Part shown: piece by piece, positions 1 to 64,000 of the stretch | Numbering within the stretch: position 1 is the stretch's first letter | Layout of the letters: every line of letters starts with the position of its first letter | From: an uncultured virus (IMG/VR IMGVR_UViG_3300020048_000119) | Taxonomy: Duplodnaviria; Heunggongvirae; Uroviricota; Caudoviricetes | Virus record (IMG/VR): IMGVR_UViG_3300020048_000119 | Span: 1-64,000 of that record | Strand: one strand, 5' to 3' | Length of the DNA: 64,000 bases | The notes under the pieces: model-generated | The model's database searches: none | What the model was told of the DNA's origin: nothing | The model's input: the letters and a program-made list of their open reading frames with translations, nothing else | Translations under genes and position numbers: made by a program

Positions 1-2846
1 TAGAGTGTAAACACATTATCCGTTAAGACGTGAAGCATGTTTGATAGGATTGATATGTTAGCTCTTATTGCTCTGAATGTTTTGCTTGTCCTGGTTCCTA
101 TTGCATCTACTGCGCTGGTCTTAGTTTCTTTTATTGCTCTCGCAATGGTTCCTACATTCTTATGTAATGCTGTTACTACCTTCTTAAAGAAGCTCTTTCT
201 AGTTACTGTACCAGTCCCATCAGTAGTTCCTGTTTTTGTTTCTTTGATTAGTCTCTTAGCTATTCCGGTAGTCCTCTCTAGTGCTGTCTTAACTACTTTT
301 ATAAAGCTCTTAGCATTTGCTGTAATTCTAATTTGGCCGGCACGTATCATAAAAGTCTTACGAGCATTACTTGAGGTAAGCAAGACTAGCGCTGATACTG
401 TTTTGTAGAGTACCTGAACACCTGAGATAAATGAGCCTATAAAAGAACCTATTAAATCTACTAAACCTGTTATCTTACGATATATCTTCGTAGCTTTGGC
501 GCCTATAAGATCTACTGCACCAACTACCTTATGGTATGTTTTAGTTGCTTTGTTTCCGGTGAGTAAAGTAGTTCCACGCTTAACTGCTTTGATTAGTCGT
601 GTGGGTTGACTTACTGTTATCCTTAGGGCGCCCGAGACTATCTTATATAATACCAATAGACGTCCAACTAAGCCAGTAGTTATGATGCGTCCGCTTTTAA
701 TAGCTTTGATGAGTCTCTTTGTTGGACCTGTAATTATAGCATGGCCAGACTTTGCTACTTTTATAAAGCGTTTAGTTGGCCCAGTAATTCTACTTAGCCC
801 TGTCTTCTTCTCCTTAATAGCTCTAGGTGGAGTTAATGAAGTTGAGTGTATGTCCACTAATACAGCTTTTATAAGTAACTGCTTAAATGTAAACGAGCCA
901 AGTAGCTCTACTAAGCCGTTAACTGTTTTATAATATAGCGTTCCAGTAGGTCCTGCTTCTATTTCTTCTACAGGCGCAAGATACGCAATACCCACTGCAC
1001 CCACATAATCTACTGTACTAGCTAAATAATTAGCAACTAGAACTACGCCCGCTGGAAGAAGTACTGAAGCACCATCTCCGATAATGGTTAAACCCGATGC
1101 GAATACTGTATTAGCATCTATTGAAAGAGTGGTACCGGATAATGTGATTGTAAAGAAGTTTAAGTCCAAGGTTGCGTTGTGTTGTGCTGCTATGAAGAAT
1201 CGAGAACTATCTAGAACTTCTAGTCCACGGGTTAGCCCACTTACATTTAAGGAAGTTTCTAAGTCTAAAGCAGCACCGAAAGCAATTGCGTTTCCTGTTA
1301 TAGTTGCGTATACTGCCTGATATTTGTTACCCCAGTCACCGGTTAGAATAGCGTGTGTGCTATCAATAGCCTTTACTTTAGGGCCAATACATACAGTAGC
1401 GTCAGTAGAAGCTAGATAGGTCAAACCGTAAGTAATAGAGGAGCCGGTAAATGTTCCAATTTTACAATATCCTGGCCTAACCGTGAGAGATTGATAGTAT
1501 TGATAAAATACTATAAAGCGGGTACTATCTAATGGAGATACTGAAACATAATCCGTTTGGTAGTTGTTAAAGTTAACAGCAGTAGCTGCAATGGATAGCG
1601 TTGTATCAGATCTAGTTATACCTACCGATTTTCCTTTCTGAGAGTCTGAATTATCACCAAACACAATCACCGCAGAAGTGGACGATAACACAGCAATTGC
1701 TGCTGAATATGAATAGTTGCTTATTGTCGCGAGCGTACCGGTAAAGCTCAGTATAGTACCAAAAGAGAAACTGCGATAGGTTGGATTATATGTAGCTACA
1801 ACAGCTTTACCATCAAAGGTACCATCATCATCGCGCCATATAATCAAGAAGTGTGTAGCATCCATAGCAGCTATCTTAAGTGTGGTTGGCGACACTGCAT
1901 TGTCTGTAAAAGTACCGGCACTATCATCCATAATTAGTGTTCCATCTATTAATTCACCAAGTCCTATTATGCCTTGATAATTATTATTATCTGCACGGAC
2001 ATACGCAAAAATAGTATCGGTCACTTTTACCGCGTCGACTGTTTCTGATGCCGCATTAGCAGGGTTTGTGTGGGTTAGCCCTATCGGAGTAATTGATGGA
2101 GCTGCATAGTTTATAGCTGTTCCGGGGCCGTTTATCTTAGTTGTAGCTTTTATAACAGCTTCACTATTAAGTTCATTATCAGACTGTATCGATAGGGTAA
2201 AGTATACCTTAAAGCCAGCAGTCGCAGACTCCGTCCCTGTCGTTGCTTTGACCATTCCAGCTGCTGTGTCTATACCATAAAACCATGCAAGCCCTCCACC
2301 AACACCAGAAGATATTGTTTGCTGGTGTCCAACTGTAATGCTTGCTAGGTCAGTATTAGCTACATTACTTATTAGAGTAGTAGAGGCAGCATCTCTATCA
2401 AGACCTATTATATTTAATATCATTGCGTTAGGCGATAAAGACGTGATTGAAGGACAGCTAAAATTGGCAATAGCGGTAGCGTCCGTTTGATCTGCTACTG
2501 CCTCTATTGGACTACTTTGTTTAATACCACGGAATGCAATCATTTGACCGACAGTATGGTTACCTGTATCATTGATACCTACTGATGCCTGTGTCCCAGT
2601 ATATACTTTCCACCATACGCCGAGCCGGACGCCTCCGATCGCCGCCGCCGTTCCTCTTGAAAGCGGGGATCCCGTCAGCTGTGTCCAGGTGGCACCTTCA
2701 GCGCTACTCGTAAATACAAATGCCTCATTGGCGGATTCTGCCATAAGGATAAGTAAATCACCGGCAACTATAGACGCTGGGACTGCTATTGTAATCGCGC
2801 CGGTACCACTTGCGAAGGCGCCTTTGTTTACTAATGTAACTGCCAC
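1..2846 (-). CDS. Large virion fibre/adhesin-like protein (>=948 aa, runs off the window edge; missing from the ORF track)
   Basis: GTG at 2846 follows RBS AGAGGAGG. It reads MAVTLVNKGAFASGTGAITIAVPAS... with no stop seen in the window. Central repeats such as VSVSPLDSTRFIVFY and IAAMDATHFLIIWRD precede K/R-rich repeats. Confidence 0.75.
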   Translation of the reverse strand, partial: MAVTLVNKGAFASGTGAITIAVPASIVAGDLLILMAESANEAFVFTSSAEGATWTQLTGSPLSRGTAAAIGGVRLGVWWKVYTGTQASVGINDTGNHTVGQMIAFRGIKQSSPIEAVADQTDATAIANFSCPSITSLSPNAMILNIIGLDRDAASTTLISNVANTDLASITVGHQQTISSGVGGGLAWFYGIDTAAGMVKATTGTESATAGFKVYFTLSIQSDNELNSEAVIKATTKINGPGTAINYAAPSITPIGLTHTNPANAASETVDAVKVTDTIFAYVRADNNNYQGIIGLGELIDGTLIMDDSAGTFTDNAVSPTTLKIAAMDATHFLIIWRDDDGTFDGKAVVATYNPTYRSFSFGTILSFTGTLATISNYSYSAAIAVLSSTSAVIVFGDNSDSQKGKSVGITRSDTTLSIAATAVNFNNYQTDYVSVSPLDSTRFIVFYQYYQSLTVRPGYCKIGTFTGSSITYGLTYLASTDATVCIGPKVKAIDSTHAILTGDWGNKYQAVYATITGNAIAFGAALDLETSLNVSGLTRGLEVLDSSRFFIAAQHNATLDLNFFTITLSGTTLSIDANTVFASGLTIIGDGASVLLPAGVVLVANYLASTVDYVGAVGIAYLAPVEEIEAGPTGTLYYKTVNGLVELLGSFTFKQLLIKAVLVDIHSTSLTPPRAIKEKKTGLSRITGPTKRFIKVAKSGHAIITGPTKRLIKAIKSGRIITTGLVGRLLVLYKIVSGALRITVSQPTRLIKAVKRGTTLLTGNKATKTYHKVVGAVDLIGAKATKIYRKITGLVDLIGSFIGSFISGVQVLYKTVSALVLLTSSNARKTFMIRAGQIRITANAKSFIKVVKTALERTTGIAKRLIKETKTGTTDGTGTVTRKSFFKKVVTALHKNVGTIARAIKETKTSAVDAIGTRTSKTFRAIRANISILSNMLHVLTDNVFTL

Positions 2847-2863
2847 AGCTATTCCTCCTCTAT

Positions 2864-3394
2864 TTATTCACTAAGTCCAATATTGATACTAACCAATAGG
2901 CTATCTCCAGCCGCCACAACTCTACTTTGAGATAGCTGTACAGAGCAAAGAAGTTTCCCAGACGTTCCTGAAGCTGCGGTACAAAGAAAAACAAAATTTA
3001 CAGCAGACCAAGAAGGTGTAGTACAGGTGAAGGTACAGGTTTTACTAGCTGCCTTATAAAAGGAAGCTGGCTGAGAAAGTACAAAGTCTTGGCCACTAAC
3101 TCCTGTACCTGTTGTACTTAAAGCTATTCGCGCATATCCAGCGCTAGAAGGTTCGCCCACTTGAGCTAGCCCATAATCTTCTAACATTCCGCCTGCTCCA
3201 TTTGTAGTCAGCCCTAGGTATAAAGTTGACGCTCTAGAGAATCCACTTAAGTTAGATGCAAAAGCCTGGGCAAGAATATACTGCTCTCCTTCATCATGAA
3301 GCATATTCAGTATATTGTCTTCCTCCCATAGCACATTACCCTCTTTGTCAATATGCTCAATATGCGCCACGTGTAGTATATGTAGGTTTTTCAT
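2864..3394 (-). CDS. Small tail/baseplate structural protein (paralog family)
   Basis: RBS AAGGAGG. The C-terminal pattern FVFLC..A..G.LL....VxxGDSLxV is shared with neighbouring genes. Confidence 0.6.
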   Translation of the reverse strand: MKNLHILHVAHIEHIDKEGNVLWEEDNILNMLHDEGEQYILAQAFASNLSGFSRASTLYLGLTTNGAGGMLEDYGLAQVGEPSSAGYARIALSTTGTGVSGQDFVLSQPASFYKAASKTCTFTCTTPSWSAVNFVFLCTAASGTSGKLLCSVQLSQSRVVAAGDSLLVSINIGLSE

Positions 3395-3420
3395 AATTAC
3401 CCTCCTTTTACAAGTATAGA

Positions 3421-3438
3421 GGAGACCCGAAGGTCTCC
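3421..3438 (-). terminator. Stable cUUCGg hairpin (terminator or mRNA stabiliser)
   Basis: GGAGACC-TTCG-GGTCTCC on the minus strand, between genes, with a weak U tract. Confidence 0.5.
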
Positions 3439-3461
3439 CCGTCTATCATTGGTTCTACTGA

Positions 3462-3845
3462 TCAGCCTTGGTCAAACACAGCTTTGATTGTGAACTCAAT
3501 TGAGTCGCCAACGTTTACATTGATAGCGCTGAATGTTCCACGTAAGAACAAATTGCCTACTGTCAATGCATCAAACAATCCAACTTCGGTAATTGCTTTA
3601 CTGGCTGTTGTGCAGATAATAGTGCCAACTACTTTGAAAGTGTCATTTGCGACGTTGGTAAGATCTCTTGAAGCTGTGCCTACTGTTCTTGCTTCAGGCC
3701 CAGGTGTCTCCATCTGTGTATTACCTACGACTGGAGCTGTTGTTCCAGTTCCCCAATGAATCCAGTGAGGTTCAGTGCCAGCGCCTATCATTCTGTTAGT
3801 GATGATTGCAAGGCCTGTTTCTGGGATCATAATTACATCTGCCAT
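3462..3845 (-). CDS. Small tail/baseplate structural protein (paralog family)
   Basis: WGTGT...ITEVGLFDA..GNLFLR..F..INVNVGDSIEFT pattern, typical of tail-associated beta-sandwich proteins. Confidence 0.7.
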   Translation of the reverse strand: MADVIMIPETGLAIITNRMIGAGTEPHWIHWGTGTTAPVVGNTQMETPGPEARTVGTASRDLTNVANDTFKVVGTIICTTASKAITEVGLFDALTVGNLFLRGTFSAINVNVGDSIEFTIKAVFDQG

Positions 3846-3848
3846 TTG

Positions 3849-4010
3849 TTAGTCCTCCTTCTTTTTGAATAATTGTAATAACTTGTTAAAACCTTTATCG
3901 CCAGGTCTCGCCGAAGCTACAACCTTGGGTTCACTTCTTTCACCAGTCTTACCGTCTATTTTAACGGCAGTTACTTCTAGTCTGCTTATGCCTCCTCTTG
4001 CTTCAAACAT
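3849..4010 (-). CDS. 53-aa protein (not in the ORF track)
   Basis: RBS GAAAGGAGGTGA, then MFEARGGISRLEVTAVKIDGKTGERSEPKVV...KKKED*. It fills the gap between two genes. Confidence 0.65.
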   Translation of the reverse strand: MFEARGGISRLEVTAVKIDGKTGERSEPKVVASARPGDKGFNKLLQLFKKKED

Positions 4011-4039
4011 AGCTTTCACCTCCTTTCATACTGCATCCA

Positions 4040-4765
4040 TTAATATGGCATTGTATACGTTGTTGTATAGCTAACGCTTAATTGTCCACCTACTGGGACT
4101 GTTATTGTGCCTGATAGTAAATCTCTAGCGACTAAGAAATATGCGTTAGCTGTAGTATACGCTAAATACTCTACTAGGCCAACCTCATTAACGGCTATAG
4201 AAGCTGCTGAGTTATTATTGAATACACGTGTAATAACTGAAGTCCACGTTTTTGTGGGGGAATCATACGTAACAGTAGGTAGCGCCATTATTCCATACAA
4301 GAGTTGCCCAGCTGCAGATCCAGCAGCTATCTTAGTTACAGTGTAGTCTTCAAAAGATTCAGCCCCTGTTCCACTGCCTACCCATATACCAAAACTACCT
4401 GTGGCAGCAGCCTCACACACGTAGGCTGCTATTGTAGCGCCCTCAGGGCTTGTAGGATATGTTAAAGCAGAGTCGCGATATGTTGTACCGCCGGTATGTT
4501 TCACACTGAGACTACCTGCACCATAGGTAGATGTTCCGGCACCGCTGGAGGCTGGTAAGAATAACCCAGCCAACATGTTATGCGCATTGCGCACCCAACT
4601 ATTAGACTTGCTATCATATGTTTCTATTAGACTGCCATCTGCATCATGTACCTGAAAGCTAATAAAAGAAATAGGCGGATGAGGTAGATGCATTTCTGTG
4701 CACTTATCGTTTAATTGCTTTAAATCATGCAGTAGTTCATCAGTTATATGATTTGTGGTTTTCAT
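4040..4765 (-). CDS. Tail/baseplate structural protein (paralog family)
   Basis: Start moved to MKTTNH, which follows GGGAGG. Motifs VGSGTG and VNEVGLV...ARD...ITVPVGGQLSVSY. Confidence 0.65.
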   Translation of the reverse strand: MKTTNHITDELLHDLKQLNDKCTEMHLPHPPISFISFQVHDADGSLIETYDSKSNSWVRNAHNMLAGLFLPASSGAGTSTYGAGSLSVKHTGGTTYRDSALTYPTSPEGATIAAYVCEAAATGSFGIWVGSGTGAESFEDYTVTKIAAGSAAGQLLYGIMALPTVTYDSPTKTWTSVITRVFNNNSAASIAVNEVGLVEYLAYTTANAYFLVARDLLSGTITVPVGGQLSVSYTTTYTMPY

Positions 4766-4775
4766 AGTATCCTCC

Positions 4776-5255
4776 CTATAATAGTGTAGCTGTGGCGTCA
4801 GTTGTAGGAATGCCTGGTATACTCTGTGTCTCACTAGTGCTCTGTGGCGTTTCTGATCGCAGGCTTGTACTTTCTACTGTACTAGGAATGCCTGGTACTG
4901 CGGCTGTTTGGTTATTGCTTTGTGGTGTTTCTGATCGCAGGCTTGTACTTTCTACTGTACTAGGAATGCCTGGAACAACCATTGTCTGATCAGGATTAAT
5001 ATACTCGCCAGGCGTAAATGTTCTATCAACTACATTTACTATACTCATAAGCCCCGCTACACTCTTTAAGAAGAAGCTACATGTAGCATACGTGGCAGTT
5101 AGTGTAGTCCTTGCTACAACTTCCTTTATATATTTATAATACGTAATTTGGTTCAAAATAGGACTAGCCAGTATACCAACAGAAATTTCTTTTCTTATAC
5201 GCACATAGTCTGTTCTGGTTTGACTGTTTACCGTGCCGTAGTTGGTAAGTAACAT
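4776..5255 (-). CDS. Hypothetical tail-region protein with a 26-aa tandem repeat
   Basis: RBS AAGGAGG. VPGIPSTVESTSLRSETPQS occurs twice, plus a partial third copy. Confidence 0.6.
   Translation of the reverse strand: MLLTNYGTVNSQTRTDYVRIRKEISVGILASPILNQITYYKYIKEVVARTTLTATYATCSFFLKSVAGLMSIVNVVDRTFTPGEYINPDQTMVVPGIPSTVESTSLRSETPQSNNQTAAVPGIPSTVESTSLRSETPQSTSETQSIPGIPTTDATATLL
4805..4973. repeat. 78-bp-period intragenic tandem repeat
   Basis: TAGGAATGCCTGG at 4805, 4883 and 4961. Segments 4843-4895 and 4921-4973 differ at one base. Confidence 0.9.
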
Positions 5256-5268
5256 GCTCTACCTCCTT

Positions 5269-8200
5269 CTATAACTTTGTCTCTGTTGAGGTAGTGGTGC
5301 TGCTAATGTTGCCTGTTACTGTCCGTGAAAAATCGGATGCGCCAAGGGCTCCAAATAGTATCCACTCATTTGTATCTATTTTCTTTAAAGTTACTGCGCC
5401 ATATCTGCTGCCTATACCCGTCAAACCTTCTACACTATTAAGCGTAGCATCTATTGTTAAAAAAGAAACATTAGCATTATAGCGAACAAACACAAGTTCT
5501 GTATCTACTGGCATATACGCTTTATCATCTGCTTGAATAGTAATCGTTATTGGTGCGTCATTCTTACATATATAGATGGTGGGTACCTCTAGGGTAGCTA
5601 GCGTCTTGTGGGTAATTAATGTTGCAGTAGGTGTTAAACTTGAGATGTTACTATTTCCAGCCATCCTAAAAGAACACCTTGTTAAGACATATGGTATAAC
5701 AGCACTGTTTACTACATCCGTTACATTCAACTCTATACAGCAGTTTAAAGCTTCTATGCCTGTGCTAAATTCATCTGAAATAGTAACATGACTTAGAACT
5801 AAAAGAGCTGTATCCCACATATATATTGCATAGTCGCCAGTGGGTCCACTGCAGGTTACATTAGTCAGAGAGAGATATTTACCGTCGTAGCTATCAATTC
5901 CATCACCATCTATTACACTATCTGAAATGATACCATAGCGGCTACACTGTAAGCAGAGCCAACCTACTGACTCAATGTATGTACCAGTAAAGTCTATACT
6001 AGTTACGTCGAATGTCCATGAGACGTTAAGTTTATTTATGTATACACTCCAATATGGACACACGAGTACTGTATCTCTAAGTGCAACAGTATACACTGCA
6101 TCAGAGTTTATGAAGAGCTTATTACAAACACTAGCATTCTTAAAAACAATATCAGTTTCTTCTACTATGTTAGTAAGCGGATTTATATAGAACGAATAAC
6201 CACCGCTCCAACCTGCTTGTGGTGTGCCCACTGTTACTTCACAGTATGCACTTATCTTATTGAGAGCCGCCTGCACTGTAAGCAGAGGAGTAAACTGGGT
6301 TAGCCCATCATTATCATCGTCACCAACATTGCTTATGTAGTAATTGATCTGTGCTACTGCCTTACTTAATAGCCTGCCTTCTATCTCCTGTGACGACCAG
6401 GTATGTACTAGATCAGTTACACTATCATCAATTTCGTCAGTATTTATGTATCCCTCACGGTAGATTTTTGACTTACTATCTACTGTGTAGCTGATGTTTA
6501 TACAGTCTTCATAGTTTACGTTTGTAAGTATAAACCTAGAAAAGTTTGCAATTTCACAAACCTTACCAGAGTAGCGTATCACATGCAACCAGTCTAACTG
6601 AACAGTAGCATCTAGTTCAGCAACGACTAAACTATCACGCATATTAGCGTCTACGATATGTACTGCACCGTCACCGCTAGAAATGCAGGATGAAGAAAAA
6701 GCTTCTATTAGATGCCATGCATCGGGCCAGTAAAAATATACCCCGTCTAGTACTATTGCGCTACAGCTATCTGCATAAACTAGGCTAGCTGTTCCACTGC
6801 CTATATGTGTAAAGGAGCTATACGCAACAGTTATTTTACTATTGTGAGTCGCGTCCAGTGCTATTTCAGCATACGATACTACACAATTCTCCGCGGAGAT
6901 AACAGATGAGTCATAGGCGAATAATGCACGTACGCCTACTGTTATAATCTCAACAGCTTCGCCATATATGGTACTACCATAATATGCGCCCAGTGCATCA
7001 TACCCTACGTTTTCTATATATGCCCAAGCTACGTTAGCCGTGCTATTACCATATACACAAACAGCATCCATGCCACAGTTAATTATATCAGAGTACTCTA
7101 AACTTACATAGCTCGCACTCTGCGCATCACAGCCTCGTTTAATAACACCATCTATTATGACACCATCAGCTACTATTGTTGCAGCATTATAGGCTACTAG
7201 TGCGTTTTTTCCAATTACTTTTAACCAGCCATAATGGTAGTAGATATGTGAGCCTGACTCTGCAAATACCGCATCACCGGCTATGCTTTCCATATTGCAA
7301 TTCTCAGCATATATGGTAGCAGCGTAGGCGTATATACCGCCACCTAAGCAATTATTTATTTCAGAATCTTCCATATTTATTATTGAACCACCATACGCGC
7401 CAACCGCTACTGGATCACAAAAATCATGCCATACTGCCCCACAGTTATCTATGGTGCAACTGTCAGCGTATATACTACTTGTGCCGTAAGCATATATTGC
7501 AGCCGCATTACAGTTCGTTATAGTTGCCGCAACTATATGTATATTTGAGGAATATGCCACTACTCCAAAGCCTGTACAGTTATCTATAGAAACCCTAGGA
7601 GCATTAATAGTAGAGTCTTGGTAGGCGTATAAAGCATCACCAGCTCTTTCTACGGATACGTCATCATGGTACTGCTTATGAATATTGCTAATTATACTAT
7701 CGTCTGCTAAGTTTACTACGCCTACTTCTTCTACCATTACAGCGTGCCAGTGACAGTCTGAAATTTCTACACCATAAAAATCTACCCTTCCACCAACACA
7801 GTGTATACCTGGGCCAGACGCCCCGCGGATTTTACCAAAGATAGAGGCTCTAGAACCTTTAGTTATGTAGTACATTGCGTGATTAGGAGGGAAAGACCAT
7901 TCAGCGTCACCAGGACCTATGGTGTCATCCATATAGAAAGATGCACTTACAACAGGCAGTTTACCCGCTGCGTTTACGTAGAACGCTGGTCTGATAGCAT
8001 TCATATCTGAATATGCACGTCCACTTGGTTCAATAGTCAAGGCACTTTTAGTTATAGTATGTACTTCAGCTGGGTTCTGCGACTTAATATGTATCCAACT
8101 TAAATCAGCGCCATTTACAAGTACCTGCTCTGCCATAACGAAGCCAGGCAACAGCTGTATAATAACATAGCAGAAAGGATACGATGGGTGAAGCTTCATA

Positions 8201-8724
8201 AAATAACGTAAAGCTGCATTAATTGTCGCAAACTGTCCACCTGTGCCTACCGTAACTAGTTGGTAACCTGTGAAGCCTAGTCCATCTTCTGGAACTACTG
8301 GAAGTGTTGGGGCACCAACAGCTACTGTATTAACAGCGGCAGCTACATCCGATGATATGCTATATTCTGGATATACTGCAATATGTACTACTACGCCACT
8401 TGTTCCTTCAACAAGTAACTGGAGGCTCACTAGTGTTTTATTTGTATCCAGCGCTACATAAAAGGACCTTGCAGATAATGGATTAGCTAGATGTACGTAT
8501 TGAACATCGTCACCATAATCAGCTATAAAACGAACATCCGCATTCTGTAGCGAACTACCCGTAAGTGCTACCTTAAGATGCTGTGGTGTAGCACCTAGTA
8601 AAGGCGCCACAAGTTCGCATGTAGCTAGCCCACCTATATCAAAAGTAATGGTACCGTTAACAACCGTACAGTCACTCATAAACCAAGCCGTATCTGCTTT
8701 AATTATGTTTGCTAAAAACTGCAT
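5269..8724 (-). CDS. Tail spike / receptor-binding protein with a right-handed parallel beta-helix
   Basis: About 22-aa repeats (IxNCxxxAIYAYxxSxI). TVGTGGQFATINAAL and YYISNVGDDDNDGLT..P..TVQAAL are beta-helix cap motifs. It lies downstream of Dit/Tal. Confidence 0.75.
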   Translation of the reverse strand: MQFLANIIKADTAWFMSDCTVVNGTITFDIGGLATCELVAPLLGATPQHLKVALTGSSLQNADVRFIADYGDDVQYVHLANPLSARSFYVALDTNKTLVSLQLLVEGTSGVVVHIAVYPEYSISSDVAAAVNTVAVGAPTLPVVPEDGLGFTGYQLVTVGTGGQFATINAALRYFMKLHPSYPFCYVIIQLLPGFVMAEQVLVNGADLSWIHIKSQNPAEVHTITKSALTIEPSGRAYSDMNAIRPAFYVNAAGKLPVVSASFYMDDTIGPGDAEWSFPPNHAMYYITKGSRASIFGKIRGASGPGIHCVGGRVDFYGVEISDCHWHAVMVEEVGVVNLADDSIISNIHKQYHDDVSVERAGDALYAYQDSTINAPRVSIDNCTGFGVVAYSSNIHIVAATITNCNAAAIYAYGTSSIYADSCTIDNCGAVWHDFCDPVAVGAYGGSIINMEDSEINNCLGGGIYAYAATIYAENCNMESIAGDAVFAESGSHIYYHYGWLKVIGKNALVAYNAATIVADGVIIDGVIKRGCDAQSASYVSLEYSDIINCGMDAVCVYGNSTANVAWAYIENVGYDALGAYYGSTIYGEAVEIITVGVRALFAYDSSVISAENCVVSYAEIALDATHNSKITVAYSSFTHIGSGTASLVYADSCSAIVLDGVYFYWPDAWHLIEAFSSSCISSGDGAVHIVDANMRDSLVVAELDATVQLDWLHVIRYSGKVCEIANFSRFILTNVNYEDCINISYTVDSKSKIYREGYINTDEIDDSVTDLVHTWSSQEIEGRLLSKAVAQINYYISNVGDDDNDGLTQFTPLLTVQAALNKISAYCEVTVGTPQAGWSGGYSFYINPLTNIVEETDIVFKNASVCNKLFINSDAVYTVALRDTVLVCPYWSVYINKLNVSWTFDVTSIDFTGTYIESVGWLCLQCSRYGIISDSVIDGDGIDSYDGKYLSLTNVTCSGPTGDYAIYMWDTALLVLSHVTISDEFSTGIEALNCCIELNVTDVVNSAVIPYVLTRCSFRMAGNSNISSLTPTATLITHKTLATLEVPTIYICKNDAPITITIQADDKAYMPVDTELVFVRYNANVSFLTIDATLNSVEGLTGIGSRYGAVTLKKIDTNEWILFGALGASDFSRTVTGNISSTTTSTETKL

Positions 8725-8725
8725 A

Positions 8726-10060
8726 TTACACCTCCAGATATGCTGTATCTATAAAAGTATAGTCAGCTGATAAAACGCCAGCATAATGATATTCGGCTTT
8801 TATTAATAGTCCTGTTATAGTGGTAGCATATCTTGTACTCTCTATTTCTACTTTATCGCCAAGTTCTACGAGGGCATTACCTCTAGCGCTTATAGTTACA
8901 AATTTGTTTGAAGCCGCGATAAATGCATCTAACTTATCTTTATACCATGTGGCATGCGCATTAGTTAGAATATACTCATTAGTTACTTCTATCTGTTTAG
9001 GCGCTACGTCAGTAGATCTTTTATCTTTCTTTATACATGTTCCTATGATATCAATCTGTGCAGTTACATCAGATGGATCAGAATGTTCTACCGCCACCTC
9101 AACCTGTCGTGAAGTGTGGTCCCCTACTTCATATGATGTTAGCGCTGCTGTATTTGGAATAGTTATAGTGATAGAGTCTATATCCTTAACAGGTAACTTA
9201 GTAAATACAAATATAAATGTTTCAAGTATACCCGCAGGTAGGTCCATACCTGTAGCGCTATAGACAACTGCCGCCTCTTCTAGTGAGACCATTGCGTAAT
9301 TTAATAAACAGTTTGTGTATTGCTTTTGTAGTGACTGCTTTGTAGCCAGGCTCTGTATCTGTGTAGTATCAGTAAACGTAGCTACTGCGCTATTATTATT
9401 AAGAAGCGGCAGTACAGTAAACTGTTCAGCCCTATTTATCACTACTGCAGATAGTGTTGCGTTAAGTAACCTCTCAAGTGTTTGACCCCATGTTTCCATA
9501 GGGTATGCATACTTTAGTCTATAGTCTTCGCTTACAGTTATATCTCCGATCGTACAGTCTGTTAAACCCGCTACATCACCAATATAGTCAGAGATGTATC
9601 TATTTGTCATTACATCTAGCCCATCAGTTTTCTGATCAAACATTTTATTCATTATATCCATTGCTGTTATAGTTGCGTTAATGCCTAAAGCATCTGTTTG
9701 CCAGTCCTGAATATAGTAAATGCCCATGGGCACCCACGTAGTTACGCCAGTAGCCACGGTCTGTATCTCTAGCTTTATCTTTACGCCTTTTACTATTTTG
9801 CCATAAAAAGGACTTGCCGGATTTTTTGCGTTGAACCGCTTATCAGCTGCAGCTAGCTTTACTGTCAGCATGTTGCTAATGATAGACCCGGAGAGAGTGT
9901 CACCCTCAGGTAAACACTCCTCCACCATCTCAAATGATTGTAGATAATCTGCCTGCGTAAAAACAGTAGTAAGACCGCTAAAATAAAATGTGGCCTTAGC
10001 TATTATATGTCTACTGCTAGCATTAAATAAGTCGCTTGTAATTCCTGCTACTGTTAACAT
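8726..10060 (-). CDS. Tail tip / baseplate hub (Tal-like) protein
   Basis: Follows Dit. Motifs WVPMGIYYI...ITAMD and C-terminal RGNALVELGDKV. Confidence 0.65.
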   Translation of the reverse strand: MLTVAGITSDLFNASSRHIIAKATFYFSGLTTVFTQADYLQSFEMVEECLPEGDTLSGSIISNMLTVKLAAADKRFNAKNPASPFYGKIVKGVKIKLEIQTVATGVTTWVPMGIYYIQDWQTDALGINATITAMDIMNKMFDQKTDGLDVMTNRYISDYIGDVAGLTDCTIGDITVSEDYRLKYAYPMETWGQTLERLLNATLSAVVINRAEQFTVLPLLNNNSAVATFTDTTQIQSLATKQSLQKQYTNCLLNYAMVSLEEAAVVYSATGMDLPAGILETFIFVFTKLPVKDIDSITITIPNTAALTSYEVGDHTSRQVEVAVEHSDPSDVTAQIDIIGTCIKKDKRSTDVAPKQIEVTNEYILTNAHATWYKDKLDAFIAASNKFVTISARGNALVELGDKVEIESTRYATTITGLLIKAEYHYAGVLSADYTFIDTAYLEV

Positions 10061-10066
10061 AACTTC

Positions 10067-10441
10067 CTACCTCTCAATCAAACTAAAACTTACGTCTTTC
10101 CATACCCATTCTTTACCATCTGCTCTGTGTAGTGTAGTCGGTATCGCACCTGCATAAACTGTTACTGATTTTGATACGTTTAATTCATCTGTGTATACTA
10201 GAGTGTGAAAGCAGTTATGCGAGGTTACTAAGTCACTCCAGAGTTCTTCGATAATTACATTTAGGTCAGTTGATGTGATTGCGGCATACGTAAACTGAAA
10301 CTTTCGCTTGTTGGCTACAAAGTCCATAACCATGTCACCATTCGCAATACGTGTAGACTCAGTTAACGTGTACCTCTCAATCGAGAACCCAGAAGGGTTT
10401 TTAATGTTTCTACTATTGATGCTAAATTTACTGTTTCCCAT
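10067..10441 (-). CDS. Distal tail protein (Dit-like)
   Basis: Immediately after the TMP. R..NGDMVMD...KRKF and W..VSFSLIE motifs. Confidence 0.7.
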   Translation of the reverse strand: MGNSKFSINSRNIKNPSGFSIERYTLTESTRIANGDMVMDFVANKRKFQFTYAAITSTDLNVIIEELWSDLVTSHNCFHTLVYTDELNVSKSVTVYAGAIPTTLHRADGKEWVWKDVSFSLIER

Positions 10442-10444
10442 CTT

Positions 10445-13400
10445 CTACCTCCTGAGTGTTTCTACTCTGCGTACATCGTATAACTTCTTTTCTAGTTCTT
10501 TTATTCCGCGATCATCAGCTATCAATGTGCCTACATAGATTGGTGTCATTTGCTGTTGTGAGCTAGCAAGCATCGGCAGTACTGACTCCAGGACCTGTCT
10601 AGCTATGTTCGAAGAGTCTTGTGGCTGAACCGTTTGTATCTGCTTTACAGGGCTTGCGACTCCACCATTTGACATCCCCATAGCCATTGCTAACTGTGTC
10701 ATCATGTCTCCAGAAATATCGAAAGTAGCAGGCATATGCTTTGCAAGCGTTCTACCGATCTCACGTAATGGACTCTTTCTATCAAGCGGTACCACAGCTT
10801 CTCTTAGACCAGACTCACCCATTTCATAGAGACCATGCTTTCCTATAATACCTCCAGATGCCATTTGATCAGGTTTTGTGATGTTGCCTGTACCCTGATA
10901 AGGTAGCTTCTTTATGTCTACCCATTCTCCTTTACTGTTTTTGTAGCGATAACCTTGTAGTACCCCACTCTTCCATATTTCAGTATACATCGTTGAACCG
11001 ATAGTATAGGTTGCACCTTTAGTCTCATTATCATTTTTTGTAAATGGATTACCTGTACTAAGTGTACCTGAAAGCTCTTTGAGGTCCTCAATCTTAGACA
11101 TTGCTAAGACTATAGCATCTACCATTTCACCAAGAGTTGCATCAAGTGTCTTCTTTGATAAAGACATCTGAGCATTGATCGCAGCCGTGACTCCCATAAA
11201 AGCAGTCTCAGTTGTATTTCTAATTACATACCATCCACCTGCAGCTGCATCGTTAGACGCTTTCAACTGTGCCTGTATTTCTGGTGGTAAGTCCTGGAAT
11301 GGTTTAACTATACCATCAGTTACTTTAGCGGCTTCTTCTGCGCTTACTTGTGTGATTTTAGCCATACCATTCTGTGTTGTAATTAGTCCGTCATCAAGTG
11401 CGTCTTTTACTTTAGGCTCAAGTGTATCCCAAGATTGGAACCATGAATCTTCAATCTTTACAAAACCATTCATTAGTTCTGTATGAATTACAAGCATTCC
11501 ATTTTTTACTTCAACACCTGATCTATCAGCTATGACATCTCTTAAAGCTGCAGGTATCTGATCCCACATCTCAGGCTCGTCTACAAACAGGTCAACTATA
11601 TCCGCTGCACCATTCTTGAAGACGCCATTTAGATCTACCATCACTAGTCCTGCGGTTTCTGTTGTTGTAACACCCAGGGCTGTCATAGCTTTAGAGGCTG
11701 CTGGTGATAGCTGTGACCATACATCCGCTGCCACAAATGTGACACCATCTTTAAGTCTATCGCCTAGCTGATTTATTACAGCAATAGCTTTGTCACCCTT
11801 ATCCTCTATTACCGATACACCTACTGTCTGTAGACCTGCTATTTCTTCAGGCGTTATCTCAGAGAACCTAGTACTCATTGCTACTACTATGCCATCAGCT
11901 GCTTTGGCTATTGCCTCACGTGTGATAGGCATTCCATTACCTGTACTAGTAGCTATTCTTTCGTCTAGTTCCTGTAGTACTCTTATTGTATCACCAGTAA
12001 GTTTACCTTTGACACCTTCTAGCCAACTAGATACTGTTTGTTTGCCACTTAAAACCGCTGTGTTAGTTATTTCAAAGAAACCGCCTTCAAGATTACGTCC
12101 AAGGCCATCAAGTATATCTTCTTGTGCCTGACCAATATCTCCAGCAATATTCTCACTTAGTTTAAACCTAGCAGTTATCATCTTATTAGCTACCGTGGCA
12201 TCATTGATGTTTAGTTTAGATGCATAGAGTTCAGATCCTTCAATCTTATCAAATGTAAAGCTTAAACCATCTTTGGATAAGCCTGATAAGATAGACTGTG
12301 AAAAATCATTTGGGTCTAAGTCTATGTTTCTATTGGAGCTTGATATTGCCTCATTCATAGCTTTCATGAAGGTTATTGTACCGTCACTATTTATCTGAAT
12401 TCCAGCCTGTGCCAAGATGCTAGCGTCGTTGATGCTAAAGTTACCGATGTTTATACTATCAGGTAAACGTTGTGTCCAGCCTATAATGTTATCGTTTAAC
12501 TTAGCCATTTCAATATTCATGACGGCGCCTGATGACAGGCTTGTGCCTTCTATTGTCGGACCAAAACGATTATCTTTTCCAGAAGCTAGATCAGCACTTT
12601 CGTTGTAACCAAGTCCTGGAATTACTTTCGTTATTTCAGTTGTAAGCTTTGTAAAGTTAATCCCCAGTGTAGCATTCAACTCAGCTAAGAAATCAGCATT
12701 CAATGCACTTATGTCAAACTCAGGTCCTAAGTAAGATGATGTTGTCCCTGTTCTATTAAATGTAGGACTATCAAAATACTTTGTAGGAATCAACTCTGTG
12801 CGTGCATATATGCTTTCCATGTTATCTACTACACGTTGCATCATGTTTATTACAGTAGGCATTGCTTTATCTGTTACCTGACTCCAGTCACGTGGTTGCT
12901 CGTCTATTCCTTGTTCTTTAAGTGCTCTATATAAACTTGGAGCCATACTTGGCATGAATTTTTCAAAGGCCGCTGCGAACTGTTTTGTAGAACCTTGGAA
13001 GTACTTTTCAAATACAGCATCCTGTTCTTGTTCACTATATTCTTTTCTAAATACTTTCCAATTACTTTCTGATATAGCCCCATACTGGAACATAGCGTCA
13101 AGCATATCTTCTTTGAATTTGCCGCCTTCAAGATACTCGGTAGTGCTTACAAGTCTTCTACCTCTACCACCAGGCATTACCTGTTCAGTAGTTGCTGTAC
13201 TTCTAGTAGCGCCGCCCTCACCCGCAAGAATCTTCTTTAATTCCATTGTAGATAACACTGAACTACCATAGTCTGATAAAATTAATGCGGAGGCAGCTTG
13301 TTTCTGTATCTCTGTGAGTCTGTCCCAATTCTGTAAAATCTTCTCGCCATACATCATTGAGTTGGTCCAACTACCCATTCCAGCGGATATTGCTGAGTTT

Positions 13401-16400
13401 ATTGTTTCGCCTATTGCAACACCTATCAGAGCTATTGTTGTTCCTATTGCTGCTCCAGCGCCACCACCGATTGTTCCTTCTGGTCCAATGACTGTGCCTG
13501 CTATTGCACCCGCTAATGCTGCCTGACCTATAAGAGCAATTGCACTATTTAGTTCTTCAAAAGCAGTTTGCTGCATACCTATAAGGCCCATCTGCTCGAA
13601 CATATACTCACCGAAGGTCTTATTATTATCGGTGGCCTGAGCTTCCCAGTTAGCATAGAGTGTTTTGTATTCCTCACCCATTTCAGCATTTGTACGTGCC
13701 TGCGAACTCATAGTCTTTTCTATTGAAGCATACAGGCTTTTCATAGTAGTTGTTTCTTGGTATGCTGTAACTGCTACACTGACTGCTTCACCAGCAAGAT
13801 CAGCAAGACCTACTCTAAGCAAGTCAGCTCCATCAATTCCTGGTATTCCTGCTTCTTTCATATTAGGCATACGTGTACGTATTTCGCCTAGTATAAAACT
13901 ACTTGCCTTAGCGGCAGCTTCGCCAGTTAGTGCTTTAGATATTTTGCCTATTTCTTTAATAGCTTCTGAAGAACCGCCTGATAATCTACCTATGCGCTCA
14001 CCTAATGTTTCTACTGCTGTTGCAAAGCGTCCGGTAGCTCTATCAAATACATTGGAACCTATTTCAAATAGTTTAGCCGAGTTATTTATCTTTGTAGTTA
14101 CTTCTTCTACTATCTCTGCATCAGCTGTTTTCTTTTTAGTACGTGTTCTAGTTTTCTTTGCTGCTTCTTCAACTACACCAGCATTCTCAGACATAGCTTT
14201 TGCTTCTTCTGCAGCTGCAGCTGTAAACTCTGCAATAGCGTCTAATGATCTATACTGCTGTGTAAGATCTATTGCTGGAGCATCCTTTAAGCCCACTACC
14301 TTTTCAGATAGCATGTCATGTGCTTCTATAGCGTTATCAAGCAACTGTCGCGTATAGTCATCAAACTCTGTTGCCGCTTTTATTTGTTCTTCAGTTATTT
14401 TTATACGCTTATATGTTGTAGCAACTTCTTCTTCAGCTATCTTTTCAAGTTGCTGTACTGCATCAAGTGTTGATAAATACACATCTGCTTGCCCTACAGA
14501 CATATCCAGTATTTCTTCCAATGCTTTAAGTAATTCAGCTTTACCCGTTCCTGTTGCTGTTCTAAAAGCGCCTCCTTTAAACATTGTAGATACTTTTTCA
14601 AGAAATATCTTATAGTCTTCTATGCCACCAAGTGTACGCGTTATATTTTCAACATACTGTACTCTAGCCTTTGAAGAGGGTTTAGCTACTCCATCTTTGA
14701 ATTGCTTCTGTATATCTGATACATCCGACACCATTTGCTCTACTACTGCTAGCGCTTTATTTGTGTCTACTGTACTACTTGGTAGCTCAGCCATATTTCT
14801 TAATGCAGCTTTTGCGAAGTATAGTGCGTCTTTAAACTTTCCTATTGTCTTATTATCAAAAAGTGACACAAGTGTTTGACCAACATATTCATTTATCTTC
14901 TTAGAAGCATCCTGTAGTAGCATTGCCTGTCTAGGTAACTTCTGAAGCGAGAATGTGCTCTTAGTTAGTTCTTCAAGTCCGTCTCTTATCTTACGCATAT
15001 TCTCATATGTTGTTTCAATTGCCTTGGTAGCACCCGTTGTTGGTTCTTCTGGTGCATAGGCGTTGAGTGAATTAAAGAATATATTTTTGTTAGCTCCTAC
15101 GCGCTTGTCTGTCTTTAATGCTTTATCAATTTTATCAAGTACAGCTTTAAGACTCTTCATAGCCTCAGCATTTACTGCCGGATTAGGGTTAAACTGTAGA
15201 CGCTTAAAAATATCTTCCAGTTCACCTGACAAGATACGTCCATTACGTATCCCTGTCTTATCTAGTTCTTCACCAGTAACGGCTTTTAGCCACTTGAAGT
15301 TTTTAAAGTCTACTTGTCTTGTTATACCTGACATGTTTACTTCTTCACCAGACTTTAAGAATGATGTAAGCAACTCACCAAAAAAGTCTGTCTTACTAGT
15401 GGCAGCTATTATATTCTTTTTTGCTATTTGGATGACTGAAGCTTCTTTTAAACTCCACTTAAATGTTTCAGGTATGTCTACCATTACTAGGTGCATATAC
15501 TGCTTTGCGTCATTCACATTAAACGCCTTAGTACCATTGTCTGTTAGTGCACGCATTATATCATTTTGAATAGCTCTTTTAAAATCTTCACCGTCAAACT
15601 GATCATACTTAGCATAGTTTAAACCCGGTTTAACTACTGATCCGGCTTCACGTATTTCTTTCAAAGCATCCCTATTAAATACAAGCATTCCTGCTTGATT
15701 CTGACCAAGCGCTATAGCTTGTAAACCTAGTTGGTGTGCATACTCTGGGAACCAGCGTAGCATATCATCAAACGACATAATAGAGTTACTAAGATCTTTA
15801 ATGACGGTGTCCATTGTTTCACCGCCCATACTTGACGCAAACTTAACGCCTTCAAATTTACTTTGGGACATTGTCTTTATATCTACCGGCATATCACCAA
15901 GCATTGCATCTATTTGCGCAGCTACCATACTTTTCCAGTCAACTGCTATTGGTCCCTTTTTTAGCTTAGCGTCGACCTTTAACTGTGCTGCCATTTGGTT
16001 AAACATACCAATAACTATATCTTCTAACTGAACGCCGACTTCCATTATAGCTTTAGTTGTTTTGCCTGGCTCTTTCGGAACATAATCAGCAACGCGTATA
16101 TCATTTTTAATTGCTTCAGTCATATCATTAACTATAGTAGAAGACATAGTTCTACCAAAGTCAGACAAACCTTGAAGACCCATTTGGTCTGTGCCACTTG
16201 GAAGTACTTTAGTAGCATCAAAAATGCCTGATTCCATAATAGTCTTAGGTAACCGTGATACTGCAAGTGCATAATCTTCAGCGTCTGTTACTAATTGCTC
16301 TGTACCCTCTAGAAGCGCTGTTTTCAGATTCCAGAAACTATTATTAAGTTTTTGTATGTGACTAATAGATGCGACCGCTGCTTCATTGCCTACTGCTTTT

Positions 16401-19400
16401 ATATGACTAGGGATATTACCAATCTTATCAGAGATAGACTCATAGTATTTCTGAGTATCTATGCGTTCAACTGCTTGTGCAGGCTGTGCAGCGTTTGCCT
16501 TAGCTGCTAGTCTAGCTAGTTCATACTTCATAGCATCAAAGCCTTGTAGATACTCTGTAGCTAATTTTTCTAACTGCTTACCTACTATATCAGCATACAT
16601 TTTTGGTATTTGTTTTTTCAAAACCATATCGAACTTTGTTACAGCTGTTTTGAAATCACCAGAAGTTTCAGAACTCATTAGTAGCTCATCAAACGTCTTT
16701 GTTAGAGAACGCATAGCTCCAATGCCATGCTTTATATCAGATACAAGTGATTCAACTCTACGTATATCAGGGATCAGATTAGAAGGTTTGCTAAAGAACT
16801 TTTCATCGCGCATACTTACAGACAGTCTATTAAGTATAGACTTATTATCGGGTGCAGCAGGTGTCCTATAAGCACTATCTATTGCGTCTGTAGCTGTAGT
16901 ATATCCAAGCTTTGCTTCTGGTGCTGTTACATAGCCTATAGTCTGTGAAAGGATATGCTTTAACTGTCCATTAATCCTAGAGGATGAAGCTGTTGAATTT
17001 GCTATTTCGTCTACTTTCTTTTTCATCTCTCTGAATGTTAAAACATTTACAGAAGTCTTATCAAACATCTTAGGCGTGTCTCTGTAGTACTTCTGGGCCA
17101 TACTTATTTGTTCTTTGACAAGCCTAATAGCCTCGCTGGTATTGCCAGTAGGCTTATTAAATTTATCTATAAGGAATCTAACAGTTTCTGCTATTGTTTC
17201 TTCACTAATCTTTTCAGTCGGTGTAGATATAGCCTCAGCATACGCCTTTGTGACTGCTGCCAATACCTTAGGCATCTTTTCCATCTCTTTAGCTGTTATC
17301 TCTGTAGCTTCACCAAGATTGTTTATTGTGTTAAAGAAGCTCTTAAATGCTTTGTACTCTCCCTTATTAGGCAAATCGTTTACTACCTTAGTCAGTGCTT
17401 CGTCTACATTGTTTGCGTTGGGTGTATAGAGTTCATTCATTATACCAGCGCCTAAGCTGTAGCGTGTCCTGAACATTTCATCAGTGCTTAAAAGCACCTC
17501 TTGGATCTTAGAAAGCCTAGTGGCCATAATTCTAAGCGTACTACTATCAGCTGCACGATTAGTCTGTCCTGCAACACCTATAAAACGATCTACTAAGTCA
17601 GCTTGCTTTGCAGCAGCCATACTCTGTGTGCGCATCTCAGTTGTTGCAGAATAAAGTAGTCCTCTACTCTCTTCTATAATTTTTCTATTTTTAGCTATAG
17701 AACCTTCGCCGCCTTTATTAAGCAACTTATCAATGGCTTCCTGTAATGCGTTTGGATTAGTGGCGCTTTTAGAACTTCTAATAATTTCACGAAGCTCATC
17801 GCCTTTTATTTTTACTATTCTTTCTAACTGCAACTCTGCAAAAACAGCATTTTTCTTGCTACCTGTTTCGCTGAATGTTGTCATAATGTCTACTAACTGC
17901 TTTGTATCTTTTGTTAGACTTTCTTGTGCTTTTATTAGGTTAAGAATATGATCCCTTTTTGAAGCGTATAGTTCTAGATCAGGTGATGTAACCGCTCCGT
18001 CGCCAAAACCAGCCGCTGACTTAGATACAGTTACTATATCTTTATTTAGCTGATTAAAGAGTTTACGCATGTCACTGCTGGAAGCATTAACATCCATTAC
18101 TGTAGCTATTAACTGTCTATAACCTTTGTCTAGTATAGCTATATCTTCATTTATGGATGTACCTACTCCTAATACATCGCTTAAGCCTAGTGCTTTGAAT
18201 TGTTCAGCATATTGGCTTACACCGGCATTATCGCCGTACTTACCCATATATTTTGAAAACTCTTTCTGTAAGCCTTCAAGAGCTGTATTTAAGTCTGCAG
18301 CTAATCTTTTTGCAACAGCTGAATCACGTCCGCCATTAGGTAGCTTAGATAGCTCATCGTTCATTGCAACTACTTCGTTGTATATGCCCTGCAATCTACC
18401 TGTATCGCTTGCTAACTTAGCACGTTCTATAAAGTTATATTTCTTCATTTCAGCACTATCAGAAAGCGTGACTAGTTTAAGCATTTCACGTTCTTTACCG
18501 ATATAGGAATCTAACATAATGTCAAGTGCAGGAAGTCCGCCCCTAAACTTAGCGGTGTTAACATCGTCACCCATCTTGCTTAAAAGACTAGCGAACTTCT
18601 TATCATACTCTTTAAAAGTCGCATCAAGATTACTTATTCCTTTTGCAACTGCTCTGTCTGAAAGATATACGCTTTTAAGTGCGCCCTTCATCTCATCTAC
18701 TGGAAATGCTTTTGCAAACTTAACACCAAGTGCACCAAGCGCGGCTGTTCCAACAACACTACCTATAATAGCTGGCCATTTTCCAAACTCATCAGTGATT
18801 GCATCCTGGAAAGAATCATCAAAACTAAACTTAGGATATTCAGGTAACGTAGCGCTACTTTCCTCTGGGAACTTAAATGAAGGCATCTGCGGTAGATTAC
18901 CATATGGGTTATCTGGGTTCTTATCAAGTAAAGAAACTAAATCGCCAGCTGCAGCATTAGTATCTTTTTGAACTTGATAGACTTCGTCAAAACCAGCTAC
19001 CCAGTCTTTCTTAACTGATGAAGCTGCTTTCTTTGAAGAGTCCGCTATTTTTTCAAATGTATCTACACCAGTAGAGGCAATGTTAGTAAATGGTTCACTA
19101 AATGCAGACTGATACTTTGCAATAGCTTCATTATATTTTTCCATGTCTTTAGCGTATTCATCATAGGCGTTACTATAGTCGGTAGGTAATATGCCTGTAC
19201 GTTTACCTGAGACGCCCGCCATAGCTTTATCAAGAAGACCAAAAGCTCCCGCAGTTGCAACAGCCCCTGCAGCTAATCCTGATAGCACCATAGTAACTGT
19301 TTTAACTACTGGATTCATACGTGCGAATATTGGCAGTATAGTTCCTAAAGTAAGTCCTAAACCAGCTAAACTACGTGTAGCTGCCAATGCACCTTGACCT

Positions 19401-20644
19401 ACAAAACTTAGTGCTTTTGCGGCCTTATAACCTATGAATAATACTGCTAGGCCTTTGCCTGCTAATTCCGCGCCGCTACCAAGCATCCCAGTTTTTTCTG
19501 TGGCCCACTCAACTACTTTTATTAGATTAGTTAAAGCACTTGCTAGAGCCTGTATGCCATAGCTGTACATAGCTAATTCAGCATATGCAGCCTGGCCAAG
19601 TACCTTAAGTAAAGGCTGAGCAGCTACAAATAGTTCACCAAGTCTATCTCGTAAGTTGCCTAGGTTACTGGTTAGTGTTAGTACAAATTCTGCTAACTGA
19701 CCAGAAGCATCTGCATCCAGTAGAATAGATTTAACTAGGCCAGCAGAACCCAGTGTTGTTACTGTATCTCTATATTTATCCAAGGCATCTCTGACTACTG
19801 TTATCTTATCTGCAAAATCAGCATAGGCATTTGCACCTAACTGTTGGACTATAATTAAAGAGTTATCTTTTAGGGTATCAGACATACCAGTCATAGTCTC
19901 GGCAATTCTATCAGCTGCTCCAGCATACCTTTCCTCTAATCCTTTAAGTATAGCTACTACTGCTTTTTCAGCCGGAACCCACTGTGTGCCTATACGAGCT
20001 ATTTGCTCGCCAGTAAGGTTCATTTGTTCTTGTAAGATTTCATAGATTGGTATATTAGCATTTGCTAACTGTCTAATTTCTTCATTTGCTAGGCGCCCTT
20101 TAGTAAGCATTTGGCCTAAGCCGAATGTTATACGCTGTAGATTCTGATCAGTAGCTCCAGTAGCCGCTGCAGTGTCTGTAATAACACCTAAGAAACTTTT
20201 TGTTGTTTCCATACCTACGCCCATGGCTTGCATGTACTTAGATAGTGAAATAGCTTCAGTAGTACTAAAAGGTGTTCTAGAGGCGAATAGATTTATCTCA
20301 CGTAGGTATGCAGCAGCTTTAGCTGATTTGTCTGCACCCTTTACGAAGTATTCCATGGAAATAGCAGCAGTCTCCATATCTTTCGAGAACTGGAGAGCTG
20401 CTGCACTTGCTTCAATCATTACACCAGATAAAGAGTAGAAGGCCTGAGATACCATAATACCAGCAACGATACGTTTAGTATCTTTAATCCCGGCGGTAGC
20501 ATCACTCCAACGCTTTTGAAAGACCTCAGTAGCTTCGTTCATGGTGTCCATCGCTGAACCCCAACCTACCTTCATATCTTTCACTGCTTTATTCATGTTA
20601 GTATTATCAACGTCAATTTTAATGTTTCCTACCATAAATGCCAT
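10445..20644 (-). CDS. Tape measure protein (3399 aa) with an internal nuclease-like domain
   Basis: N-terminal tape-measure motif (FASRTPF...GQMLTKGRLANEEIRQL..NIPIYEIL), hydrophobic segments, and C-terminal MASGGI...GESG.EAVVPL. Lies between the chaperone and Dit. Confidence 0.92.
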   Translation of the reverse strand: MAFMVGNIKIDVDNTNMNKAVKDMKVGWGSAMDTMNEATEVFQKRWSDATAGIKDTKRIVAGIMVSQAFYSLSGVMIEASAAALQFSKDMETAAISMEYFVKGADKSAKAAAYLREINLFASRTPFSTTEAISLSKYMQAMGVGMETTKSFLGVITDTAAATGATDQNLQRITFGLGQMLTKGRLANEEIRQLANANIPIYEILQEQMNLTGEQIARIGTQWVPAEKAVVAILKGLEERYAGAADRIAETMTGMSDTLKDNSLIIVQQLGANAYADFADKITVVRDALDKYRDTVTTLGSAGLVKSILLDADASGQLAEFVLTLTSNLGNLRDRLGELFVAAQPLLKVLGQAAYAELAMYSYGIQALASALTNLIKVVEWATEKTGMLGSGAELAGKGLAVLFIGYKAAKALSFVGQGALAATRSLAGLGLTLGTILPIFARMNPVVKTVTMVLSGLAAGAVATAGAFGLLDKAMAGVSGKRTGILPTDYSNAYDEYAKDMEKYNEAIAKYQSAFSEPFTNIASTGVDTFEKIADSSKKAASSVKKDWVAGFDEVYQVQKDTNAAAGDLVSLLDKNPDNPYGNLPQMPSFKFPEESSATLPEYPKFSFDDSFQDAITDEFGKWPAIIGSVVGTAALGALGVKFAKAFPVDEMKGALKSVYLSDRAVAKGISNLDATFKEYDKKFASLLSKMGDDVNTAKFRGGLPALDIMLDSYIGKEREMLKLVTLSDSAEMKKYNFIERAKLASDTGRLQGIYNEVVAMNDELSKLPNGGRDSAVAKRLAADLNTALEGLQKEFSKYMGKYGDNAGVSQYAEQFKALGLSDVLGVGTSINEDIAILDKGYRQLIATVMDVNASSSDMRKLFNQLNKDIVTVSKSAAGFGDGAVTSPDLELYASKRDHILNLIKAQESLTKDTKQLVDIMTTFSETGSKKNAVFAELQLERIVKIKGDELREIIRSSKSATNPNALQEAIDKLLNKGGEGSIAKNRKIIEESRGLLYSATTEMRTQSMAAAKQADLVDRFIGVAGQTNRAADSSTLRIMATRLSKIQEVLLSTDEMFRTRYSLGAGIMNELYTPNANNVDEALTKVVNDLPNKGEYKAFKSFFNTINNLGEATEITAKEMEKMPKVLAAVTKAYAEAISTPTEKISEETIAETVRFLIDKFNKPTGNTSEAIRLVKEQISMAQKYYRDTPKMFDKTSVNVLTFREMKKKVDEIANSTASSSRINGQLKHILSQTIGYVTAPEAKLGYTTATDAIDSAYRTPAAPDNKSILNRLSVSMRDEKFFSKPSNLIPDIRRVESLVSDIKHGIGAMRSLTKTFDELLMSSETSGDFKTAVTKFDMVLKKQIPKMYADIVGKQLEKLATEYLQGFDAMKYELARLAAKANAAQPAQAVERIDTQKYYESISDKIGNIPSHIKAVGNEAAVASISHIQKLNNSFWNLKTALLEGTEQLVTDAEDYALAVSRLPKTIMESGIFDATKVLPSGTDQMGLQGLSDFGRTMSSTIVNDMTEAIKNDIRVADYVPKEPGKTTKAIMEVGVQLEDIVIGMFNQMAAQLKVDAKLKKGPIAVDWKSMVAAQIDAMLGDMPVDIKTMSQSKFEGVKFASSMGGETMDTVIKDLSNSIMSFDDMLRWFPEYAHQLGLQAIALGQNQAGMLVFNRDALKEIREAGSVVKPGLNYAKYDQFDGEDFKRAIQNDIMRALTDNGTKAFNVNDAKQYMHLVMVDIPETFKWSLKEASVIQIAKKNIIAATSKTDFFGELLTSFLKSGEEVNMSGITRQVDFKNFKWLKAVTGEELDKTGIRNGRILSGELEDIFKRLQFNPNPAVNAEAMKSLKAVLDKIDKALKTDKRVGANKNIFFNSLNAYAPEEPTTGATKAIETTYENMRKIRDGLEELTKSTFSLQKLPRQAMLLQDASKKINEYVGQTLVSLFDNKTIGKFKDALYFAKAALRNMAELPSSTVDTNKALAVVEQMVSDVSDIQKQFKDGVAKPSSKARVQYVENITRTLGGIEDYKIFLEKVSTMFKGGAFRTATGTGKAELLKALEEILDMSVGQADVYLSTLDAVQQLEKIAEEEVATTYKRIKITEEQIKAATEFDDYTRQLLDNAIEAHDMLSEKVVGLKDAPAIDLTQQYRSLDAIAEFTAAAAEEAKAMSENAGVVEEAAKKTRTRTKKKTADAEIVEEVTTKINNSAKLFEIGSNVFDRATGRFATAVETLGERIGRLSGGSSEAIKEIGKISKALTGEAAAKASSFILGEIRTRMPNMKEAGIPGIDGADLLRVGLADLAGEAVSVAVTAYQETTTMKSLYASIEKTMSSQARTNAEMGEEYKTLYANWEAQATDNNKTFGEYMFEQMGLIGMQQTAFEELNSAIALIGQAALAGAIAGTVIGPEGTIGGGAGAAIGTTIALIGVAIGETINSAISAGMGSWTNSMMYGEKILQNWDRLTEIQKQAASALILSDYGSSVLSTMELKKILAGEGGATRSTATTEQVMPGGRGRRLVSTTEYLEGGKFKEDMLDAMFQYGAISESNWKVFRKEYSEQEQDAVFEKYFQGSTKQFAAAFEKFMPSMAPSLYRALKEQGIDEQPRDWSQVTDKAMPTVINMMQRVVDNMESIYARTELIPTKYFDSPTFNRTGTTSSYLGPEFDISALNADFLAELNATLGINFTKLTTEITKVIPGLGYNESADLASGKDNRFGPTIEGTSLSSGAVMNIEMAKLNDNIIGWTQRLPDSINIGNFSINDASILAQAGIQINSDGTITFMKAMNEAISSSNRNIDLDPNDFSQSILSGLSKDGLSFTFDKIEGSELYASKLNINDATVANKMITARFKLSENIAGDIGQAQEDILDGLGRNLEGGFFEITNTAVLSGKQTVSSWLEGVKGKLTGDTIRVLQELDERIATSTGNGMPITREAIAKAADGIVVAMSTRFSEITPEEIAGLQTVGVSVIEDKGDKAIAVINQLGDRLKDGVTFVAADVWSQLSPAASKAMTALGVTTTETAGLVMVDLNGVFKNGAADIVDLFVDEPEMWDQIPAALRDVIADRSGVEVKNGMLVIHTELMNGFVKIEDSWFQSWDTLEPKVKDALDDGLITTQNGMAKITQVSAEEAAKVTDGIVKPFQDLPPEIQAQLKASNDAAAGGWYVIRNTTETAFMGVTAAINAQMSLSKKTLDATLGEMVDAIVLAMSKIEDLKELSGTLSTGNPFTKNDNETKGATYTIGSTMYTEIWKSGVLQGYRYKNSKGEWVDIKKLPYQGTGNITKPDQMASGGIIGKHGLYEMGESGLREAVVPLDRKSPLREIGRTLAKHMPATFDISGDMMTQLAMAMGMSNGGVASPVKQIQTVQPQDSSNIARQVLESVLPMLASSQQQMTPIYVGTLIADDRGIKELEKKLYDVRRVETLRR

Positions 20645-20658
20645 GGATGTATACCTCC

Positions 20659-21371
20659 TTAAATTAAGAATGGGATGTCTTCTACTGTCTGTGCAACCTT
20701 TGGTTCACTTGAGGGATTGATTATGTCTGAATGTATTTTTGCTAAAGCGCTAAGTCTAACGGGAGTAGTCCTCCAGAATGTTTTTTCTGACATCGCTAGA
20801 CACACTGTACCTGTATAATATAAAAGTGGCCAATCCCATGCCTCCTCTGTTCCAGTTGCTACTTTAGCATTTATTCGTTTTTTGCTTCTTCACCGGTTGT
20901 TCCCTGTGGAACAAGATCATTTATGATTGCTGAAACTATGGCACTATTTACATCTTTCATATTCCCAAGATTTACCTTACTGCCAAGTTCTCGCTTACGT
21001 ATTGAATAACCTACTATTTCACCGAAATCATTATACAGCGCTGTTTCATGCATTACACCTATCCATAAAAGATTTAGTGTATCAGCACTTGCAGCCTTAG
21101 GTGTTTCATTAAGCTTAGCCAGCAGTTCTGGAAGTGGTGTTCCACTCACCATTATGTCTGATGCATTTACAACACAGTCATTATATGTGACAATATCGTT
21201 TACTTCAGTCTCTGCTGCAGAGAATAACATTCGTAGTACTGTGTCGACGTTTCCATAAAGTTTGTCTATTTCGCAGAATGCATTCAAATCATAGACTAGG
21301 CGGTATTTTACACCGCCTAGCTCTATAACAGTTGCATCTGGCTTAAAAATGTTTGTTTTATCTTTAGCCAT
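20659..21371 (-). CDS. Tail assembly chaperone, gpG/gpGT pair made by a -1 programmed frameshift
   Basis: gpG is 20871-21371 (YDLNAFCEI). The slippery A-AAA-AAC at 20877-20883 opens a -1 frame containing WDWPLLYY...FWRTTP, which ends at 20659. Confidence 0.85.
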
Positions 21372-21392
21372 TGCAATCTCCTCCTACCGCAA

Positions 21393-22226
21393 TTAAGCGG
21401 TTACGGTATATACGATAGTTCCGGTGTAAGGTGTATAGCCGGCTTTCGAAGCTCTTACAGAAACTACGAAGCTGCCAATAGGCCAACCAACGGTTGTGAC
21501 TGGTGTTGCATACTCGACCCAGTCGAATGTGCCAGGGAGTTTGTACTCCATGACTGCTCCGCTTGTTGCGCAGGTAAGTGTCATTGTAGCTTCGCCAGCA
21601 AGAGACAGAGTGCCTGCTACTGGATCAGATACGATGGCTGCAACTTTGTTAACAGCGTCAACGTTTGGTGAGTTAAACCAACCGGTGATTGTTGCTGGAG
21701 CTACGTTGACATCGTCTGTATCAATTGCAACACGCCACTCATTATCCGATTGTCTCTTCAGGAAGTTCCCGGAAATGGTTGGTGTATTCCAGTTGATGGA
21801 ATCAGCCTTTGTCTGGTTGTTATCATCAGGCGCAGTGAATTTTCCTTTGAGGTACCAGATGTATCTAGAAGCTCCATTGGACTTCTTTACTGCCATTCCT
21901 ATGGCGACATACGGAGGTACGTCCTCAGAGGAGTGATGAAGGATACCAGAATCTTCATCATATGTTGCACCCAGTAACTCAGCTCTCTGAGCAGCTGGAA
22001 GGTCTGCAACATTCAGTTCTAAGCCCATAGCACCCAGCGTTGAGGCTGTATCGTATGGGCCATCATCAGCAAAGATCGTGTCGTTCGATGCATTGGGGGT
22101 GAAATTAGCTGTGATTGCTCCAGAGAGTCTTACTGGAGTATCATAGCTATTCACTTCGCCGACTTCATCGGTAATCATGATAGCGTATACTAGGTTAGTT
22201 AAACCTACAGGAATACTTCTTGACAT
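21393..22226 (-). CDS. Major tail protein (phi13 family) with a C-terminal Ig/Fn3-like extension
   Basis: GLTNLVYA...FADDG...PPYVAIG...WYLKGKF motifs. Confidence 0.88.
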   Translation of the reverse strand: MSRSIPVGLTNLVYAIMITDEVGEVNSYDTPVRLSGAITANFTPNASNDTIFADDGPYDTASTLGAMGLELNVADLPAAQRAELLGATYDEDSGILHHSSEDVPPYVAIGMAVKKSNGASRYIWYLKGKFTAPDDNNQTKADSINWNTPTISGNFLKRQSDNEWRVAIDTDDVNVAPATITGWFNSPNVDAVNKVAAIVSDPVAGTLSLAGEATMTLTCATSGAVMEYKLPGTFDWVEYATPVTTVGWPIGSFVVSVRASKAGYTPYTGTIVYTVTA

Positions 22227-22241
22227 GTTATGTCCTCCTTT

Positions 22242-22628
22242 TTAATTTAATCTTTTTGATATAACTACAGCTAGGAAGTAAAAGAATCTTCTTCCTTGCT
22301 GATCAGTTTGTTCCCAGATTGGTGTGCCCCGTAGTTCCACAACTACTTCGTCTCCAGCGGCTAGCTGTATACACCCGGTTTCATCGTAAAGATGCGTGTA
22401 ACATGTTCTGGCTAATGATTCAGCAGCAGAAGATGTCAATGCACGTACGGTAACCTTAATGTTGTGTAACTCGGCGTCTATCTGTGGAAACACGTGCCCA
22501 CCCATAGATACTTCCTGTACTAGGACATTGTTTTCCTGATCATCAGGCATTTCGTTATAGTATACGTTAGTGCCTGCTGGAACATGTGATCTTAAATAAG
22601 TTGTTATACTACTTAATAGGTTTGCCAT
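22242..22628 (-). CDS. Tail terminator protein
   Basis: Position and size; MPD...VTVR...DQQGR pattern. Confidence 0.6.
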   Translation of the reverse strand: MANLLSSITTYLRSHVPAGTNVYYNEMPDDQENNVLVQEVSMGGHVFPQIDAELHNIKVTVRALTSSAAESLARTCYTHLYDETGCIQLAAGDEVVVELRGTPIWEQTDQQGRRFFYFLAVVISKRLN

Positions 22629-22926
22629 TTAGCAGTGCACCCACCTTTCTATAAATTTCTGGCTGAAGATCGTCTTGTATTTGTTGCATGATATCTTCTG
22701 TTGCTTGATCTATAATTTCATAGTCATTCTGCTGTGACCCAAGCACTATATTTATAGTAGACTCAGACAACACCGGTATGGCTTCAACCTCATCAAAAGA
22801 CATAAAAGCTGGCTTGATATTTTTTAGCGTTTTGGCTAGTGCCTCCTGCTCTATTTGTTTAATTGACTTTACAGCTTTGTCTAAGGACTTATTAAAACCT
22901 TTAGTGTTAGCAGAAAACTTAATCAT
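22609..22926 (-). CDS. Neck/tail completion protein
   Basis: Position in the neck module only. Confidence 0.45.
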   Translation of the reverse strand: MIKFSANTKGFNKSLDKAVKSIKQIEQEALAKTLKNIKPAFMSFDEVEAIPVLSESTINIVLGSQQNDYEIIDQATEDIMQQIQDDLQPEIYRKVGALLNGKPIK

Positions 22927-23237
22927 AGGTACACCACCTGTATGCTCAATGATTTAGAAGAACCATCATAGAATTTAGATATTTTCCGTACCACACAGAG
23001 TCGATCTTCAAATAATATTCGATCACTCTCCACCAGTAATATCTCTTCTGAAAAATATAGCTGCGTTCTAGAGACATAGTCGTTTCCATTTTTATCTACT
23101 ATGTTTTGCACTTCAGTGACTACATAGCATGTTGCATCAATTACTGTCTCAGGACCACTATCGCCGTTAGGAAGTGTACTGCCATACTTGTGTATTTCTA
23201 CTGGATTGTACGCCCAGTCCTTTAAGCAATTATACAT
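22923..23237 (-). CDS. Head closure (stopper) protein
   Basis: Beta-rich, IVDKNG..VS..QLYF....DRI pattern; position. Confidence 0.6.
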   Translation of the reverse strand: MYNCLKDWAYNPVEIHKYGSTLPNGDSGPETVIDATCYVVTEVQNIVDKNGNDYVSRTQLYFSEEILLVESDRILFEDRLCVVRKISKFYDGSSKSLSIQVVYL

Positions 23238-23592
23238 TTTCCATCATCCCCTTCTCAAAAACCAGTTCATCAGCATACGCAGGGAGAGGTGGTGTGCCTG
23301 CATAATTTCGCATGCGCTCATAATAGTCAGCTCTCTGTGCATAGTACTTTAGACGTTCTGTAATTGTTTCTTCTTGGGGACCAAGTTTGCGTCGCGTAGG
23401 TTGTGTAGCAAACCAACTAGCACACTGCCTAAAGGCAACTGCTAACTGTTTACTGAGTGTAGCATACTCACTTATAATCCAGTCAAGTTCAGCATCTGAT
23501 AAAATCGGCTTTGAAGCGTCTGTATCCATAGTTTCAAATCTTATTCTATCTCTATCTGAACCAGTAGGACTACCTGAATACGTAAAACTCAT
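23230..23592 (-). CDS. Head-tail adaptor protein
   Basis: MSFTYSG.P...DRIRF...DTD....LSDAE motif; position after the capsid gene. Confidence 0.7.
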   Translation of the reverse strand: MSFTYSGSPTGSDRDRIRFETMDTDASKPILSDAELDWIISEYATLSKQLAVAFRQCASWFATQPTRRKLGPQEETITERLKYYAQRADYYERMRNYAGTPPLPAYADELVFEKGMMENV

Positions 23593-23602
23593 ACTGCATC
23601 AC

Positions 23603-23971
23603 CTACTCTTCGTCTTTTTTGACTTTTAATTTGAATTTTTTAGGTTCCTCGACTTTTTCGACTTCGTCTTCAGTTTCAGCTTCTTTTTCTTTTTCAGCCT
23701 CATCTTCATTTTTAACTTCAGTCGTGGTCTCAGGTTCCTGTTTATTATCATCCTCAGTATTAACCACAACCAGTGCTGTAGGCACCGTGGCCACTTCTAC
23801 AGCGACTTCTGGTACCTCAGCCACTGGTATAGATGCAGAGGAGACTGCCGGAATTATCAACCCTTCAGACTGGCGTAACCTTGGAGAACGAATTTCATTT
23901 CCTTCAACAACATCACCCTTTCTTAAAAGATTGCCGTACGACCTAAATGGACGTAAGACAAGATACTTCAT
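23603..23971 (-). CDS. Capsid-adjacent protein with an acidic low-complexity tail
   Basis: RBS AAAGGAGGTGA. Starts YLVLRPF...KGDVV and ends in an E/K-rich tail. Confidence 0.6.
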   Translation of the reverse strand: MKYLVLRPFRSYGNLLRKGDVVEGNEIRSPRLRQSEGLIIPAVSSASIPVAEVPEVAVEVATVPTALVVVNTEDDNKQEPETTTEVKNEDEAEKEKEAETEDEVEKVEEPKKFKLKVKKDEE

Positions 23972-23987
23972 TTAGGATCACCTCCTT

Positions 23988-24980
23988 TTAGACTAGAGAC
24001 GTGAAGAATACTCCCATGTCAGCGCATATCTTTTTCATGTCATATGCCATTTCCATTTCAAGTCTTTCAGTACCTAGTCCTAACTGGTCCATCTTGATTC
24101 TTACAAGTCTGGAACCCCAAGCACTTGCGCCTTCGAGTCCAGTCCATGCAAAGATGTATCCTGCAGTAGGTTCTTTCAGGGAAGGTCTCTTTGCTCTGTA
24201 GCCTAACAGCATCTGTCCTGAGTAGATGAAATCTACATCAGCAAGAGTGTCGTCGAAAGCTGCAGTGGTAGGACCGGAGTTTACAACACCCCATGGGATG
24301 AAGATATCATCAACTTCGAAGAGTGCAGCGATCAGTTCGATCGTGATGACGCCCTTCTGGGTGTATTTGATTCTGTCCATAATGTCGCCATGGTTTTTCA
24401 ACGCATAGAATACATCAGGTGCCATGATGATGAAGTTTGGTTTCTTGCCAGTAGTACGTGCAAACTGCAACATTGCAGCATTGATGTCTTCTACTGGAGT
24501 AGATGTATCGAGGTTCCACTTCTTAACCTGATCAGTAGTAGGTGTACCACTAACGCCGGTAATGTCTCTGCCCCAAATCGTTGTTCCGAAGAACTTTGTC
24601 TGGAAGTCAACTTCTCTTTTAAGAAGCATCTTCTCTGCCAGCCAGTTAGTTGTGTCGGTATCTACATTGATTGGCTGGTCATAGTTGACTTTTTCTTCCT
24701 GAGTGATGTCATAATGGAAGGCGTACTTTTTGCAGTGGTACGGAGCTTCTTCTTTGACATGCCAGTTACCACCAGCGGACTCTGCTCCACGTCCACGCTC
24801 AACTACTTCATTTCTGAAGGAGTCAGCTTTACTGTATGAGAAGTATACGTCTGACTGCTTGGTTACTGAAATCATTGGGAACACTTTGTCTGCGATAAAC
24901 GCGTCTGCTCCCTGCATGTAAGCCACTGATATGTTTGTTAGAGCACGATCTATGTGTCCTAAATTTGTCATTTCAGGCAT
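23988..24980 (-). CDS. Major capsid protein
   Basis: 330 aa; D..LTNISVAY....FIADKVFP and KPN.IIM motifs; position after the scaffold and decoration genes. Confidence 0.9.
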   Translation of the reverse strand: MPEMTNLGHIDRALTNISVAYMQGADAFIADKVFPMISVTKQSDVYFSYSKADSFRNEVVERGRGAESAGGNWHVKEEAPYHCKKYAFHYDITQEEKVNYDQPINVDTDTTNWLAEKMLLKREVDFQTKFFGTTIWGRDITGVSGTPTTDQVKKWNLDTSTPVEDINAAMLQFARTTGKKPNFIIMAPDVFYALKNHGDIMDRIKYTQKGVITIELIAALFEVDDIFIPWGVVNSGPTTAAFDDTLADVDFIYSGQMLLGYRAKRPSLKEPTAGYIFAWTGLEGASAWGSRLVRIKMDQLGLGTERLEMEMAYDMKKICADMGVFFTSLV

Positions 24981-25002
24981 TTGTTATTTCCTCCTTTTCC
25001 TA

Positions 25003-25374
25003 TTAATACATGAATAGTGTAAACGTTTCATAGATGCCGTTTGCCGGAGCAGCAGCAGCAGAAAGCGCTTTACCAATAACTGTGGTTGCTCCTGGACCTG
25101 TGACAGCGACCATAAGAACGCCGGCTGTAGCGGATACAGAAATATCGTCGCCGACTTCAATAGCTTCAGTAGCTATTGCAGGGAAGATACCCTTAACTAC
25201 TGTTACCATGTCGTCTTCGGCTTCTGCACCATACTGTACTTGACCAACATACTGGCCGGCTTGTGTTGCTTTGGCAATTTTGCCATCGGCGTCGATTTCT
25301 GCTGCATAGTACTGTTTAAGTTCCTCAGCAGCATACCAGGCTAATCTTGTGCTTGGGGATTCGATTGCTGACAT
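25003..25374 (-). CDS. Head decoration/cement protein
   Basis: Small Ala/Gly-rich beta protein (AI.VGD.I....G...VIGKALSAA) just before the MCP. Confidence 0.7.
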   Translation of the reverse strand: MSAIESPSTRLAWYAAEELKQYYAAEIDADGKIAKATQAGQYVGQVQYGAEAEDDMVTVVKGIFPAIATEAIEVGDDISVSATAGVLMVAVTGPGATTVIGKALSAAAAPANGIYETFTLFMY

Positions 25375-26151
25375 TTAGTTTACCTCCTCTTTCGTATATT
25401 CGGCGTACAGTTCAGGCTTATCTTTCATAACCTGAGTGAAGGCCTGCTCGTATGTAAGTGACTTGTTTACTTCCTGCAGTTCTTTTGCAGCTTTTTCAAG
25501 CTTACTAAATGCACCGCCGATAGTACTCTCAGCACCTTTTGTTCCTGTCATTCCTTTATTGAGTACAGTAGCTTCGATAGCTACGGCAGCCTTTTTAAGG
25601 ACTTCAAAAACAGCAGGTGAAGCAGACTTAAGGATACCTTTGAGTTCAGTTTCATCGCATGGGATAGCTTTGAGTTCTTCAAACCTAGTTTTTGCGATTG
25701 CATCTGCTTCTCTTTCGACAAGCTCAGCATTTTGCTGCCGCACTTTTGCGATCATCTCCTGAAGTGCTGGAGGTGCGCTCTTAAGAATTTCTTCTTCAGT
25801 AGCTTCACTCTTTGCTTTTTCGATTTCGCTTACTTTGTTTGTCAGCGCTTCATTGTCTTCTTTTGCTTTAGCCAGCTCTTCATCTTTTAGCTTTAGCTCA
25901 TCTTCTTTTGCACACACTTTTTCATTGGCTGATTTTTCAATCTCATCGACATGTGCTTTAAGAACGTCAGCTTCTTCAGGCTTAAGCATAGCGACTAATT
26001 CTTCATAAGTTTTTGGCATGTTACTTTGCTCCTTTCCTTTGTTTAATAATATGTGAGCTTTAGAGTTAGAACCTTCTTTAACAAGGTCAACTCGATTAAG
26101 CTCTAAATCTACGAGATACGTCTCGAGACTTCCGGTATAAAATCCACCCAT
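25375..26151 (-). CDS. Capsid scaffold protein (possible internal start at 26019)
   Basis: E/K coiled coil with C-terminal TYEQAF...KPELYAEY. Confidence 0.75.
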   Translation of the reverse strand: MGGFYTGSLETYLVDLELNRVDLVKEGSNSKAHILLNKGKEQSNMPKTYEELVAMLKPEEADVLKAHVDEIEKSANEKVCAKEDELKLKDEELAKAKEDNEALTNKVSEIEKAKSEATEEEILKSAPPALQEMIAKVRQQNAELVEREADAIAKTRFEELKAIPCDETELKGILKSASPAVFEVLKKAAVAIEATVLNKGMTGTKGAESTIGGAFSKLEKAAKELQEVNKSLTYEQAFTQVMKDKPELYAEYTKEEVN

Positions 26152-26163
26152 CAGTTCTACCTC

Positions 26164-26203
26164 CTATTATATAATACGTATAAAGCAGACATTCAGTACT
26201 AGC
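26164..26203 (-). promoter_or_regulatory. Putative late promoter
   Basis: GCTAGTAC-N16-ACGTATTATATAATAG, the same motif and spacing as at 32261-32300. Confidence 0.65.
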
Positions 26204-26234
26204 TTGATACGCATCATTGAAAATTTTCCTGGGG

Positions 26235-26801
26235 TTAATAACCGCCTGCCGGTATGCGTCTGCCTACACCTTGGATTGAGAACATATTATATGTCCCATC
26301 TTTAACCATTTTGTAGACTGCAGGATCCGGAATATAAAACCCAATAAACCAACCTTCAGGAACAATACCTTCTGGAATACCTAAAATGTTCATTTTTTCT
26401 TTTGTGAAGACCATACTCTCTACAAGCCAGCCACACTCAGTATCCCATTCGTGATTTTGTCCTGCCATGCCAAAGTTGAGCACGTAATTATATGCTGCTT
26501 CCTCCAGCTCTTCAGGTGGAATTACGTCGCCTTGCCAATCAAGTGGGGGTGTACCATCTACTTGTAATGCGACATTTGCCCAGCCAAATACCAGCTGTTG
26601 CTCTTCATCGTCAGACTTGTATCTCCCAAAATTAGCCATCACAGTATCATATGCAGGATCATCGCCCCACTTACGTTGTCTACTTACACTTTTATTAAGC
26701 GATAGCTTCATGCCCAGTAGATCCTGTAAAGGGTCTTTATAGATGCCTTTGAACACAGGCTCTACTGCTACAGGTCTGAATAAAAATTGTTTATCCGCCA
26801 T
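26235..26801 (-). CDS. XkdF-like putative prohead protease
   Basis: LVFGWA...DWQGDVI...LEEAAY.Y...H...LVES...P.GWFIG...VKDG....FSIQG pattern. Confidence 0.8.
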   Translation of the reverse strand: MADKQFLFRPVAVEPVFKGIYKDPLQDLLGMKLSLNKSVSRQRKWGDDPAYDTVMANFGRYKSDDEEQQLVFGWANVALQVDGTPPLDWQGDVIPPEELEEAAYNYVLNFGMAGQNHEWDTECGWLVESMVFTKEKMNILGIPEGIVPEGWFIGFYIPDPAVYKMVKDGTYNMFSIQGVGRRIPAGGY

Positions 26802-27096
26802 GTACAAGACCTCCTTTAGTTGCAGGACAATTCGCTTTGCATTCTTTACGAGAAATCTTAATCTCCTCGATTACCTGCTTGTCGAAATCCTGATTTAGTT
26901 CAACTTCAATCAGTCTATCATTGAAGTTGTTATGCTTTTTTACGTCTTCTTTTAGACCTTTTACTGCTTCTTCAACAGTACTGAAACGGAGGTCATTATA
27001 CTTCTTGTTTTGTACAATGGAAGCAATGGATAAAACCCCTTGAGCGGCGACTGAGCATACACCGACTACTATAGCTCCAGTTAATGACGGTTCCAT
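26791..27096 (-). CDS. Small membrane-anchored coiled-coil protein (XhlA/holin-associated-like)
   Basis: N-terminal hydrophobic helix, then a coiled coil with L.EDVKKHNN..DR. Confidence 0.5.
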   Translation of the reverse strand: MEPSLTGAIVVGVCSVAAQGVLSIASIVQNKKYNDLRFSTVEEAVKGLKEDVKKHNNFNDRLIEVELNQDFDKQVIEEIKISRKECKANCPATKGGLVHGG

Positions 27097-27106
27097 AGTC
27101 TTCCTC

Positions 27107-27436
27107 CTATTTCTTCAATGCTGCCCAGACTAGTTGCCAAATACTTAGAACTGTCTCGACCAGACTACTAAGCTGCGCTTCAGTAATGTAGATCTTTTTA
27201 CGTACAAGATACGCTGCCATCATCTTCATAACGTAAGCTTTTTTATCTAGTCCACGACCAAGACCTTCATAGATTTTTTCAGCTTCGCGTACGTAGTAAG
27301 AAATTTTTGATTCTACTGTAGCTTCTGCTGTATCGCGCCCATACTTCTTAACAAGAAATACGAACCCAAAAGCAAGAATACCGATAAGCAGCAGACTAAT
27401 TATAATAAACAGAACTGCGAATAATGTGCTATCCAT
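27107..27436 (-). CDS. Putative holin (LL-H-like)
   Basis: One N-terminal TM helix, then V.EAE.....G.G.DKK.YV...I.E.QL..LVE. Confidence 0.6.
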   Translation of the reverse strand: MDSTLFAVLFIIISLLLIGILAFGFVFLVKKYGRDTAEATVESKISYYVREAEKIYEGLGRGLDKKAYVMKMMAAYLVRKKIYITEAQLSSLVETVLSIWQLVWAALKK

Positions 27437-27452
27437 AATCTATCCTCCTTTC

Positions 27453-28895
27453 TTAAGGATTCATTGCTGCATCTGATTGTTTAAGTTCATTTGTTGTTTG
27501 ATCCTGTGGTAGACCACCATTGGGGTCAGTAGGCTTTTTAGAAGCTTCTTTTGCTGCTGCAGCATCCGCAATAAGTTTCAGGTCAGCCTCAGATAGTTCA
27601 GGTCCACTCGCTATACGCATTACAAAGTTAAACAGCTCTGGTGATGATGTCAGGTCGATGTTTACGGCCCGTAAAAGAAGTGCCAACTCTTTTATAGTCG
27701 GTGTTTCAATATCATCAGCAACAATACGAGGCATATCAGAAAGATCAGTTTCACCGTTGTATATTAACAACTGTGGAACAGCTACTTTATTCAGTACTTC
27801 GCAGATAGAGTTAAGTAGTGCTTCAAGCGAGCAAGTAAGAAGTGATTTTTTAGTGTCTGCTAATGCAAAAGAGCCTGTGCCATCTGAACCGATTAATACC
27901 AGATCAGCAAGCATTGTCATAGCTATTCTTGCATCATACCTATGGATGATTTTATCTGTATCGAGGGCATTTGTAGCCGCCGGTGCCAGCAGTTTGAGTT
28001 CCCAACCAAATGGAAGAACTACTCCATGATTTCTATCCTGACGTAAACCACTTACAAGGTTTTGCGCCCATGTACGTAGCGCCACCATATCGGCATTATC
28101 AGGGTCGAATAGGTTAGTATTCTCATCTGGTTGGATAACAGGTATTCCAGCTAATTGACGTTCTACGCCAATACCTTCTAGTTCTTCCATATACTTCTTA
28201 AAGAACCACGAACGATAGGCTCTCCTTAATAAGGAAAAGCCTTCTGGGTTACCTCTATTTGATTTAACTTTGAATAGTAGATTACCAGCTAAAGGTATCT
28301 TAATGGCACCCATGCCGCCTTTGACCTCTGTGTTAGATAAGTCTTGTACAAACTCCATAGCTTCACCAGTTGCTGGATCGAATGTCCATTCTTGCAATGT
28401 TGCTTGGGAACGGATAGGCATTGCCCTCCACCCTATCTTTCCATCAGAATATTTAGAATAAAACTTTTTGTCTTTCTCAAGTGGTCCACGTCTCACTTTA
28501 TACTGTATCTCATGGAAGCTAAAGCCATATGGAAGCATTGATAACACTTCACATATAAAAGAACCCCATGACTCATCCATATCATCCATTGCAGACTGTA
28601 TGAATAAAACACGTTCGTCAGACTTATCTCCCTCTTTGCCATCAGGCAGTGTGCCAGGCACTACATGCCACTTTGCTTTTCGCACAAGTGACTCTATTAA
28701 ATATAGACAGCCACCCACGACAGCATCATTGCTTGACATCTCAAGATACACTTTACCGGCAGCAGGCCACTGTAGTGCAGATAGGAATTCTTCTCTAGTT
28801 CTTCCACTAGAGGCGCTGAGACCTACAAAGCCTACTGATGATGTAGGGGCCTTGCCGGCTGCGGCTTTATTAATCTCGTATCCTAACACTTTCAT
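27453..28895 (-). CDS. Portal protein (DUF935/Mu gp29-like)
   Basis: 480 aa after TerL; MLPYGFSFHEI, NPEG.SLLRRAY..W..K and GSFALA motifs. Confidence 0.9.
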   Translation of the reverse strand: MKVLGYEINKAAAGKAPTSSVGFVGLSASSGRTREEFLSALQWPAAGKVYLEMSSNDAVVGGCLYLIESLVRKAKWHVVPGTLPDGKEGDKSDERVLFIQSAMDDMDESWGSFICEVLSMLPYGFSFHEIQYKVRRGPLEKDKKFYSKYSDGKIGWRAMPIRSQATLQEWTFDPATGEAMEFVQDLSNTEVKGGMGAIKIPLAGNLLFKVKSNRGNPEGFSLLRRAYRSWFFKKYMEELEGIGVERQLAGIPVIQPDENTNLFDPDNADMVALRTWAQNLVSGLRQDRNHGVVLPFGWELKLLAPAATNALDTDKIIHRYDARIAMTMLADLVLIGSDGTGSFALADTKKSLLTCSLEALLNSICEVLNKVAVPQLLIYNGETDLSDMPRIVADDIETPTIKELALLLRAVNIDLTSSPELFNFVMRIASGPELSEADLKLIADAAAAKEASKKPTDPNGGLPQDQTTNELKQSDAAMNP

Positions 28896-28909
28896 ATGCT
28901 AACCTCCCT

Positions 28910-30313
28910 CTAATAATTTGCCATGCTGTTGCTTCTCCAAAAAGACCCTTCACTAGCTGGTACATCTCTGATAGGCTCGGGTGCCTTCGTTATGCTCGTA
29001 GTCGGTCTAAAATGCGTAAAGGCCCCAGAGAAACCGTCGACTATATCGTCTTTTGAATTAGGACTTGGAAAAGCGTTTATTTGTGTGAAGAAGGCAAGCG
29101 TATTCATGCACTTGTCTCCTATAAACACATTGCCGCACTGACACGCTGCAGCTACTGGTCTTGCTCGTTCTATCTTTGACACAACCGGCTTAACACCCAT
29201 TATATCGTACCCTGGGAGTATCTTTCTACAGAAGTTATCTATATTAAACGCTCCAGAGCTTCCACCTTCTTCTTCTATTCTTATTGCACAGCTGTACCCG
29301 TCCTCTATAGCAGTCGCCTTAATAAGCTTCTCTATATCACCTGGTTTCATCTGTACCTTAATAATATTAGTAATGTAGTAGTACCCGTCCTTCATGCCCA
29401 GCTTAAAACCTACTGTCCAGTCAGGCTCTGCTTTGTTGGTGTTCTTCTTCCTATATTTGGGGTCTATGGAGGCTAAGTCCCAGAATCTCACAAACCTACT
29501 GTTTGTAGGGATTGCGCTTTGTGGTATGCTTAGTATCCAGTCCTTATCAAATAGGTCTCCTTTAGGTCTAATCTCCCAGTCGCCATCTTCTAGTTGTGCA
29601 CGCGTTATATCATCCAGCTCAGATAGCGCCTCATGGTATGCCTCAGCGTCTAGATACGGATTATCCTTAAGGCCAGCGCTGATGAATATCCTCTTCTTAT
29701 CTTCGTTCTCCACAAAGAACCTTTGATAGTAATACTCACCAAACTGACCACCAGGGTTAGCTGTTGCCCGCACGCGCAAAGGTACTTCTAATGCTTTCTT
29801 CTTACGAAGTCTGCTGAAGAGGTACCTATACTGTTCAGGCACTATTTGTGTGCATTCGTCAAACCCTATGAACTGAAATTCAGCTCCTTGATACCTTAGA
29901 TGGTCATTGACAGCGTCCAAATACCCGAACGATAGCGTTGCACCACTCTCTAAGAAAGTATACCTGTGGTCTTTATCTCGCCAGACTACCTCTCCACTCT
30001 GTAGGAATGGGTTCAGCCACTCCTGACTCATAGGTATCAGAGCTCCAGGCAACATTAGGTCCGAGAAAGTCTTCCTAAAAAGGATCGCGCTGTAGTTAGG
30101 TATGTCAACATACTGCAGTGCTGCGTTAAGCAGAAAGACCGACTTCCCGCCACCAGCAGCGCCACCATATAGCATCTCTTTGATGCCATTTGTAAGTAAC
30201 GCTGCCGTCTGTTTAGGCGTGGGAGTTACGGGTATATACTTATTCGACCTAGGAGTAAGGCTTTCCTGCAAGGCCCGGAGCCCTTTCTCATCTAAACTAC
30301 TTAAATCTAACAT
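28910..30313 (-). CDS. terL: Terminase large subunit
   Basis: Walker A YGGAAGGGKS, Walker B IGFDE, ATANPGG, and nuclease motifs WDLA and DDIVD. Confidence 0.95.
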   Translation of the reverse strand: MLDLSSLDEKGLRALQESLTPRSNKYIPVTPTPKQTAALLTNGIKEMLYGGAAGGGKSVFLLNAALQYVDIPNYSAILFRKTFSDLMLPGALIPMSQEWLNPFLQSGEVVWRDKDHRYTFLESGATLSFGYLDAVNDHLRYQGAEFQFIGFDECTQIVPEQYRYLFSRLRKKKALEVPLRVRATANPGGQFGEYYYQRFFVENEDKKRIFISAGLKDNPYLDAEAYHEALSELDDITRAQLEDGDWEIRPKGDLFDKDWILSIPQSAIPTNSRFVRFWDLASIDPKYRKKNTNKAEPDWTVGFKLGMKDGYYYITNIIKVQMKPGDIEKLIKATAIEDGYSCAIRIEEEGGSSGAFNIDNFCRKILPGYDIMGVKPVVSKIERARPVAAACQCGNVFIGDKCMNTLAFFTQINAFPSPNSKDDIVDGFSGAFTHFRPTTSITKAPEPIRDVPASEGSFWRSNSMANY

Positions 30314-30338
30314 TGCAGTCTCCTCTACTCAGTTTCTA

Positions 30339-30869
30339 CTAGACGTGGGTACCTTCGATCTTAACACCATTGACATATGCGAATTTGCCGGCCACGATAT
30401 CAGCAGCCACTGCGTCAGCGTCAGCGGTCATAAGTGCGAGTGTCTGTGTACCAGTCACCAACTCACCGTTTACATAAGCAGTTGCCGGGGCTAGAATGTC
30501 CGTAGCAGTTGCGTTTGCACCAGTAGCTGCTGCAAAGTCATATGCACCGGTAATTTTTTCGCCATCAACATAGGCTGTTTCGCCTAGCTTAATGTCTAGT
30601 GCAATAGCTGTTGCGTCTGATGTGTCAAGCGGCACGAGTGTTCCTACTCTACCTACACCCGTTGCATTCGAGAATGTCTTCCCGAGCAATACATCCCCCA
30701 CCACAGCATTACCTGTTGCTGGTGAAGTTGGGTCGTAGGAGTCGAGTGCTACCTTTATCTGACTAAGCAGATATTCATTGAAGTGATGGTCTTCTCTAAA
30801 TTGTTTTGGCAGTGCCAGTCCCAGCTTAGTGAAGATCGCTGCAAATGTGGTCCTTGTGTTTTTACTCAT
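30339..30869 (-). CDS. Protein with fibre-type A.A.DI..G..AYV.G....GT repeats
   Basis: Four copies of the repeat are visible in the translation. Confidence 0.65.
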   Translation of the reverse strand: MSKNTRTTFAAIFTKLGLALPKQFREDHHFNEYLLSQIKVALDSYDPTSPATGNAVVGDVLLGKTFSNATGVGRVGTLVPLDTSDATAIALDIKLGETAYVDGEKITGAYDFAAATGANATATDILAPATAYVNGELVTGTQTLALMTADADAVAADIVAGKFAYVNGVKIEGTHV

Positions 30870-31365
30870 GATCTACTCCTTTACCATATGCCCAGGCAAT
30901 AATTCTTTTGGCTCTATCTACACTGAAGAAGTCCTGGGCTTTAAACCACTCCAGCCAGTCCTTATTCCCCCTGCCTCGATTGCATTTGCGACATGCAGGG
31001 ATTATATTGGATCGAATTGTCTTACCACCTTTGCTTATAGCTATTAGATGGTCTCTGTCCATTTTAGCTGTGCTTGCACGACCCTCTCTAGTACCACAGA
31101 AAGCACAAGAGCCACCAAAATGCAGCATTGCATCTTTCCAATCTTTATACGCATAGTCAGGTACCTCCATGCTTCTTTGTTTCTCTTTAGAGATAAATTT
31201 GCCATGCTTAGCTTTATGCCGCTCTACTGATCTTTTTACGTTAACGCAGGTCTTACACTGATTACCCAGTATGCCTGTGTAACTTGCTCTATAAAACTCT
31301 GTCTCAGGTTTTGTATGACCACATGTTATGCATGTTTTCTCAGGTGGTGTATAGCTCAGTTTCAC
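30862..31365 (-). CDS. HNH endonuclease (terminase-associated)
   Basis: CAFCG...DHLIAISKGG....NIIPACRKCN, plus an N-terminal Zn ribbon. Confidence 0.9.
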   Translation of the reverse strand: MKLSYTPPEKTCITCGHTKPETEFYRASYTGILGNQCKTCVNVKRSVERHKAKHGKFISKEKQRSMEVPDYAYKDWKDAMLHFGGSCAFCGTREGRASTAKMDRDHLIAISKGGKTIRSNIIPACRKCNRGRGNKDWLEWFKAQDFFSVDRAKRIIAWAYGKGVDHE

Positions 31366-32258
31366 GAGTCTTCCCCCTTCACAAGCACGCGCGTTGCGGT
31401 TTCTACTGTTACTTCTCTTCCCTCAAACACACCCGCTCCTCGCAGAATGGCCGCTATAGTCGCTATGTCCTCAGGCTTAGTCAGTGTATGTGTCCTAGTA
31501 TCGTTTTCTACTATTGCTGGTTGGTTTACTTTCTCCTCAGTCATAGTCACAATCTTCCTCTCTAGGTCAGTCGCCACTTTGAAGAGGTTTACGATCTCGC
31601 CGGGCCGAAGCGTTTTAGGATCTATGATGTCTATTGCTTCGCTTAACTTCTTTAAGAGCCTTCCAGACATGTCTTGCTGCTTGGTATTCATCTCCCGGAC
31701 TGCTTCTACTCGCTCTGTCTGAATTCCAGCATCGCAGAAGCGGGCCCAGGCCATTATGCGGATCTTATAGCTCCAACGTTGCGCTGCATTAACTACTGTG
31801 CCACTTGCGTAGCCTGTTTTTTCAGCTAATTCACTATATGTAGGTAGTTTAAGCGGATAATAGCTCCTATAAGCCTCCCAGATCCTCCAATCTGTATCGG
31901 ATTCTTCTGGTTGACGCTCAAAATACTCCAAACCATATTCTTTGGCTAATTCCATCCATGTACTGTTAGTTTTCTTCGCAAGATTGGTTTGTTTATCATC
32001 CAGAATGGCACAATGCACACACAAATGAGGCTTTTCTTTGGACGGTCTTTCTGTCGTATCACAGTTTTCACATTTCCAATCACTCTCTTTAAGTGCTACG
32101 TAGGCGCCTATTTCTACTGCTTTAGCTTTCTGCTCTGCCGATAAGTGGAGGGGCAAAGCTTTTTCAGGCCATAATGGGTCTGGATGTAGAGGCGTTCGCG
32201 AGTCTTTTTCTCGTTGCGCATCTACTATTTTGTCTATTATCTTGTCCATTGCAATCAC
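31362..32258 (-). CDS. Probable terminase small subunit
   Basis: First gene of the packaging operon. Zn finger, then ERQPEES...W..YR, an HTH-like YSELAEKTG and a coiled coil. Confidence 0.65.
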   Translation of the reverse strand: MIAMDKIIDKIVDAQREKDSRTPLHPDPLWPEKALPLHLSAEQKAKAVEIGAYVALKESDWKCENCDTTERPSKEKPHLCVHCAILDDKQTNLAKKTNSTWMELAKEYGLEYFERQPEESDTDWRIWEAYRSYYPLKLPTYSELAEKTGYASGTVVNAAQRWSYKIRIMAWARFCDAGIQTERVEAVREMNTKQQDMSGRLLKKLSEAIDIIDPKTLRPGEIVNLFKVATDLERKIVTMTEEKVNQPAIVENDTRTHTLTKPEDIATIAAILRGAGVFEGREVTVETATRVLVKGEDS

Positions 32259-32260
32259 CT

Positions 32261-32300
32261 CTACTATATAATACGTGTTTATGAGACCTTTGGTACCAGC
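32261..32300 (-). promoter_or_regulatory. Putative late promoter
   Basis: GCTGGTAC-N16-ACGTATTATATAGTAG directly upstream of the packaging operon. Confidence 0.65.
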
Positions 32301-32505
32301 CTTTTTGCATATTTTTAGCCTAATTTTTCATATTGGGGCTTTATATGCTTCGTGATGTCGCTATTTTCTAATATTTGAACTATTTGTGGTTATGGGGATG
32401 GAATTAGGAGTGGAATGGACTATCGGCTTGGGCATTCGAGGGCCGGTATAGGACATATGCAACACAGCTATGATCCATAATATTTGAACATGAAAGGACG
32501 TGTAA

Positions 32506-32943
32506 ATGATGTTAAAAATCTATTTCGATCTTGACGGTACTGTTTATGACCTGTACTCCGTTGCTAATTGGGAGTACAAGCTAAGGCATAGTGATGCCTC
32601 TGTGTTTACAGATGGCAGAGCTATGACTGACATGGCAGTACTAGGTAAAAGATTACAAGATGTAGAGATAGGTGTAATAACATGGCTGCCTAAAGAGAGC
32701 ACTCAGGAATACAGGGATGAATGTACACAAAAGAAACTGTATTGGATAGCAGAAAACATGCCGTATGTAACAGAGATACATGTACTAGAGTACGGTACAC
32801 CAAAGCATAGTGTAGGTACGATAGAGGATATACTAGTAGATGATAATGCTAAGGTATTAGAAGATTGGATAGCAGCAGGTAGAAAGGTTATAGATGCCAA
32901 GTATATAGATATCATAGACGAAAAGATAAAGGAGGTGATATAG
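32506..32943 (+). CDS. HAD-family 5'(3')-deoxyribonucleotidase-like protein
   Basis: YFDLDGT motif I, K..WI, and ILVDDN motif IV. Confidence 0.8.
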   Translation: MMLKIYFDLDGTVYDLYSVANWEYKLRHSDASVFTDGRAMTDMAVLGKRLQDVEIGVITWLPKESTQEYRDECTQKKLYWIAENMPYVTEIHVLEYGTPKHSVGTIEDILVDDNAKVLEDWIAAGRKVIDAKYIDIIDEKIKEVI

Positions 32944-33069
32944 ATGAAGGTAAGAAAAGGAAGCATAGCGTACTACGCCTGCAAAGGTAAGTACGCTATA
33001 GCTACGGCAGTAATGCTGTATGTAGGTTACATGGCCTGCATGCACATTGCTATCGTAGCTACTAGGTAG
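32944..33069 (+). CDS. 41-aa basic/hydrophobic peptide (not in the ORF track)
   Basis: RBS AAGGAGGTGA; MKVRKGSIAYYACKGKYAIATAVMLYVGYMACMHIAIVATR*. Confidence 0.55.
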   Translation: MKVRKGSIAYYACKGKYAIATAVMLYVGYMACMHIAIVATR

Positions 33070-33174
33070 TAGTTAGGGGACATGTCTTAGGACGTGTCTC
33101 TTATAGTACTACTTAGTACTAAAGAACCTTGGCAACTGAATAATACGATGGGCATTCGAAAGGATGTAACTAAA

Positions 33175-33498
33175 ATGGAACTAACAAAGAAAATGATTAG
33201 ATATCTACTGATTAAACTAGATAAAGTAGATAGCTACTGCAGACAAAGCTTCCATGATGAACTTGTAAGCAGACTAACAGAAGATCTAATAGATGCTGAG
33301 GCAAAAAGACTAGCAACTAAAGCAGCATATAATAGAGCGTCTAGGGGTGCATACATACAGAAGAATCAGTACCTATTTAAGCAGTTCATGGAAGCTAAGT
33401 ACGATCCTGATCTTGCTGAAGAACTGCCTACTAATCCATATGTGCTAGAACAGTTGCTTATAGCAAGAGCAGAAATGGGTAAGCAGTATGTTAAATAG
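33175..33498 (+). CDS. Hypothetical early protein
   Basis: Start moved to MELTKK, which follows GAAAGGA. Confidence 0.7.
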   Translation: MELTKKMIRYLLIKLDKVDSYCRQSFHDELVSRLTEDLIDAEAKRLATKAAYNRASRGAYIQKNQYLFKQFMEAKYDPDLAEELPTNPYVLEQLLIARAEMGKQYVK

Positions 33499-33760
33499 TA
33501 AAGAGATTGAGATCCTTAATCGTATGCTTGATGAGGCATATCCACAACCTATGTCTAATGTACTACTGTGGGCTGTTAAAGGTCTAACAGACGCTAGAGA
33601 TAAGATGATTGCAAATAACTGTTGTATAACAATAGGTGATGAACCTATAGATAATCAGTTCATAAAGGCAATGCAAAAGTGTGAGAATGCATTAGAAGCA
33701 GAAAGTAAAAGAGCTAGAGAAGAAGCTGACAGACTATACTACGCGCAGTATAAGAAATAG
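33488..33760 (+). CDS. Hypothetical early protein
   Basis: Overlaps the previous gene's stop (translational coupling). Confidence 0.65.
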   Translation: MLNSKEIEILNRMLDEAYPQPMSNVLLWAVKGLTDARDKMIANNCCITIGDEPIDNQFIKAMQKCENALEAESKRAREEADRLYYAQYKK

Positions 33761-33800
33761 TTAAAACTACTAGCCCATCGTATTATTCAGTTGCCAAAAG

Positions 33801-34120
33801 CACATTGATAACTACATAGCCCAGCAAGGTATACTAAAAGGAGTATACTATGAAACTATCATTAAGAGAAGCTAAGGTTATAGCTTTAACCTTAGACTAT
33901 GCACTGTACCAGATTGACTCATCACATGTTGATGTGTTAGAAACTACTAAGAAGAGATCATCACAGATGGATGAGCTGGCAAGACTACTACTTAAAATAA
34001 GAAAAGAATATGACATGGACTATGACCTAGACTTTGGTTATAGGTTAGCTGGACTAGAAGAGTTACTGTTAAAATAAGTTAAAACTACGGGCCTTGCTGG
34101 GCTATGTAGCTACCAATGTG
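33801..34120 (+). repeat. Inverted-repeat pair 2 (27/29) enclosing one gene
   Basis: CACATTGATAACTACATAGCCCAGCAAGG at 33801-33829 versus CCTTGCTGGGCTATGTAGCTACCAATGTG at 34092-34120. Confidence 0.95.
33850..34077 (+). CDS. Hypothetical early protein
   Basis: RBS AAAGGAG. Confidence 0.7.
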   Translation: MKLSLREAKVIALTLDYALYQIDSSHVDVLETTKKRSSQMDELARLLLKIRKEYDMDYDLDFGYRLAGLEELLLK

Positions 34121-34128
34121 TAGCTTAC

Positions 34129-34750
34129 CTTGACAACTTAATATTGCCCTACGTAGAAAGTGAAACTGAAATGAAACAAATACTACTACCTGACTGGCAA
34201 GATGTAATGGACCATCCAGAAGACAGACTACACTATCACAAAGCACACTTTAACTATGGTTTAGATGCTCTTGAAGCCTATACCAAAGATATGCTAAAAG
34301 AAGCAGCTACTAGACAAGATGCAGAAATGATTCGTCTAGTTGCTGATAGCATGGTAAAATGTTTCAATCAACTATACTGCGATGTTAACCAAGGCTTCCC
34401 TGGATATGGTCCAGCAGAATGGCCATGCAAATCAGATAAGCCATCCCTTGTGAAAACATTCATGAATAAAAACAGAGAGGAGTTTATAAAGATAAGGGAT
34501 AACACTACTGAGTATGACTGGCTAGTATACATGGATAATCTACTGGAGAACGAACCATATACTGATAAGGACATATTTGGTGTGCTTGGTAGCCTGCTAC
34601 TGACCTATGACAATCTACCTGATGATTGTGTAGATGAGAAAACAATGACAGACTACCTGATCATAGAGCTCAACCATGCCATAGTTGAGATGTATGACAT
34701 ATAAGTTATAGCTAAGTAGTTAAATCGTAGGGCAATGTTAAGTTGTCAAG
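34129..34750 (+). repeat. Inverted-repeat pair 3 (24/25, one G-U wobble) enclosing one gene
   Basis: CTTGACAACTTAATATTGCCCTACG at 34129-34153 versus CGTAGGGCAATGTTAAGTTGTCAAG at 34726-34750. Confidence 0.95.
34171..34704 (+). CDS. Hypothetical acidic early protein
   Basis: Start moved to MKQILL, which follows AGAAAGTGA. Confidence 0.7.
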   Translation: MKQILLPDWQDVMDHPEDRLHYHKAHFNYGLDALEAYTKDMLKEAATRQDAEMIRLVADSMVKCFNQLYCDVNQGFPGYGPAEWPCKSDKPSLVKTFMNKNREEFIKIRDNTTEYDWLVYMDNLLENEPYTDKDIFGVLGSLLLTYDNLPDDCVDEKTMTDYLIIELNHAIVEMYDI

Positions 34751-34752
34751 AT

Positions 34753-34927
34753 GTACCTTTGAAAACTGAATAATCTCAGTGAAAAGCTTAATAGCTTACA
34801 TTGAGCTATCCTTTCAAAATATGAAAGGAGGTGATGCTTATAGTGTAAAACGGTCTGGTCGATTCCAATCCGTTAAAACTACCAGTATAGTGCATTAAAT
34901 TGCACATCTCTTGAAAGGAGAACTACA
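34753..34927 (+). promoter_or_regulatory. boxA-like site followed by a structured leader
   Basis: GTACCTTTGAAAACTGAATA, then four consecutive hairpins. Confidence 0.55.
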
Positions 34928-35617
34928 ATGAACGTTAAAAAGGTAAGAATCACTGAGGAACTCACTTGGAGCTCCCTGAAGGACAGATTCGTTATTGGTA
35001 ACTTCACCCATGAGGGTGTATCCCTGGCGATCAATCAGCTGAAGGATGCCATTGATAATGGTACCCTGTTGGCTATGGTTGTTAACTGCGCAGATAAAAT
35101 GCACGACGGTAACGTGACGGAGGTAGTAGAAGCTATTAAGAGAAATCTTAGCAGCAATGCTACCAACTTCAAGAAGAAGGAGTACAATCCTACTGCAGAT
35201 CAGGACAATCTTAGATTGTCTCTGCTTTGGAACTTCTTCGACGGTCTCTCCATCAAAGAGAAGAAGGTAACCGAAGGGCTACCTGAGACTCTTAAGGAGA
35301 AAGCTCTCTGGGCACTAACTACTGAGGAGATTGAAGGATTGGATAAGTCCAACTACAAGATCCTTGATAGCGTGTATCAGAACATGCAGAGTCATAAATC
35401 TAAGACTGGTAAGGAAGTAGTACTTGCTGCTGATCCTCAGTACCTAGATAGACTGGCCCTCATCTCCAAGTACAGGTCTGAATGTAGAGCTGCTGCTAAG
35501 AAGGCTGAGTCTGAAGTAGTAATACCTACTGAGCTTCTTACTAAGGCTGCTGCTGGAAAGCTTACCAAAGCTGATCAGGCTGAACTCAGTGAGTTCCTCA
35601 TGAGACTACGCAAGTAG
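34928..35617 (+). CDS. Hypothetical alpha-helical protein
   Basis: RBS GAAAGGAG; followed by a terminator. Confidence 0.8.
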   Translation: MNVKKVRITEELTWSSLKDRFVIGNFTHEGVSLAINQLKDAIDNGTLLAMVVNCADKMHDGNVTEVVEAIKRNLSSNATNFKKKEYNPTADQDNLRLSLLWNFFDGLSIKEKKVTEGLPETLKEKALWALTTEEIEGLDKSNYKILDSVYQNMQSHKSKTGKEVVLAADPQYLDRLALISKYRSECRAAAKKAESEVVIPTELLTKAAAGKLTKADQAELSEFLMRLRK

Positions 35618-35631
35618 TCTAAACTAAGAAC

Positions 35632-35669
35632 AGGGTATAGGTTAGTAATAATCTATACCCTTTCTTTTT
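35632..35669 (+). terminator. Rho-independent terminator
   Basis: AGGGTATAG/CTATACCCT stem followed by TTCTTTTT. Confidence 0.85.
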
Positions 35670-35822
35670 ATCCGCGGCGCGGCGCCGAGCCGATCGGAAC
35701 CAGAACGTTACTGACGTTATCGGCAAGAGCAATACTCCGTAAAGCCGGCTCCCGGTATTAAAACGCACCGTACATTCCAGGCTCAGGTCCGCGGAACGGT
35801 GTCGTTCCATCTTCGATAAAAA

Positions 35823-35853
35823 GGCATACACACCGCCTTATATATAGTATATT
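35823..35853 (+). promoter_or_regulatory. Phage promoter family A, copy 1
   Basis: GG-CATACA-N17-TATATT. Confidence 0.7.
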
Positions 35854-35942
35854 ATAATTAGGAGAAGAACTGATGATCTCCGACTGGGAACAATAATGTC
35901 CACAGTATCAATGTCCGACTACCTTGAAAGGAAGTGTACCAA

Positions 35943-36689
35943 ATGGCTAAGAACGTATCCGAAATCAACCCGTTCGACTTCGCGTCGACAACTACAACAG
36001 AGAGCAATGTCCGTAAGCTCGATCACACAGCAATGTTGATCAGCACATCCAGAGCAAGAGCGATCAGCGTGATCAAGACCGTCAAAGACGGTTCACTCGA
36101 GCTCAAAGAACTGGCAAACAAAATGATGATCGACGGCATACCATCCGATCTCATCTCACTGATCAACCTGACCATCACCGAGGACGACATAAAAGAAGAT
36201 GCCAAGCTCCTGTCAACTGCAAGCGAAGAAGAACTGAGCCGCTTGTTAGAGTCAAGACGATCAGACAGAAGCAAGCTCAAGGCCAAGGGACTCAGAACAA
36301 GCTTGGATGTCACAACCGGTTACATTGCAGCAATGTACGCCGAACTACTGGTCAGAGAAGCTTGGAACAAGCCTTATGCAGCGGCTGACACCACAGTGTT
36401 CGACTCCGACGATCAGGACGCCATCAAGAAGAAGATCAAATCGCTCCAGTCCAAAAAGTGTCGACTAGCCAAGACCGCTGAATATGTGCCTGCCGACAAA
36501 GTAGAGCTCGAAGCCACAGTTGAGGAAATCAACAGGCTGTCCGCTCTAAGACCCACCGGATCGATTACGTCCAAGACGATCATCAAAAGCGAAGACGCTG
36601 AGTTGATCAGAGCTGCGATCGCCAACATGAATATCGACGAACTGCCTGCCGATCAGCAGGAAGCATTCAAGAGACTGATGGCAATCTAA
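35943..36689 (+). CDS. Hypothetical alpha-helical protein
   Basis: Has its own promoter, RBS GAAAGGAAG and a terminator; start at MAKNV. Confidence 0.8.
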   Translation: MAKNVSEINPFDFASTTTTESNVRKLDHTAMLISTSRARAISVIKTVKDGSLELKELANKMMIDGIPSDLISLINLTITEDDIKEDAKLLSTASEEELSRLLESRRSDRSKLKAKGLRTSLDVTTGYIAAMYAELLVREAWNKPYAAADTTVFDSDDQDAIKKKIKSLQSKKCRLAKTAEYVPADKVELEATVEEINRLSALRPTGSITSKTIIKSEDAELIRAAIANMNIDELPADQQEAFKRLMAI

Positions 36690-36703
36690 GCCAAGCAAGT
36701 CTG

Positions 36704-36738
36704 AAAAGAAGCCCGCCTTCATGGTGGGTTTTCTTTTT
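36704..36738 (+). terminator. Rho-independent terminator
   Basis: AAGCCCGCC-TTCAT-GGTGGGTTT followed by TCTTTTT. Confidence 0.85.
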
Positions 36739-36798
36739 GGCCCTGTCAGCCGGAATGCGCCGAGCCGATGGGCCTACTGATTAACTTAAACGGAGGGT

Positions 36799-37065
36799 AT
36801 GATAATGAACATAGAAAAGGTTAAGGAACTGATAGAGGCTAAAAGCCCCAAGAGTTCCAGGGATAAAAAGCTAATCGCGCTGTACGACCTACGTAGACAA
36901 GCAAGCGATGAGTATCTGGCACTACGCGATGCGAAATCCAATGGATGCTGCTCGGGTAAAAGCCTGTGGCAAGTGTTGGCGTATGACGAACTCATAAATG
37001 ATGCGGCCCGCGGCTGCCTGTACTTAGATGGCATGATCGACGGCATATTGAACGGAGGCGAGTAA
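36799..37065 (+). CDS. Hypothetical protein
   Basis: RBS GGAGGG. Confidence 0.65.
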   Translation: MIMNIEKVKELIEAKSPKSSRDKKLIALYDLRRQASDEYLALRDAKSNGCCSGKSLWQVLAYDELINDAARGCLYLDGMIDGILNGGE

Positions 37066-37066
37066 C

Positions 37067-37381
37067 ATGGCTAGTAGCTATGTAGTGACAGTCTGTAGTG
37101 AATACCCGATCCACGAGGCTGCTGAAGGAGGGTACTACTATGCTGGTATACATGCCAGTAAGTGGGTCATCTGTAAAAGAATGAAGACTGCCCGCAAGCT
37201 ATTCAAGCAGTGGGCCCGCGAGTATGGATATGACATGGGACGCAAGATCAAGGGACAGACCAAGCGCCGCTACCATGAAGCTGTAGAGCTGCCGCTGTCC
37301 CACTACATTGGCGAGAACTGCTACATTGTAATGCAGGGCGGCAATCGCCCATATGAGAGTGGGTGGCATCCATATGAGTAG
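37067..37381 (+). CDS. Hypothetical protein
   Basis: RBS GGAGG; aromatic-rich with an AEGGYYY motif. Confidence 0.7.
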   Translation: MASSYVVTVCSEYPIHEAAEGGYYYAGIHASKWVICKRMKTARKLFKQWAREYGYDMGRKIKGQTKRRYHEAVELPLSHYIGENCYIVMQGGNRPYESGWHPYE

Positions 37382-37592
37382 AGTTAAGAACCACCCATGC
37401 GACTTGGGTGACTGTCCGTTCGGCGCGCATGGTGGCATGGACTGTTATAACTACTGTGGGTTGGGTGCTGACGAGGACAGCGGGCGCGAATACGATGAGC
37501 CCACGTTTGAGGATGTCTACAACAGCCAAGAGATAGTAGTAGATAGAGACGACCCGACCGATATCCGGTCTATCCCGCTGCTGTGGCGATAA
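37374..37592 (+). CDS. Small Cys-rich acidic protein
   Basis: Start at MSRVKN overlapping the previous stop; C-x4-C...C-x3-C. Confidence 0.55.
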   Translation: MSRVKNHPCDLGDCPFGAHGGMDCYNYCGLGADEDSGREYDEPTFEDVYNSQEIVVDRDDPTDIRSIPLLWR

Positions 37593-37612
37593 GAACTGAA
37601 TAGATAAAAGCT

Positions 37613-37653
37613 GAAGGACTGCTAGTGAGTGATTGCTGGCAGTCCTTCTTTTT
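37613..37653 (+). terminator. Rho-independent terminator ending the plus-strand block
   Basis: GAAGGACTGCTAG/CTGGCAGTCCTTC stem followed by TTTTT. Confidence 0.88.
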
Positions 37654-37789
37654 ACGTTGCATGGGCTGTGGAGCTGAGCGCTCTGAGCAGTAGGTGGGCT
37701 GGCGGTCCTGCATGATTTTCGGGCTATTTTCAATTGTTTTTAGCATAAACGACCAGGCTGTAAACAAATAGTTCCATTGACCCTTATTT

Positions 37790-38210
37790 CAAATCCGTAT
37801 ACGGGTTATTGTAAGATTGTAAGATTGTAAGATTGTAAGATTTGTAAGATTGTAAGATTTGTGGGGTATATAGGGCCCTGAAAATATTTACAACGATTTC
37901 TTCTTTTCCATTTTAGTTTCGCCCGCTCTGTCTCATTCCTACTATGACTAGTTTCATCTTTCTATTCTACTGTCAATCTATGCTTATTATTATATCTATT
38001 ATATTATATTTTATTGAAAAAGGCGTAATAAGGTATAGAAGTAGAATCACAGGTATTCGCCCACAGACGTATGCAGTAGTTCTCACTAGCATGTCAGTTT
38101 TCCACTTTTCACATTTTTTACATACCCTATATACCCCACAAATCTTACAATCTTACAAATCTTACAATCTTACAATCTTACAATCTTACAATAACCCGTA
38201 TACGGATTTG
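37790..38210. repeat. Perfect 86-bp inverted repeat with tandem TTGTAAGA iterons (candidate origin)
   Basis: 37790-37875 is the exact reverse complement of 38125-38210, with a 249-bp spacer containing an AT-rich core. Confidence 0.95.
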
Positions 38211-38220
38211 TTTTTGAATG

Positions 38221-38248
38221 AAAAAGGACAGCATCACTGCTGCCCCTT
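38221..38248 (-). terminator. Rho-independent terminator ending the minus-strand block
   Basis: GGGGCAGCA-GTGA-TGCTGTCC followed by TTTTT on the minus strand. Confidence 0.8.
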
Positions 38249-38266
38249 AGGAATATTAGTAGTTAA

Positions 38267-38530
38267 TCAGCTAAGACCGCCATCCAGATAGCACATTGTC
38301 AGTAGAACAATGAAGACTATCAGCATCACGGCATGCGATTTTTGATAGAACCTAATCGCTTTCCTGCCTTCAACGTCAGCCATCAACTCACGCCTCAACT
38401 CTGGATTGGCACAAACTGCTAGATAAACATTCAAGTAGGTAAAGTAGGTATTGAACCAGTTCATAGGACCGAGTCCTTTAGCTGGATAACGCATTTGCTT
38501 TGCAAAGTGTTGATTAAACATGCGCTTCAA
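38267..38530 (-). CDS. Hypothetical protein with a C-terminal TM helix
   Basis: RBS AAGGAGGG; hydrophobic VMLIVFIVLLTMC. Confidence 0.6.
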   Translation of the reverse strand: MKRMFNQHFAKQMRYPAKGLGPMNWFNTYFTYLNVYLAVCANPELRRELMADVEGRKAIRFYQKSHAVMLIVFIVLLTMCYLDGGLS

Positions 38531-38828
38531 CCCTCCTTCTTAGCTCTTGCCAGTCCTCAATGTAGTCAATAATGTCTGGCAACATGCTCATATCAAAGGT
38601 ATCTTCACCTGTCTCATCATCAGTTGTTGTTCCGCCATGAAAGTAGTTCACATATGTGTATGGCACATAGCTAAACTCATCAACTTCTAGATCTTCAGGC
38701 GGTTCTTTTGGGTCAAGCATTATAACTACTATATCAGACCCGTAGTTATATGATGCAGTGAATGTATCATCTGAGTCTGTGTCTTTCACCTGTATCCACA
38801 AATGACCGCTGTCTTTTAACTCTAGCAT
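38514..38828 (-). CDS. Hypothetical acidic protein
   Basis: RBS AGGAGG; D/E-rich. Confidence 0.65.
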   Translation of the reverse strand: MLELKDSGHLWIQVKDTDSDDTFTASYNYGSDIVVIMLDPKEPPEDLEVDEFSYVPYTYVNYFHGGTTTDDETGEDTFDMSMLPDIIDYIEDWQELRRRVEAHV

Positions 38829-38839
38829 AGTAGATCCTC

Positions 38840-39601
38840 CTATCTGTCAAGGTATGATTCTATGAGCAGAACCATGTGCTCTGGATTATGATATGCTCTA
38901 TCTTGATAGATCAAACCAGTAATGTCTTCGAGTGTATGATAGCACCCGGGCCACGACCAGTTTATGCATTTATCCTCGCAGAGAGCAAAGAAGTCGTTGT
39001 TATCAATCAGTGTGTCGCGATAGAACTCTGTCTTACACTCGAGATACCATTTAATGAACGACTGAATGAGGTAGTGCAGTACATCAGGTTTGTTGAACGC
39101 ACTATCTGTATAACTCAATCCATAGTACTCAAACGCATTGACTTGATCAAACATCGCTTCATCATAGTTAGGCTGGTAGATTGCAGTCCCATGACTCTCA
39201 AACGATATGACATACTTCTCAGCATGACGTAAGTTCTCGAGCAGCATGTAGCCCTGTATCTCTGATAGTATCTCAACCATGTCACTAGTATTGTGCGCTG
39301 GTACATCGAACCACATATCATTCACAGTAGATGTCGGCATCCACATATAGTTAATACCGGCATCATTGAACATCTCAGTAGCTAGGTCTATGTCATCGAT
39401 CAGATTGAACGCTAGCTGTGTGAAATGCCTCATGGTCGTATCATCTACTATTATTGCAGTCCCATTACTATCCACTGCAATGTACGCAGTAGTAGCTGGG
39501 GGCGCGAGGTGGCCGGCCTCATATCTTTTCTGCTTCGTATGTAGCTGGGCAATAGCAATCAATATCTCTTTGCCCTTGTCTCGTCTAACGTTGTCACTCA
39601 T
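38840..39601 (-). CDS. Hypothetical protein
   Basis: Start moved to MSDNV, which follows GGAGGGG. Confidence 0.7.
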   Translation of the reverse strand: MSDNVRRDKGKEILIAIAQLHTKQKRYEAGHLAPPATTAYIAVDSNGTAIIVDDTTMRHFTQLAFNLIDDIDLATEMFNDAGINYMWMPTSTVNDMWFDVPAHNTSDMVEILSEIQGYMLLENLRHAEKYVISFESHGTAIYQPNYDEAMFDQVNAFEYYGLSYTDSAFNKPDVLHYLIQSFIKWYLECKTEFYRDTLIDNNDFFALCEDKCINWSWPGCYHTLEDITGLIYQDRAYHNPEHMVLLIESYLDR

Positions 39602-39896
39602 GTCGTTCCCCTCCATCCAATTCAGTAGATAGCTTCTGAAGCTCTTCAAGCATTACAAAGATACAATTCGAAACCTCAGTATGCCATAGCTCCAGCTGGT
39701 AAGGCCTGCCTTTAACTAAGATAGTCAACGTAGTAACATCCGTACCAATAGCGTCTTCAAGCGCTTTGGCCTGCTTCTTAGCTAGCTGATAAGCTGTTTG
39801 ATCGAGATCAACACATTGCTCAAGGACATCAGATATAGCTTTGTTAACCTGTTCAGTACGCTTGGCTTTTAGTTCATCAATAGTTACGATTGCCAT
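39594..39896 (-). CDS. Hypothetical protein
   Basis: RBS GAAAGGAG; first gene after promoter copy 2. Confidence 0.7.
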   Translation of the reverse strand: MAIVTIDELKAKRTEQVNKAISDVLEQCVDLDQTAYQLAKKQAKALEDAIGTDVTTLTILVKGRPYQLELWHTEVSNCIFVMLEELQKLSTELDGGERHE

Positions 39897-39959
39897 TCAT
39901 TTCAACTCCTTTCATATTCGAGCGGACTACCCACTTGAGAGCAGTATCCCTCTCATTAT

Positions 39960-39990
39960 ATAATATAACAAATAGCACGGTGTGTAAGCC
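39960..39990 (-). promoter_or_regulatory. Phage promoter family A, copy 2
   Basis: GG-CTTACA-N17-TATTAT. Confidence 0.7.
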
Positions 39991-40047
39991 TATTTTATAT
40001 AATAGGAACGACACCGTACTACTTTAAGAGCTGATATTAACTTATAC

Positions 40048-40432
40048 TTATTCGCCAGTCGCATCCTTTAACATGCGTTCGATCCTACTATACAGCTGAT
40101 AGTTGGCATCATCTTCGTGCTGGCCACTAGGCTTTAGTAGATCGAGGAGTAGCTGGGTCTCTGCCTTAAAAAGGGTCAACTGCATTGGGGGTCCCCACGA
40201 CTTATAAAGGCAGTCGTCGTGCTTACATGCATACAGTTGATGATAGCCATCATCGCCATCACAGTACCAGTCTTTGCAGCTTAGCTGGTCACACACATAA
40301 GTGATGTCTAAGTCGTCAATGGCATGGTAGCCAGCCTCGGGGTCACGCTCCTTATAAGACTCCATGAGCTTCTCCTCTTCGCAGCGATTGTACTCTTGCA
40401 CCGAGCCGAATATGCGTTCAGTATCTTCCAGT
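40048..40432 (-). CDS. Hypothetical protein (start lost in the assembly gap)
   Basis: Open frame after the N gap; Cys-containing and acidic. Confidence 0.5.
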
Positions 40433-40442
40433 NNNNNNNNNN
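40433..40442. other. Assembly gap (10 N)
   Basis: Run of N. Confidence 1.
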
Positions 40443-40701
40443 CTTCATAGTTAGTGCATATAAATGCACCACCTTGGAATGTAGTCTCTGACCCATCCAT
40501 CCACACAACTGTCACACGTTCACTAGTGGCCCAATACATCTTTTGCACCGGGCCTGAGTATTCAAAGATAACAGCGGCGCCAGAAAAGACTGTGATGTCG
40601 TAGGTCCTAGGCGGGCCATCGCCACAACCTGTAAAGCCGATCGCAATGATTAGCAATGCAATGATCACAGCAATGAATGGCCATCTGCTAGGCTTAATCA
40701 T
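40443..40701 (-). CDS. Putative lipoprotein (end in the gap)
   Basis: RBS AAGGAGG; signal MIKPSRWPFIAVIIALLIIAIGFTG-C resembling a lipobox. Confidence 0.6.
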
Positions 40702-41392
40702 TGTCTTCCTCCTTCTTGGGCAGTCCCATGTATTCACGCCAATCAGCAATTTGCTGTTGAAGCTGCTGGTATAGATCATATCTAGTAGATCTGTGGCTAA
40801 GCTTTTGTGTAGACATGAGCTCAACTATCCACTCAAGGTCATCAATGGTGATAGGCGGTAGAGCCCAGACAGCTTTGCGCCTGTTCTCAAAAGAGCTTAG
40901 GGCCTCGGGCGTTTCAGCATCCTCGACTTCAGGGTGGATACATTGCTCGTGTAAGCAGCGAAGGTCAAGGTGTACTAGGTGGTAAGCATCAAGCGCTTTG
41001 TCATGGACTATATAGTCGTCGCAGCCACACTTCTCGCAATGGTCAAGCACATGCTCTTCAGCAATCTGTCGCAGCTCAGGGGCTGGGTCTAGGTAGGCAT
41101 CCGGCATATATTTGTCATAGAACTCACGGACTGTGAAGTCTGTCAATAGCTCACAGAACTCACGGGCTACATCCCCACCCTCTTCAACGTACTCAGTGTA
41201 GAGTGATCTAAGCGGTGTAGAGTGCTGGTCTTGCGGGCATTCATCTAGCGATATGATGGTCCACTCTTCACCATCTACTGTGATGTAATCGTATACGTAT
41301 TGATGACCGTCAGTGGCCTTGCAAATGCCGTATCCCATGGACTCCGTCATATTCAGCCACTTGAACTTACGTTCAGCAAACTCTTTAGCCAT
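40694..41392 (-). CDS. Hypothetical acidic protein
   Basis: RBS GGAGGAG; long ORF within the operon. Confidence 0.7.
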   Translation of the reverse strand: MAKEFAERKFKWLNMTESMGYGICKATDGHQYVYDYITVDGEEWTIISLDECPQDQHSTPLRSLYTEYVEEGGDVAREFCELLTDFTVREFYDKYMPDAYLDPAPELRQIAEEHVLDHCEKCGCDDYIVHDKALDAYHLVHLDLRCLHEQCIHPEVEDAETPEALSSFENRRKAVWALPPITIDDLEWIVELMSTQKLSHRSTRYDLYQQLQQQIADWREYMGLPKKEEDND

Positions 41393-41792
41393 TGTCTATC
41401 TCCTCCAATACATCATCAGGCTCATCGTCCCATTGAGACTCTGACCATATCCAAGACCATGCACCTATAGCGTACACATGCACAGGCTCACCATCCATCC
41501 AGATATCATATCCCTTGTATATCTCCCAGCCACTGTCTTCATTGTCTTCGTCTATTTGCTCATTGCAGTGGTCATCCCAGTCGTCTTGCATGAAGAACTC
41601 ATACTGGTCTGCTGCTTGGTTGTATTGCGCAGGGTATCCTTCAGCTCTGTTTGAGTAGAATGCTACAACTTTGTCAGCCTCTTCTTTAGTGAACCTTGGG
41701 CATTCCCAGCCATTCCAGTGCGCATCATCAGTTATGCATAGTACAGACTTTGTGGCGTCGTCTATGTCTACAAACATTTTTCTCCAAGCCAT
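41385..41792 (-). CDS. Hypothetical acidic, Trp-rich protein
   Basis: WNGWECPRFT and YAIGAWSWIW motifs; start moved to MAWRK. Confidence 0.7.
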   Translation of the reverse strand: MAWRKMFVDIDDATKSVLCITDDAHWNGWECPRFTKEEADKVVAFYSNRAEGYPAQYNQAADQYEFFMQDDWDDHCNEQIDEDNEDSGWEIYKGYDIWMDGEPVHVYAIGAWSWIWSESQWDDEPDDVLEEIDNG

Positions 41793-41793
41793 G

Positions 41794-42171
41794 TTAATCC
41801 CTCGCTTTCTTAAATGGCAGTGGGCACCTATCATAGATATCACAGGTGTCGCAGTCATGCTCATGCTCTTCATAATGCTTATCTTCTTTGTCAGGCACAT
41901 CACCAATCTTCTCATCACATGCTTCATTGAACGCCTGCATCAGCTTCACGTTCACATCAGTGAGGATATCATTGGCCTCTTCCTCAGTATAGTGTAGTGC
42001 GATCATGAGCATCTTCTTACTGGCCTGCAGTTCATTAGTGTAGGCCCAGAATGATTCGCTCATAGTCTGAACAAGTGCACCAATAGTCATTTTGCGGTAG
42101 CCTGCTGGATCAGCTTCTTTCATTTGTCGCTGCTGTTCACTCATAGCTTCGCGGATCTCATCTAACGTCAT
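41794..42171 (-). CDS. Hypothetical protein with a C-terminal Cys cluster
   Basis: RBS GAGGAG; CDTC....RCP. Confidence 0.65.
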   Translation of the reverse strand: MTLDEIREAMSEQQRQMKEADPAGYRKMTIGALVQTMSESFWAYTNELQASKKMLMIALHYTEEEANDILTDVNVKLMQAFNEACDEKIGDVPDKEDKHYEEHEHDCDTCDIYDRCPLPFKKARD

Positions 42172-42188
42172 TTCAGTCTCCTCCTCTT

Positions 42189-42428
42189 TTACCTACCGTC
42201 AATGCGGTATTTAGCTTCACGGGCTTGGTCATATAATAGGTCAGGGTCTGGTCCTCTTGGAATGTCAGGTTCAATAAACTCTTGAGTAAGCAGTAAAGTA
42301 ACTTCGGCACCACAGTTAGCACACTGATAATCTACTGCTCCTTCAACTAGTGCGCCATCATCATAGATGTTTGACAAATCTACTTTATTTTCTTTTTCGC
42401 AGTTTGGACATTTCACAGCTACTGACAT
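42189..42428 (-). CDS. Zn-ribbon protein
   Basis: CPNC...CANC; start MSVAVK after GGAGG. Confidence 0.6.
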   Translation of the reverse strand: MSVAVKCPNCEKENKVDLSNIYDDGALVEGAVDYQCANCGAEVTLLLTQEFIEPDIPRGPDPDLLYDQAREAKYRIDGR

Positions 42429-42625
42429 GGGTAAAACCTCCCTCCGGTCTTGGCATACCACATTTGTGGCAGCACTCAGTGATAACTGGTCTTTTGTAGC
42501 CTACAGCATTGTAGTTATTAATCCAATGACAGTTCGGGCAAACCTCAAATCTAGCAAAGCCGAGGAGCTTATGTAGGTTAACGCTTGAGTCTAAGCTAAC
42601 CTCAAGGCTGCCTTTCAGCGTCTGC

Positions 42626-43168
42626 TCACTCATGATGCTCACACTCGCATCCTTCACCCGCGTGCTTTAACTGGAACATAAGTGATGCACCAATATGCCA
42701 CTCTGCACTGCATGCGGGACACGTAACTTCATCGCCTTGCAGTATCTTTATCTCACAGTTGTCGATCTCAACATATGCTTCAACCGGCATGGCAGTGGCA
42801 CATATAGGACATGGGCCCTTTGTGATAACCTCAAGCGCACCAATGAGATGCTGGTTGTCATACAGCCATGCTGTGTACTCTTCGAAGATTAGCACTGGAG
42901 TGGTTTCTTCCAGCTGTTTAATGTTTGCTACATCTTCGTCATCTTCTGGAGGCATGGACATTACTGAGTAGTTGCAAAGATGTTCGTCGTAAGACATACC
43001 CAGTTCTGTTGGATACTTTGGCATGGTGTTTACATTTGCATCTTGGACTGCTACCATTATAGCATCAGCCTTCTCCATTGTCTGCTGCTGGTTAAATGTT
43101 CTGCCAAACCTCTCAGCTGACTTTTTGATTGTGATGTCATCGACTATGGTGTAGATCGTGTTGTTCAT
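42626..43168 (-). CDS. Zn-ribbon-containing hypothetical protein
   Basis: RBS GAAAGGAG; CPIC...CPAC. Confidence 0.7.
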   Translation of the reverse strand: MNNTIYTIVDDITIKKSAERFGRTFNQQQTMEKADAIMVAVQDANVNTMPKYPTELGMSYDEHLCNYSVMSMPPEDDEDVANIKQLEETTPVLIFEEYTAWLYDNQHLIGALEVITKGPCPICATAMPVEAYVEIDNCEIKILQGDEVTCPACSAEWHIGASLMFQLKHAGEGCECEHHE

Positions 43169-43241
43169 AGTTGGCTCCTTTCAGTTTCCGTTTATTATAC
43201 AGTCAGAGAGCGAGAATTTAACTGTCTCACTCTCTAATTAT

Positions 43242-43272
43242 ATTATACTAAGTAATACGCGGTATGTATGCC
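43242..43272 (-). promoter_or_regulatory. Phage promoter family A, copy 3
   Basis: GG-CATACA-N17-TATAAT. Confidence 0.75.
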
Positions 43273-43298
43273 TTTTTCTATAAGTCGGAACAGCGCCG

Positions 43299-43433
43299 CT
43301 ACTTATTTCTTTTACCAAAGAAGTAGCTAAACAGCATGCGGGGACGAGCAATTAGTGGAACACGGAACTTACATAAAAGGCCCCAGAATTCCAGTGGACT
43401 GTTAACGATTATGACAGTGGTTGGCTTACTCAT
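43299..43433 (-). CDS. 44-aa protein (not in the ORF track)
   Basis: RBS GAGGAG; MSKPTTVIIVNSPLEFWGLL... Confidence 0.45.
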   Translation of the reverse strand: MSKPTTVIIVNSPLEFWGLLCKFRVPLIARPRMLFSYFFGKRNK

Positions 43434-43899
43434 GCGGTGTCTCCTCTACTAACTCGAACTCATAGACCCATACATATGGGTTAGTCTGCCAGCACTTGGA
43501 TGCCTGCTTACCAAACCTACTGTCCCAACTTACTCTGGCTTGTATTAGGTTAGGTTGACCTTCTGCAGCAACATCTTTAGCTGACATATCTTGGATACGC
43601 TGTGCACGTACTTTAGTGATCTTTAACTTGACCTCAGGGTGACCTACTGCATAAGTTATCTCATCTACATCATACGGCAGGTCCCAGAAGAACACGCCTA
43701 CTGGCTCGCAGTGTAGCTTAGCTATAAGCATAGGGCTGGCATCATCATCAGGCTCAAGGGTACCCGGCTCTAAGCAGCCAGGCATTGGGTTTACAAGCTC
43801 TCTAATGTCCTGCCAATTACGGATAGGAAAGCGTATCTGTGTACGACCCGTAAAGCGAGCTTCATAGATCATGGCAGGTGGCATATTTATTGACTTCAT
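43426..43899 (-). CDS. ASCH/PUA-like phage protein
   Basis: LKIT.VR.QRIQD....DV.AEG...WD.......W..NPYVWVYEF motif. Confidence 0.65.
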   Translation of the reverse strand: MKSINMPPAMIYEARFTGRTQIRFPIRNWQDIRELVNPMPGCLEPGTLEPDDDASPMLIAKLHCEPVGVFFWDLPYDVDEITYAVGHPEVKLKITKVRAQRIQDMSAKDVAAEGQPNLIQARVSWDSRFGKQASKCWQTNPYVWVYEFELVEETPHE

Positions 43900-44099
43900 T
43901 GCTGGCCACCAGCCTTTAGGTATTTGTAGTAGGCATCATCAAGCATATCAAGCAGCTGCATAGCATGTTCGCTAAAGAACCTAGCTACTGCCTGTCTAGC
44001 TATTTCCTCCATCTCGCTATCACCTATGACTATGGCTGTGGCCCAAATTTGCTTAAGCCTTTGGATCTCATCGTGCATCTCTTTAGCGGATTTTGTCAT
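43896..44099 (-). CDS. Hypothetical protein
   Basis: Coupled to both neighbours by ATGA overlaps. Confidence 0.6.
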   Translation of the reverse strand: MTKSAKEMHDEIQRLKQIWATAIVIGDSEMEEIARQAVARFFSEHAMQLLDMLDDAYYKYLKAGGQQ

Positions 44100-44737
44100 C
44101 TTGATCCCTCCTCATTTAAGATTGGATCAGCATACTCTTCCTCATAGTCGTCGAAGCGCTTAAGAATCTCGTTAAGCACATCTTTGAATGTGTCATCGTA
44201 TACTGGTATAAAACGCTCTTTGTCTACGCCCGTCTGTGGACGATACTTAGCCTTTAATGACTCGTAGATTGTTTCCTGTAGGAACTCGGGGCTCAGGCCT
44301 TTTTCTTCCCACTCGACGAATGGTGCCTTCAGCCATATACTTAGCTCCTCTGGAATATCTACTGTAGTCTTGGTGGCTATCATAACCTTAGGCTTAACAA
44401 CAGTTGGCGCCTCTGCATAAAAGGCAAGTAAAGATGCTGTGTCTGATAAAGGCTTAACCTTTACTGCAGCGGTTGGTGTACGCAAGCCTCTAGCCTCTAG
44501 CACTGCATAAAGCTCCTGGATCTCATGGAGCTCAGTGTAATCAAAGGACGCACCTGAGTATCCTGACGTTGCTTCTACTTGCTTTTTAAGTGTGTGGTAT
44601 CTTGCGTTTATCTTTTCACAGGTCCTGCAAATACGGTATCTGCCTCCTGTACCTTTCTCTATGCTGTAGGTGTAGGGGCGGAATTCCTCCGCCTCCTTTA
44701 ACAACCCACACTGCACGCAACGTTTCATTTCTGACAT
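44096..44737 (-). CDS. Zn-finger hypothetical protein
   Basis: KRCVQCG..K...EF...CRTC at the N-terminus; RBS AGGAGG. Confidence 0.7.
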   Translation of the reverse strand: MSEMKRCVQCGLLKEAEEFRPYTYSIEKGTGGRYRICRTCEKINARYHTLKKQVEATSGYSGASFDYTELHEIQELYAVLEARGLRTPTAAVKVKPLSDTASLLAFYAEAPTVVKPKVMIATKTTVDIPEELSIWLKAPFVEWEEKGLSPEFLQETIYESLKAKYRPQTGVDKERFIPVYDDTFKDVLNEILKRFDDYEEEYADPILNEEGSR

Positions 44738-44901
44738 AAAGTCCTCCTATCTGTACTTCCAGGTCTCGGTTCTTTTCTTCGTTCAAAGACTCTGCGATCC
44801 ACATAGACTTCAAAGTCTGCCGGATGCTCCTCACATAATGTGCACTGTATATCATCAGAGTCTCTGAACTCCTCTGGCACAGGCACATATACATCCGCCA
44901 T
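44725..44901 (-). CDS. 58-aa protein (not in the ORF track)
   Basis: TAATG coupling; MADVYVPVPEEF...CTLC...LCQK*. Confidence 0.4.
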   Translation of the reverse strand: MADVYVPVPEEFRDSDDIQCTLCEEHPADFEVYVDRRVFERRKEPRPGSTDRRTLCQK

Positions 44902-45074
44902 TAGATTGCGCTGATCGTGACTGTGAAGCCACTTGATAGTCCGTGCTGTTTAACAATCTCTTTATTCAAGTAGATTACAGCACCTGCAAGTCTTTCATCG
45001 TCAGTGTCAGCAGCAAACTTAGTTGTATTCTTTGTGTCTTTTTCTGGTTTGTAGTTGATAATTAGAGCGTCCAT
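44901..45074 (-). CDS. 57-aa protein (not in the ORF track)
   Basis: RBS GAAGGAG; MDALIINYKPEKDTKNTTKF... Confidence 0.6.
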   Translation of the reverse strand: MDALIINYKPEKDTKNTTKFAADTDDERLAGAVIYLNKEIVKQHGLSSGFTVTISAI

Positions 45075-45086
45075 TTCAGTCTCCTT

Positions 45087-45407
45087 CTACTTCTTAAACG
45101 ATAACTTCTTTTTCTGGGCGAGGTTACATTCTTTGCAGTCTCTACGAATTCGCTTTACGCCATGACCATCAGTGTAATGGTAGAAATGATCTACTGATTT
45201 GTCTTGGCCACAGACGACACAATGTAGAGTAGCTTCGGGCTCGGGTTGTTTTAGCACTGAGTAGAGGCCTAATACCTTGGTTGAATACTTGTCGAAATGA
45301 GTTTGGCATACGTTTGCCCATGGACCCATTTTAGTCTGGGTATCATACAGGGCTGGAGCCTTACAGAAATCACATTTTGTTTTGACCATCGTCATGCTGA
45401 TATGCAC
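45087..45407 (-). CDS. Double Zn-finger protein
   Basis: CDFC..A.YD..T..GPWA.VC..H and CVVCG..K....F...CKEC. Confidence 0.7.
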   Translation of the reverse strand: MHISMTMVKTKCDFCKAPALYDTQTKMGPWANVCQTHFDKYSTKVLGLYSVLKQPEPEATLHCVVCGQDKSVDHFYHYTDGHGVKRIRRDCKECNLAQKKKLSFKK

Positions 45408-45423
45408 CTCACATTCTAATAAT

Positions 45424-45454
45424 ATTATACTGCAATTTACACGGTGTGTAAGCC
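45424..45454 (-). promoter_or_regulatory. Phage promoter family A, copy 4
   Basis: GG-CTTACA-N17-TATAAT. Confidence 0.75.
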
Positions 45455-45471
45455 GTTTCTTAAAAACTACT

Positions 45472-45699
45472 CTACCTGATTTCTTTCAGGAGATCCGGCA
45501 TAAAGTCTTCGTCGATCATGGCCTGCACCATATCAGAATATGTTAGACGGTCGTCACCTACATCAGTAGCTAGCTCATGCCAGTCTATTAAAAGGTCGGT
45601 GAGCATTTCTTTTGTGAAGTTGTACTTATCATGCAGCACATATGCGAGCTGTCTAAACACTATAAAAGGAACATTTGATTCGGGCATCTTATCTGGCAT
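45472..45699 (-). CDS. Hypothetical protein
   Basis: Start MPDK after AAGGAGG. Confidence 0.6.
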   Translation of the reverse strand: MPDKMPESNVPFIVFRQLAYVLHDKYNFTKEMLTDLLIDWHELATDVGDDRLTYSDMVQAMIDEDFMPDLLKEIR

Positions 45700-46123
45700 G
45701 GTAGCCTCCTTCAGTAACACGTGCAATAGCTTTGTTTATTTTTCCGTAGATCTCTGGCATTGTGCCTTCACGCAGTATGTCTACTAACCCAATGGTGTAA
45801 TCATAGTCTTGACGAGAGGCTACTTCCTGCTCTTCAATGTAGTTCCGCATCTCAGTCAACAAATCTCTAGTGGCCACTGGTTCTATGCTTTTAAGACCGA
45901 ATGAACCGCTTAACTTATGACCTACTAGTGCAGTTAGTCTGATGCTGAAGTCATATATGTCTCCTGGCATTAGGTTAATATTAACTAAGTTGGATACTAC
46001 ATATGGCACTTGGTCCTGTATATACCTTACCCAGTGTTCAGCGCTAAACTCAACACCTTCATGCACTATTTTTAAGTCTTTAATATCCACCGGTGTCAAC
46101 CCCCGCGAATTCGCCAGCAACAT
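45689..46123 (-). CDS. Hypothetical protein (start uncertain)
   Basis: Fills the operon gap. Confidence 0.55.
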   Translation of the reverse strand: MLLANSRGLTPVDIKDLKIVHEGVEFSAEHWVRYIQDQVPYVVSNLVNINLMPGDIYDFSIRLTALVGHKLSGSFGLKSIEPVATRDLLTEMRNYIEEQEVASRQDYDYTIGLVDILREGTMPEIYGKINKAIARVTEGGYHAR

Positions 46124-47069
46124 ATAGCTGCGTAAAGTGTTGCCTGTTATTGCATGCCCATACTTTATCTGTCATTTCTGCATCGCCGGCTTTTGTATTT
46201 GCTGTTAGCAGCGTGTCAATAGTTGCAGAGATACCATCAGCACGATTTATGATGTGGGCTTCTATAAATTTAGGAACTACTGGGCTGCCATACTCTAGGA
46301 CACCGTGATGGCTAACGATGATGTGCTCTAGCATGTTTATCTTATGGAAGAACTGTGGATCGGTAATAGACTCCCTACTTGCATAATGTCTGGCACATTC
46401 TCGCAACATGCTCACACCTTCTACAATGTGATCTACCAGGTGGCCTATCTCAGTGTAATCTATGACCGGCCCTGTCATCTTATAGACTCTTGCTTTACCT
46501 ATGTCATGCAGTAGCGCACCCGCCTTCACTAAATCGCCACTGATATTCGCAGCAGGGTAACTTTTAACAATGTCTGACCCAATGTTAAAGACTTCGATAG
46601 AATGCACTACATTACCGCCCATACCTACATGGTGTACACCAGAGGCTGATGGTGCTAGGTATATTTCATCAGCATATCTATCGTAGACAAAAGCTGTGAA
46701 ACTCATCAGTTGTTGATCCTCTATTTGCAGTAGTGCTTTGGCCACTGCTATTTCTAGATCCTTACGTGAGACACCGATGTTCTTCATAAAAGGTGTCAAG
46801 TCTTGATCTAGAGATAATGTCATTCTGTTTATGTTGAGTTGCGGTTTATTTTGGTATTCGCTAACTATGGCCGATACTTCGTAGACCTTATTCTTTTCAG
46901 GCATGACATTGGCGATATTATAGTCCCACCATTTGCCTTCTATTGTGTCAGTACCATCTGTAAATACTGCTGACAAGAAGTTCTTCTTAGTAACGGTCTT
47001 TCTAACATCTGCCTCTACCAGTGGTAGGCGTACAATTATTGCTTCTCCATTTTTGAAATCACTGATCAT
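46080..47069 (-). CDS. yhaM: YhaM/Cbf1-like 3'-5' exonuclease (OB fold plus HD domain)
   Basis: OB fold (DGTDTIEGKWWD...EYQNKPQL), HH...GG...HS, LLHDIGK, H.IVSHHG.LEYGSP. Confidence 0.85.
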   Translation of the reverse strand: MISDFKNGEAIIVRLPLVEADVRKTVTKKNFLSAVFTDGTDTIEGKWWDYNIANVMPEKNKVYEVSAIVSEYQNKPQLNINRMTLSLDQDLTPFMKNIGVSRKDLEIAVAKALLQIEDQQLMSFTAFVYDRYADEIYLAPSASGVHHVGMGGNVVHSIEVFNIGSDIVKSYPAANISGDLVKAGALLHDIGKARVYKMTGPVIDYTEIGHLVDHIVEGVSMLRECARHYASRESITDPQFFHKINMLEHIIVSHHGVLEYGSPVVPKFIEAHIINRADGISATIDTLLTANTKAGDAEMTDKVWACNNRQHFTQLYVAGEFAGVDTGGY

Positions 47070-47368
47070 TATCGTTCTCCTTCTATTTCAATTAATCTTG
47101 CTGAATGGCAGGAAGGACATGTAGGTCTTACACCATCTCTTAGCTTTATCCAGTGTGACCTATCACAGTTTCTGCAGTTCATTAAATGCAGTACCACTGG
47201 CTTTGGTATATGCTTCCCATTAACATAATGGTCGCATACCTTGTAGTCCACCCTAGTTAGACGAATACCTTTTAATGGAATGTTGTTGCCGTGTTTATCT
47301 ACATACGGCACGCCGTTAATTAAACCGACTAAACATTCTGGACATAACTTAACATCTACTCTTACCAC
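47069..47368 (-). CDS. Zn-ribbon protein
   Basis: RBS AGGAGG; several CxxC pairs. Confidence 0.6.
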   Translation of the reverse strand: MVRVDVKLCPECLVGLINGVPYVDKHGNNIPLKGIRLTRVDYKVCDHYVNGKHIPKPVVLHLMNCRNCDRSHWIKLRDGVRPTCPSCHSARLIEIEGER

Positions 47369-47378
47369 TGCTTTCCTC

Positions 47379-47525
47379 CTATTTAGACTGCTGTTTTTGA
47401 AAACGTTGATAAACTGCTAGCACTTGTGCATCGGACATCTTTTTAACTTTCTGCGTCCACTTGAATGTTCCCTTGTACATCTTGCATAGTTCCTCTCGCA
47501 TCGCTACGACCGTTAAACTCGCCAT
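47379..47525 (-). CDS. 48-aa protein (not in the ORF track)
   Basis: RBS AAGGAGGTG; MASLTVVAMREEL...WTQKVKKMSDAQVLAVYQR... Confidence 0.6.
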   Translation of the reverse strand: MASLTVVAMREELCKMYKGTFKWTQKVKKMSDAQVLAVYQRFQKQQSK

Positions 47526-47757
47526 CTTGCACCTCCTTAGGTATATCTGATTGTAGAATCCCTTTGATTAAGTGAGCATAGTTTGGTATATGACACTTTG
47601 GGCACTGATACCAGTTGCGTCTTTTACCTACGTCCTGCAGCTTTACATAGACACGTCTAGCCTCTCTACTGGTACATAGCTTGAAAGTCTCTTCATTCCA
47701 CTCACCAGCACTTGATATCTTCTTACATGCAGGACATTTAAACCATTTGAATAACAT
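47443..47757 (-). CDS. Zn-ribbon protein
   Basis: RBS AGGAGGAG; CPAC...CPKC. Confidence 0.6.
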   Translation of the reverse strand: MLFKWFKCPACKKISSAGEWNEETFKLCTSREARRVYVKLQDVGKRRNWYQCPKCHIPNYAHLIKGILQSDIPKEVQDGEFNGRSDARGTMQDVQGNIQVDAES

Positions 47758-47785
47758 CAGTCTCCTCCTTGTATATGGCCTATAC

Positions 47786-47953
47786 TCAATCCTTTGCGTA
47801 GGTTATAGCTATACCTATAGCGTACCACATAACTAATGCGAACGCTAAGAGCTTTGCTACTATTGGTATGGGTATAGTGCCTATTGTTGCGATCGCAAGC
47901 ACTATTGCTAATACTGCGAATAGTACCCACATTGTTGATAAGAATTTAATCAT
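47786..47953 (-). CDS. 55-aa two-TM membrane protein (not in the ORF track)
   Basis: MIKFLSTMWVLFAVLAIVLAIATIGTIPIPIVAKLLAFALVMWYAIGIAITYAKD*. Confidence 0.55.
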   Translation of the reverse strand: MIKFLSTMWVLFAVLAIVLAIATIGTIPIPIVAKLLAFALVMWYAIGIAITYAKD

Positions 47954-48566
47954 CGTTTTTCACTCCTCTGAATTCGTGCTGACCTACCACCATAATCAGT
48001 TCGTACCTGTTACGCATGCTTTTTACAGCGCCACGGTTAGCAGTCTCTGGATTAAAGAAGACCAACACTGTATCCTCGCTAATTCGTTCGTGCATCACAA
48101 ACACAGCATACGCTGCATAGCTAGCTGCGGGATACTTACTAATATCGCCTGCATAGGGTGCTGCAAACTGGTTTGGCCTTGTTAACACTTCAGTTATTGT
48201 CTTACCCCATACCTGCTGCTGTAGCCTATCATATACTGTTTGAGCTACTAGCATCTGTCCATCTATTGGTTGATTTTTTGCTTCTGTTATTATCACACGC
48301 GTGATTAAGTCTAGTTCAGCGTTTGTGGCCTTCCCTAACGGGCTTCTTGATTGCAGTAGCCAGGATTGGTACGCTGTCTCCAGTTTCATCCCAGTGTGCG
48401 TCGCTGTTAATAACTGCTGGCTTTTCTGTTTTAATATGTTCTCTTTCTGGTTCCTGTCTGAAATCGTAGTTGACAAACTTAGGGTCAATATGAAGATTAG
48501 TGTAACTAGTAGCGTCTGTCTTATTTTCCTCTGGACTCTTCGTTGTCTTCTTTTTTGTTCGCTCAT
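47946..48566 (-). CDS. SleB-like (Hydrolase_2) cell wall hydrolase with an N-terminal TM anchor
   Basis: LITRVI.TEA.NQ..DGQ..VAQ.V.DR...TI.EV..PNQF...FFNP...GQHEF. Confidence 0.85.
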   Translation of the reverse strand: MSEQKRRQRRVQRKIRQTLLVTLIFILTLSLSTTISDRNQKENILKQKSQQLLTATHTGMKLETAYQSWLLQSRSPLGKATNAELDLITRVIITEAKNQPIDGQMLVAQTVYDRLQQQVWGKTITEVLTRPNQFAAPYAGDISKYPAASYAAYAVFVMHERISEDTVLVFFNPETANRGAVKSMRNRYELIMVVGQHEFRGVKNDD

Positions 48567-49005
48567 ATAGTTCCTCCATTTTGCTCATGTATAGCAGCTG
48601 TAATTCTGTGTCTGCTAAATCTGAGATTTTGAGTTCGCTATTATGTATCAACATAAAAGGCTTTGCGATCTCTCTGCTAAACGGTACGAGTGGATATAGT
48701 CCGCACCTCTCTGCGTCAGCACCGTAACAAATTCCATTTGGTGCGACTCCACATCTAAAGTAGTAACACTTAGCACAGGCCGGATTATCTACTTTATCAG
48801 GCAAGTTATTGAGTAGTTCTGCTGCGTGTACAGTACACCACTGTGATACTGCTGGTTCTATTTTTTCAAAGTCTAGAAGATGGAACGGGTATAGATAGGT
48901 AAGATCGATTTCCTGTGCTGGAATACTGGCTTTTGTCAAGGCTTTCCACGCACCTTTAAAGTGCAGTAAAGCAGCTGCTAGCTCATAGTTAGACTGGTCA
49001 CTCAT
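48316..49005 (-). CDS. Hypothetical protein with a Cys cluster
   Basis: GTGA/ATGA-type coupling to the polymerase gene; YPF...DF and CAKC. Confidence 0.65.
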   Translation of the reverse strand: MSDQSNYELAAALLHFKGAWKALTKASIPAQEIDLTYLYPFHLLDFEKIEPAVSQWCTVHAAELLNNLPDKVDNPACAKCYYFRCGVAPNGICYGADAERCGLYPLVPFSREIAKPFMLIHNSELKISDLADTELQLLYMSKMEELYERTKKKTTKSPEENKTDATSYTNLHIDPKFVNYDFRQEPEREHIKTEKPAVINSDAHWDETGDSVPILATAIKKPVREGHKR

Positions 49006-51026
49006 TCAAAATATCCCTCCCACATATTGTAGTCCCTAGCCTTCTGCATTAGATCAGCTGGGGGCTCTACGGCTGCCACATCGACGTCTTCTTTAGTACG
49101 CCAACTTGGCGAGCAAATAGCTACATCTACTGTTACATGTATTCTAAATAGATCACGCTCTGTCTGTATCCAACGTAGCCATCCAAGTATATACTCCTCA
49201 GATTGCTTTATGATGTATAGCAGCGAGTCATGAACTTGTAGAATCATTTTAGAACTAAAGCCATTGGCCCTTAAAAATTTATAGAGGGCCACGAGTCTAG
49301 TTTTCGTAGAGTCTGCTGCACTACCTTGAATAGCATAGTTAACGCAGGCATACTCTTTGTTGTGGTCTACGTACACACGTCTGCCTAAGATTGTGCGAAC
49401 GAACCTTGCTGACTTAGCTTTGTTGTTTGCAGCTTTAATGAACGCATCAACCTCTGGAACATTACGTTTGAAGTCGTAGATAATGGCATTTGCTTCTCCG
49501 ATAGTCACACCTTCCATACCAGGCATAGTGATTACTTTAGCAGCACCCGCTCCATATATTATTGCAAATTCGACTGACTTAGCTGCTTCTCTTTGTTTCT
49601 TAGTTACGTCTTCATACTTACAAGAATAAATGAGACCACCAATAGCCCGATGAATATCTCCACCAGAATTGATAATCTCTAGAAGGTATGGTGCTTGACT
49701 ATAGTGAACAAGTATAATTGCCTCCTGTGACTTAAAATCAAAGTCGTATAGGGTATAGCCGTCTGGAGCTATAAAAGCATCTCTGACTCTTGAATCTTTT
49801 CTTCTTGGCATGTTCTGCATTGATGGACTACTGATAGAGAACCTACCGGTCTTAGCTTCCATTGAGTTTATGTTGCAGTGTACCATATCCTGTGAGTCGC
49901 ACATCTCGTACAGCTTGATAGCAAAGGTATTCAGTAGTTTGTTTGCAGCTTTGTATCCTTGTATCTTGCTTACAAGTGGAACACCTTGGTTGTCTAGCTC
50001 TTCCATTGCAATAGCGTCAAGTATTGGATTGCCTGTATCGCGCTTAATTTTCACAAGATGACCAAATCCAAGTTTGTTGAGTGCAGAGTAGATCTGCTGT
50101 CCACTATTGATATTGAAGACCATGCCCGCTGTTTCGTAGATCTCTTTCTCTGCTGCATCTGCCTCTGCTGTAAGCTCAGGAATAAGAATATCTTTGTAGT
50201 TCTCATCTACTCTTATACCTGTGCGTTCCATTGAGTAACATACCAGCATTACCTCATTCTCAAGCTCATACAGTCCACGCAGATCTTTCTCTTTATCAAG
50301 CGTAGATAGCAGCGGATAGAAATGCTTAAAGACTAGCAGTGTGTTCCATGTATCAGCACAGCCATATTGTGTAAGCAGTTCTTTAGGTATCTGACGATAG
50401 TCCGTAACTCTATTCATAGCTTTGTAACTATCTACCATATACTCAAAGGTTGTTACAGTCGGTTCTTCATCCTGGATTTCTACTGACACATCAAGTAAAC
50501 CGTGTGTGAACGCTCCAGCACGTGTTAGCTTGCTTAGGAACAGTGTATCCCATAACTGTCCACTCATCTTTACACCTGCATTATTAATCATATGCAAATC
50601 ATAATCAATATTGTGGCCTACTTTGTCAATCGTGGGATCGTTTAAGATTACTGATAACTTTCTAAATTCAGCAAACTTATTCTCAAGCGTGTCGTAGACT
50701 ATAAATGAATTTGTACCATCACATATCTGGATAGTGAACGGAAAGTCATTTGGAATTTCTTTTCCTGACTTAGTCTTTATCCATCTACGTACTACATGGC
50801 TTGGCATATGATTACTTGCAACACCCGTATAGAATGTTTCTGTATCTACTGCCACAAATTTACGTCCAGGCATAAAGTCAAATTCAGCCGGTTTAATGCG
50901 TGCTATTACCTGCTCAGCTGTGGCCTCTATAAAATTTGGCTCCACAAATGAACTGAAATCAAGCGGCGAATATGACCGGCTATACTTTGGAACTATACTA
51001 CCTGGACTCTTCTTTTTGATTGCCAT
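49002..51026 (-). CDS. polA: Family A DNA polymerase with a 3'-5' exonuclease domain
   Basis: Exo motifs VDTET, HNIDYD and YGCAD; TGRFS..P.MQN; motif A DFKSQE, motif B R..AK...F...YG, motif C QVHDS. Confidence 0.95.
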   Translation of the reverse strand: MAIKKKSPGSIVPKYSRSYSPLDFSSFVEPNFIEATAEQVIARIKPAEFDFMPGRKFVAVDTETFYTGVASNHMPSHVVRRWIKTKSGKEIPNDFPFTIQICDGTNSFIVYDTLENKFAEFRKLSVILNDPTIDKVGHNIDYDLHMINNAGVKMSGQLWDTLFLSKLTRAGAFTHGLLDVSVEIQDEEPTVTTFEYMVDSYKAMNRVTDYRQIPKELLTQYGCADTWNTLLVFKHFYPLLSTLDKEKDLRGLYELENEVMLVCYSMERTGIRVDENYKDILIPELTAEADAAEKEIYETAGMVFNINSGQQIYSALNKLGFGHLVKIKRDTGNPILDAIAMEELDNQGVPLVSKIQGYKAANKLLNTFAIKLYEMCDSQDMVHCNINSMEAKTGRFSISSPSMQNMPRRKDSRVRDAFIAPDGYTLYDFDFKSQEAIILVHYSQAPYLLEIINSGGDIHRAIGGLIYSCKYEDVTKKQREAAKSVEFAIIYGAGAAKVITMPGMEGVTIGEANAIIYDFKRNVPEVDAFIKAANNKAKSARFVRTILGRRVYVDHNKEYACVNYAIQGSAADSTKTRLVALYKFLRANGFSSKMILQVHDSLLYIIKQSEEYILGWLRWIQTERDLFRIHVTVDVAICSPSWRTKEDVDVAAVEPPADLMQKARDYNMWEGYFE

Positions 51027-51080
51027 TACTGTCTCCTCTCAGTCTTTGGGAGGGTGTATTTCAACCCTCCTCTTACTTAT

Positions 51081-51111
51081 ATTATACTGTGTAAAAGACT
51101 GCGTGTATGCC
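51081..51111 (-). promoter_or_regulatory. Phage promoter family A, copy 5
   Basis: GG-CATACA-N17-TATAAT upstream of the polymerase. Confidence 0.75.
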
Positions 51112-51115
51112 GTTT

Positions 51116-51403
51116 TTATATAACTGGCACAACACCGTTAAAATATTTTTCTCTTCCGAGTGGCTCAACCACATAGTAATAGCGCTTCACAGATCGCATC
51201 TCATCAATCACATACTGCGTAATTGCTTTTTCTTTTATAAGTTCTTCTAGCGCTGCTCTTACCTTGGTTGCTTTAACACCAGACTCTTCAGATATGGTAG
51301 CCTGTGACATATAGTTTAGATGCCTGATAGCATTCAATGCTACCAATGCTTTTACAACTGCTTGTTTTTCTTCTTCCGTAGCTACATATATAAATTCTGC
51401 CAA
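51116..51403 (-). CDS. Winged-helix DNA-binding protein
   Basis: MSQATISEESGVKATKVRAALEELIKE...RYYYV...G. Confidence 0.65.
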   Translation of the reverse strand: MAEFIYVATEEEKQAVVKALVALNAIRHLNYMSQATISEESGVKATKVRAALEELIKEKAITQYVIDEMRSVKRYYYVVEPLGREKYFNGVVPVI

Positions 51404-51415
51404 TGTTTATTCCTC

Positions 51416-51856
51416 CTATCTCTTCATATCTGGGTTATGCCAAACTGTTAAGTCTATTCTATTTACTACTACACCCGCTGCGCTCAGCATTCTAGTGCCA
51501 GTATCATCTTTGTATGGTTCCACATAAAAGACATGAGTAAAACCACTGTTGATAATCATCGCTGCACATGTCACGCATGGTGAGGTGGTGCACAGCATTA
51601 TTTTTTCTTGATCTACTGCATTACACTTAGCTATTGCATTTGCTTCTGCATGTATGCAGGTATACTTTGTGCCTGTATCGCATAAACAATCCATGCCACC
51701 TTTTGGGCCACCGTTTATACCTATTGAATATATCTGATCTGCTGCTTTGTTTATAATGATTGCAGCATTCTGTTTAGAGTTGCACTTTGAAAGCGTCGAT
51801 AGGTCTAGAAGAAAGTCTACAAACACTTTCATTTTGTTAGAGTACATGTTCATCAT
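51416..51856 (-). CDS. dCMP deaminase
   Basis: G.NG.P.G, HAEANAI and SPCVTCA motifs. Confidence 0.9.
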   Translation of the reverse strand: MMNMYSNKMKVFVDFLLDLSTLSKCNSKQNAAIIINKAADQIYSIGINGGPKGGMDCLCDTGTKYTCIHAEANAIAKCNAVDQEKIMLCTTSPCVTCAAMIINSGFTHVFYVEPYKDDTGTRMLSAAGVVVNRIDLTVWHNPDMKR

Positions 51857-52662
51857 AAACTACCCTCCAGGGTTTTAGTCTCGAAGAATCTCTTTCTGAA
51901 CTCTTGAAGCGGCTCGATATATAAGTCATGCTTTTCCATTTGAGTCAGTAGATACATACGAATAGTTTTAGTCTTCTGAAATTTACTGTTGGTTGAAAAT
52001 ATCTTGTAGTTATGGCAGACCTTAGTTACATCTAGTTTGCCTCTATAAAACGTAGTCATACAGCTTTCGCATAACGGAATAACGTTCCATGCTGTGTGTT
52101 CACCATTAAACCTACGTGGGAAGAAACTTGCTTTTATCTGTATAGGTCCACCACACATAGCACAGCCTCCAAAGAAATTACATCTGTGTTTCCATTCTTC
52201 TTCAGTCATAGCTATGCGTGGAGCCGCTGCCAGTACTACACGCCATGCTCTTTCATAATCTACGCCATACTTATAGAACAGTGCTTTGGCTTCGGCCTCT
52301 GTCAGCACGGTGCCGTCTAGGTACTTGTCTACGTATACAGATGCATTTATACAGTCATTACATATTCCTGCTTCAAAGTAGATTGTCCCAAACTCTTTTG
52401 ACTTATATTCTCTAAGCATACGCTTACGTCTAGGAATGAGCACCTTACCACATCTGTCACACATTTCTCGCACTATGTAAGCTACGTCATCCCTAAACTC
52501 AATTCTGTATAGTTTCCAATCTACCTTTACCTGTTGCTGTTTAATCATAGAAGTGTCGAAGTGGTTTATCACCAGCGGTACCAACATTGCCACTTCTACG
52601 AAGCTTGGTTGTTTTATTGGCGCCACTACATCAGTAGCTTCGACGTACTTCTTCTTTTTCAT
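51853..52662 (-). CDS. Zn-finger protein with a degenerate HNH-like domain
   Basis: W...C.FFGGCAMCG...G....NVIPLCESC, but no DH dyad. Confidence 0.6.
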   Translation of the reverse strand: MKKKKYVEATDVVAPIKQPSFVEVAMLVPLVINHFDTSMIKQQQVKVDWKLYRIEFRDDVAYIVREMCDRCGKVLIPRRKRMLREYKSKEFGTIYFEAGICNDCINASVYVDKYLDGTVLTEAEAKALFYKYGVDYERAWRVVLAAAPRIAMTEEEWKHRCNFFGGCAMCGGPIQIKASFFPRRFNGEHTAWNVIPLCESCMTTFYRGKLDVTKVCHNYKIFSTNSKFQKTKTIRMYLLTQMEKHDLYIEPLQEFRKRFFETKTLEGSL

Positions 52663-52665
52663 GGT

Positions 52666-53133
52666 CTAGATATCCGTATGCATGATGACCATAGGTAGGC
52701 CAACTTCCTGCATCACTTCGCCATACTTTTCTGAGATTAGACCAAGCTGCTCAGTACTCTGTATGTAGGTCTCGCCTCTAGCAGTACATCTTTCCCATAG
52801 TGTATTTGTGCGTGCTGTTAAGTAGATAATCATTCCTCCGCCATAGGTCTGCACAATCCCTTCAAGCATTTGTACCTGCGCTGCTGACATCTCTTCTCGC
52901 TGTCGCATGACTGGTGCATAGACTCTATCACTGTACCAGCAGCGATCAAAGATAACTACTGAATGGTGTTGGTTTTCTGCGATAGCATGTCTGTAGATAT
53001 CGAACTGCTTTGTGTAGTCATCGGGCACTCCGAAGTGTAGGTATTTTGCATCACTGTATGTTGCAAGTAATTTTTCTATCAGCGTGGTTTTGCCTGCTCC
53101 ATCCGGACCCTCAATAATTATGTATGCTGCCAT
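52666..53133 (-). CDS. Thymidylate/dNMP kinase
   Basis: IIIEGPDGAGKTT and FDR.W.S..VY motifs. Confidence 0.85.
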   Translation of the reverse strand: MAAYIIIEGPDGAGKTTLIEKLLATYSDAKYLHFGVPDDYTKQFDIYRHAIAENQHHSVVIFDRCWYSDRVYAPVMRQREEMSAAQVQMLEGIVQTYGGGMIIYLTARTNTLWERCTARGETYIQSTEQLGLISEKYGEVMQEVGLPMVIMHTDI

Positions 53134-53135
53134 TA

Positions 53136-53312
53136 TTAATCCTCCAAACAATTAGGGCACTTATTTGTCCACTCACCGTCTACTTTAGCCCTAGTCCATT
53201 CTTTTACTGCCATTGCTTCTACTGCATCATCAAAAGTATCGCACTCATCCAGTGTCCTACCGCAATTGTCGCAAGTAGGAATAAACTTCCCATATTCTTT
53301 TTCTATTGACAT
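53136..53312 (-). CDS. 58-aa Zn-ribbon protein (not in the ORF track)
   Basis: TAATG coupling; MSIEKEYGKFIPTCDNCG...KCPNCLED*. Confidence 0.65.
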   Translation of the reverse strand: MSIEKEYGKFIPTCDNCGRTLDECDTFDDAVEAMAVKEWTRAKVDGEWTNKCPNCLED

Positions 53313-54094
53313 TATCGTACCTCCAATAACGGAAATCTTTGCAATAACAAATCTGTTGCTGTATCAGCTTCTGAGTAGAACTGCTTACAAGACATTGCAC
53401 CTTCTGGACAATAACCTACTTTACACGGAGGGCCTGAGCCTTCGAAGAATGTAGGATACGCCTGTGTTAACTGCTCCCAGATCTTTGCAAATACGTACTG
53501 CGTCTCCAATGTGTTTCTGTTACATGTTCGCTGCTGGATCATATGTAGCCAGGCTTCTGGGTTAGCTGATATGACCAGTACATTACGCAGTCCTTGTGGC
53601 ATCATGTAACCTGCTGCATCACTGTCTACTCCCTGGTCTATGGCTTTTTCATAGTCTGTTAAAGCAGCCCTACATGAATTAAGATACTGCACTTCATGAT
53701 AGTTCTCGACGAACTCAGCATTGCCGTGCCGCTCGGCGTCTAACTTAAGTATGTTGTACGGCACAGTAAAATGAGCAGCCCCTGAATAATCACTATACTG
53801 TAGACTTCCTGACATAAATGTGACGCCTGCTTGATGCCTTGTCACTTGTGCTAAGAACCTACGTGACGCGCCTATAACAACTATATTGATGCCTGTGAAA
53901 CGTCTGATTGTTGCATGAGGTAACTTTAACATTGCTTGCAGTGTCTTCTCTGTATATGGCTTGTCGAGCAATGCATAAAAGTCAGCTAGATTAGTTATTG
54001 TTTCGCCCCGTTGTGTCATGCGCGCCATTGCAACACACATTACTTCAAAGTCATATAGGCTGTTGTCAATAATCGAAATCTCAATATTCTTCAT
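53312..54094 (-). CDS. thyX: FAD-dependent thymidylate synthase (divergent)
   Basis: H....F....GASR..LAQVTRH...S..Y, A.Y.MPQ, N..AW.H....R.C and C.EG..SC. Confidence 0.85.
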   Translation of the reverse strand: MKNIEISIIDNSLYDFEVMCVAMARMTQRGETITNLADFYALLDKPYTEKTLQAMLKLPHATIRRFTGINIVVIGASRRFLAQVTRHQAGVTFMSGSLQYSDYSGAAHFTVPYNILKLDAERHGNAEFVENYHEVQYLNSCRAALTDYEKAIDQGVDSDAAGYMMPQGLRNVLVISANPEAWLHMIQQRTCNRNTLETQYVFAKIWEQLTQAYPTFFEGSGPPCKVGYCPEGAMSCKQFYSEADTATDLLLQRFPLLEVR

Positions 54095-54098
54095 ACCT

Positions 54099-54323
54099 TC
54101 ACACCTTTGCTACTATCGTACTCAGCTCGTAGGCCACATCAAAATCTAGACCAGCGAGTACTTCATTAAATTTATCGGCTAATACTTTTGCTGCAATACC
54201 TGTAGTTACGACATCAGCATTACAAACTACTGTGGTTCTCTCATCTAGTGGATTATAGGTTATTGTGATGTACTGATGCCCCTGCACTTTATGTTCTGGT
54301 TTCCCATATACTTCAAGCTTCAT
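54099..54323 (-). CDS. Hypothetical protein
   Basis: RBS GAGGTG; lies within the operon. Confidence 0.6.
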   Translation of the reverse strand: MKLEVYGKPEHKVQGHQYITITYNPLDERTTVVCNADVVTTGIAAKVLADKFNEVLAGLDFDVAYELSTIVAKV

Positions 54324-54699
54324 CAGTGCACCTCTTATACACTTCTGTATTGTCCTGTCGTTGATGGTTTACGGCATTCTTGGCCACATACCCTTCAATG
54401 ACATCATCCGCTGAGAGGCCCAGAGCTATGCCAATTATTGCAAAGAAGTGTAGCATATCAATGTACTCTTCTTGTGCCTTAAGCATGCGTTCAGCATACT
54501 CTTCTAGCGACCATTCATATTTTTTCCAGGGTTTAAAGAATGGTAGCTCCATTAGCATCTCAGATGTTTCTACTGATAGGTGATTGGCGTACTCTTTGAT
54601 GTAAGTTGTGCGCTCTTTAGCATCCATCTCATCAATGTCATAGCCCATACGTATCTGTAGTTCCTTCTGCTTTTCAAAGACAATGTTTAAGTCTGCCAT
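54313..54699 (-). CDS. Dimeric all-alpha dUTPase
   Basis: Q..LQ, E..E....PFFKPWK, EEYIDMLHF and Y..KN..NH.RQ. Confidence 0.85.
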   Translation of the reverse strand: MADLNIVFEKQKELQIRMGYDIDEMDAKERTTYIKEYANHLSVETSEMLMELPFFKPWKKYEWSLEEYAERMLKAQEEYIDMLHFFAIIGIALGLSADDVIEGYVAKNAVNHQRQDNTEVYKRCTDEA

Positions 54700-54707
54700 G
54701 TTGCCTC

Positions 54708-55754
54708 CTACTTAATCTTTAATGACGTTGACACTGTATAACCCACGCACTCGTTATATGCCTCAGGATACTCCTGTTGTAACTTTAGTAGGTCACAGTT
54801 TCTTCGTTCTGATTTAGCTATGCTTATTGTATGTGTTAGAGTGAGGGCTGAACTAGCTGTACCTAAGGCAGCAAAGAGTTGTGCATAGAGTGCATCCTTA
54901 ACTTTACTTAGTTGTCCAATTTTATCTCTGAGTTGAATATACATCTCAGCTACGTTCTCAACACCTTCATCTTCAATCACTATACTCTCTTCAGTATGCT
55001 CTAACTCTTTGAGGGTGTCCATGTCTGATGCCTGTGCTTCGGGCTCGATCATTTTCTGCACATTTTCGTTCCAGAAATACTCGGCCCCTTTTCGCATTTC
55101 TCTACAGAGTTCTTGATCTACTGGGAAGTGATAGCCTACTAGTTTCTGTCCTCCAATAAGACAGACAATGTCGAAGGCAGGCAACCCTGTTATTGTGCAG
55201 TACCAGTTAGCTTGACACATGTAGTATTCAGGCACTGGTCCTGTCTCCCAAGCATCCTTATTAAATGCAGAGGTTGTTTTAATTTCCAAAATACCTTCAA
55301 CCTGTGTTCTATCTTCCGATAAAGTAAACCCGTCTATATTAGCAAACATAAAAGGATGAGCATCGTCACGTAAGATAACAGGTATATTGATGTAGTTTCT
55401 ATTCTCTCGCTTTGCCCATTCATCAGCTATAGTGGTCTCAAGTACATTACCCCAGCGTGCCTGTTCTGATTGTGGTTTCTTTTCAGACTCTGAGAATTGT
55501 CCTGTCTTAGTGAGCCAAATCTGTCTCGCACTATTCCACGGGCTTTTACCAAGTATGGCAGCAATCTCTGAACCGCCTATACCACTGCCTCTAGCTTTTA
55601 ACCAGTCATCTTGATCAAGTGCCTGTGAAGCTACTGATTGTAGACTGCAGCCTTTAAGCTGTGATATATAGTGGATCCAGAGTTCCACTTCAACATCAGG
55701 CACATCTGGCCTTCCGGTTTTTATTATCTGTCTAAGCGTCTGGGGATTCTGCAT
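54708..55754 (-). CDS. YqaJ-like (lambda exonuclease family) recombination nuclease
   Basis: WL..R..GIGGSEIAAILG.SPW, G..LE, ANIDG, LEIKT and PEYY..Q. Confidence 0.92.
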   Translation of the reverse strand: MQNPQTLRQIIKTGRPDVPDVEVELWIHYISQLKGCSLQSVASQALDQDDWLKARGSGIGGSEIAAILGKSPWNSARQIWLTKTGQFSESEKKPQSEQARWGNVLETTIADEWAKRENRNYINIPVILRDDAHPFMFANIDGFTLSEDRTQVEGILEIKTTSAFNKDAWETGPVPEYYMCQANWYCTITGLPAFDIVCLIGGQKLVGYHFPVDQELCREMRKGAEYFWNENVQKMIEPEAQASDMDTLKELEHTEESIVIEDEGVENVAEMYIQLRDKIGQLSKVKDALYAQLFAALGTASSALTLTHTISIAKSERRNCDLLKLQQEYPEAYNECVGYTVSTSLKIK

Positions 55755-56019
55755 TATCATCCACTCCTTCTGTTGCATCAAAGGCATCAACCATAATACG
55801 AATAGTAAGGTCTATTGCTGCGGGTGCTCCAATAATGGCAACCTTTGCTGGTGCAACAGCCTCATAAGCATGCGCAACTGCTGTTACGATATACAGCTGT
55901 GGCCCCATTGGAAACTGTATTATTGAACCCATTGTAGGTATATATGGCACACTCTCAAGTTCCATGAGTGGCGCAAGGGTGGTTCGCTCTAAGTACTGTA
56001 CTTTCATTCTATACCTCAC
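55732..56019 (-). CDS. Hypothetical protein
   Basis: Lies within the operon; probable start at MKVQY. Confidence 0.55.
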   Translation of the reverse strand: MRYRMKVQYLERTTLAPLMELESVPYIPTMGSIIQFPMGPQLYIVTAVAHAYEAVAPAKVAIIGAPAAIDLTIRIMVDAFDATEGVDDNAESPDA

Positions 56020-58960
56020 TATTCGAAAACTTCTGTCTGCGAACTTCGTTTATCTCCGCATCAGATGGTGGCTGCAGCAATAGGTGTTCTATAAAAGCAA
56101 GTCCCATTGGCGTTCTTTTATAATCTTGGCCTGCTTTTTCTACTACTGAATTGCTAATAAGGAAATGTAATAACGCCTTTAGTTCGTCTCTGTCTAAACC
56201 TGTTGCATCTTCAAGTGTGTTTCTACTGAAGTACGGCATCTGATACATCGCTCTTACAACTTCCATCAGCTCTCGTGTATTAAACGGAATACTGATAAAC
56301 GCTTTACGTAGACGCATCATTGCTCCATCAGTAGTATCACTATTCTCAAAATCATCAGTAGACAGTCTGTCATACCCTAATGCTTTACTGTCATAGATTT
56401 CATTCAAATAAGTGACTACAAATTCTACATGCTCTTTCTCTACCATAACACTTGTGCCATCATCAGTAGAATATACACAGGCGGCTGTTGCTATTGCTAA
56501 GCGTGCAATCTTTAGACGCTGGTCAGCTGGCTCAACTAGTGGTACACGGCTCGAGTATTTTTTGCCCATAGTGCCTGCAGCAACAAGTATTGCATCTATT
56601 GCCTCTTGTGAAAAGTTAATGTTATTTGGCCGTCTAGACCAGGCCCACATAACTCGAAGTCTGCATAAGTCTGAGTTATATATGTGCGGTACATCAGGCA
56701 TATCTTTTATGCTTTTGTTAACCATCGCTGTATCAACTTCACCTGATGCTACACCCACTGCAAAGTCTAGTCTTCGTACATCTTCAGCTTTACCAAAGAG
56801 TTTAAGAATAGACATTACACCATATGTTTCAGCTTTTAGCTGCCTACCATTACGTGGATTAGATATGAAAATCATTCGTGTTCTTGATGTGGTTTCAGCA
56901 CTTACTACACCAGTAGCTTTAGCTATTCCACTTGAACGTACGTCTGACATTTTTGCGAGGTCGTCTTCTGACATTCCAGATAATTCATCTACTGCTAGAA
57001 GACCACCATCATTTAATGGCATTGCACCCCACATCAGCGACCACTGACCTTTAGAGCCTGATTGCTGTATGTTGTATACAAGGCCTGTACGCTTTGCGGA
57101 TTCTCCTGAGAGTAATTCACCACACCTGTAGTGTCCCATAAGACGCTCTACTATTGTGGTTTTTGCCTGACCAGAGTCGCCCATTATTAGGCACTCACCC
57201 CAACCGCGCTTTACGAACTGCTCTTGAAAATTAAAATTTAGAACAGTATGAAAAACTAGATCGACAGCAAACGCAACTTTCTTACGGTCCCAGATGTATG
57301 TGACATTACGCTCTAAGTCGTTATGAATCTCTTCAAACTTCTGTAAAACGGTTTGCCCTGGTTTAACCTTAAAAGCGCTTAGCTGATCATGTATCTCAGG
57401 TGTAACCTCTAACTCATCAAGTATGTCTTTCTCAGGTACAGCATCGTCGAACACATAAGTAGAACGCTGCGTATTTGGATTAGCATGCATGTAACCTACT
57501 AAAGTATACCGCTTATTAGTAGGCATATTCGTTGATATAATATATCCGCTTCTTGCTACATATTCATGCCTAGCAGCGAAACCAAAATTAGCATCCGCTT
57601 TAGGTATCATATGTATTACTTCAAGATTACCATGTTCTTTGACGTCAAAGTTTGCTTGGCTACATTTGCTGTTTATACCGCATAACCGTTTAACTATACC
57701 CATCTGAACATCGTCGGGACAATCAACCATTTTTAATAGCGTATTATTATCAGCTGTGAAGTTAATGCTGGCTGACTTTTTGAGTAATAAAGAACAGGCT
57801 TGACACATCTTTGCTTCTTCACTCGCATCCGCACATGTAACTACTACATTCTTTGGATAGATAAAAGGAGCATTTTCTTTACCTGCAACTAAAACTGGAA
57901 TTTTGATGCGCTTACCTGCATACTTTGCATTTGATGATTGTGCAAGAGGAACTACTGGAACATTATCATCGACAGTAGATATGTCTACAAACAACTCTTC
58001 AAATTGCTGGGCAGTGTATTTTTCGCCCACTAGTAAATCAGTAATGTCGCCTTTCTCTCTAAACTTCTCAGGCCACCGAACAACCTTGACTTTGATACCA
58101 CGTAGGTTGTCCATCATATATGCTGCAGCGCGTCTCCCTGCTTCATCATTGTCGTAGCATATCCACACTTCTTCTTTTAGCTTAAGCAGTTTAAACCACT
58201 CATGCTTAAAGCTATTCGCACCACTTGTGGCAGTGACTGTTGGGAAACCTGCTTGCTCAGATACTAGTCTATCCCATTCACCTTCACACCAGATTATACG
58301 TTTAACAGACTCATCAAACAGATGCTCTATACCGTATAATCTACTCTCTCCATAAGCATTGCCTACTTCATCTTCGTAATTAGTCATTTTGAAGTTGTCT
58401 TCAAATGAATTCCATTTGTATCTTCGGATGTTAACCAGTTCACTAAACTCATCATATACTGGAACAGTAACTCGTTCACCATCCCATCCTATTAGAAAGC
58501 GGGCAAGCGTAGCCTCAGTGAGACCACGCTTATCGCTTAATATCTCTTTGACGATGTTAGTAGTTGTACCTAGGGCTGCATGCCATTTTATAGGCAGCGC
58601 TGGGTCTATAGCAGGTCTACTATCTTCATCATCAGGTCTTGGTATTTCTAAGGCATCACCCAAAATATGCCAGGTGTCTGCCTTAGATGTCTTGTGTACC
58701 AAAGAGTAGAATGTGTGTATGTTCCCCTTTGAATTGCAGGCATTACAGTAGTATACACCGCGCTCAAGGTTAACTGTAAAAGATGGATTCTTGTCTTTAC
58801 CGCTTGTATGTAGATGATTAAAAGGACACTGGGCTTTCAGTTCATATCCATGTCGCTGTGCGTCTAAGCCTAGGGCTTTAAGCTCGTCGGTATAAAAGAC
58901 TTCATTATCGACTGAACTGAGGATCTTGTTCCTATAATCTTTCCATTTAATGCGGATCAC
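56009..58960 (-). CDS. Primase-helicase fusion: CHC2 Zn finger, Toprim and MCM-like AAA+ helicase
   Basis: CPF..H...D.NPSF...C..C; EGEWD and YDNDEAG; GDSGQAKT, W.L.WGA.PLNDGGLLAVDE, ISNP and RRLD. Confidence 0.88.
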   Translation of the reverse strand: MIRIKWKDYRNKILSSVDNEVFYTDELKALGLDAQRHGYELKAQCPFNHLHTSGKDKNPSFTVNLERGVYYCNACNSKGNIHTFYSLVHKTSKADTWHILGDALEIPRPDDEDSRPAIDPALPIKWHAALGTTTNIVKEILSDKRGLTEATLARFLIGWDGERVTVPVYDEFSELVNIRRYKWNSFEDNFKMTNYEDEVGNAYGESRLYGIEHLFDESVKRIIWCEGEWDRLVSEQAGFPTVTATSGANSFKHEWFKLLKLKEEVWICYDNDEAGRRAAAYMMDNLRGIKVKVVRWPEKFREKGDITDLLVGEKYTAQQFEELFVDISTVDDNVPVVPLAQSSNAKYAGKRIKIPVLVAGKENAPFIYPKNVVVTCADASEEAKMCQACSLLLKKSASINFTADNNTLLKMVDCPDDVQMGIVKRLCGINSKCSQANFDVKEHGNLEVIHMIPKADANFGFAARHEYVARSGYIISTNMPTNKRYTLVGYMHANPNTQRSTYVFDDAVPEKDILDELEVTPEIHDQLSAFKVKPGQTVLQKFEEIHNDLERNVTYIWDRKKVAFAVDLVFHTVLNFNFQEQFVKRGWGECLIMGDSGQAKTTIVERLMGHYRCGELLSGESAKRTGLVYNIQQSGSKGQWSLMWGAMPLNDGGLLAVDELSGMSEDDLAKMSDVRSSGIAKATGVVSAETTSRTRMIFISNPRNGRQLKAETYGVMSILKLFGKAEDVRRLDFAVGVASGEVDTAMVNKSIKDMPDVPHIYNSDLCRLRVMWAWSRRPNNINFSQEAIDAILVAAGTMGKKYSSRVPLVEPADQRLKIARLAIATAACVYSTDDGTSVMVEKEHVEFVVTYLNEIYDSKALGYDRLSTDDFENSDTTDGAMMRLRKAFISIPFNTRELMEVVRAMYQMPYFSRNTLEDATGLDRDELKALLHFLISNSVVEKAGQDYKRTPMGLAFIEHLLLQPPSDAEINEVRRQKFSNSEV

Positions 58961-58988
58961 CCTCTCGTCAATAGATTAGAGATAGCTA

Positions 58989-59726
58989 CTAGACTTCGTC
59001 AGACATTACCTGGGCTGAATCTTTAGTGGCTACATCTTCATAGTCAGCATTAACGGAGGTTTTTTCATACAGCTTGAATAACTCTGTTGCCATCAGTTTT
59101 GTTTCATCAGATACTTCTTTAGCCGAGAGGGTTGGTGTAATGATGTACCAGACGTTCTTATCCTTTGTTACTTTGGTGCCTTTTAAACTGTAGCCATAGG
59201 CCCATAGGCTTTTACGAAGACTCTTAGCTATGCTTAACATCTTCTTGCCTTCGTTATAGTTAGTCTTAGCAAAGCTAAGAACTGCAGGCATCATGTCTGT
59301 TTCTACAAACCCTAAGAAGTTAAGATAAGCTGTGCATAATGGTTGAGCTTCTTTACCAGTCTTTGTATTATCAAACTGGTTCATTTTGCATTGCGCACAT
59401 ACAAGCGTATCACCATCATGTGTTGTACCTATTCTACCGTCTCTTGAGAAACACATAATCCTGGGCTCTGCATTACGATCAGCATTCCATCTAATGTTTG
59501 AGTAGTACTGCTTGATAGCTATGAATAAATCATCCGCTTCAATTTTTTCTTTTGTCAAAGAGTTAATCACATCACCCTCTGCTGCGAGGCCTTCAATTCT
59601 TTCAGGAGATAAAGCGTTGACTACCTTAATTCTAGGAATTACGATGTCTTCTTGCCTTGACTCTTCAAAACCATGAATCTCCTCTGGTACCTGTACTTGA
59701 TTGTTTTTCAGTAGTTCGTTTGACAT
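58989..59726 (-). CDS. Putative ssDNA-binding/annealing protein
   Basis: Replication context; GFEE...DI.IPRIK..ALSP; acidic C-terminal tail. Confidence 0.5.
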   Translation of the reverse strand: MSNELLKNNQVQVPEEIHGFEESRQEDIVIPRIKVVNALSPERIEGLAAEGDVINSLTKEKIEADDLFIAIKQYYSNIRWNADRNAEPRIMCFSRDGRIGTTHDGDTLVCAQCKMNQFDNTKTGKEAQPLCTAYLNFLGFVETDMMPAVLSFAKTNYNEGKKMLSIAKSLRKSLWAYGYSLKGTKVTKDKNVWYIITPTLSAKEVSDETKLMATELFKLYEKTSVNADYEDVATKDSAQVMSDEV

Positions 59727-59745
59727 GTTTGTTTCTCCTTTTCAA

Positions 59746-60417
59746 TTATTGTTGGTTAGACCCAACCTCAGCATTATATAAGTTAACAATATAGTAGGCT
59801 AGTAAGTCAGCCACTGTATTGTTGACAACCCATTCGCGAGCCACTTCCATTGGTAAAACGTCTTTGTCGTGATCTCGCCGTTCACGATTAAACTTATCTA
59901 CTATGCAGACTGTATTAGCGGGTATGCTGGCCATAGTCATTACTTGGTCGTATAGTTGTATGCCCATTATATCCGCCTGTATTGCCTTCTTAGCATTGCC
60001 TGGTGTATAGCTCATAAGATGGCCTTTAGTCCACTGCATGTAGACCTTCTCTTTACCTATGCGCTCAAGCAGCAAACAAGCTACTTTCCATAGGTCTGCA
60101 TTCTTTGCATCTTCGCCACTGCCGTTCTTCCAGTTAGCGTCACGCCATTTGAAGCACCATTCAAGCATCACAGTGTTATAGAGATACTCAGAGTCTGTTA
60201 TGATGATAACATCCTCGCCATCTTCTAGTTGTGTAGTAGACGCTTCTTTTAACGCAAGCAGCAGACCAAAGATTTCGCCACGCTGGCTTGTAGAGTTATT
60301 ATCAATATGGGACTTGTAGTACATGTTGCCATCATTAGTTTGTATCCAAGCAACACCAGCAGCTATACAGTCAGGTGAACCATTTCTTTTACAGGCGCCA
60401 TCTACGGCTATTAGCAT
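59746..60417 (-). CDS. Ribonuclease HI
   Basis: VDGAC..NG, T.QRGE, TDSEY, KNADLW, W.KGH and N..AD.LA. Confidence 0.9.
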   Translation of the reverse strand: MLIAVDGACKRNGSPDCIAAGVAWIQTNDGNMYYKSHIDNNSTSQRGEIFGLLLALKEASTTQLEDGEDVIIITDSEYLYNTVMLEWCFKWRDANWKNGSGEDAKNADLWKVACLLLERIGKEKVYMQWTKGHLMSYTPGNAKKAIQADIMGIQLYDQVMTMASIPANTVCIVDKFNRERRDHDKDVLPMEVAREWVVNNTVADLLAYYIVNLYNAEVGSNQQ

Positions 60418-61760
60418 TACTCTTCACCTACTATTCTTTTGAATATTGGGCAGTTAAGACTGTATCCGCCTTGTGCATTTCTGCTCTCACCAAAACAGTC
60501 TATCTCAACCATCTTGCCTATGATGAGCTCAGGAGCATTCCAGTACATATCTCTCATGTAGTCTGCAAACCCTGATCCAACCTTTACAAAGTAGGTAACA
60601 CCGTTGCTAGGTTTGTATGCAACCTCGATTGCGCCAAGTGTTCCAGTGTATTTATTATCGCCTTCATGAATGTTAACGCATTCGCATTTGATCTCTTTGG
60701 TCGCTTTAATCTTCAGCAGTGTTTTCCTTGGATTTGGATTTACTTCATACGCTGATTGATACTCTACTAACATTAATCCTTCACCACCAGTATCCCAGAT
60801 AGGCTGCGCAAGGGCCAGAGCCATTTCATGACTTTCGATAAGTCCTAAGATAGGCAGCACCTTAATAAACGTCGTTTCTACTGTCTCATAGCCTTCTGCG
60901 AACTTAAGTAGACTTGGCATGTTAAACGCATAGGTTAAATAGTCCATAGACAGTTGATCACCAAACGTTTTAGCCAGCATCATCTTCCTACCCAATGCTC
61001 CAAATTTTGATCGGCCCGCAGCATACTCTGCTATAGGCAACATATCAAACACCATTGCACAGGCTCCATGCCTTTTACCTTTTGAGTTTAGAATAGACGC
61101 AGATGCTTGACGTAACTCAATGCTATCAGCAAAGTCACCTATAGCAATACACTCCGTATCATAGACATAACCTACTGGTAACTTCTTTGCATCTTCTTCA
61201 ATCTGAAATAACCCGCTATCACGTTTACCTGACCTGGTATATATCTCTACGCCGTCAGGGTGTGTAAAGATTAATCTACGATTGCCGTCAATCTTTTCTG
61301 TCGCAATGTAGTAACCCTTCATGTTAGTGGGAGCAAGCATTCCTCGCATAATTCCGATCTTAGGTATAAAGTCTTCACCAAACACTTTGTTAAGTGTTGT
61401 AACATTTACACCTATCTGAAGATCGTTTGTTACCATGCCAGTAGCGAGCCATTCAGCCTCAACTGTTTCTTGTTGTTCAACGAAAGTATTCGCCATCATA
61501 GCAACAACATCAGTACCGGTGTTGTTTACCAGTAGATACTCCATTATTGACTCGGCTGTAACTACCTTATCATATGAACCGCATCTTTCTAATTTTTTCA
61601 TTTTCAAACCCGTATGCGAATATGGATTGAAAATAAAGTGCAGAATAGACTTAAAGCCCTCTACTTCTGCATACTTACGTAGTAGTCGCTCTTTTTCAAG
61701 TGAACTTGAAGTTCTTGCAATATCTGCAATAGCTTCAGACACTTCAAACATGTTGATCAA
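60417..61760 (-). CDS. ATP-dependent DNA ligase
   Basis: EKIDGNR, EGLML, LLKIK and OB-domain VGSGF. Confidence 0.93.
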   Translation of the reverse strand: MINMFEVSEAIADIARTSSSLEKERLLRKYAEVEGFKSILHFIFNPYSHTGLKMKKLERCGSYDKVVTAESIMEYLLVNNTGTDVVAMMANTFVEQQETVEAEWLATGMVTNDLQIGVNVTTLNKVFGEDFIPKIGIMRGMLAPTNMKGYYIATEKIDGNRRLIFTHPDGVEIYTRSGKRDSGLFQIEEDAKKLPVGYVYDTECIAIGDFADSIELRQASASILNSKGKRHGACAMVFDMLPIAEYAAGRSKFGALGRKMMLAKTFGDQLSMDYLTYAFNMPSLLKFAEGYETVETTFIKVLPILGLIESHEMALALAQPIWDTGGEGLMLVEYQSAYEVNPNPRKTLLKIKATKEIKCECVNIHEGDNKYTGTLGAIEVAYKPSNGVTYFVKVGSGFADYMRDMYWNAPELIIGKMVEIDCFGESRNAQGGYSLNCPIFKRIVGEE

Positions 61761-61775
61761 TTTAGTCTCCCCTTT

Positions 61776-62315
61776 CTATAGATATTTAGACAGGTATGCC
61801 CTAAAGCTGCACTGCACTCTACTTACATAGGATGGGCTAGTTTTGCATATCTTTGCTATGTTTGTTGCATTCATTTCAAAGTCTGCAGCAAACCATACCA
61901 GTAATACACTCCTAGCTACTGTGTGCATAATTTTAGGACTGTTAACATATGTATCAAAGTGATGGTGTATAATCTCTGCCGTATCTTGGCTGACTATCTC
62001 ATCACATATGAACAAAGTATTGGCTGAAGATATTTCTACTAATGTGAAAACATTTCGCTTTGCAGCAGCTCGTTCTCGTAGTAAGTCGTTTAGCCTATTT
62101 TTAAGGACAGTACAAGCGTAGTTTGCGAAGGGTACTGACGAAAAAACATCGAATGTCTCGACAGCATCCCACAATGCCTGGAAAGCAGCACTCTCTGCAT
62201 CCTGATCATCCAGTAGATTCATGTTATGCAGCATGTAATAGACTAGCTTGTGGTGCTTATTTATTAGCTGGTTCACATCATCCTGAGTTTTGTCACGCTT
62301 GTAAATTAGGTCCAT
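61776..62315 (-). CDS. Sigma-70 family sigma factor
   Basis: Region 2 (KLVY...D........LW.AVETFD....PF..YA.....N...D..R) and a region 4 HTH (IAKI...SPSYVSRV). Confidence 0.85.
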   Translation of the reverse strand: MDLIYKRDKTQDDVNQLINKHHKLVYYMLHNMNLLDDQDAESAAFQALWDAVETFDVFSSVPFANYACTVLKNRLNDLLRERAAAKRNVFTLVEISSANTLFICDEIVSQDTAEIIHHHFDTYVNSPKIMHTVARSVLLVWFAADFEMNATNIAKICKTSPSYVSRVQCSFRAYLSKYL

Positions 62316-62656
62316 TACTCTTCCTCCATAAATATAGCTTCCTTAACCTGTTGGAGTGTCTGGCAAATACATGCAATACCGCCGCAGTTAGTTATCTTTA
62401 ATAGTTCCTGTATTTGTAGTGCTGATGCTCTGCCTGTATCGTCCTTGCACTCTATGGCAATAAATCTACCTTTGTAGCAGATTAGCCAATCAGGCTTACC
62501 TGACTCTGAATCATCTCGTAAACGCTGAAACCACAGATTAGGAACTAACTCAAGAAACAGTTTAGTCTTTTTCATAAGTTCCTGTTCTGTCGGATATTTT
62601 TGGTTCATGTCAAAGTACATACAAATTCTATTCAGTACTTCTTTTTCCTTCATCAT
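62315..62656 (-). CDS. VRR-NUC domain nuclease
   Basis: G.PD......GRFIAIECK...G..S.LQ. Confidence 0.88.
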   Translation of the reverse strand: MMKEKEVLNRICMYFDMNQKYPTEQELMKKTKLFLELVPNLWFQRLRDDSESGKPDWLICYKGRFIAIECKDDTGRASALQIQELLKITNCGGIACICQTLQQVKEAIFMEEE

Positions 62657-64000
62657 TCCAGTGCCTCTGCTTTCAAATGCTCAAAGAGCCCGTACGATGC
62701 ATCTCGTTTACCGCTTACGTTTTTGTAGATCATTTCATCTACTGTGTCTTTTGCTATCATAACGTAGTAGTTGCATTCATGTGGCTGTACTGAGATATGT
62801 CCAGCTATGCGCTCTGAAGATTGCTTGAGGGCTTCCCAAGAGTCTGTACAGCTGAAGTATATTGCATTATACGCTTCTACTAAGTTTATTCCCATACCTA
62901 CTGATAGTGGATGACATACTAAATGCTTAACTGTGCCTGCTTTAAAAGCGGCTATAGAATCTTGTTTATATTCCAGTGATGTACCACCTCTAAGATAACG
63001 AGCGCTCTGGCCAAAGAACTTTTCTAGCATTACAAACTCTGCTTTGTAGTTGGCCCAGACTATTAGCTTCTTGTCTTCGCCAATTACATCAGTTATTAAT
63101 CGCTGCATCTCAACAAGTCTGTAGTCGCTTAGGTGATACACCTCAGTCCCTATTTCTTCGTAGCATAGCATACGTGCCTTCTTGTTTTCTTTTATCGCGT
63201 CTGTGTCCATCACAAACCCAGAAGTTATTTGATTAAGCTTAGCCCGTATGGCAGCGGCCATAGTGCTAGAAATGTTTGTACCTTCTATTTCTACAAGTCT
63301 ATCTTCTCGCATTCTGTTATAGATAGGCTTAAGCCCATTCTCTAGTTCAAAGTATACAGTGTGCCAGTATTTACCAGCAATAGGCATAACACTCTGATCT
63401 ACATATATGCTTCTTGTTGCAAGTATGCTATTAAACTCTTCTGCCATTTCAGGTCTTAAAACTAGTTTTTCATAGTTGTTGTTCCTGGAAGTATTCGTGA
63501 AGTATCTGTTTACAAAATGCGTCCTTGCACTTGGAAAGCAGTATGGGTCTATAGTTTTCATTTGTGTATAATATTCAGACTCATTATTGGGTGCTGGTGT
63601 TGCTGACAGCAAATACCAACGAGGTATCGTCAGAGATAGATCAAGAGCAGCGTCACTTATCTTTGCTTTATGGCTTTTGATCTTGGAAGACTCATCAAAG
63701 AAACAGATGTCAAAGTTAGTGGCTAACAGTACTTCTAAGCTATCGGCCACTAGCTCTAACGACCATATTACAATGTGAGCTGGAGTGTGTATTGCTTTCC
63801 ATCTGTCTTTTCCATAATAGGCTACTACCTGTAGCTCTGGATATTTCGCAGCATCAGCGAGCCAACTCTGTATTATGCTACTAGGACAAATGACTAAGCA
63901 TCGCTTCGCTTCATTCCGCTTCAGCGCATTGTACATAATTTTCAAGGCCATCAGTGTTTTTCCGGTCCTTGTATCGTAAAAAAATCCGTACCGCTTATTT
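62653..64000 (-). CDS. SNF2-like helicase (N-terminus beyond the window)
   Basis: The frame extends to the edge and adds Walker A FYDTRTGKT; also DESS, SATP and GINL. Confidence 0.9.
   Translation of the reverse strand, partial: NKRYGFFYDTRTGKTLMALKIMYNALKRNEAKRCLVICPSSIIQSWLADAAKYPELQVVAYYGKDRWKAIHTPAHIVIWSLELVADSLEVLLATNFDICFFDESSKIKSHKAKISDAALDLSLTIPRWYLLSATPAPNNESEYYTQMKTIDPYCFPSARTHFVNRYFTNTSRNNNYEKLVLRPEMAEEFNSILATRSIYVDQSVMPIAGKYWHTVYFELENGLKPIYNRMREDRLVEIEGTNISSTMAAAIRAKLNQITSGFVMDTDAIKENKKARMLCYEEIGTEVYHLSDYRLVEMQRLITDVIGEDKKLIVWANYKAEFVMLEKFFGQSARYLRGGTSLEYKQDSIAAFKAGTVKHLVCHPLSVGMGINLVEAYNAIYFSCTDSWEALKQSSERIAGHISVQPHECNYYVMIAKDTVDEMIYKNVSGKRDASYGLFEHLKAEALE

What the first reader, a model, noticed from the sequence alone, without database searches (positions are those of the whole stretch)
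33129..34772. rRNA-operon-like cassette array: each early gene is looped out by its own boxA-headed 25-29 bp stem
Seen: three back-to-back units, only 3 and 8 nt apart. Each is bounded by a different long inverted repeat: 33129-33153/33773-33797 (25/25), 33801-33829/34092-34120 (27/29) and 34129-34153/34726-34750 (24/25, a G-U pair in plus-strand RNA). Each encloses RBS plus ORF(s). The arms differ between units, so pairing is maintained while sequence diverges. All left arms begin with one motif: ACCTTGGCAACTGAATA, ACATTGATAACTACATA, ACCTTGACAACTTAATA, and a fourth CCTTTGAAAACTGAATA at 34756. Established: Firmicutes rrn boxA (CTTTGAAAACT-like) overlaps the 5' strand of the long stalks that loop out 16S and 23S rRNA for RNase III. 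Inference: the phage mimics pre-rRNA by recruiting Nus antitermination/folding factors and releasing end-paired, exonuclease-resistant (possibly circularisable) mRNAs. An alternative is DNA-level exchangeable or invertible cassettes.
Basis: partly seen in the sequence, partly recalled or inferred. Interest (0 to 1): 0.92.

Follow-up and report, generated by a model that had tools for sequence, protein, structure and literature searches.

The report
Phage genes wrapped like ribosomal RNA
In an uncultured phage, three neighbouring small-gene units are each enclosed by their own long stem that begins with a look-alike of the signal bacteria place before ribosomal RNA, so the phage probably borrows the host's rRNA transcription and processing machinery for its own messages.

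Summary
Three abutting units at 33129-34750 are each closed by a 25-29 nt inverted repeat, far beyond chance. Every left arm starts with one motif, and a fourth, unpaired copy sits at 34756.

Two metagenome relatives (L481, L482) carry five and four such units at the same place. Their cargo genes are unrelated to the window's, but the helix register is fixed at 27-28 bp. A ribosome-binding site follows each left arm, and a stop-rich linker precedes each right arm. Between these relatives the arms differ at 1 of 168 positions, the interiors at 52 of 1000.

The fourth motif is identical to a 16-mer that lies in rRNA leaders or spacers in at least 46 of 126 genome matches. In 4 of 7 testable rRNA operons, that boxA lies inside the 16S leader-trailer helix.

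Best reading: sense-RNA helices that copy pre-rRNA architecture. Nus-factor recruitment and RNase III cutting are inferred, not shown. A DNA-level cassette role is not excluded, because pairing is almost purely Watson-Crick and cargo swaps between relatives.

No paper describing this layout turned up in four searches. Earlier unchecked notes from this scan describe the same class on other DNA.

The parts
33077..33100 (+). 10-bp hairpin, 25 nt upstream of the first motif. It may be a boxB-like hairpin or an attenuator.
   Evidence: Read directly from the sequence. I did not fold it separately. Hairpins also sit just upstream of the same motif in bacterial loci.
33126..33153 (+). Unit 1 left arm. 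The boxA-like head is ACCTTGGCAACTGAATA, followed by a unit-specific part. Pairing runs from 33129.
33175..33760 (+). Unit 1 cargo: two overlapping ORFs of 107 and 90 aa with no family match.
33761..33772 (+). Linker TTAAAACTACTA between the stop codon and the right arm.
33773..33797 (+). Unit 1 right arm, 25 of 25 complementary to the left arm.
33801..33829 (+). Unit 2 left arm. It keeps the boxA-consensus A at both mismatched positions.
33850..34077 (+). Unit 2 cargo ORF, 75 aa, no family match.
34078..34091 (+). Linker GTTAAAACTACGGG before the right arm.
34092..34120 (+). Unit 2 right arm, 27 of 29 complementary, with two A.C mismatches in sense RNA.
34129..34153 (+). Unit 3 left arm.
34171..34704 (+). 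Unit 3 cargo ORF, 177 aa. No family match and no relative found.
34705..34725 (+). Stop-rich linker before the right arm.
34726..34750 (+). Unit 3 right arm, 24 of 25 complementary, with one U.G pair in sense RNA.
34756..34772 (+). Fourth, unpaired motif. Positions 34757-34772 are identical to a 16-mer of rRNA leaders and spacers.
   Evidence: No partner was found.
34773..34927 (+). Structured leader with a hairpin over a strong Shine-Dalgarno sequence and a mini-ORF. It lies upstream of the conserved 229-aa gene.
   Evidence: z = -5.0. The same layout occurs in L481 and L482.
34928..35617 (+). Conserved 229-aa gene that follows the array in all relatives. It ends with an ordinary terminator at 35632-35661.

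Best explanation
The region is an array of standardised message cassettes built on the plan of a ribosomal RNA precursor. One plus-strand transcript runs through all units.

Each unit has four parts: a left arm (boxA-like head plus about 10 unit-specific bases), a ribosome-binding site with its cargo gene or genes, a stop-rich linker, and the exact complement of the left arm. In the RNA the two arms pair into a 25-29 bp helix that loops the cargo out, as the leader-trailer helix loops out 16S rRNA.

Inferred steps:
1. The boxA-like head is bound by host NusB/NusE on the elongating polymerase. This holds the 5' arm near the RNA exit until the 3' arm emerges, and it suppresses termination.
2. 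Host RNase III cuts the near-perfect helix, releasing single-unit messages.
3. The remaining half-helix keeps the two ends of each message clamped together and protected.

The shared flanking modules also let cargo genes be exchanged between phages by recombination.

Shown here: the repeats, their conservation, the fixed register, the mRNA-oriented flanks, the resemblance to rRNA boxA, and boxA lying inside real leader-trailer helices. Not shown: any RNA, any protein binding, any cleavage.
For: 1. The repeats are real and far beyond chance. A thermodynamic RNA fold of 33060-34930 pairs all three with probability about 1.

2. Relatives L481 (5 units) and L482 (4 units) have the same array upstream of the conserved 229-aa and 251-aa genes. 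No window cargo ORF matches an L481 or L482 cassette ORF. The downstream genes share 41-53% identity.

3. When all 12 units are aligned on the TTG of the motif, the helix runs from about -3 to +23 or +24. Pairing stops sharply outside that range. Columns +14 to +22 carry 3-4 different Watson-Crick pair types.

4. A ribosome-binding site follows each left arm within a few bases, and a stop-rich linker precedes each right arm. All 12 units point the same way.

5. In the three units shared by L481 and L482, the arms differ at 1 of 168 positions and the interiors at 52 of 1000 (Fisher p = 0.004). The one arm change gives U.G in sense RNA.

6. The fourth motif equals a 16-mer that lies in a 16S leader (30), a spacer (14) or just before 23S (2) among 126 genome matches. 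A Clostridiales spacer boxA, confirmed by Rfam between tRNAs and 23S, matches the arms at 14-18 of 21 positions.

7. In 4 of 7 rRNA operons where both leader and trailer were available, 15 of 16 boxA bases pair with the 16S trailer.

8. In other viral contigs that carry the exact 16-mer, a complement scoring at least 18 of 26 lies downstream in 12 of 73 cases. The figure is 1 of 68 upstream and 12 of 266 at random positions. These units each enclose one small ORF.

9. In unit 2 both mismatches keep the boxA-consensus A on the left arm. That argues for a sequence constraint on that arm beyond pairing.

10. Passages of PMC10250234 describe the E. coli 25-40 bp leader-trailer helix, its RNase III site, and the model in which boxA anchoring positions the 5' strand to meet the trailer.
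Against: - No RNA data exist. Only two DNA contig runs hold the region.
- Pairing is almost purely Watson-Crick. In the 12 helices there are only about 3 U.G pairs and 2 A.C pairs, whereas the rRNA helices and some other phage units show several wobbles. This fits DNA-level maintenance as well as it fits a need for perfect dsRNA.
- Mismatch types do not clearly favour the sense strand. The window has 1 U.G against 2 A.C. Across 14 other viral units the count is 13 G.U, 6 A.C and 10 other, with some redundancy.
- The paired arms depart from rRNA boxA at 3-4 of 16 core positions, and these positions vary between units, so Nus binding to them is uncertain.
- In L481 three units share nearly the same arm, so pairing specificity would have to come from proximity.
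- The exact arm-type motif in 301 genomes of one Clostridia order was next to rRNA markers in 0 of 31 matches.
- One relative, L484, has no unit in the 1.26 kb upstream of the conserved gene.
Confidence: 0.55

Rival explanations
1. The units are DNA-level mobile or exchangeable cassettes. The arms would be terminal inverted repeats, as in small non-autonomous transposons, or recombination adaptors. Their conserved outer part would be recognised by an enzyme acting in trans, and the near-perfect complementarity would be maintained in DNA.
For: - Pairing is almost entirely Watson-Crick.
- Nearly identical arms recur in three L481 units.
- Cargo differs between relatives at the same position: L481 unit 2 against L482 unit 2, and L481 has an extra unit 5.
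- By its abstract in the listing, PMC2649163 reports that Correia elements of Neisseria show inverted-repeat elements can also be RNase III substrates.
Against: - No transposase, integrase or invertase turned up among the 28 and 64 ORFs scanned.
- The motif and repeats occur only in this array, not scattered through the genome.
- I saw no flanking direct repeats in the 12 units printed, judged by eye.
- All 12 units share one orientation, with a ribosome-binding site after the left arm and stops before the right arm.
- In other phages the pairing often leaves out the conserved 5' part of the motif. Terminal repeats would not do that.
Confidence: 0.2
2. The stems act in RNA only as end clamps or translation controls, for example protection from RNase J or RNase Y. 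Neither Nus factors nor RNase III would be involved, and the shared head would simply be the conserved half of the helix.
For: - The arms depart from rRNA boxA at 3-4 of 16 positions.
- L024 has a 37-bp stem around the homologue of the 229-aa gene with no motif in it.
- By its abstract in the listing, PMC5737220 reports a 5'/3'-UTR interaction that controls ribonuclease action on B. subtilis hbs mRNA.
Against: - The head stays close to rRNA boxA in every unit of three phages, and the unpaired copies are the most canonical.
- Unit 2 gives up pairing in order to keep boxA-consensus bases.
- Helices 300-670 nt apart need help to form during transcription.
Confidence: 0.15
3. The arms are repeated promoters or operators, or sites of an invertible on/off switch.
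For: - The head contains a TTGACA-like hexamer.
- More distant relatives (L025, L030, L007) carry inverted copies of complete sigma-70 promoters.
- The phage encodes a sigma-like protein at 61779-62315.
Against: - There is no -10 element at a workable distance. What follows the stem is the ribosome-binding site.
- The right arms would then be antisense promoters.
- The complementary, unit-specific inner 10 bases have no role in this model.
- I found no invertase, and no inverted unit among 12.
Confidence: 0.05

Closest known systems
Bacterial rRNA operon leader and spacer: boxA plus the long leader-trailer helices around 16S and 23S rRNA, processed by RNase III
   Same: A boxA-type head sits at or in the 5' strand of a 25-40 bp long-range helix that loops out the product. 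In 4 of 7 operons tested, boxA itself pairs with the trailer. Several such units lie in one transcript.
   Different: The cargo here is protein-coding, with its own ribosome-binding site. Loops are 0.3-0.7 kb rather than 1.5-2.9 kb. Helices are almost perfect Watson-Crick. Units are repeated 3-5 times back to back and their cargo is exchangeable. Nothing has been shown experimentally.
RNase III processing of the polycistronic early mRNA of phage T7 (recalled knowledge, not checked in a paper here)
   Same: A phage transcript is divided into separate messages by host RNase III at double-stranded sites between genes, and the cut ends stabilise the messages.
   Different: T7 sites are local hairpins between genes. 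They are not helices joining the front and back of each gene, and they have no boxA head.
Lambda nut sites (boxA and boxB) and Nus-dependent antitermination
   Same: A phage uses a boxA element in its own transcript to recruit host Nus factors (passages of PMC10250234).
   Different: Lambda needs its N protein and a boxB hairpin. It has no long-range helix, and it has one site per operon arm. No N-like protein was identified here.
Correia repeat-enclosed elements of Neisseria (abstract of PMC2649163 in the listing)
   Same: Inverted repeats about 26 bp long that, once transcribed, bind RNase III. The elements are mobile at the DNA level.
   Different: Correia elements are about 100-155 bp, carry no gene, and are scattered through the genome in hundreds of copies.
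5'/3'-UTR pairing of B. subtilis hbs mRNA (abstract of PMC5737220 in the listing)
   Same: Pairing of message ends controls ribonuclease access in a Firmicute.
   Different: It concerns a single host gene, with a short interaction, no boxA and no array.

Membership tests
rRNA-type boxA (NusB/NusE site) | Sequence matches the boxA of rRNA leaders and spacers | tested here: met
   This applies to the fourth, unpaired copy. Positions 34757-34772 are identical to a 16-mer that lies in 16S leaders (30), spacers (14) or just before 23S (2) among 126 genome matches. The other 80 were unclassified.
rRNA-type boxA (NusB/NusE site) | The three paired arms match boxA | tested here: inconclusive
   They match the 16-mer at 12-13 of 16 positions by my own count. 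They match a Clostridiales spacer boxA at 14-18 of 21 positions. The core positions vary between units.
rRNA-type boxA (NusB/NusE site) | Bound by NusB/NusE and modifies elongation | not testable with these tools
   This needs binding and transcription assays.
Leader-trailer processing helix | A long-range helix of roughly 25-40 bp that encloses the whole product | tested here: met
   Helices are 25-29 bp with loops of 262-619 nt. The register is fixed at 27-28 bp across 12 units.
Leader-trailer processing helix | Pairing is kept through compensatory change | tested here: inconclusive
   Different units carry 3-4 Watson-Crick pair types per column. However, the units were defined by their complementarity. 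Between true orthologues only one change was seen, C to U giving U.G.
Leader-trailer processing helix | Cut by RNase III with a 2-nt stagger | not testable with these tools
   No RNA run holds the region.
Small non-autonomous transposon with terminal inverted repeats | Scattered copies, target-site duplications, and a transposase in trans | tested here: not met
   Copies occur only in the array. I saw no flanking direct repeats, judged by eye. No transposase turned up among the ORFs scanned. A host-encoded enzyme cannot be excluded.
Integron cassette array | An integrase, and one local imperfect palindrome (attC) per cassette | tested here: not met
   There is no integrase. The complementarity is long-range. 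The local pairing at the junction between units is only about 10 of 14, read by eye.
Invertible DNA switch | A site-specific invertase, with both orientations present in the population | tested here: not met
   There is no invertase. All 12 units have one orientation. The contigs of two runs show no junctions, which is weak evidence because contigs drop rare forms.
T7-type intercistronic RNase III site | A local hairpin between genes | tested here: not met
   The arms lie 262-619 nt apart.

The most novel reading that the evidence does not exclude
Phages of several bacterial groups package accessory genes in a universal RNA cassette that copies the pre-rRNA plan. The cassette has a boxA head, a gene-specific long-range helix, a ribosome-binding site, a stop linker, and the complement of the helix arm.

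The host rRNA antitermination complex would then act as a chaperone that closes each helix during transcription, and RNase III would release end-clamped single-gene messages. The same standard flanks would make the genes freely exchangeable between phages. This would be an RNA-level counterpart of integron cassettes.
Probability: 0.35. Interest if true: 0.9.

Novelty: new variant of a known kind. Interest (0 to 1): 0.8.

Why it matters
If this holds, the host machinery thought to be dedicated to ribosome biogenesis (the Nus factor complex with RNase III) is routinely taken over by phages to fold, cut and stabilise protein-coding messages. That would give a natural, compact system for testing how boxA anchoring promotes long-range RNA pairing during transcription.

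It would also identify a recognisable signature of hypervariable accessory-gene slots in phage genomes. Such slots are likely places for host-takeover or anti-defence genes. The layout is also a ready-made design for insulated, stable expression cassettes in Firmicutes.

Tried and rejected
**Relatives and databases**
- Phage records (INPHARED), distant DNA search of 32500-35700: no match.
- Rfam on 31500-39000 at E up to 1: no hit. No tRNAs.
- The unit 3 ORF and the 251-aa protein, searched alone in viral contigs, found no relative. The two-sequence alignment found only L024's own contig.
- Relatives found by terminase (80 loci kept of 230): most lack the array. The long repeats in L025, L030 and L007 turned out to be repeated sigma-70 promoters, which are a different thing.
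- Metagenome relatives: 2 of 4 carry arrays. L483 is too short, with 269 nt upstream. L484 has no unit in 1.26 kb upstream.

**Motif scans**
- The scan of viral contigs for the arm-type pattern CCTTGRCAACTNAATA gave mostly chance hits. Only 2 of 65 had a partner of at least 18 of 26.
- The same pattern occurs in 25 of 301 genomes of one Clostridia order, with 31 matches against 8 for the reversed control. None of the 31 lies next to rRNA markers. I therefore could not show that the arm variant is any host's rRNA boxA.

**Reads**
- No RNA holder was listed. Two DNA contig runs from one study hold the region, one of them possibly the source. They show no variant letters and no junctions.

**Strand and structure tests**
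- Wobble against A.C counts in 14 other viral units: 13 against 6, with redundancy. This is too weak to settle the strand.
- The internal 5'/3' pairing in the 229-aa gene (34954-34966 / 35588-35600) has z = -3 in the window but is not conserved in L481 or L482. I dropped it.
- I considered a promoter reading of the arms and rejected it. There is no -10 element, and the conserved bases after the stem are the ribosome-binding site.

**Cargo function**
- PHROGs, Pfam and the protein atlas gave nothing for the cassette ORFs.

**Literature**
- Four searches found no paper describing boxA-headed long-range helices around phage protein genes. A fifth search failed on a term error.
- I opened no supplementary files.
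- The host was not identified.
Full report
**Setting**

The window is the first 64 kb of a 69,004-bp IMG/VR virus record rated complete. It is a tailed phage.
- Terminase, portal, major head protein and a 3399-aa tail-type protein lie on the minus strand at 1-32 kb.
- A replication module (polymerase, primase-helicase, ligase, nucleotide enzymes) lies on the minus strand at 38-64 kb.
- Between them sits a plus-strand island of small ORFs without family matches, at 32.5-37.6 kb.
- A strong Shine-Dalgarno usage and a SleB-type cell-wall hydrolase suggest a Firmicute host. The host was not identified.

**The observation**

- In 20 shuffles of the genome, the longest exact inverted repeat within 3 kb was 13-17 nt.
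- The shared head occurs at the six arms and once more, unpaired, at 34756-34772. It does not occur elsewhere without a mismatch.
- A thermodynamic fold of 33060-34930 as RNA pairs all three stems with probability close to 1. That fold ignores kinetics.
Unit 3 has a U.G pair in plus-strand RNA, but unit 2 has two A.C mismatches there.

**Relatives**

Close relatives are rare.
- Eighty loci found by terminase, at no more than 66% identity, mostly lack the feature. The long repeats in L025, L030 and L007 are inverted copies of complete sigma-70 promoters, each driving its own gene, so they are not comparable.
- The nearest relative, L024, has one unpaired head at the start of its island. It also has a 37-bp stem without the motif around the homologue of the window's 229-aa gene, with one U.G pair and one bulge.
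- An alignment of the conserved 251-aa protein found four metagenome relatives. Two of these carry arrays at the same position, directly upstream of the 229-aa and 251-aa homologues. L481 has five units and then an unpaired head. L482 has four units.
- L483 is too short to judge. L484 has no unit in the 1.26 kb upstream.
- No window cargo ORF matches a cassette ORF of L481 or L482, while the downstream genes share 41-53% identity.
- Between L481 and L482, one unit is replaced and one is extra.

**Anatomy of a unit**

I aligned all 12 units on the TTG of the head.
- The helix always runs from about -3 to +23 or +24, which is 27-28 bp.
- Beyond -5 and +25, pairing drops to chance.
- Positions +14 to +22 carry 3-4 different Watson-Crick pairs across units.
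- Because units were defined by their complementarity, this variety is expected. The informative facts are the fixed register and the sharp ends.
- A ribosome-binding site (GAAAGGA-type) begins 1-6 nt after the left arm, and the start codon follows.
- After the stop codon comes a conserved linker, GTTAAAACTAC or a stop-rich variant, and then the right arm.
- All units face the same way.

**Selection on the arms**

In the three units shared by L481 and L482, the arms differ at 1 of 168 positions and the interiors at 52 of 1000 (Fisher p = 0.004). The single arm change gives U.G in sense RNA.

**Link to rRNA**

- The 16-mer of the fourth head was scanned in one genome per species. Of these, 30 lie within 600 nt upstream of a 16S start, 14 lie in the spacer after 16S, and 2 lie just before 23S. 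The other 80 were unclassified; many sit at contig ends or in apparent mobile DNA.
- A Clostridiales contig has GTACCTTGAAAACTGAATAAT between two tRNAs and 23S, confirmed by Rfam. The arms match this sequence at 14-18 of 21 positions.
- In the 7 operons where both the leader boxA and the 16S trailer were available, 15 of 16 boxA bases pair with the trailer in 4 (L091, L149, L157, L160). One of those four, L157, is a Clostridiales genome. In 2 (Mesorhizobium), the helix starts just after boxA. One is unclear.
- Passages of PMC10250234 describe the E. coli helix (25-40 bp), its RNase III site, and the model in which boxA anchoring keeps the 5' strand at the RNA exit until the trailer appears.

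**Beyond this phage**

Among viral contigs that carry the exact 16-mer, a downstream complement of at least 18 of 26 was present in 12 of 73. The figures are 1 of 68 upstream and 12 of 266 at random positions. At the stricter cut-off of 20 or more, the counts are 4 of 73 against 0 of 266.

These units (L283, L251, L212, L247, L227, L222, L238, L282, L213 with two in tandem, L260, L250, L266, L275) each enclose one ORF of 46-172 aa. In several, the pairing begins only after the 5' half of boxA. In L283, L251 and L212, all three differences are wobbles in sense RNA.

Earlier notes of this scan, which are unchecked AI notes, describe the same class in other phages.

**Weighing the readings**

Features that favour a function in the sense transcript:
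- The mRNA-oriented flanks.
- The single orientation of all units.
- The fixed helix length.
- The copy of a real rRNA design.
- The bias towards downstream partners.
- Unit 2 keeping boxA-consensus bases at the cost of pairing.

Features that keep a DNA role open:
- The near absence of wobble pairs.
- The recurrence of one arm in three L481 units.
- The swapping of cargo.

I found no recombinase, transposase or RNase III gene among the ORFs scanned. The two readings are compatible: the standard flanks may serve expression in RNA and exchange in DNA.

Nus binding, RNase III cutting, end protection, circular RNA and 'early' timing all remain inference.

**Literature**

Four full-text searches found no description of this layout for phage protein genes. 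I read passages of PMC10250234 and PMC5725501, and only the listings and abstracts of the other papers.

Noticed in passing
window 37790-37875 / 38125-38210, and genome 65432-65728 (beyond the window): There is an 86-nt perfect inverted repeat built of tandem GATTGTAA 8-mers, and a second similar one. They sit at the two ends of the minus-strand replication module. They could be iterons of an origin or binding arrays.
   Followed up: no
window 34773-34927: A strongly structured leader (z = -5.0) lies between the unpaired boxA and the conserved 229-aa gene. A strong Shine-Dalgarno sequence is locked in a hairpin and followed by a mini-ORF. The same layout occurs in L481 and L482. It may be a regulatory leader.
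   Followed up: partly
window 33761-33772, 34078-34091, 34705-34725, 34872-34882: The element GTTAAAACTAC, or a stop-rich variant, recurs just before each right arm and again in the leader of the 229-aa gene. It is also present in L481 and L482.
   Followed up: partly
window 61779-62315 (-): A phage-encoded protein carries sigma-70 region 2. The phage therefore probably redirects host RNA polymerase for part of its programme.
   Followed up: no
L446 and L443 (Lachnospiraceae genome G005), and loci L451-L479: In Clostridia genomes, a hairpin followed by CCTTGACAACTGAATA heads non-rRNA leaders. In two cases the Rfam pemK RNA motif (RF02913) follows. There are 31 matches against 8 for the control in 301 genomes. 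BoxA-type signals may be used by mobile elements there.
   Followed up: partly
L025 4080-4115, 4464-4499, 5558-5592: A terminase relative carries three copies of one complete sigma-70 promoter, one of them facing the other way. Each drives a single gene with its own terminator.
   Followed up: yes
L024 4008-3969 / 3203-3165 (minus strand of the locus): A 37-bp long-range stem without any boxA head encloses the homologue of the window's 229-aa gene. In the window, that gene has only a weak internal pairing that is not conserved.
   Followed up: yes
window 10445-20644 (-): A 3399-aa ORF with only a weak tape-measure match over its first 720 residues.
   Followed up: no
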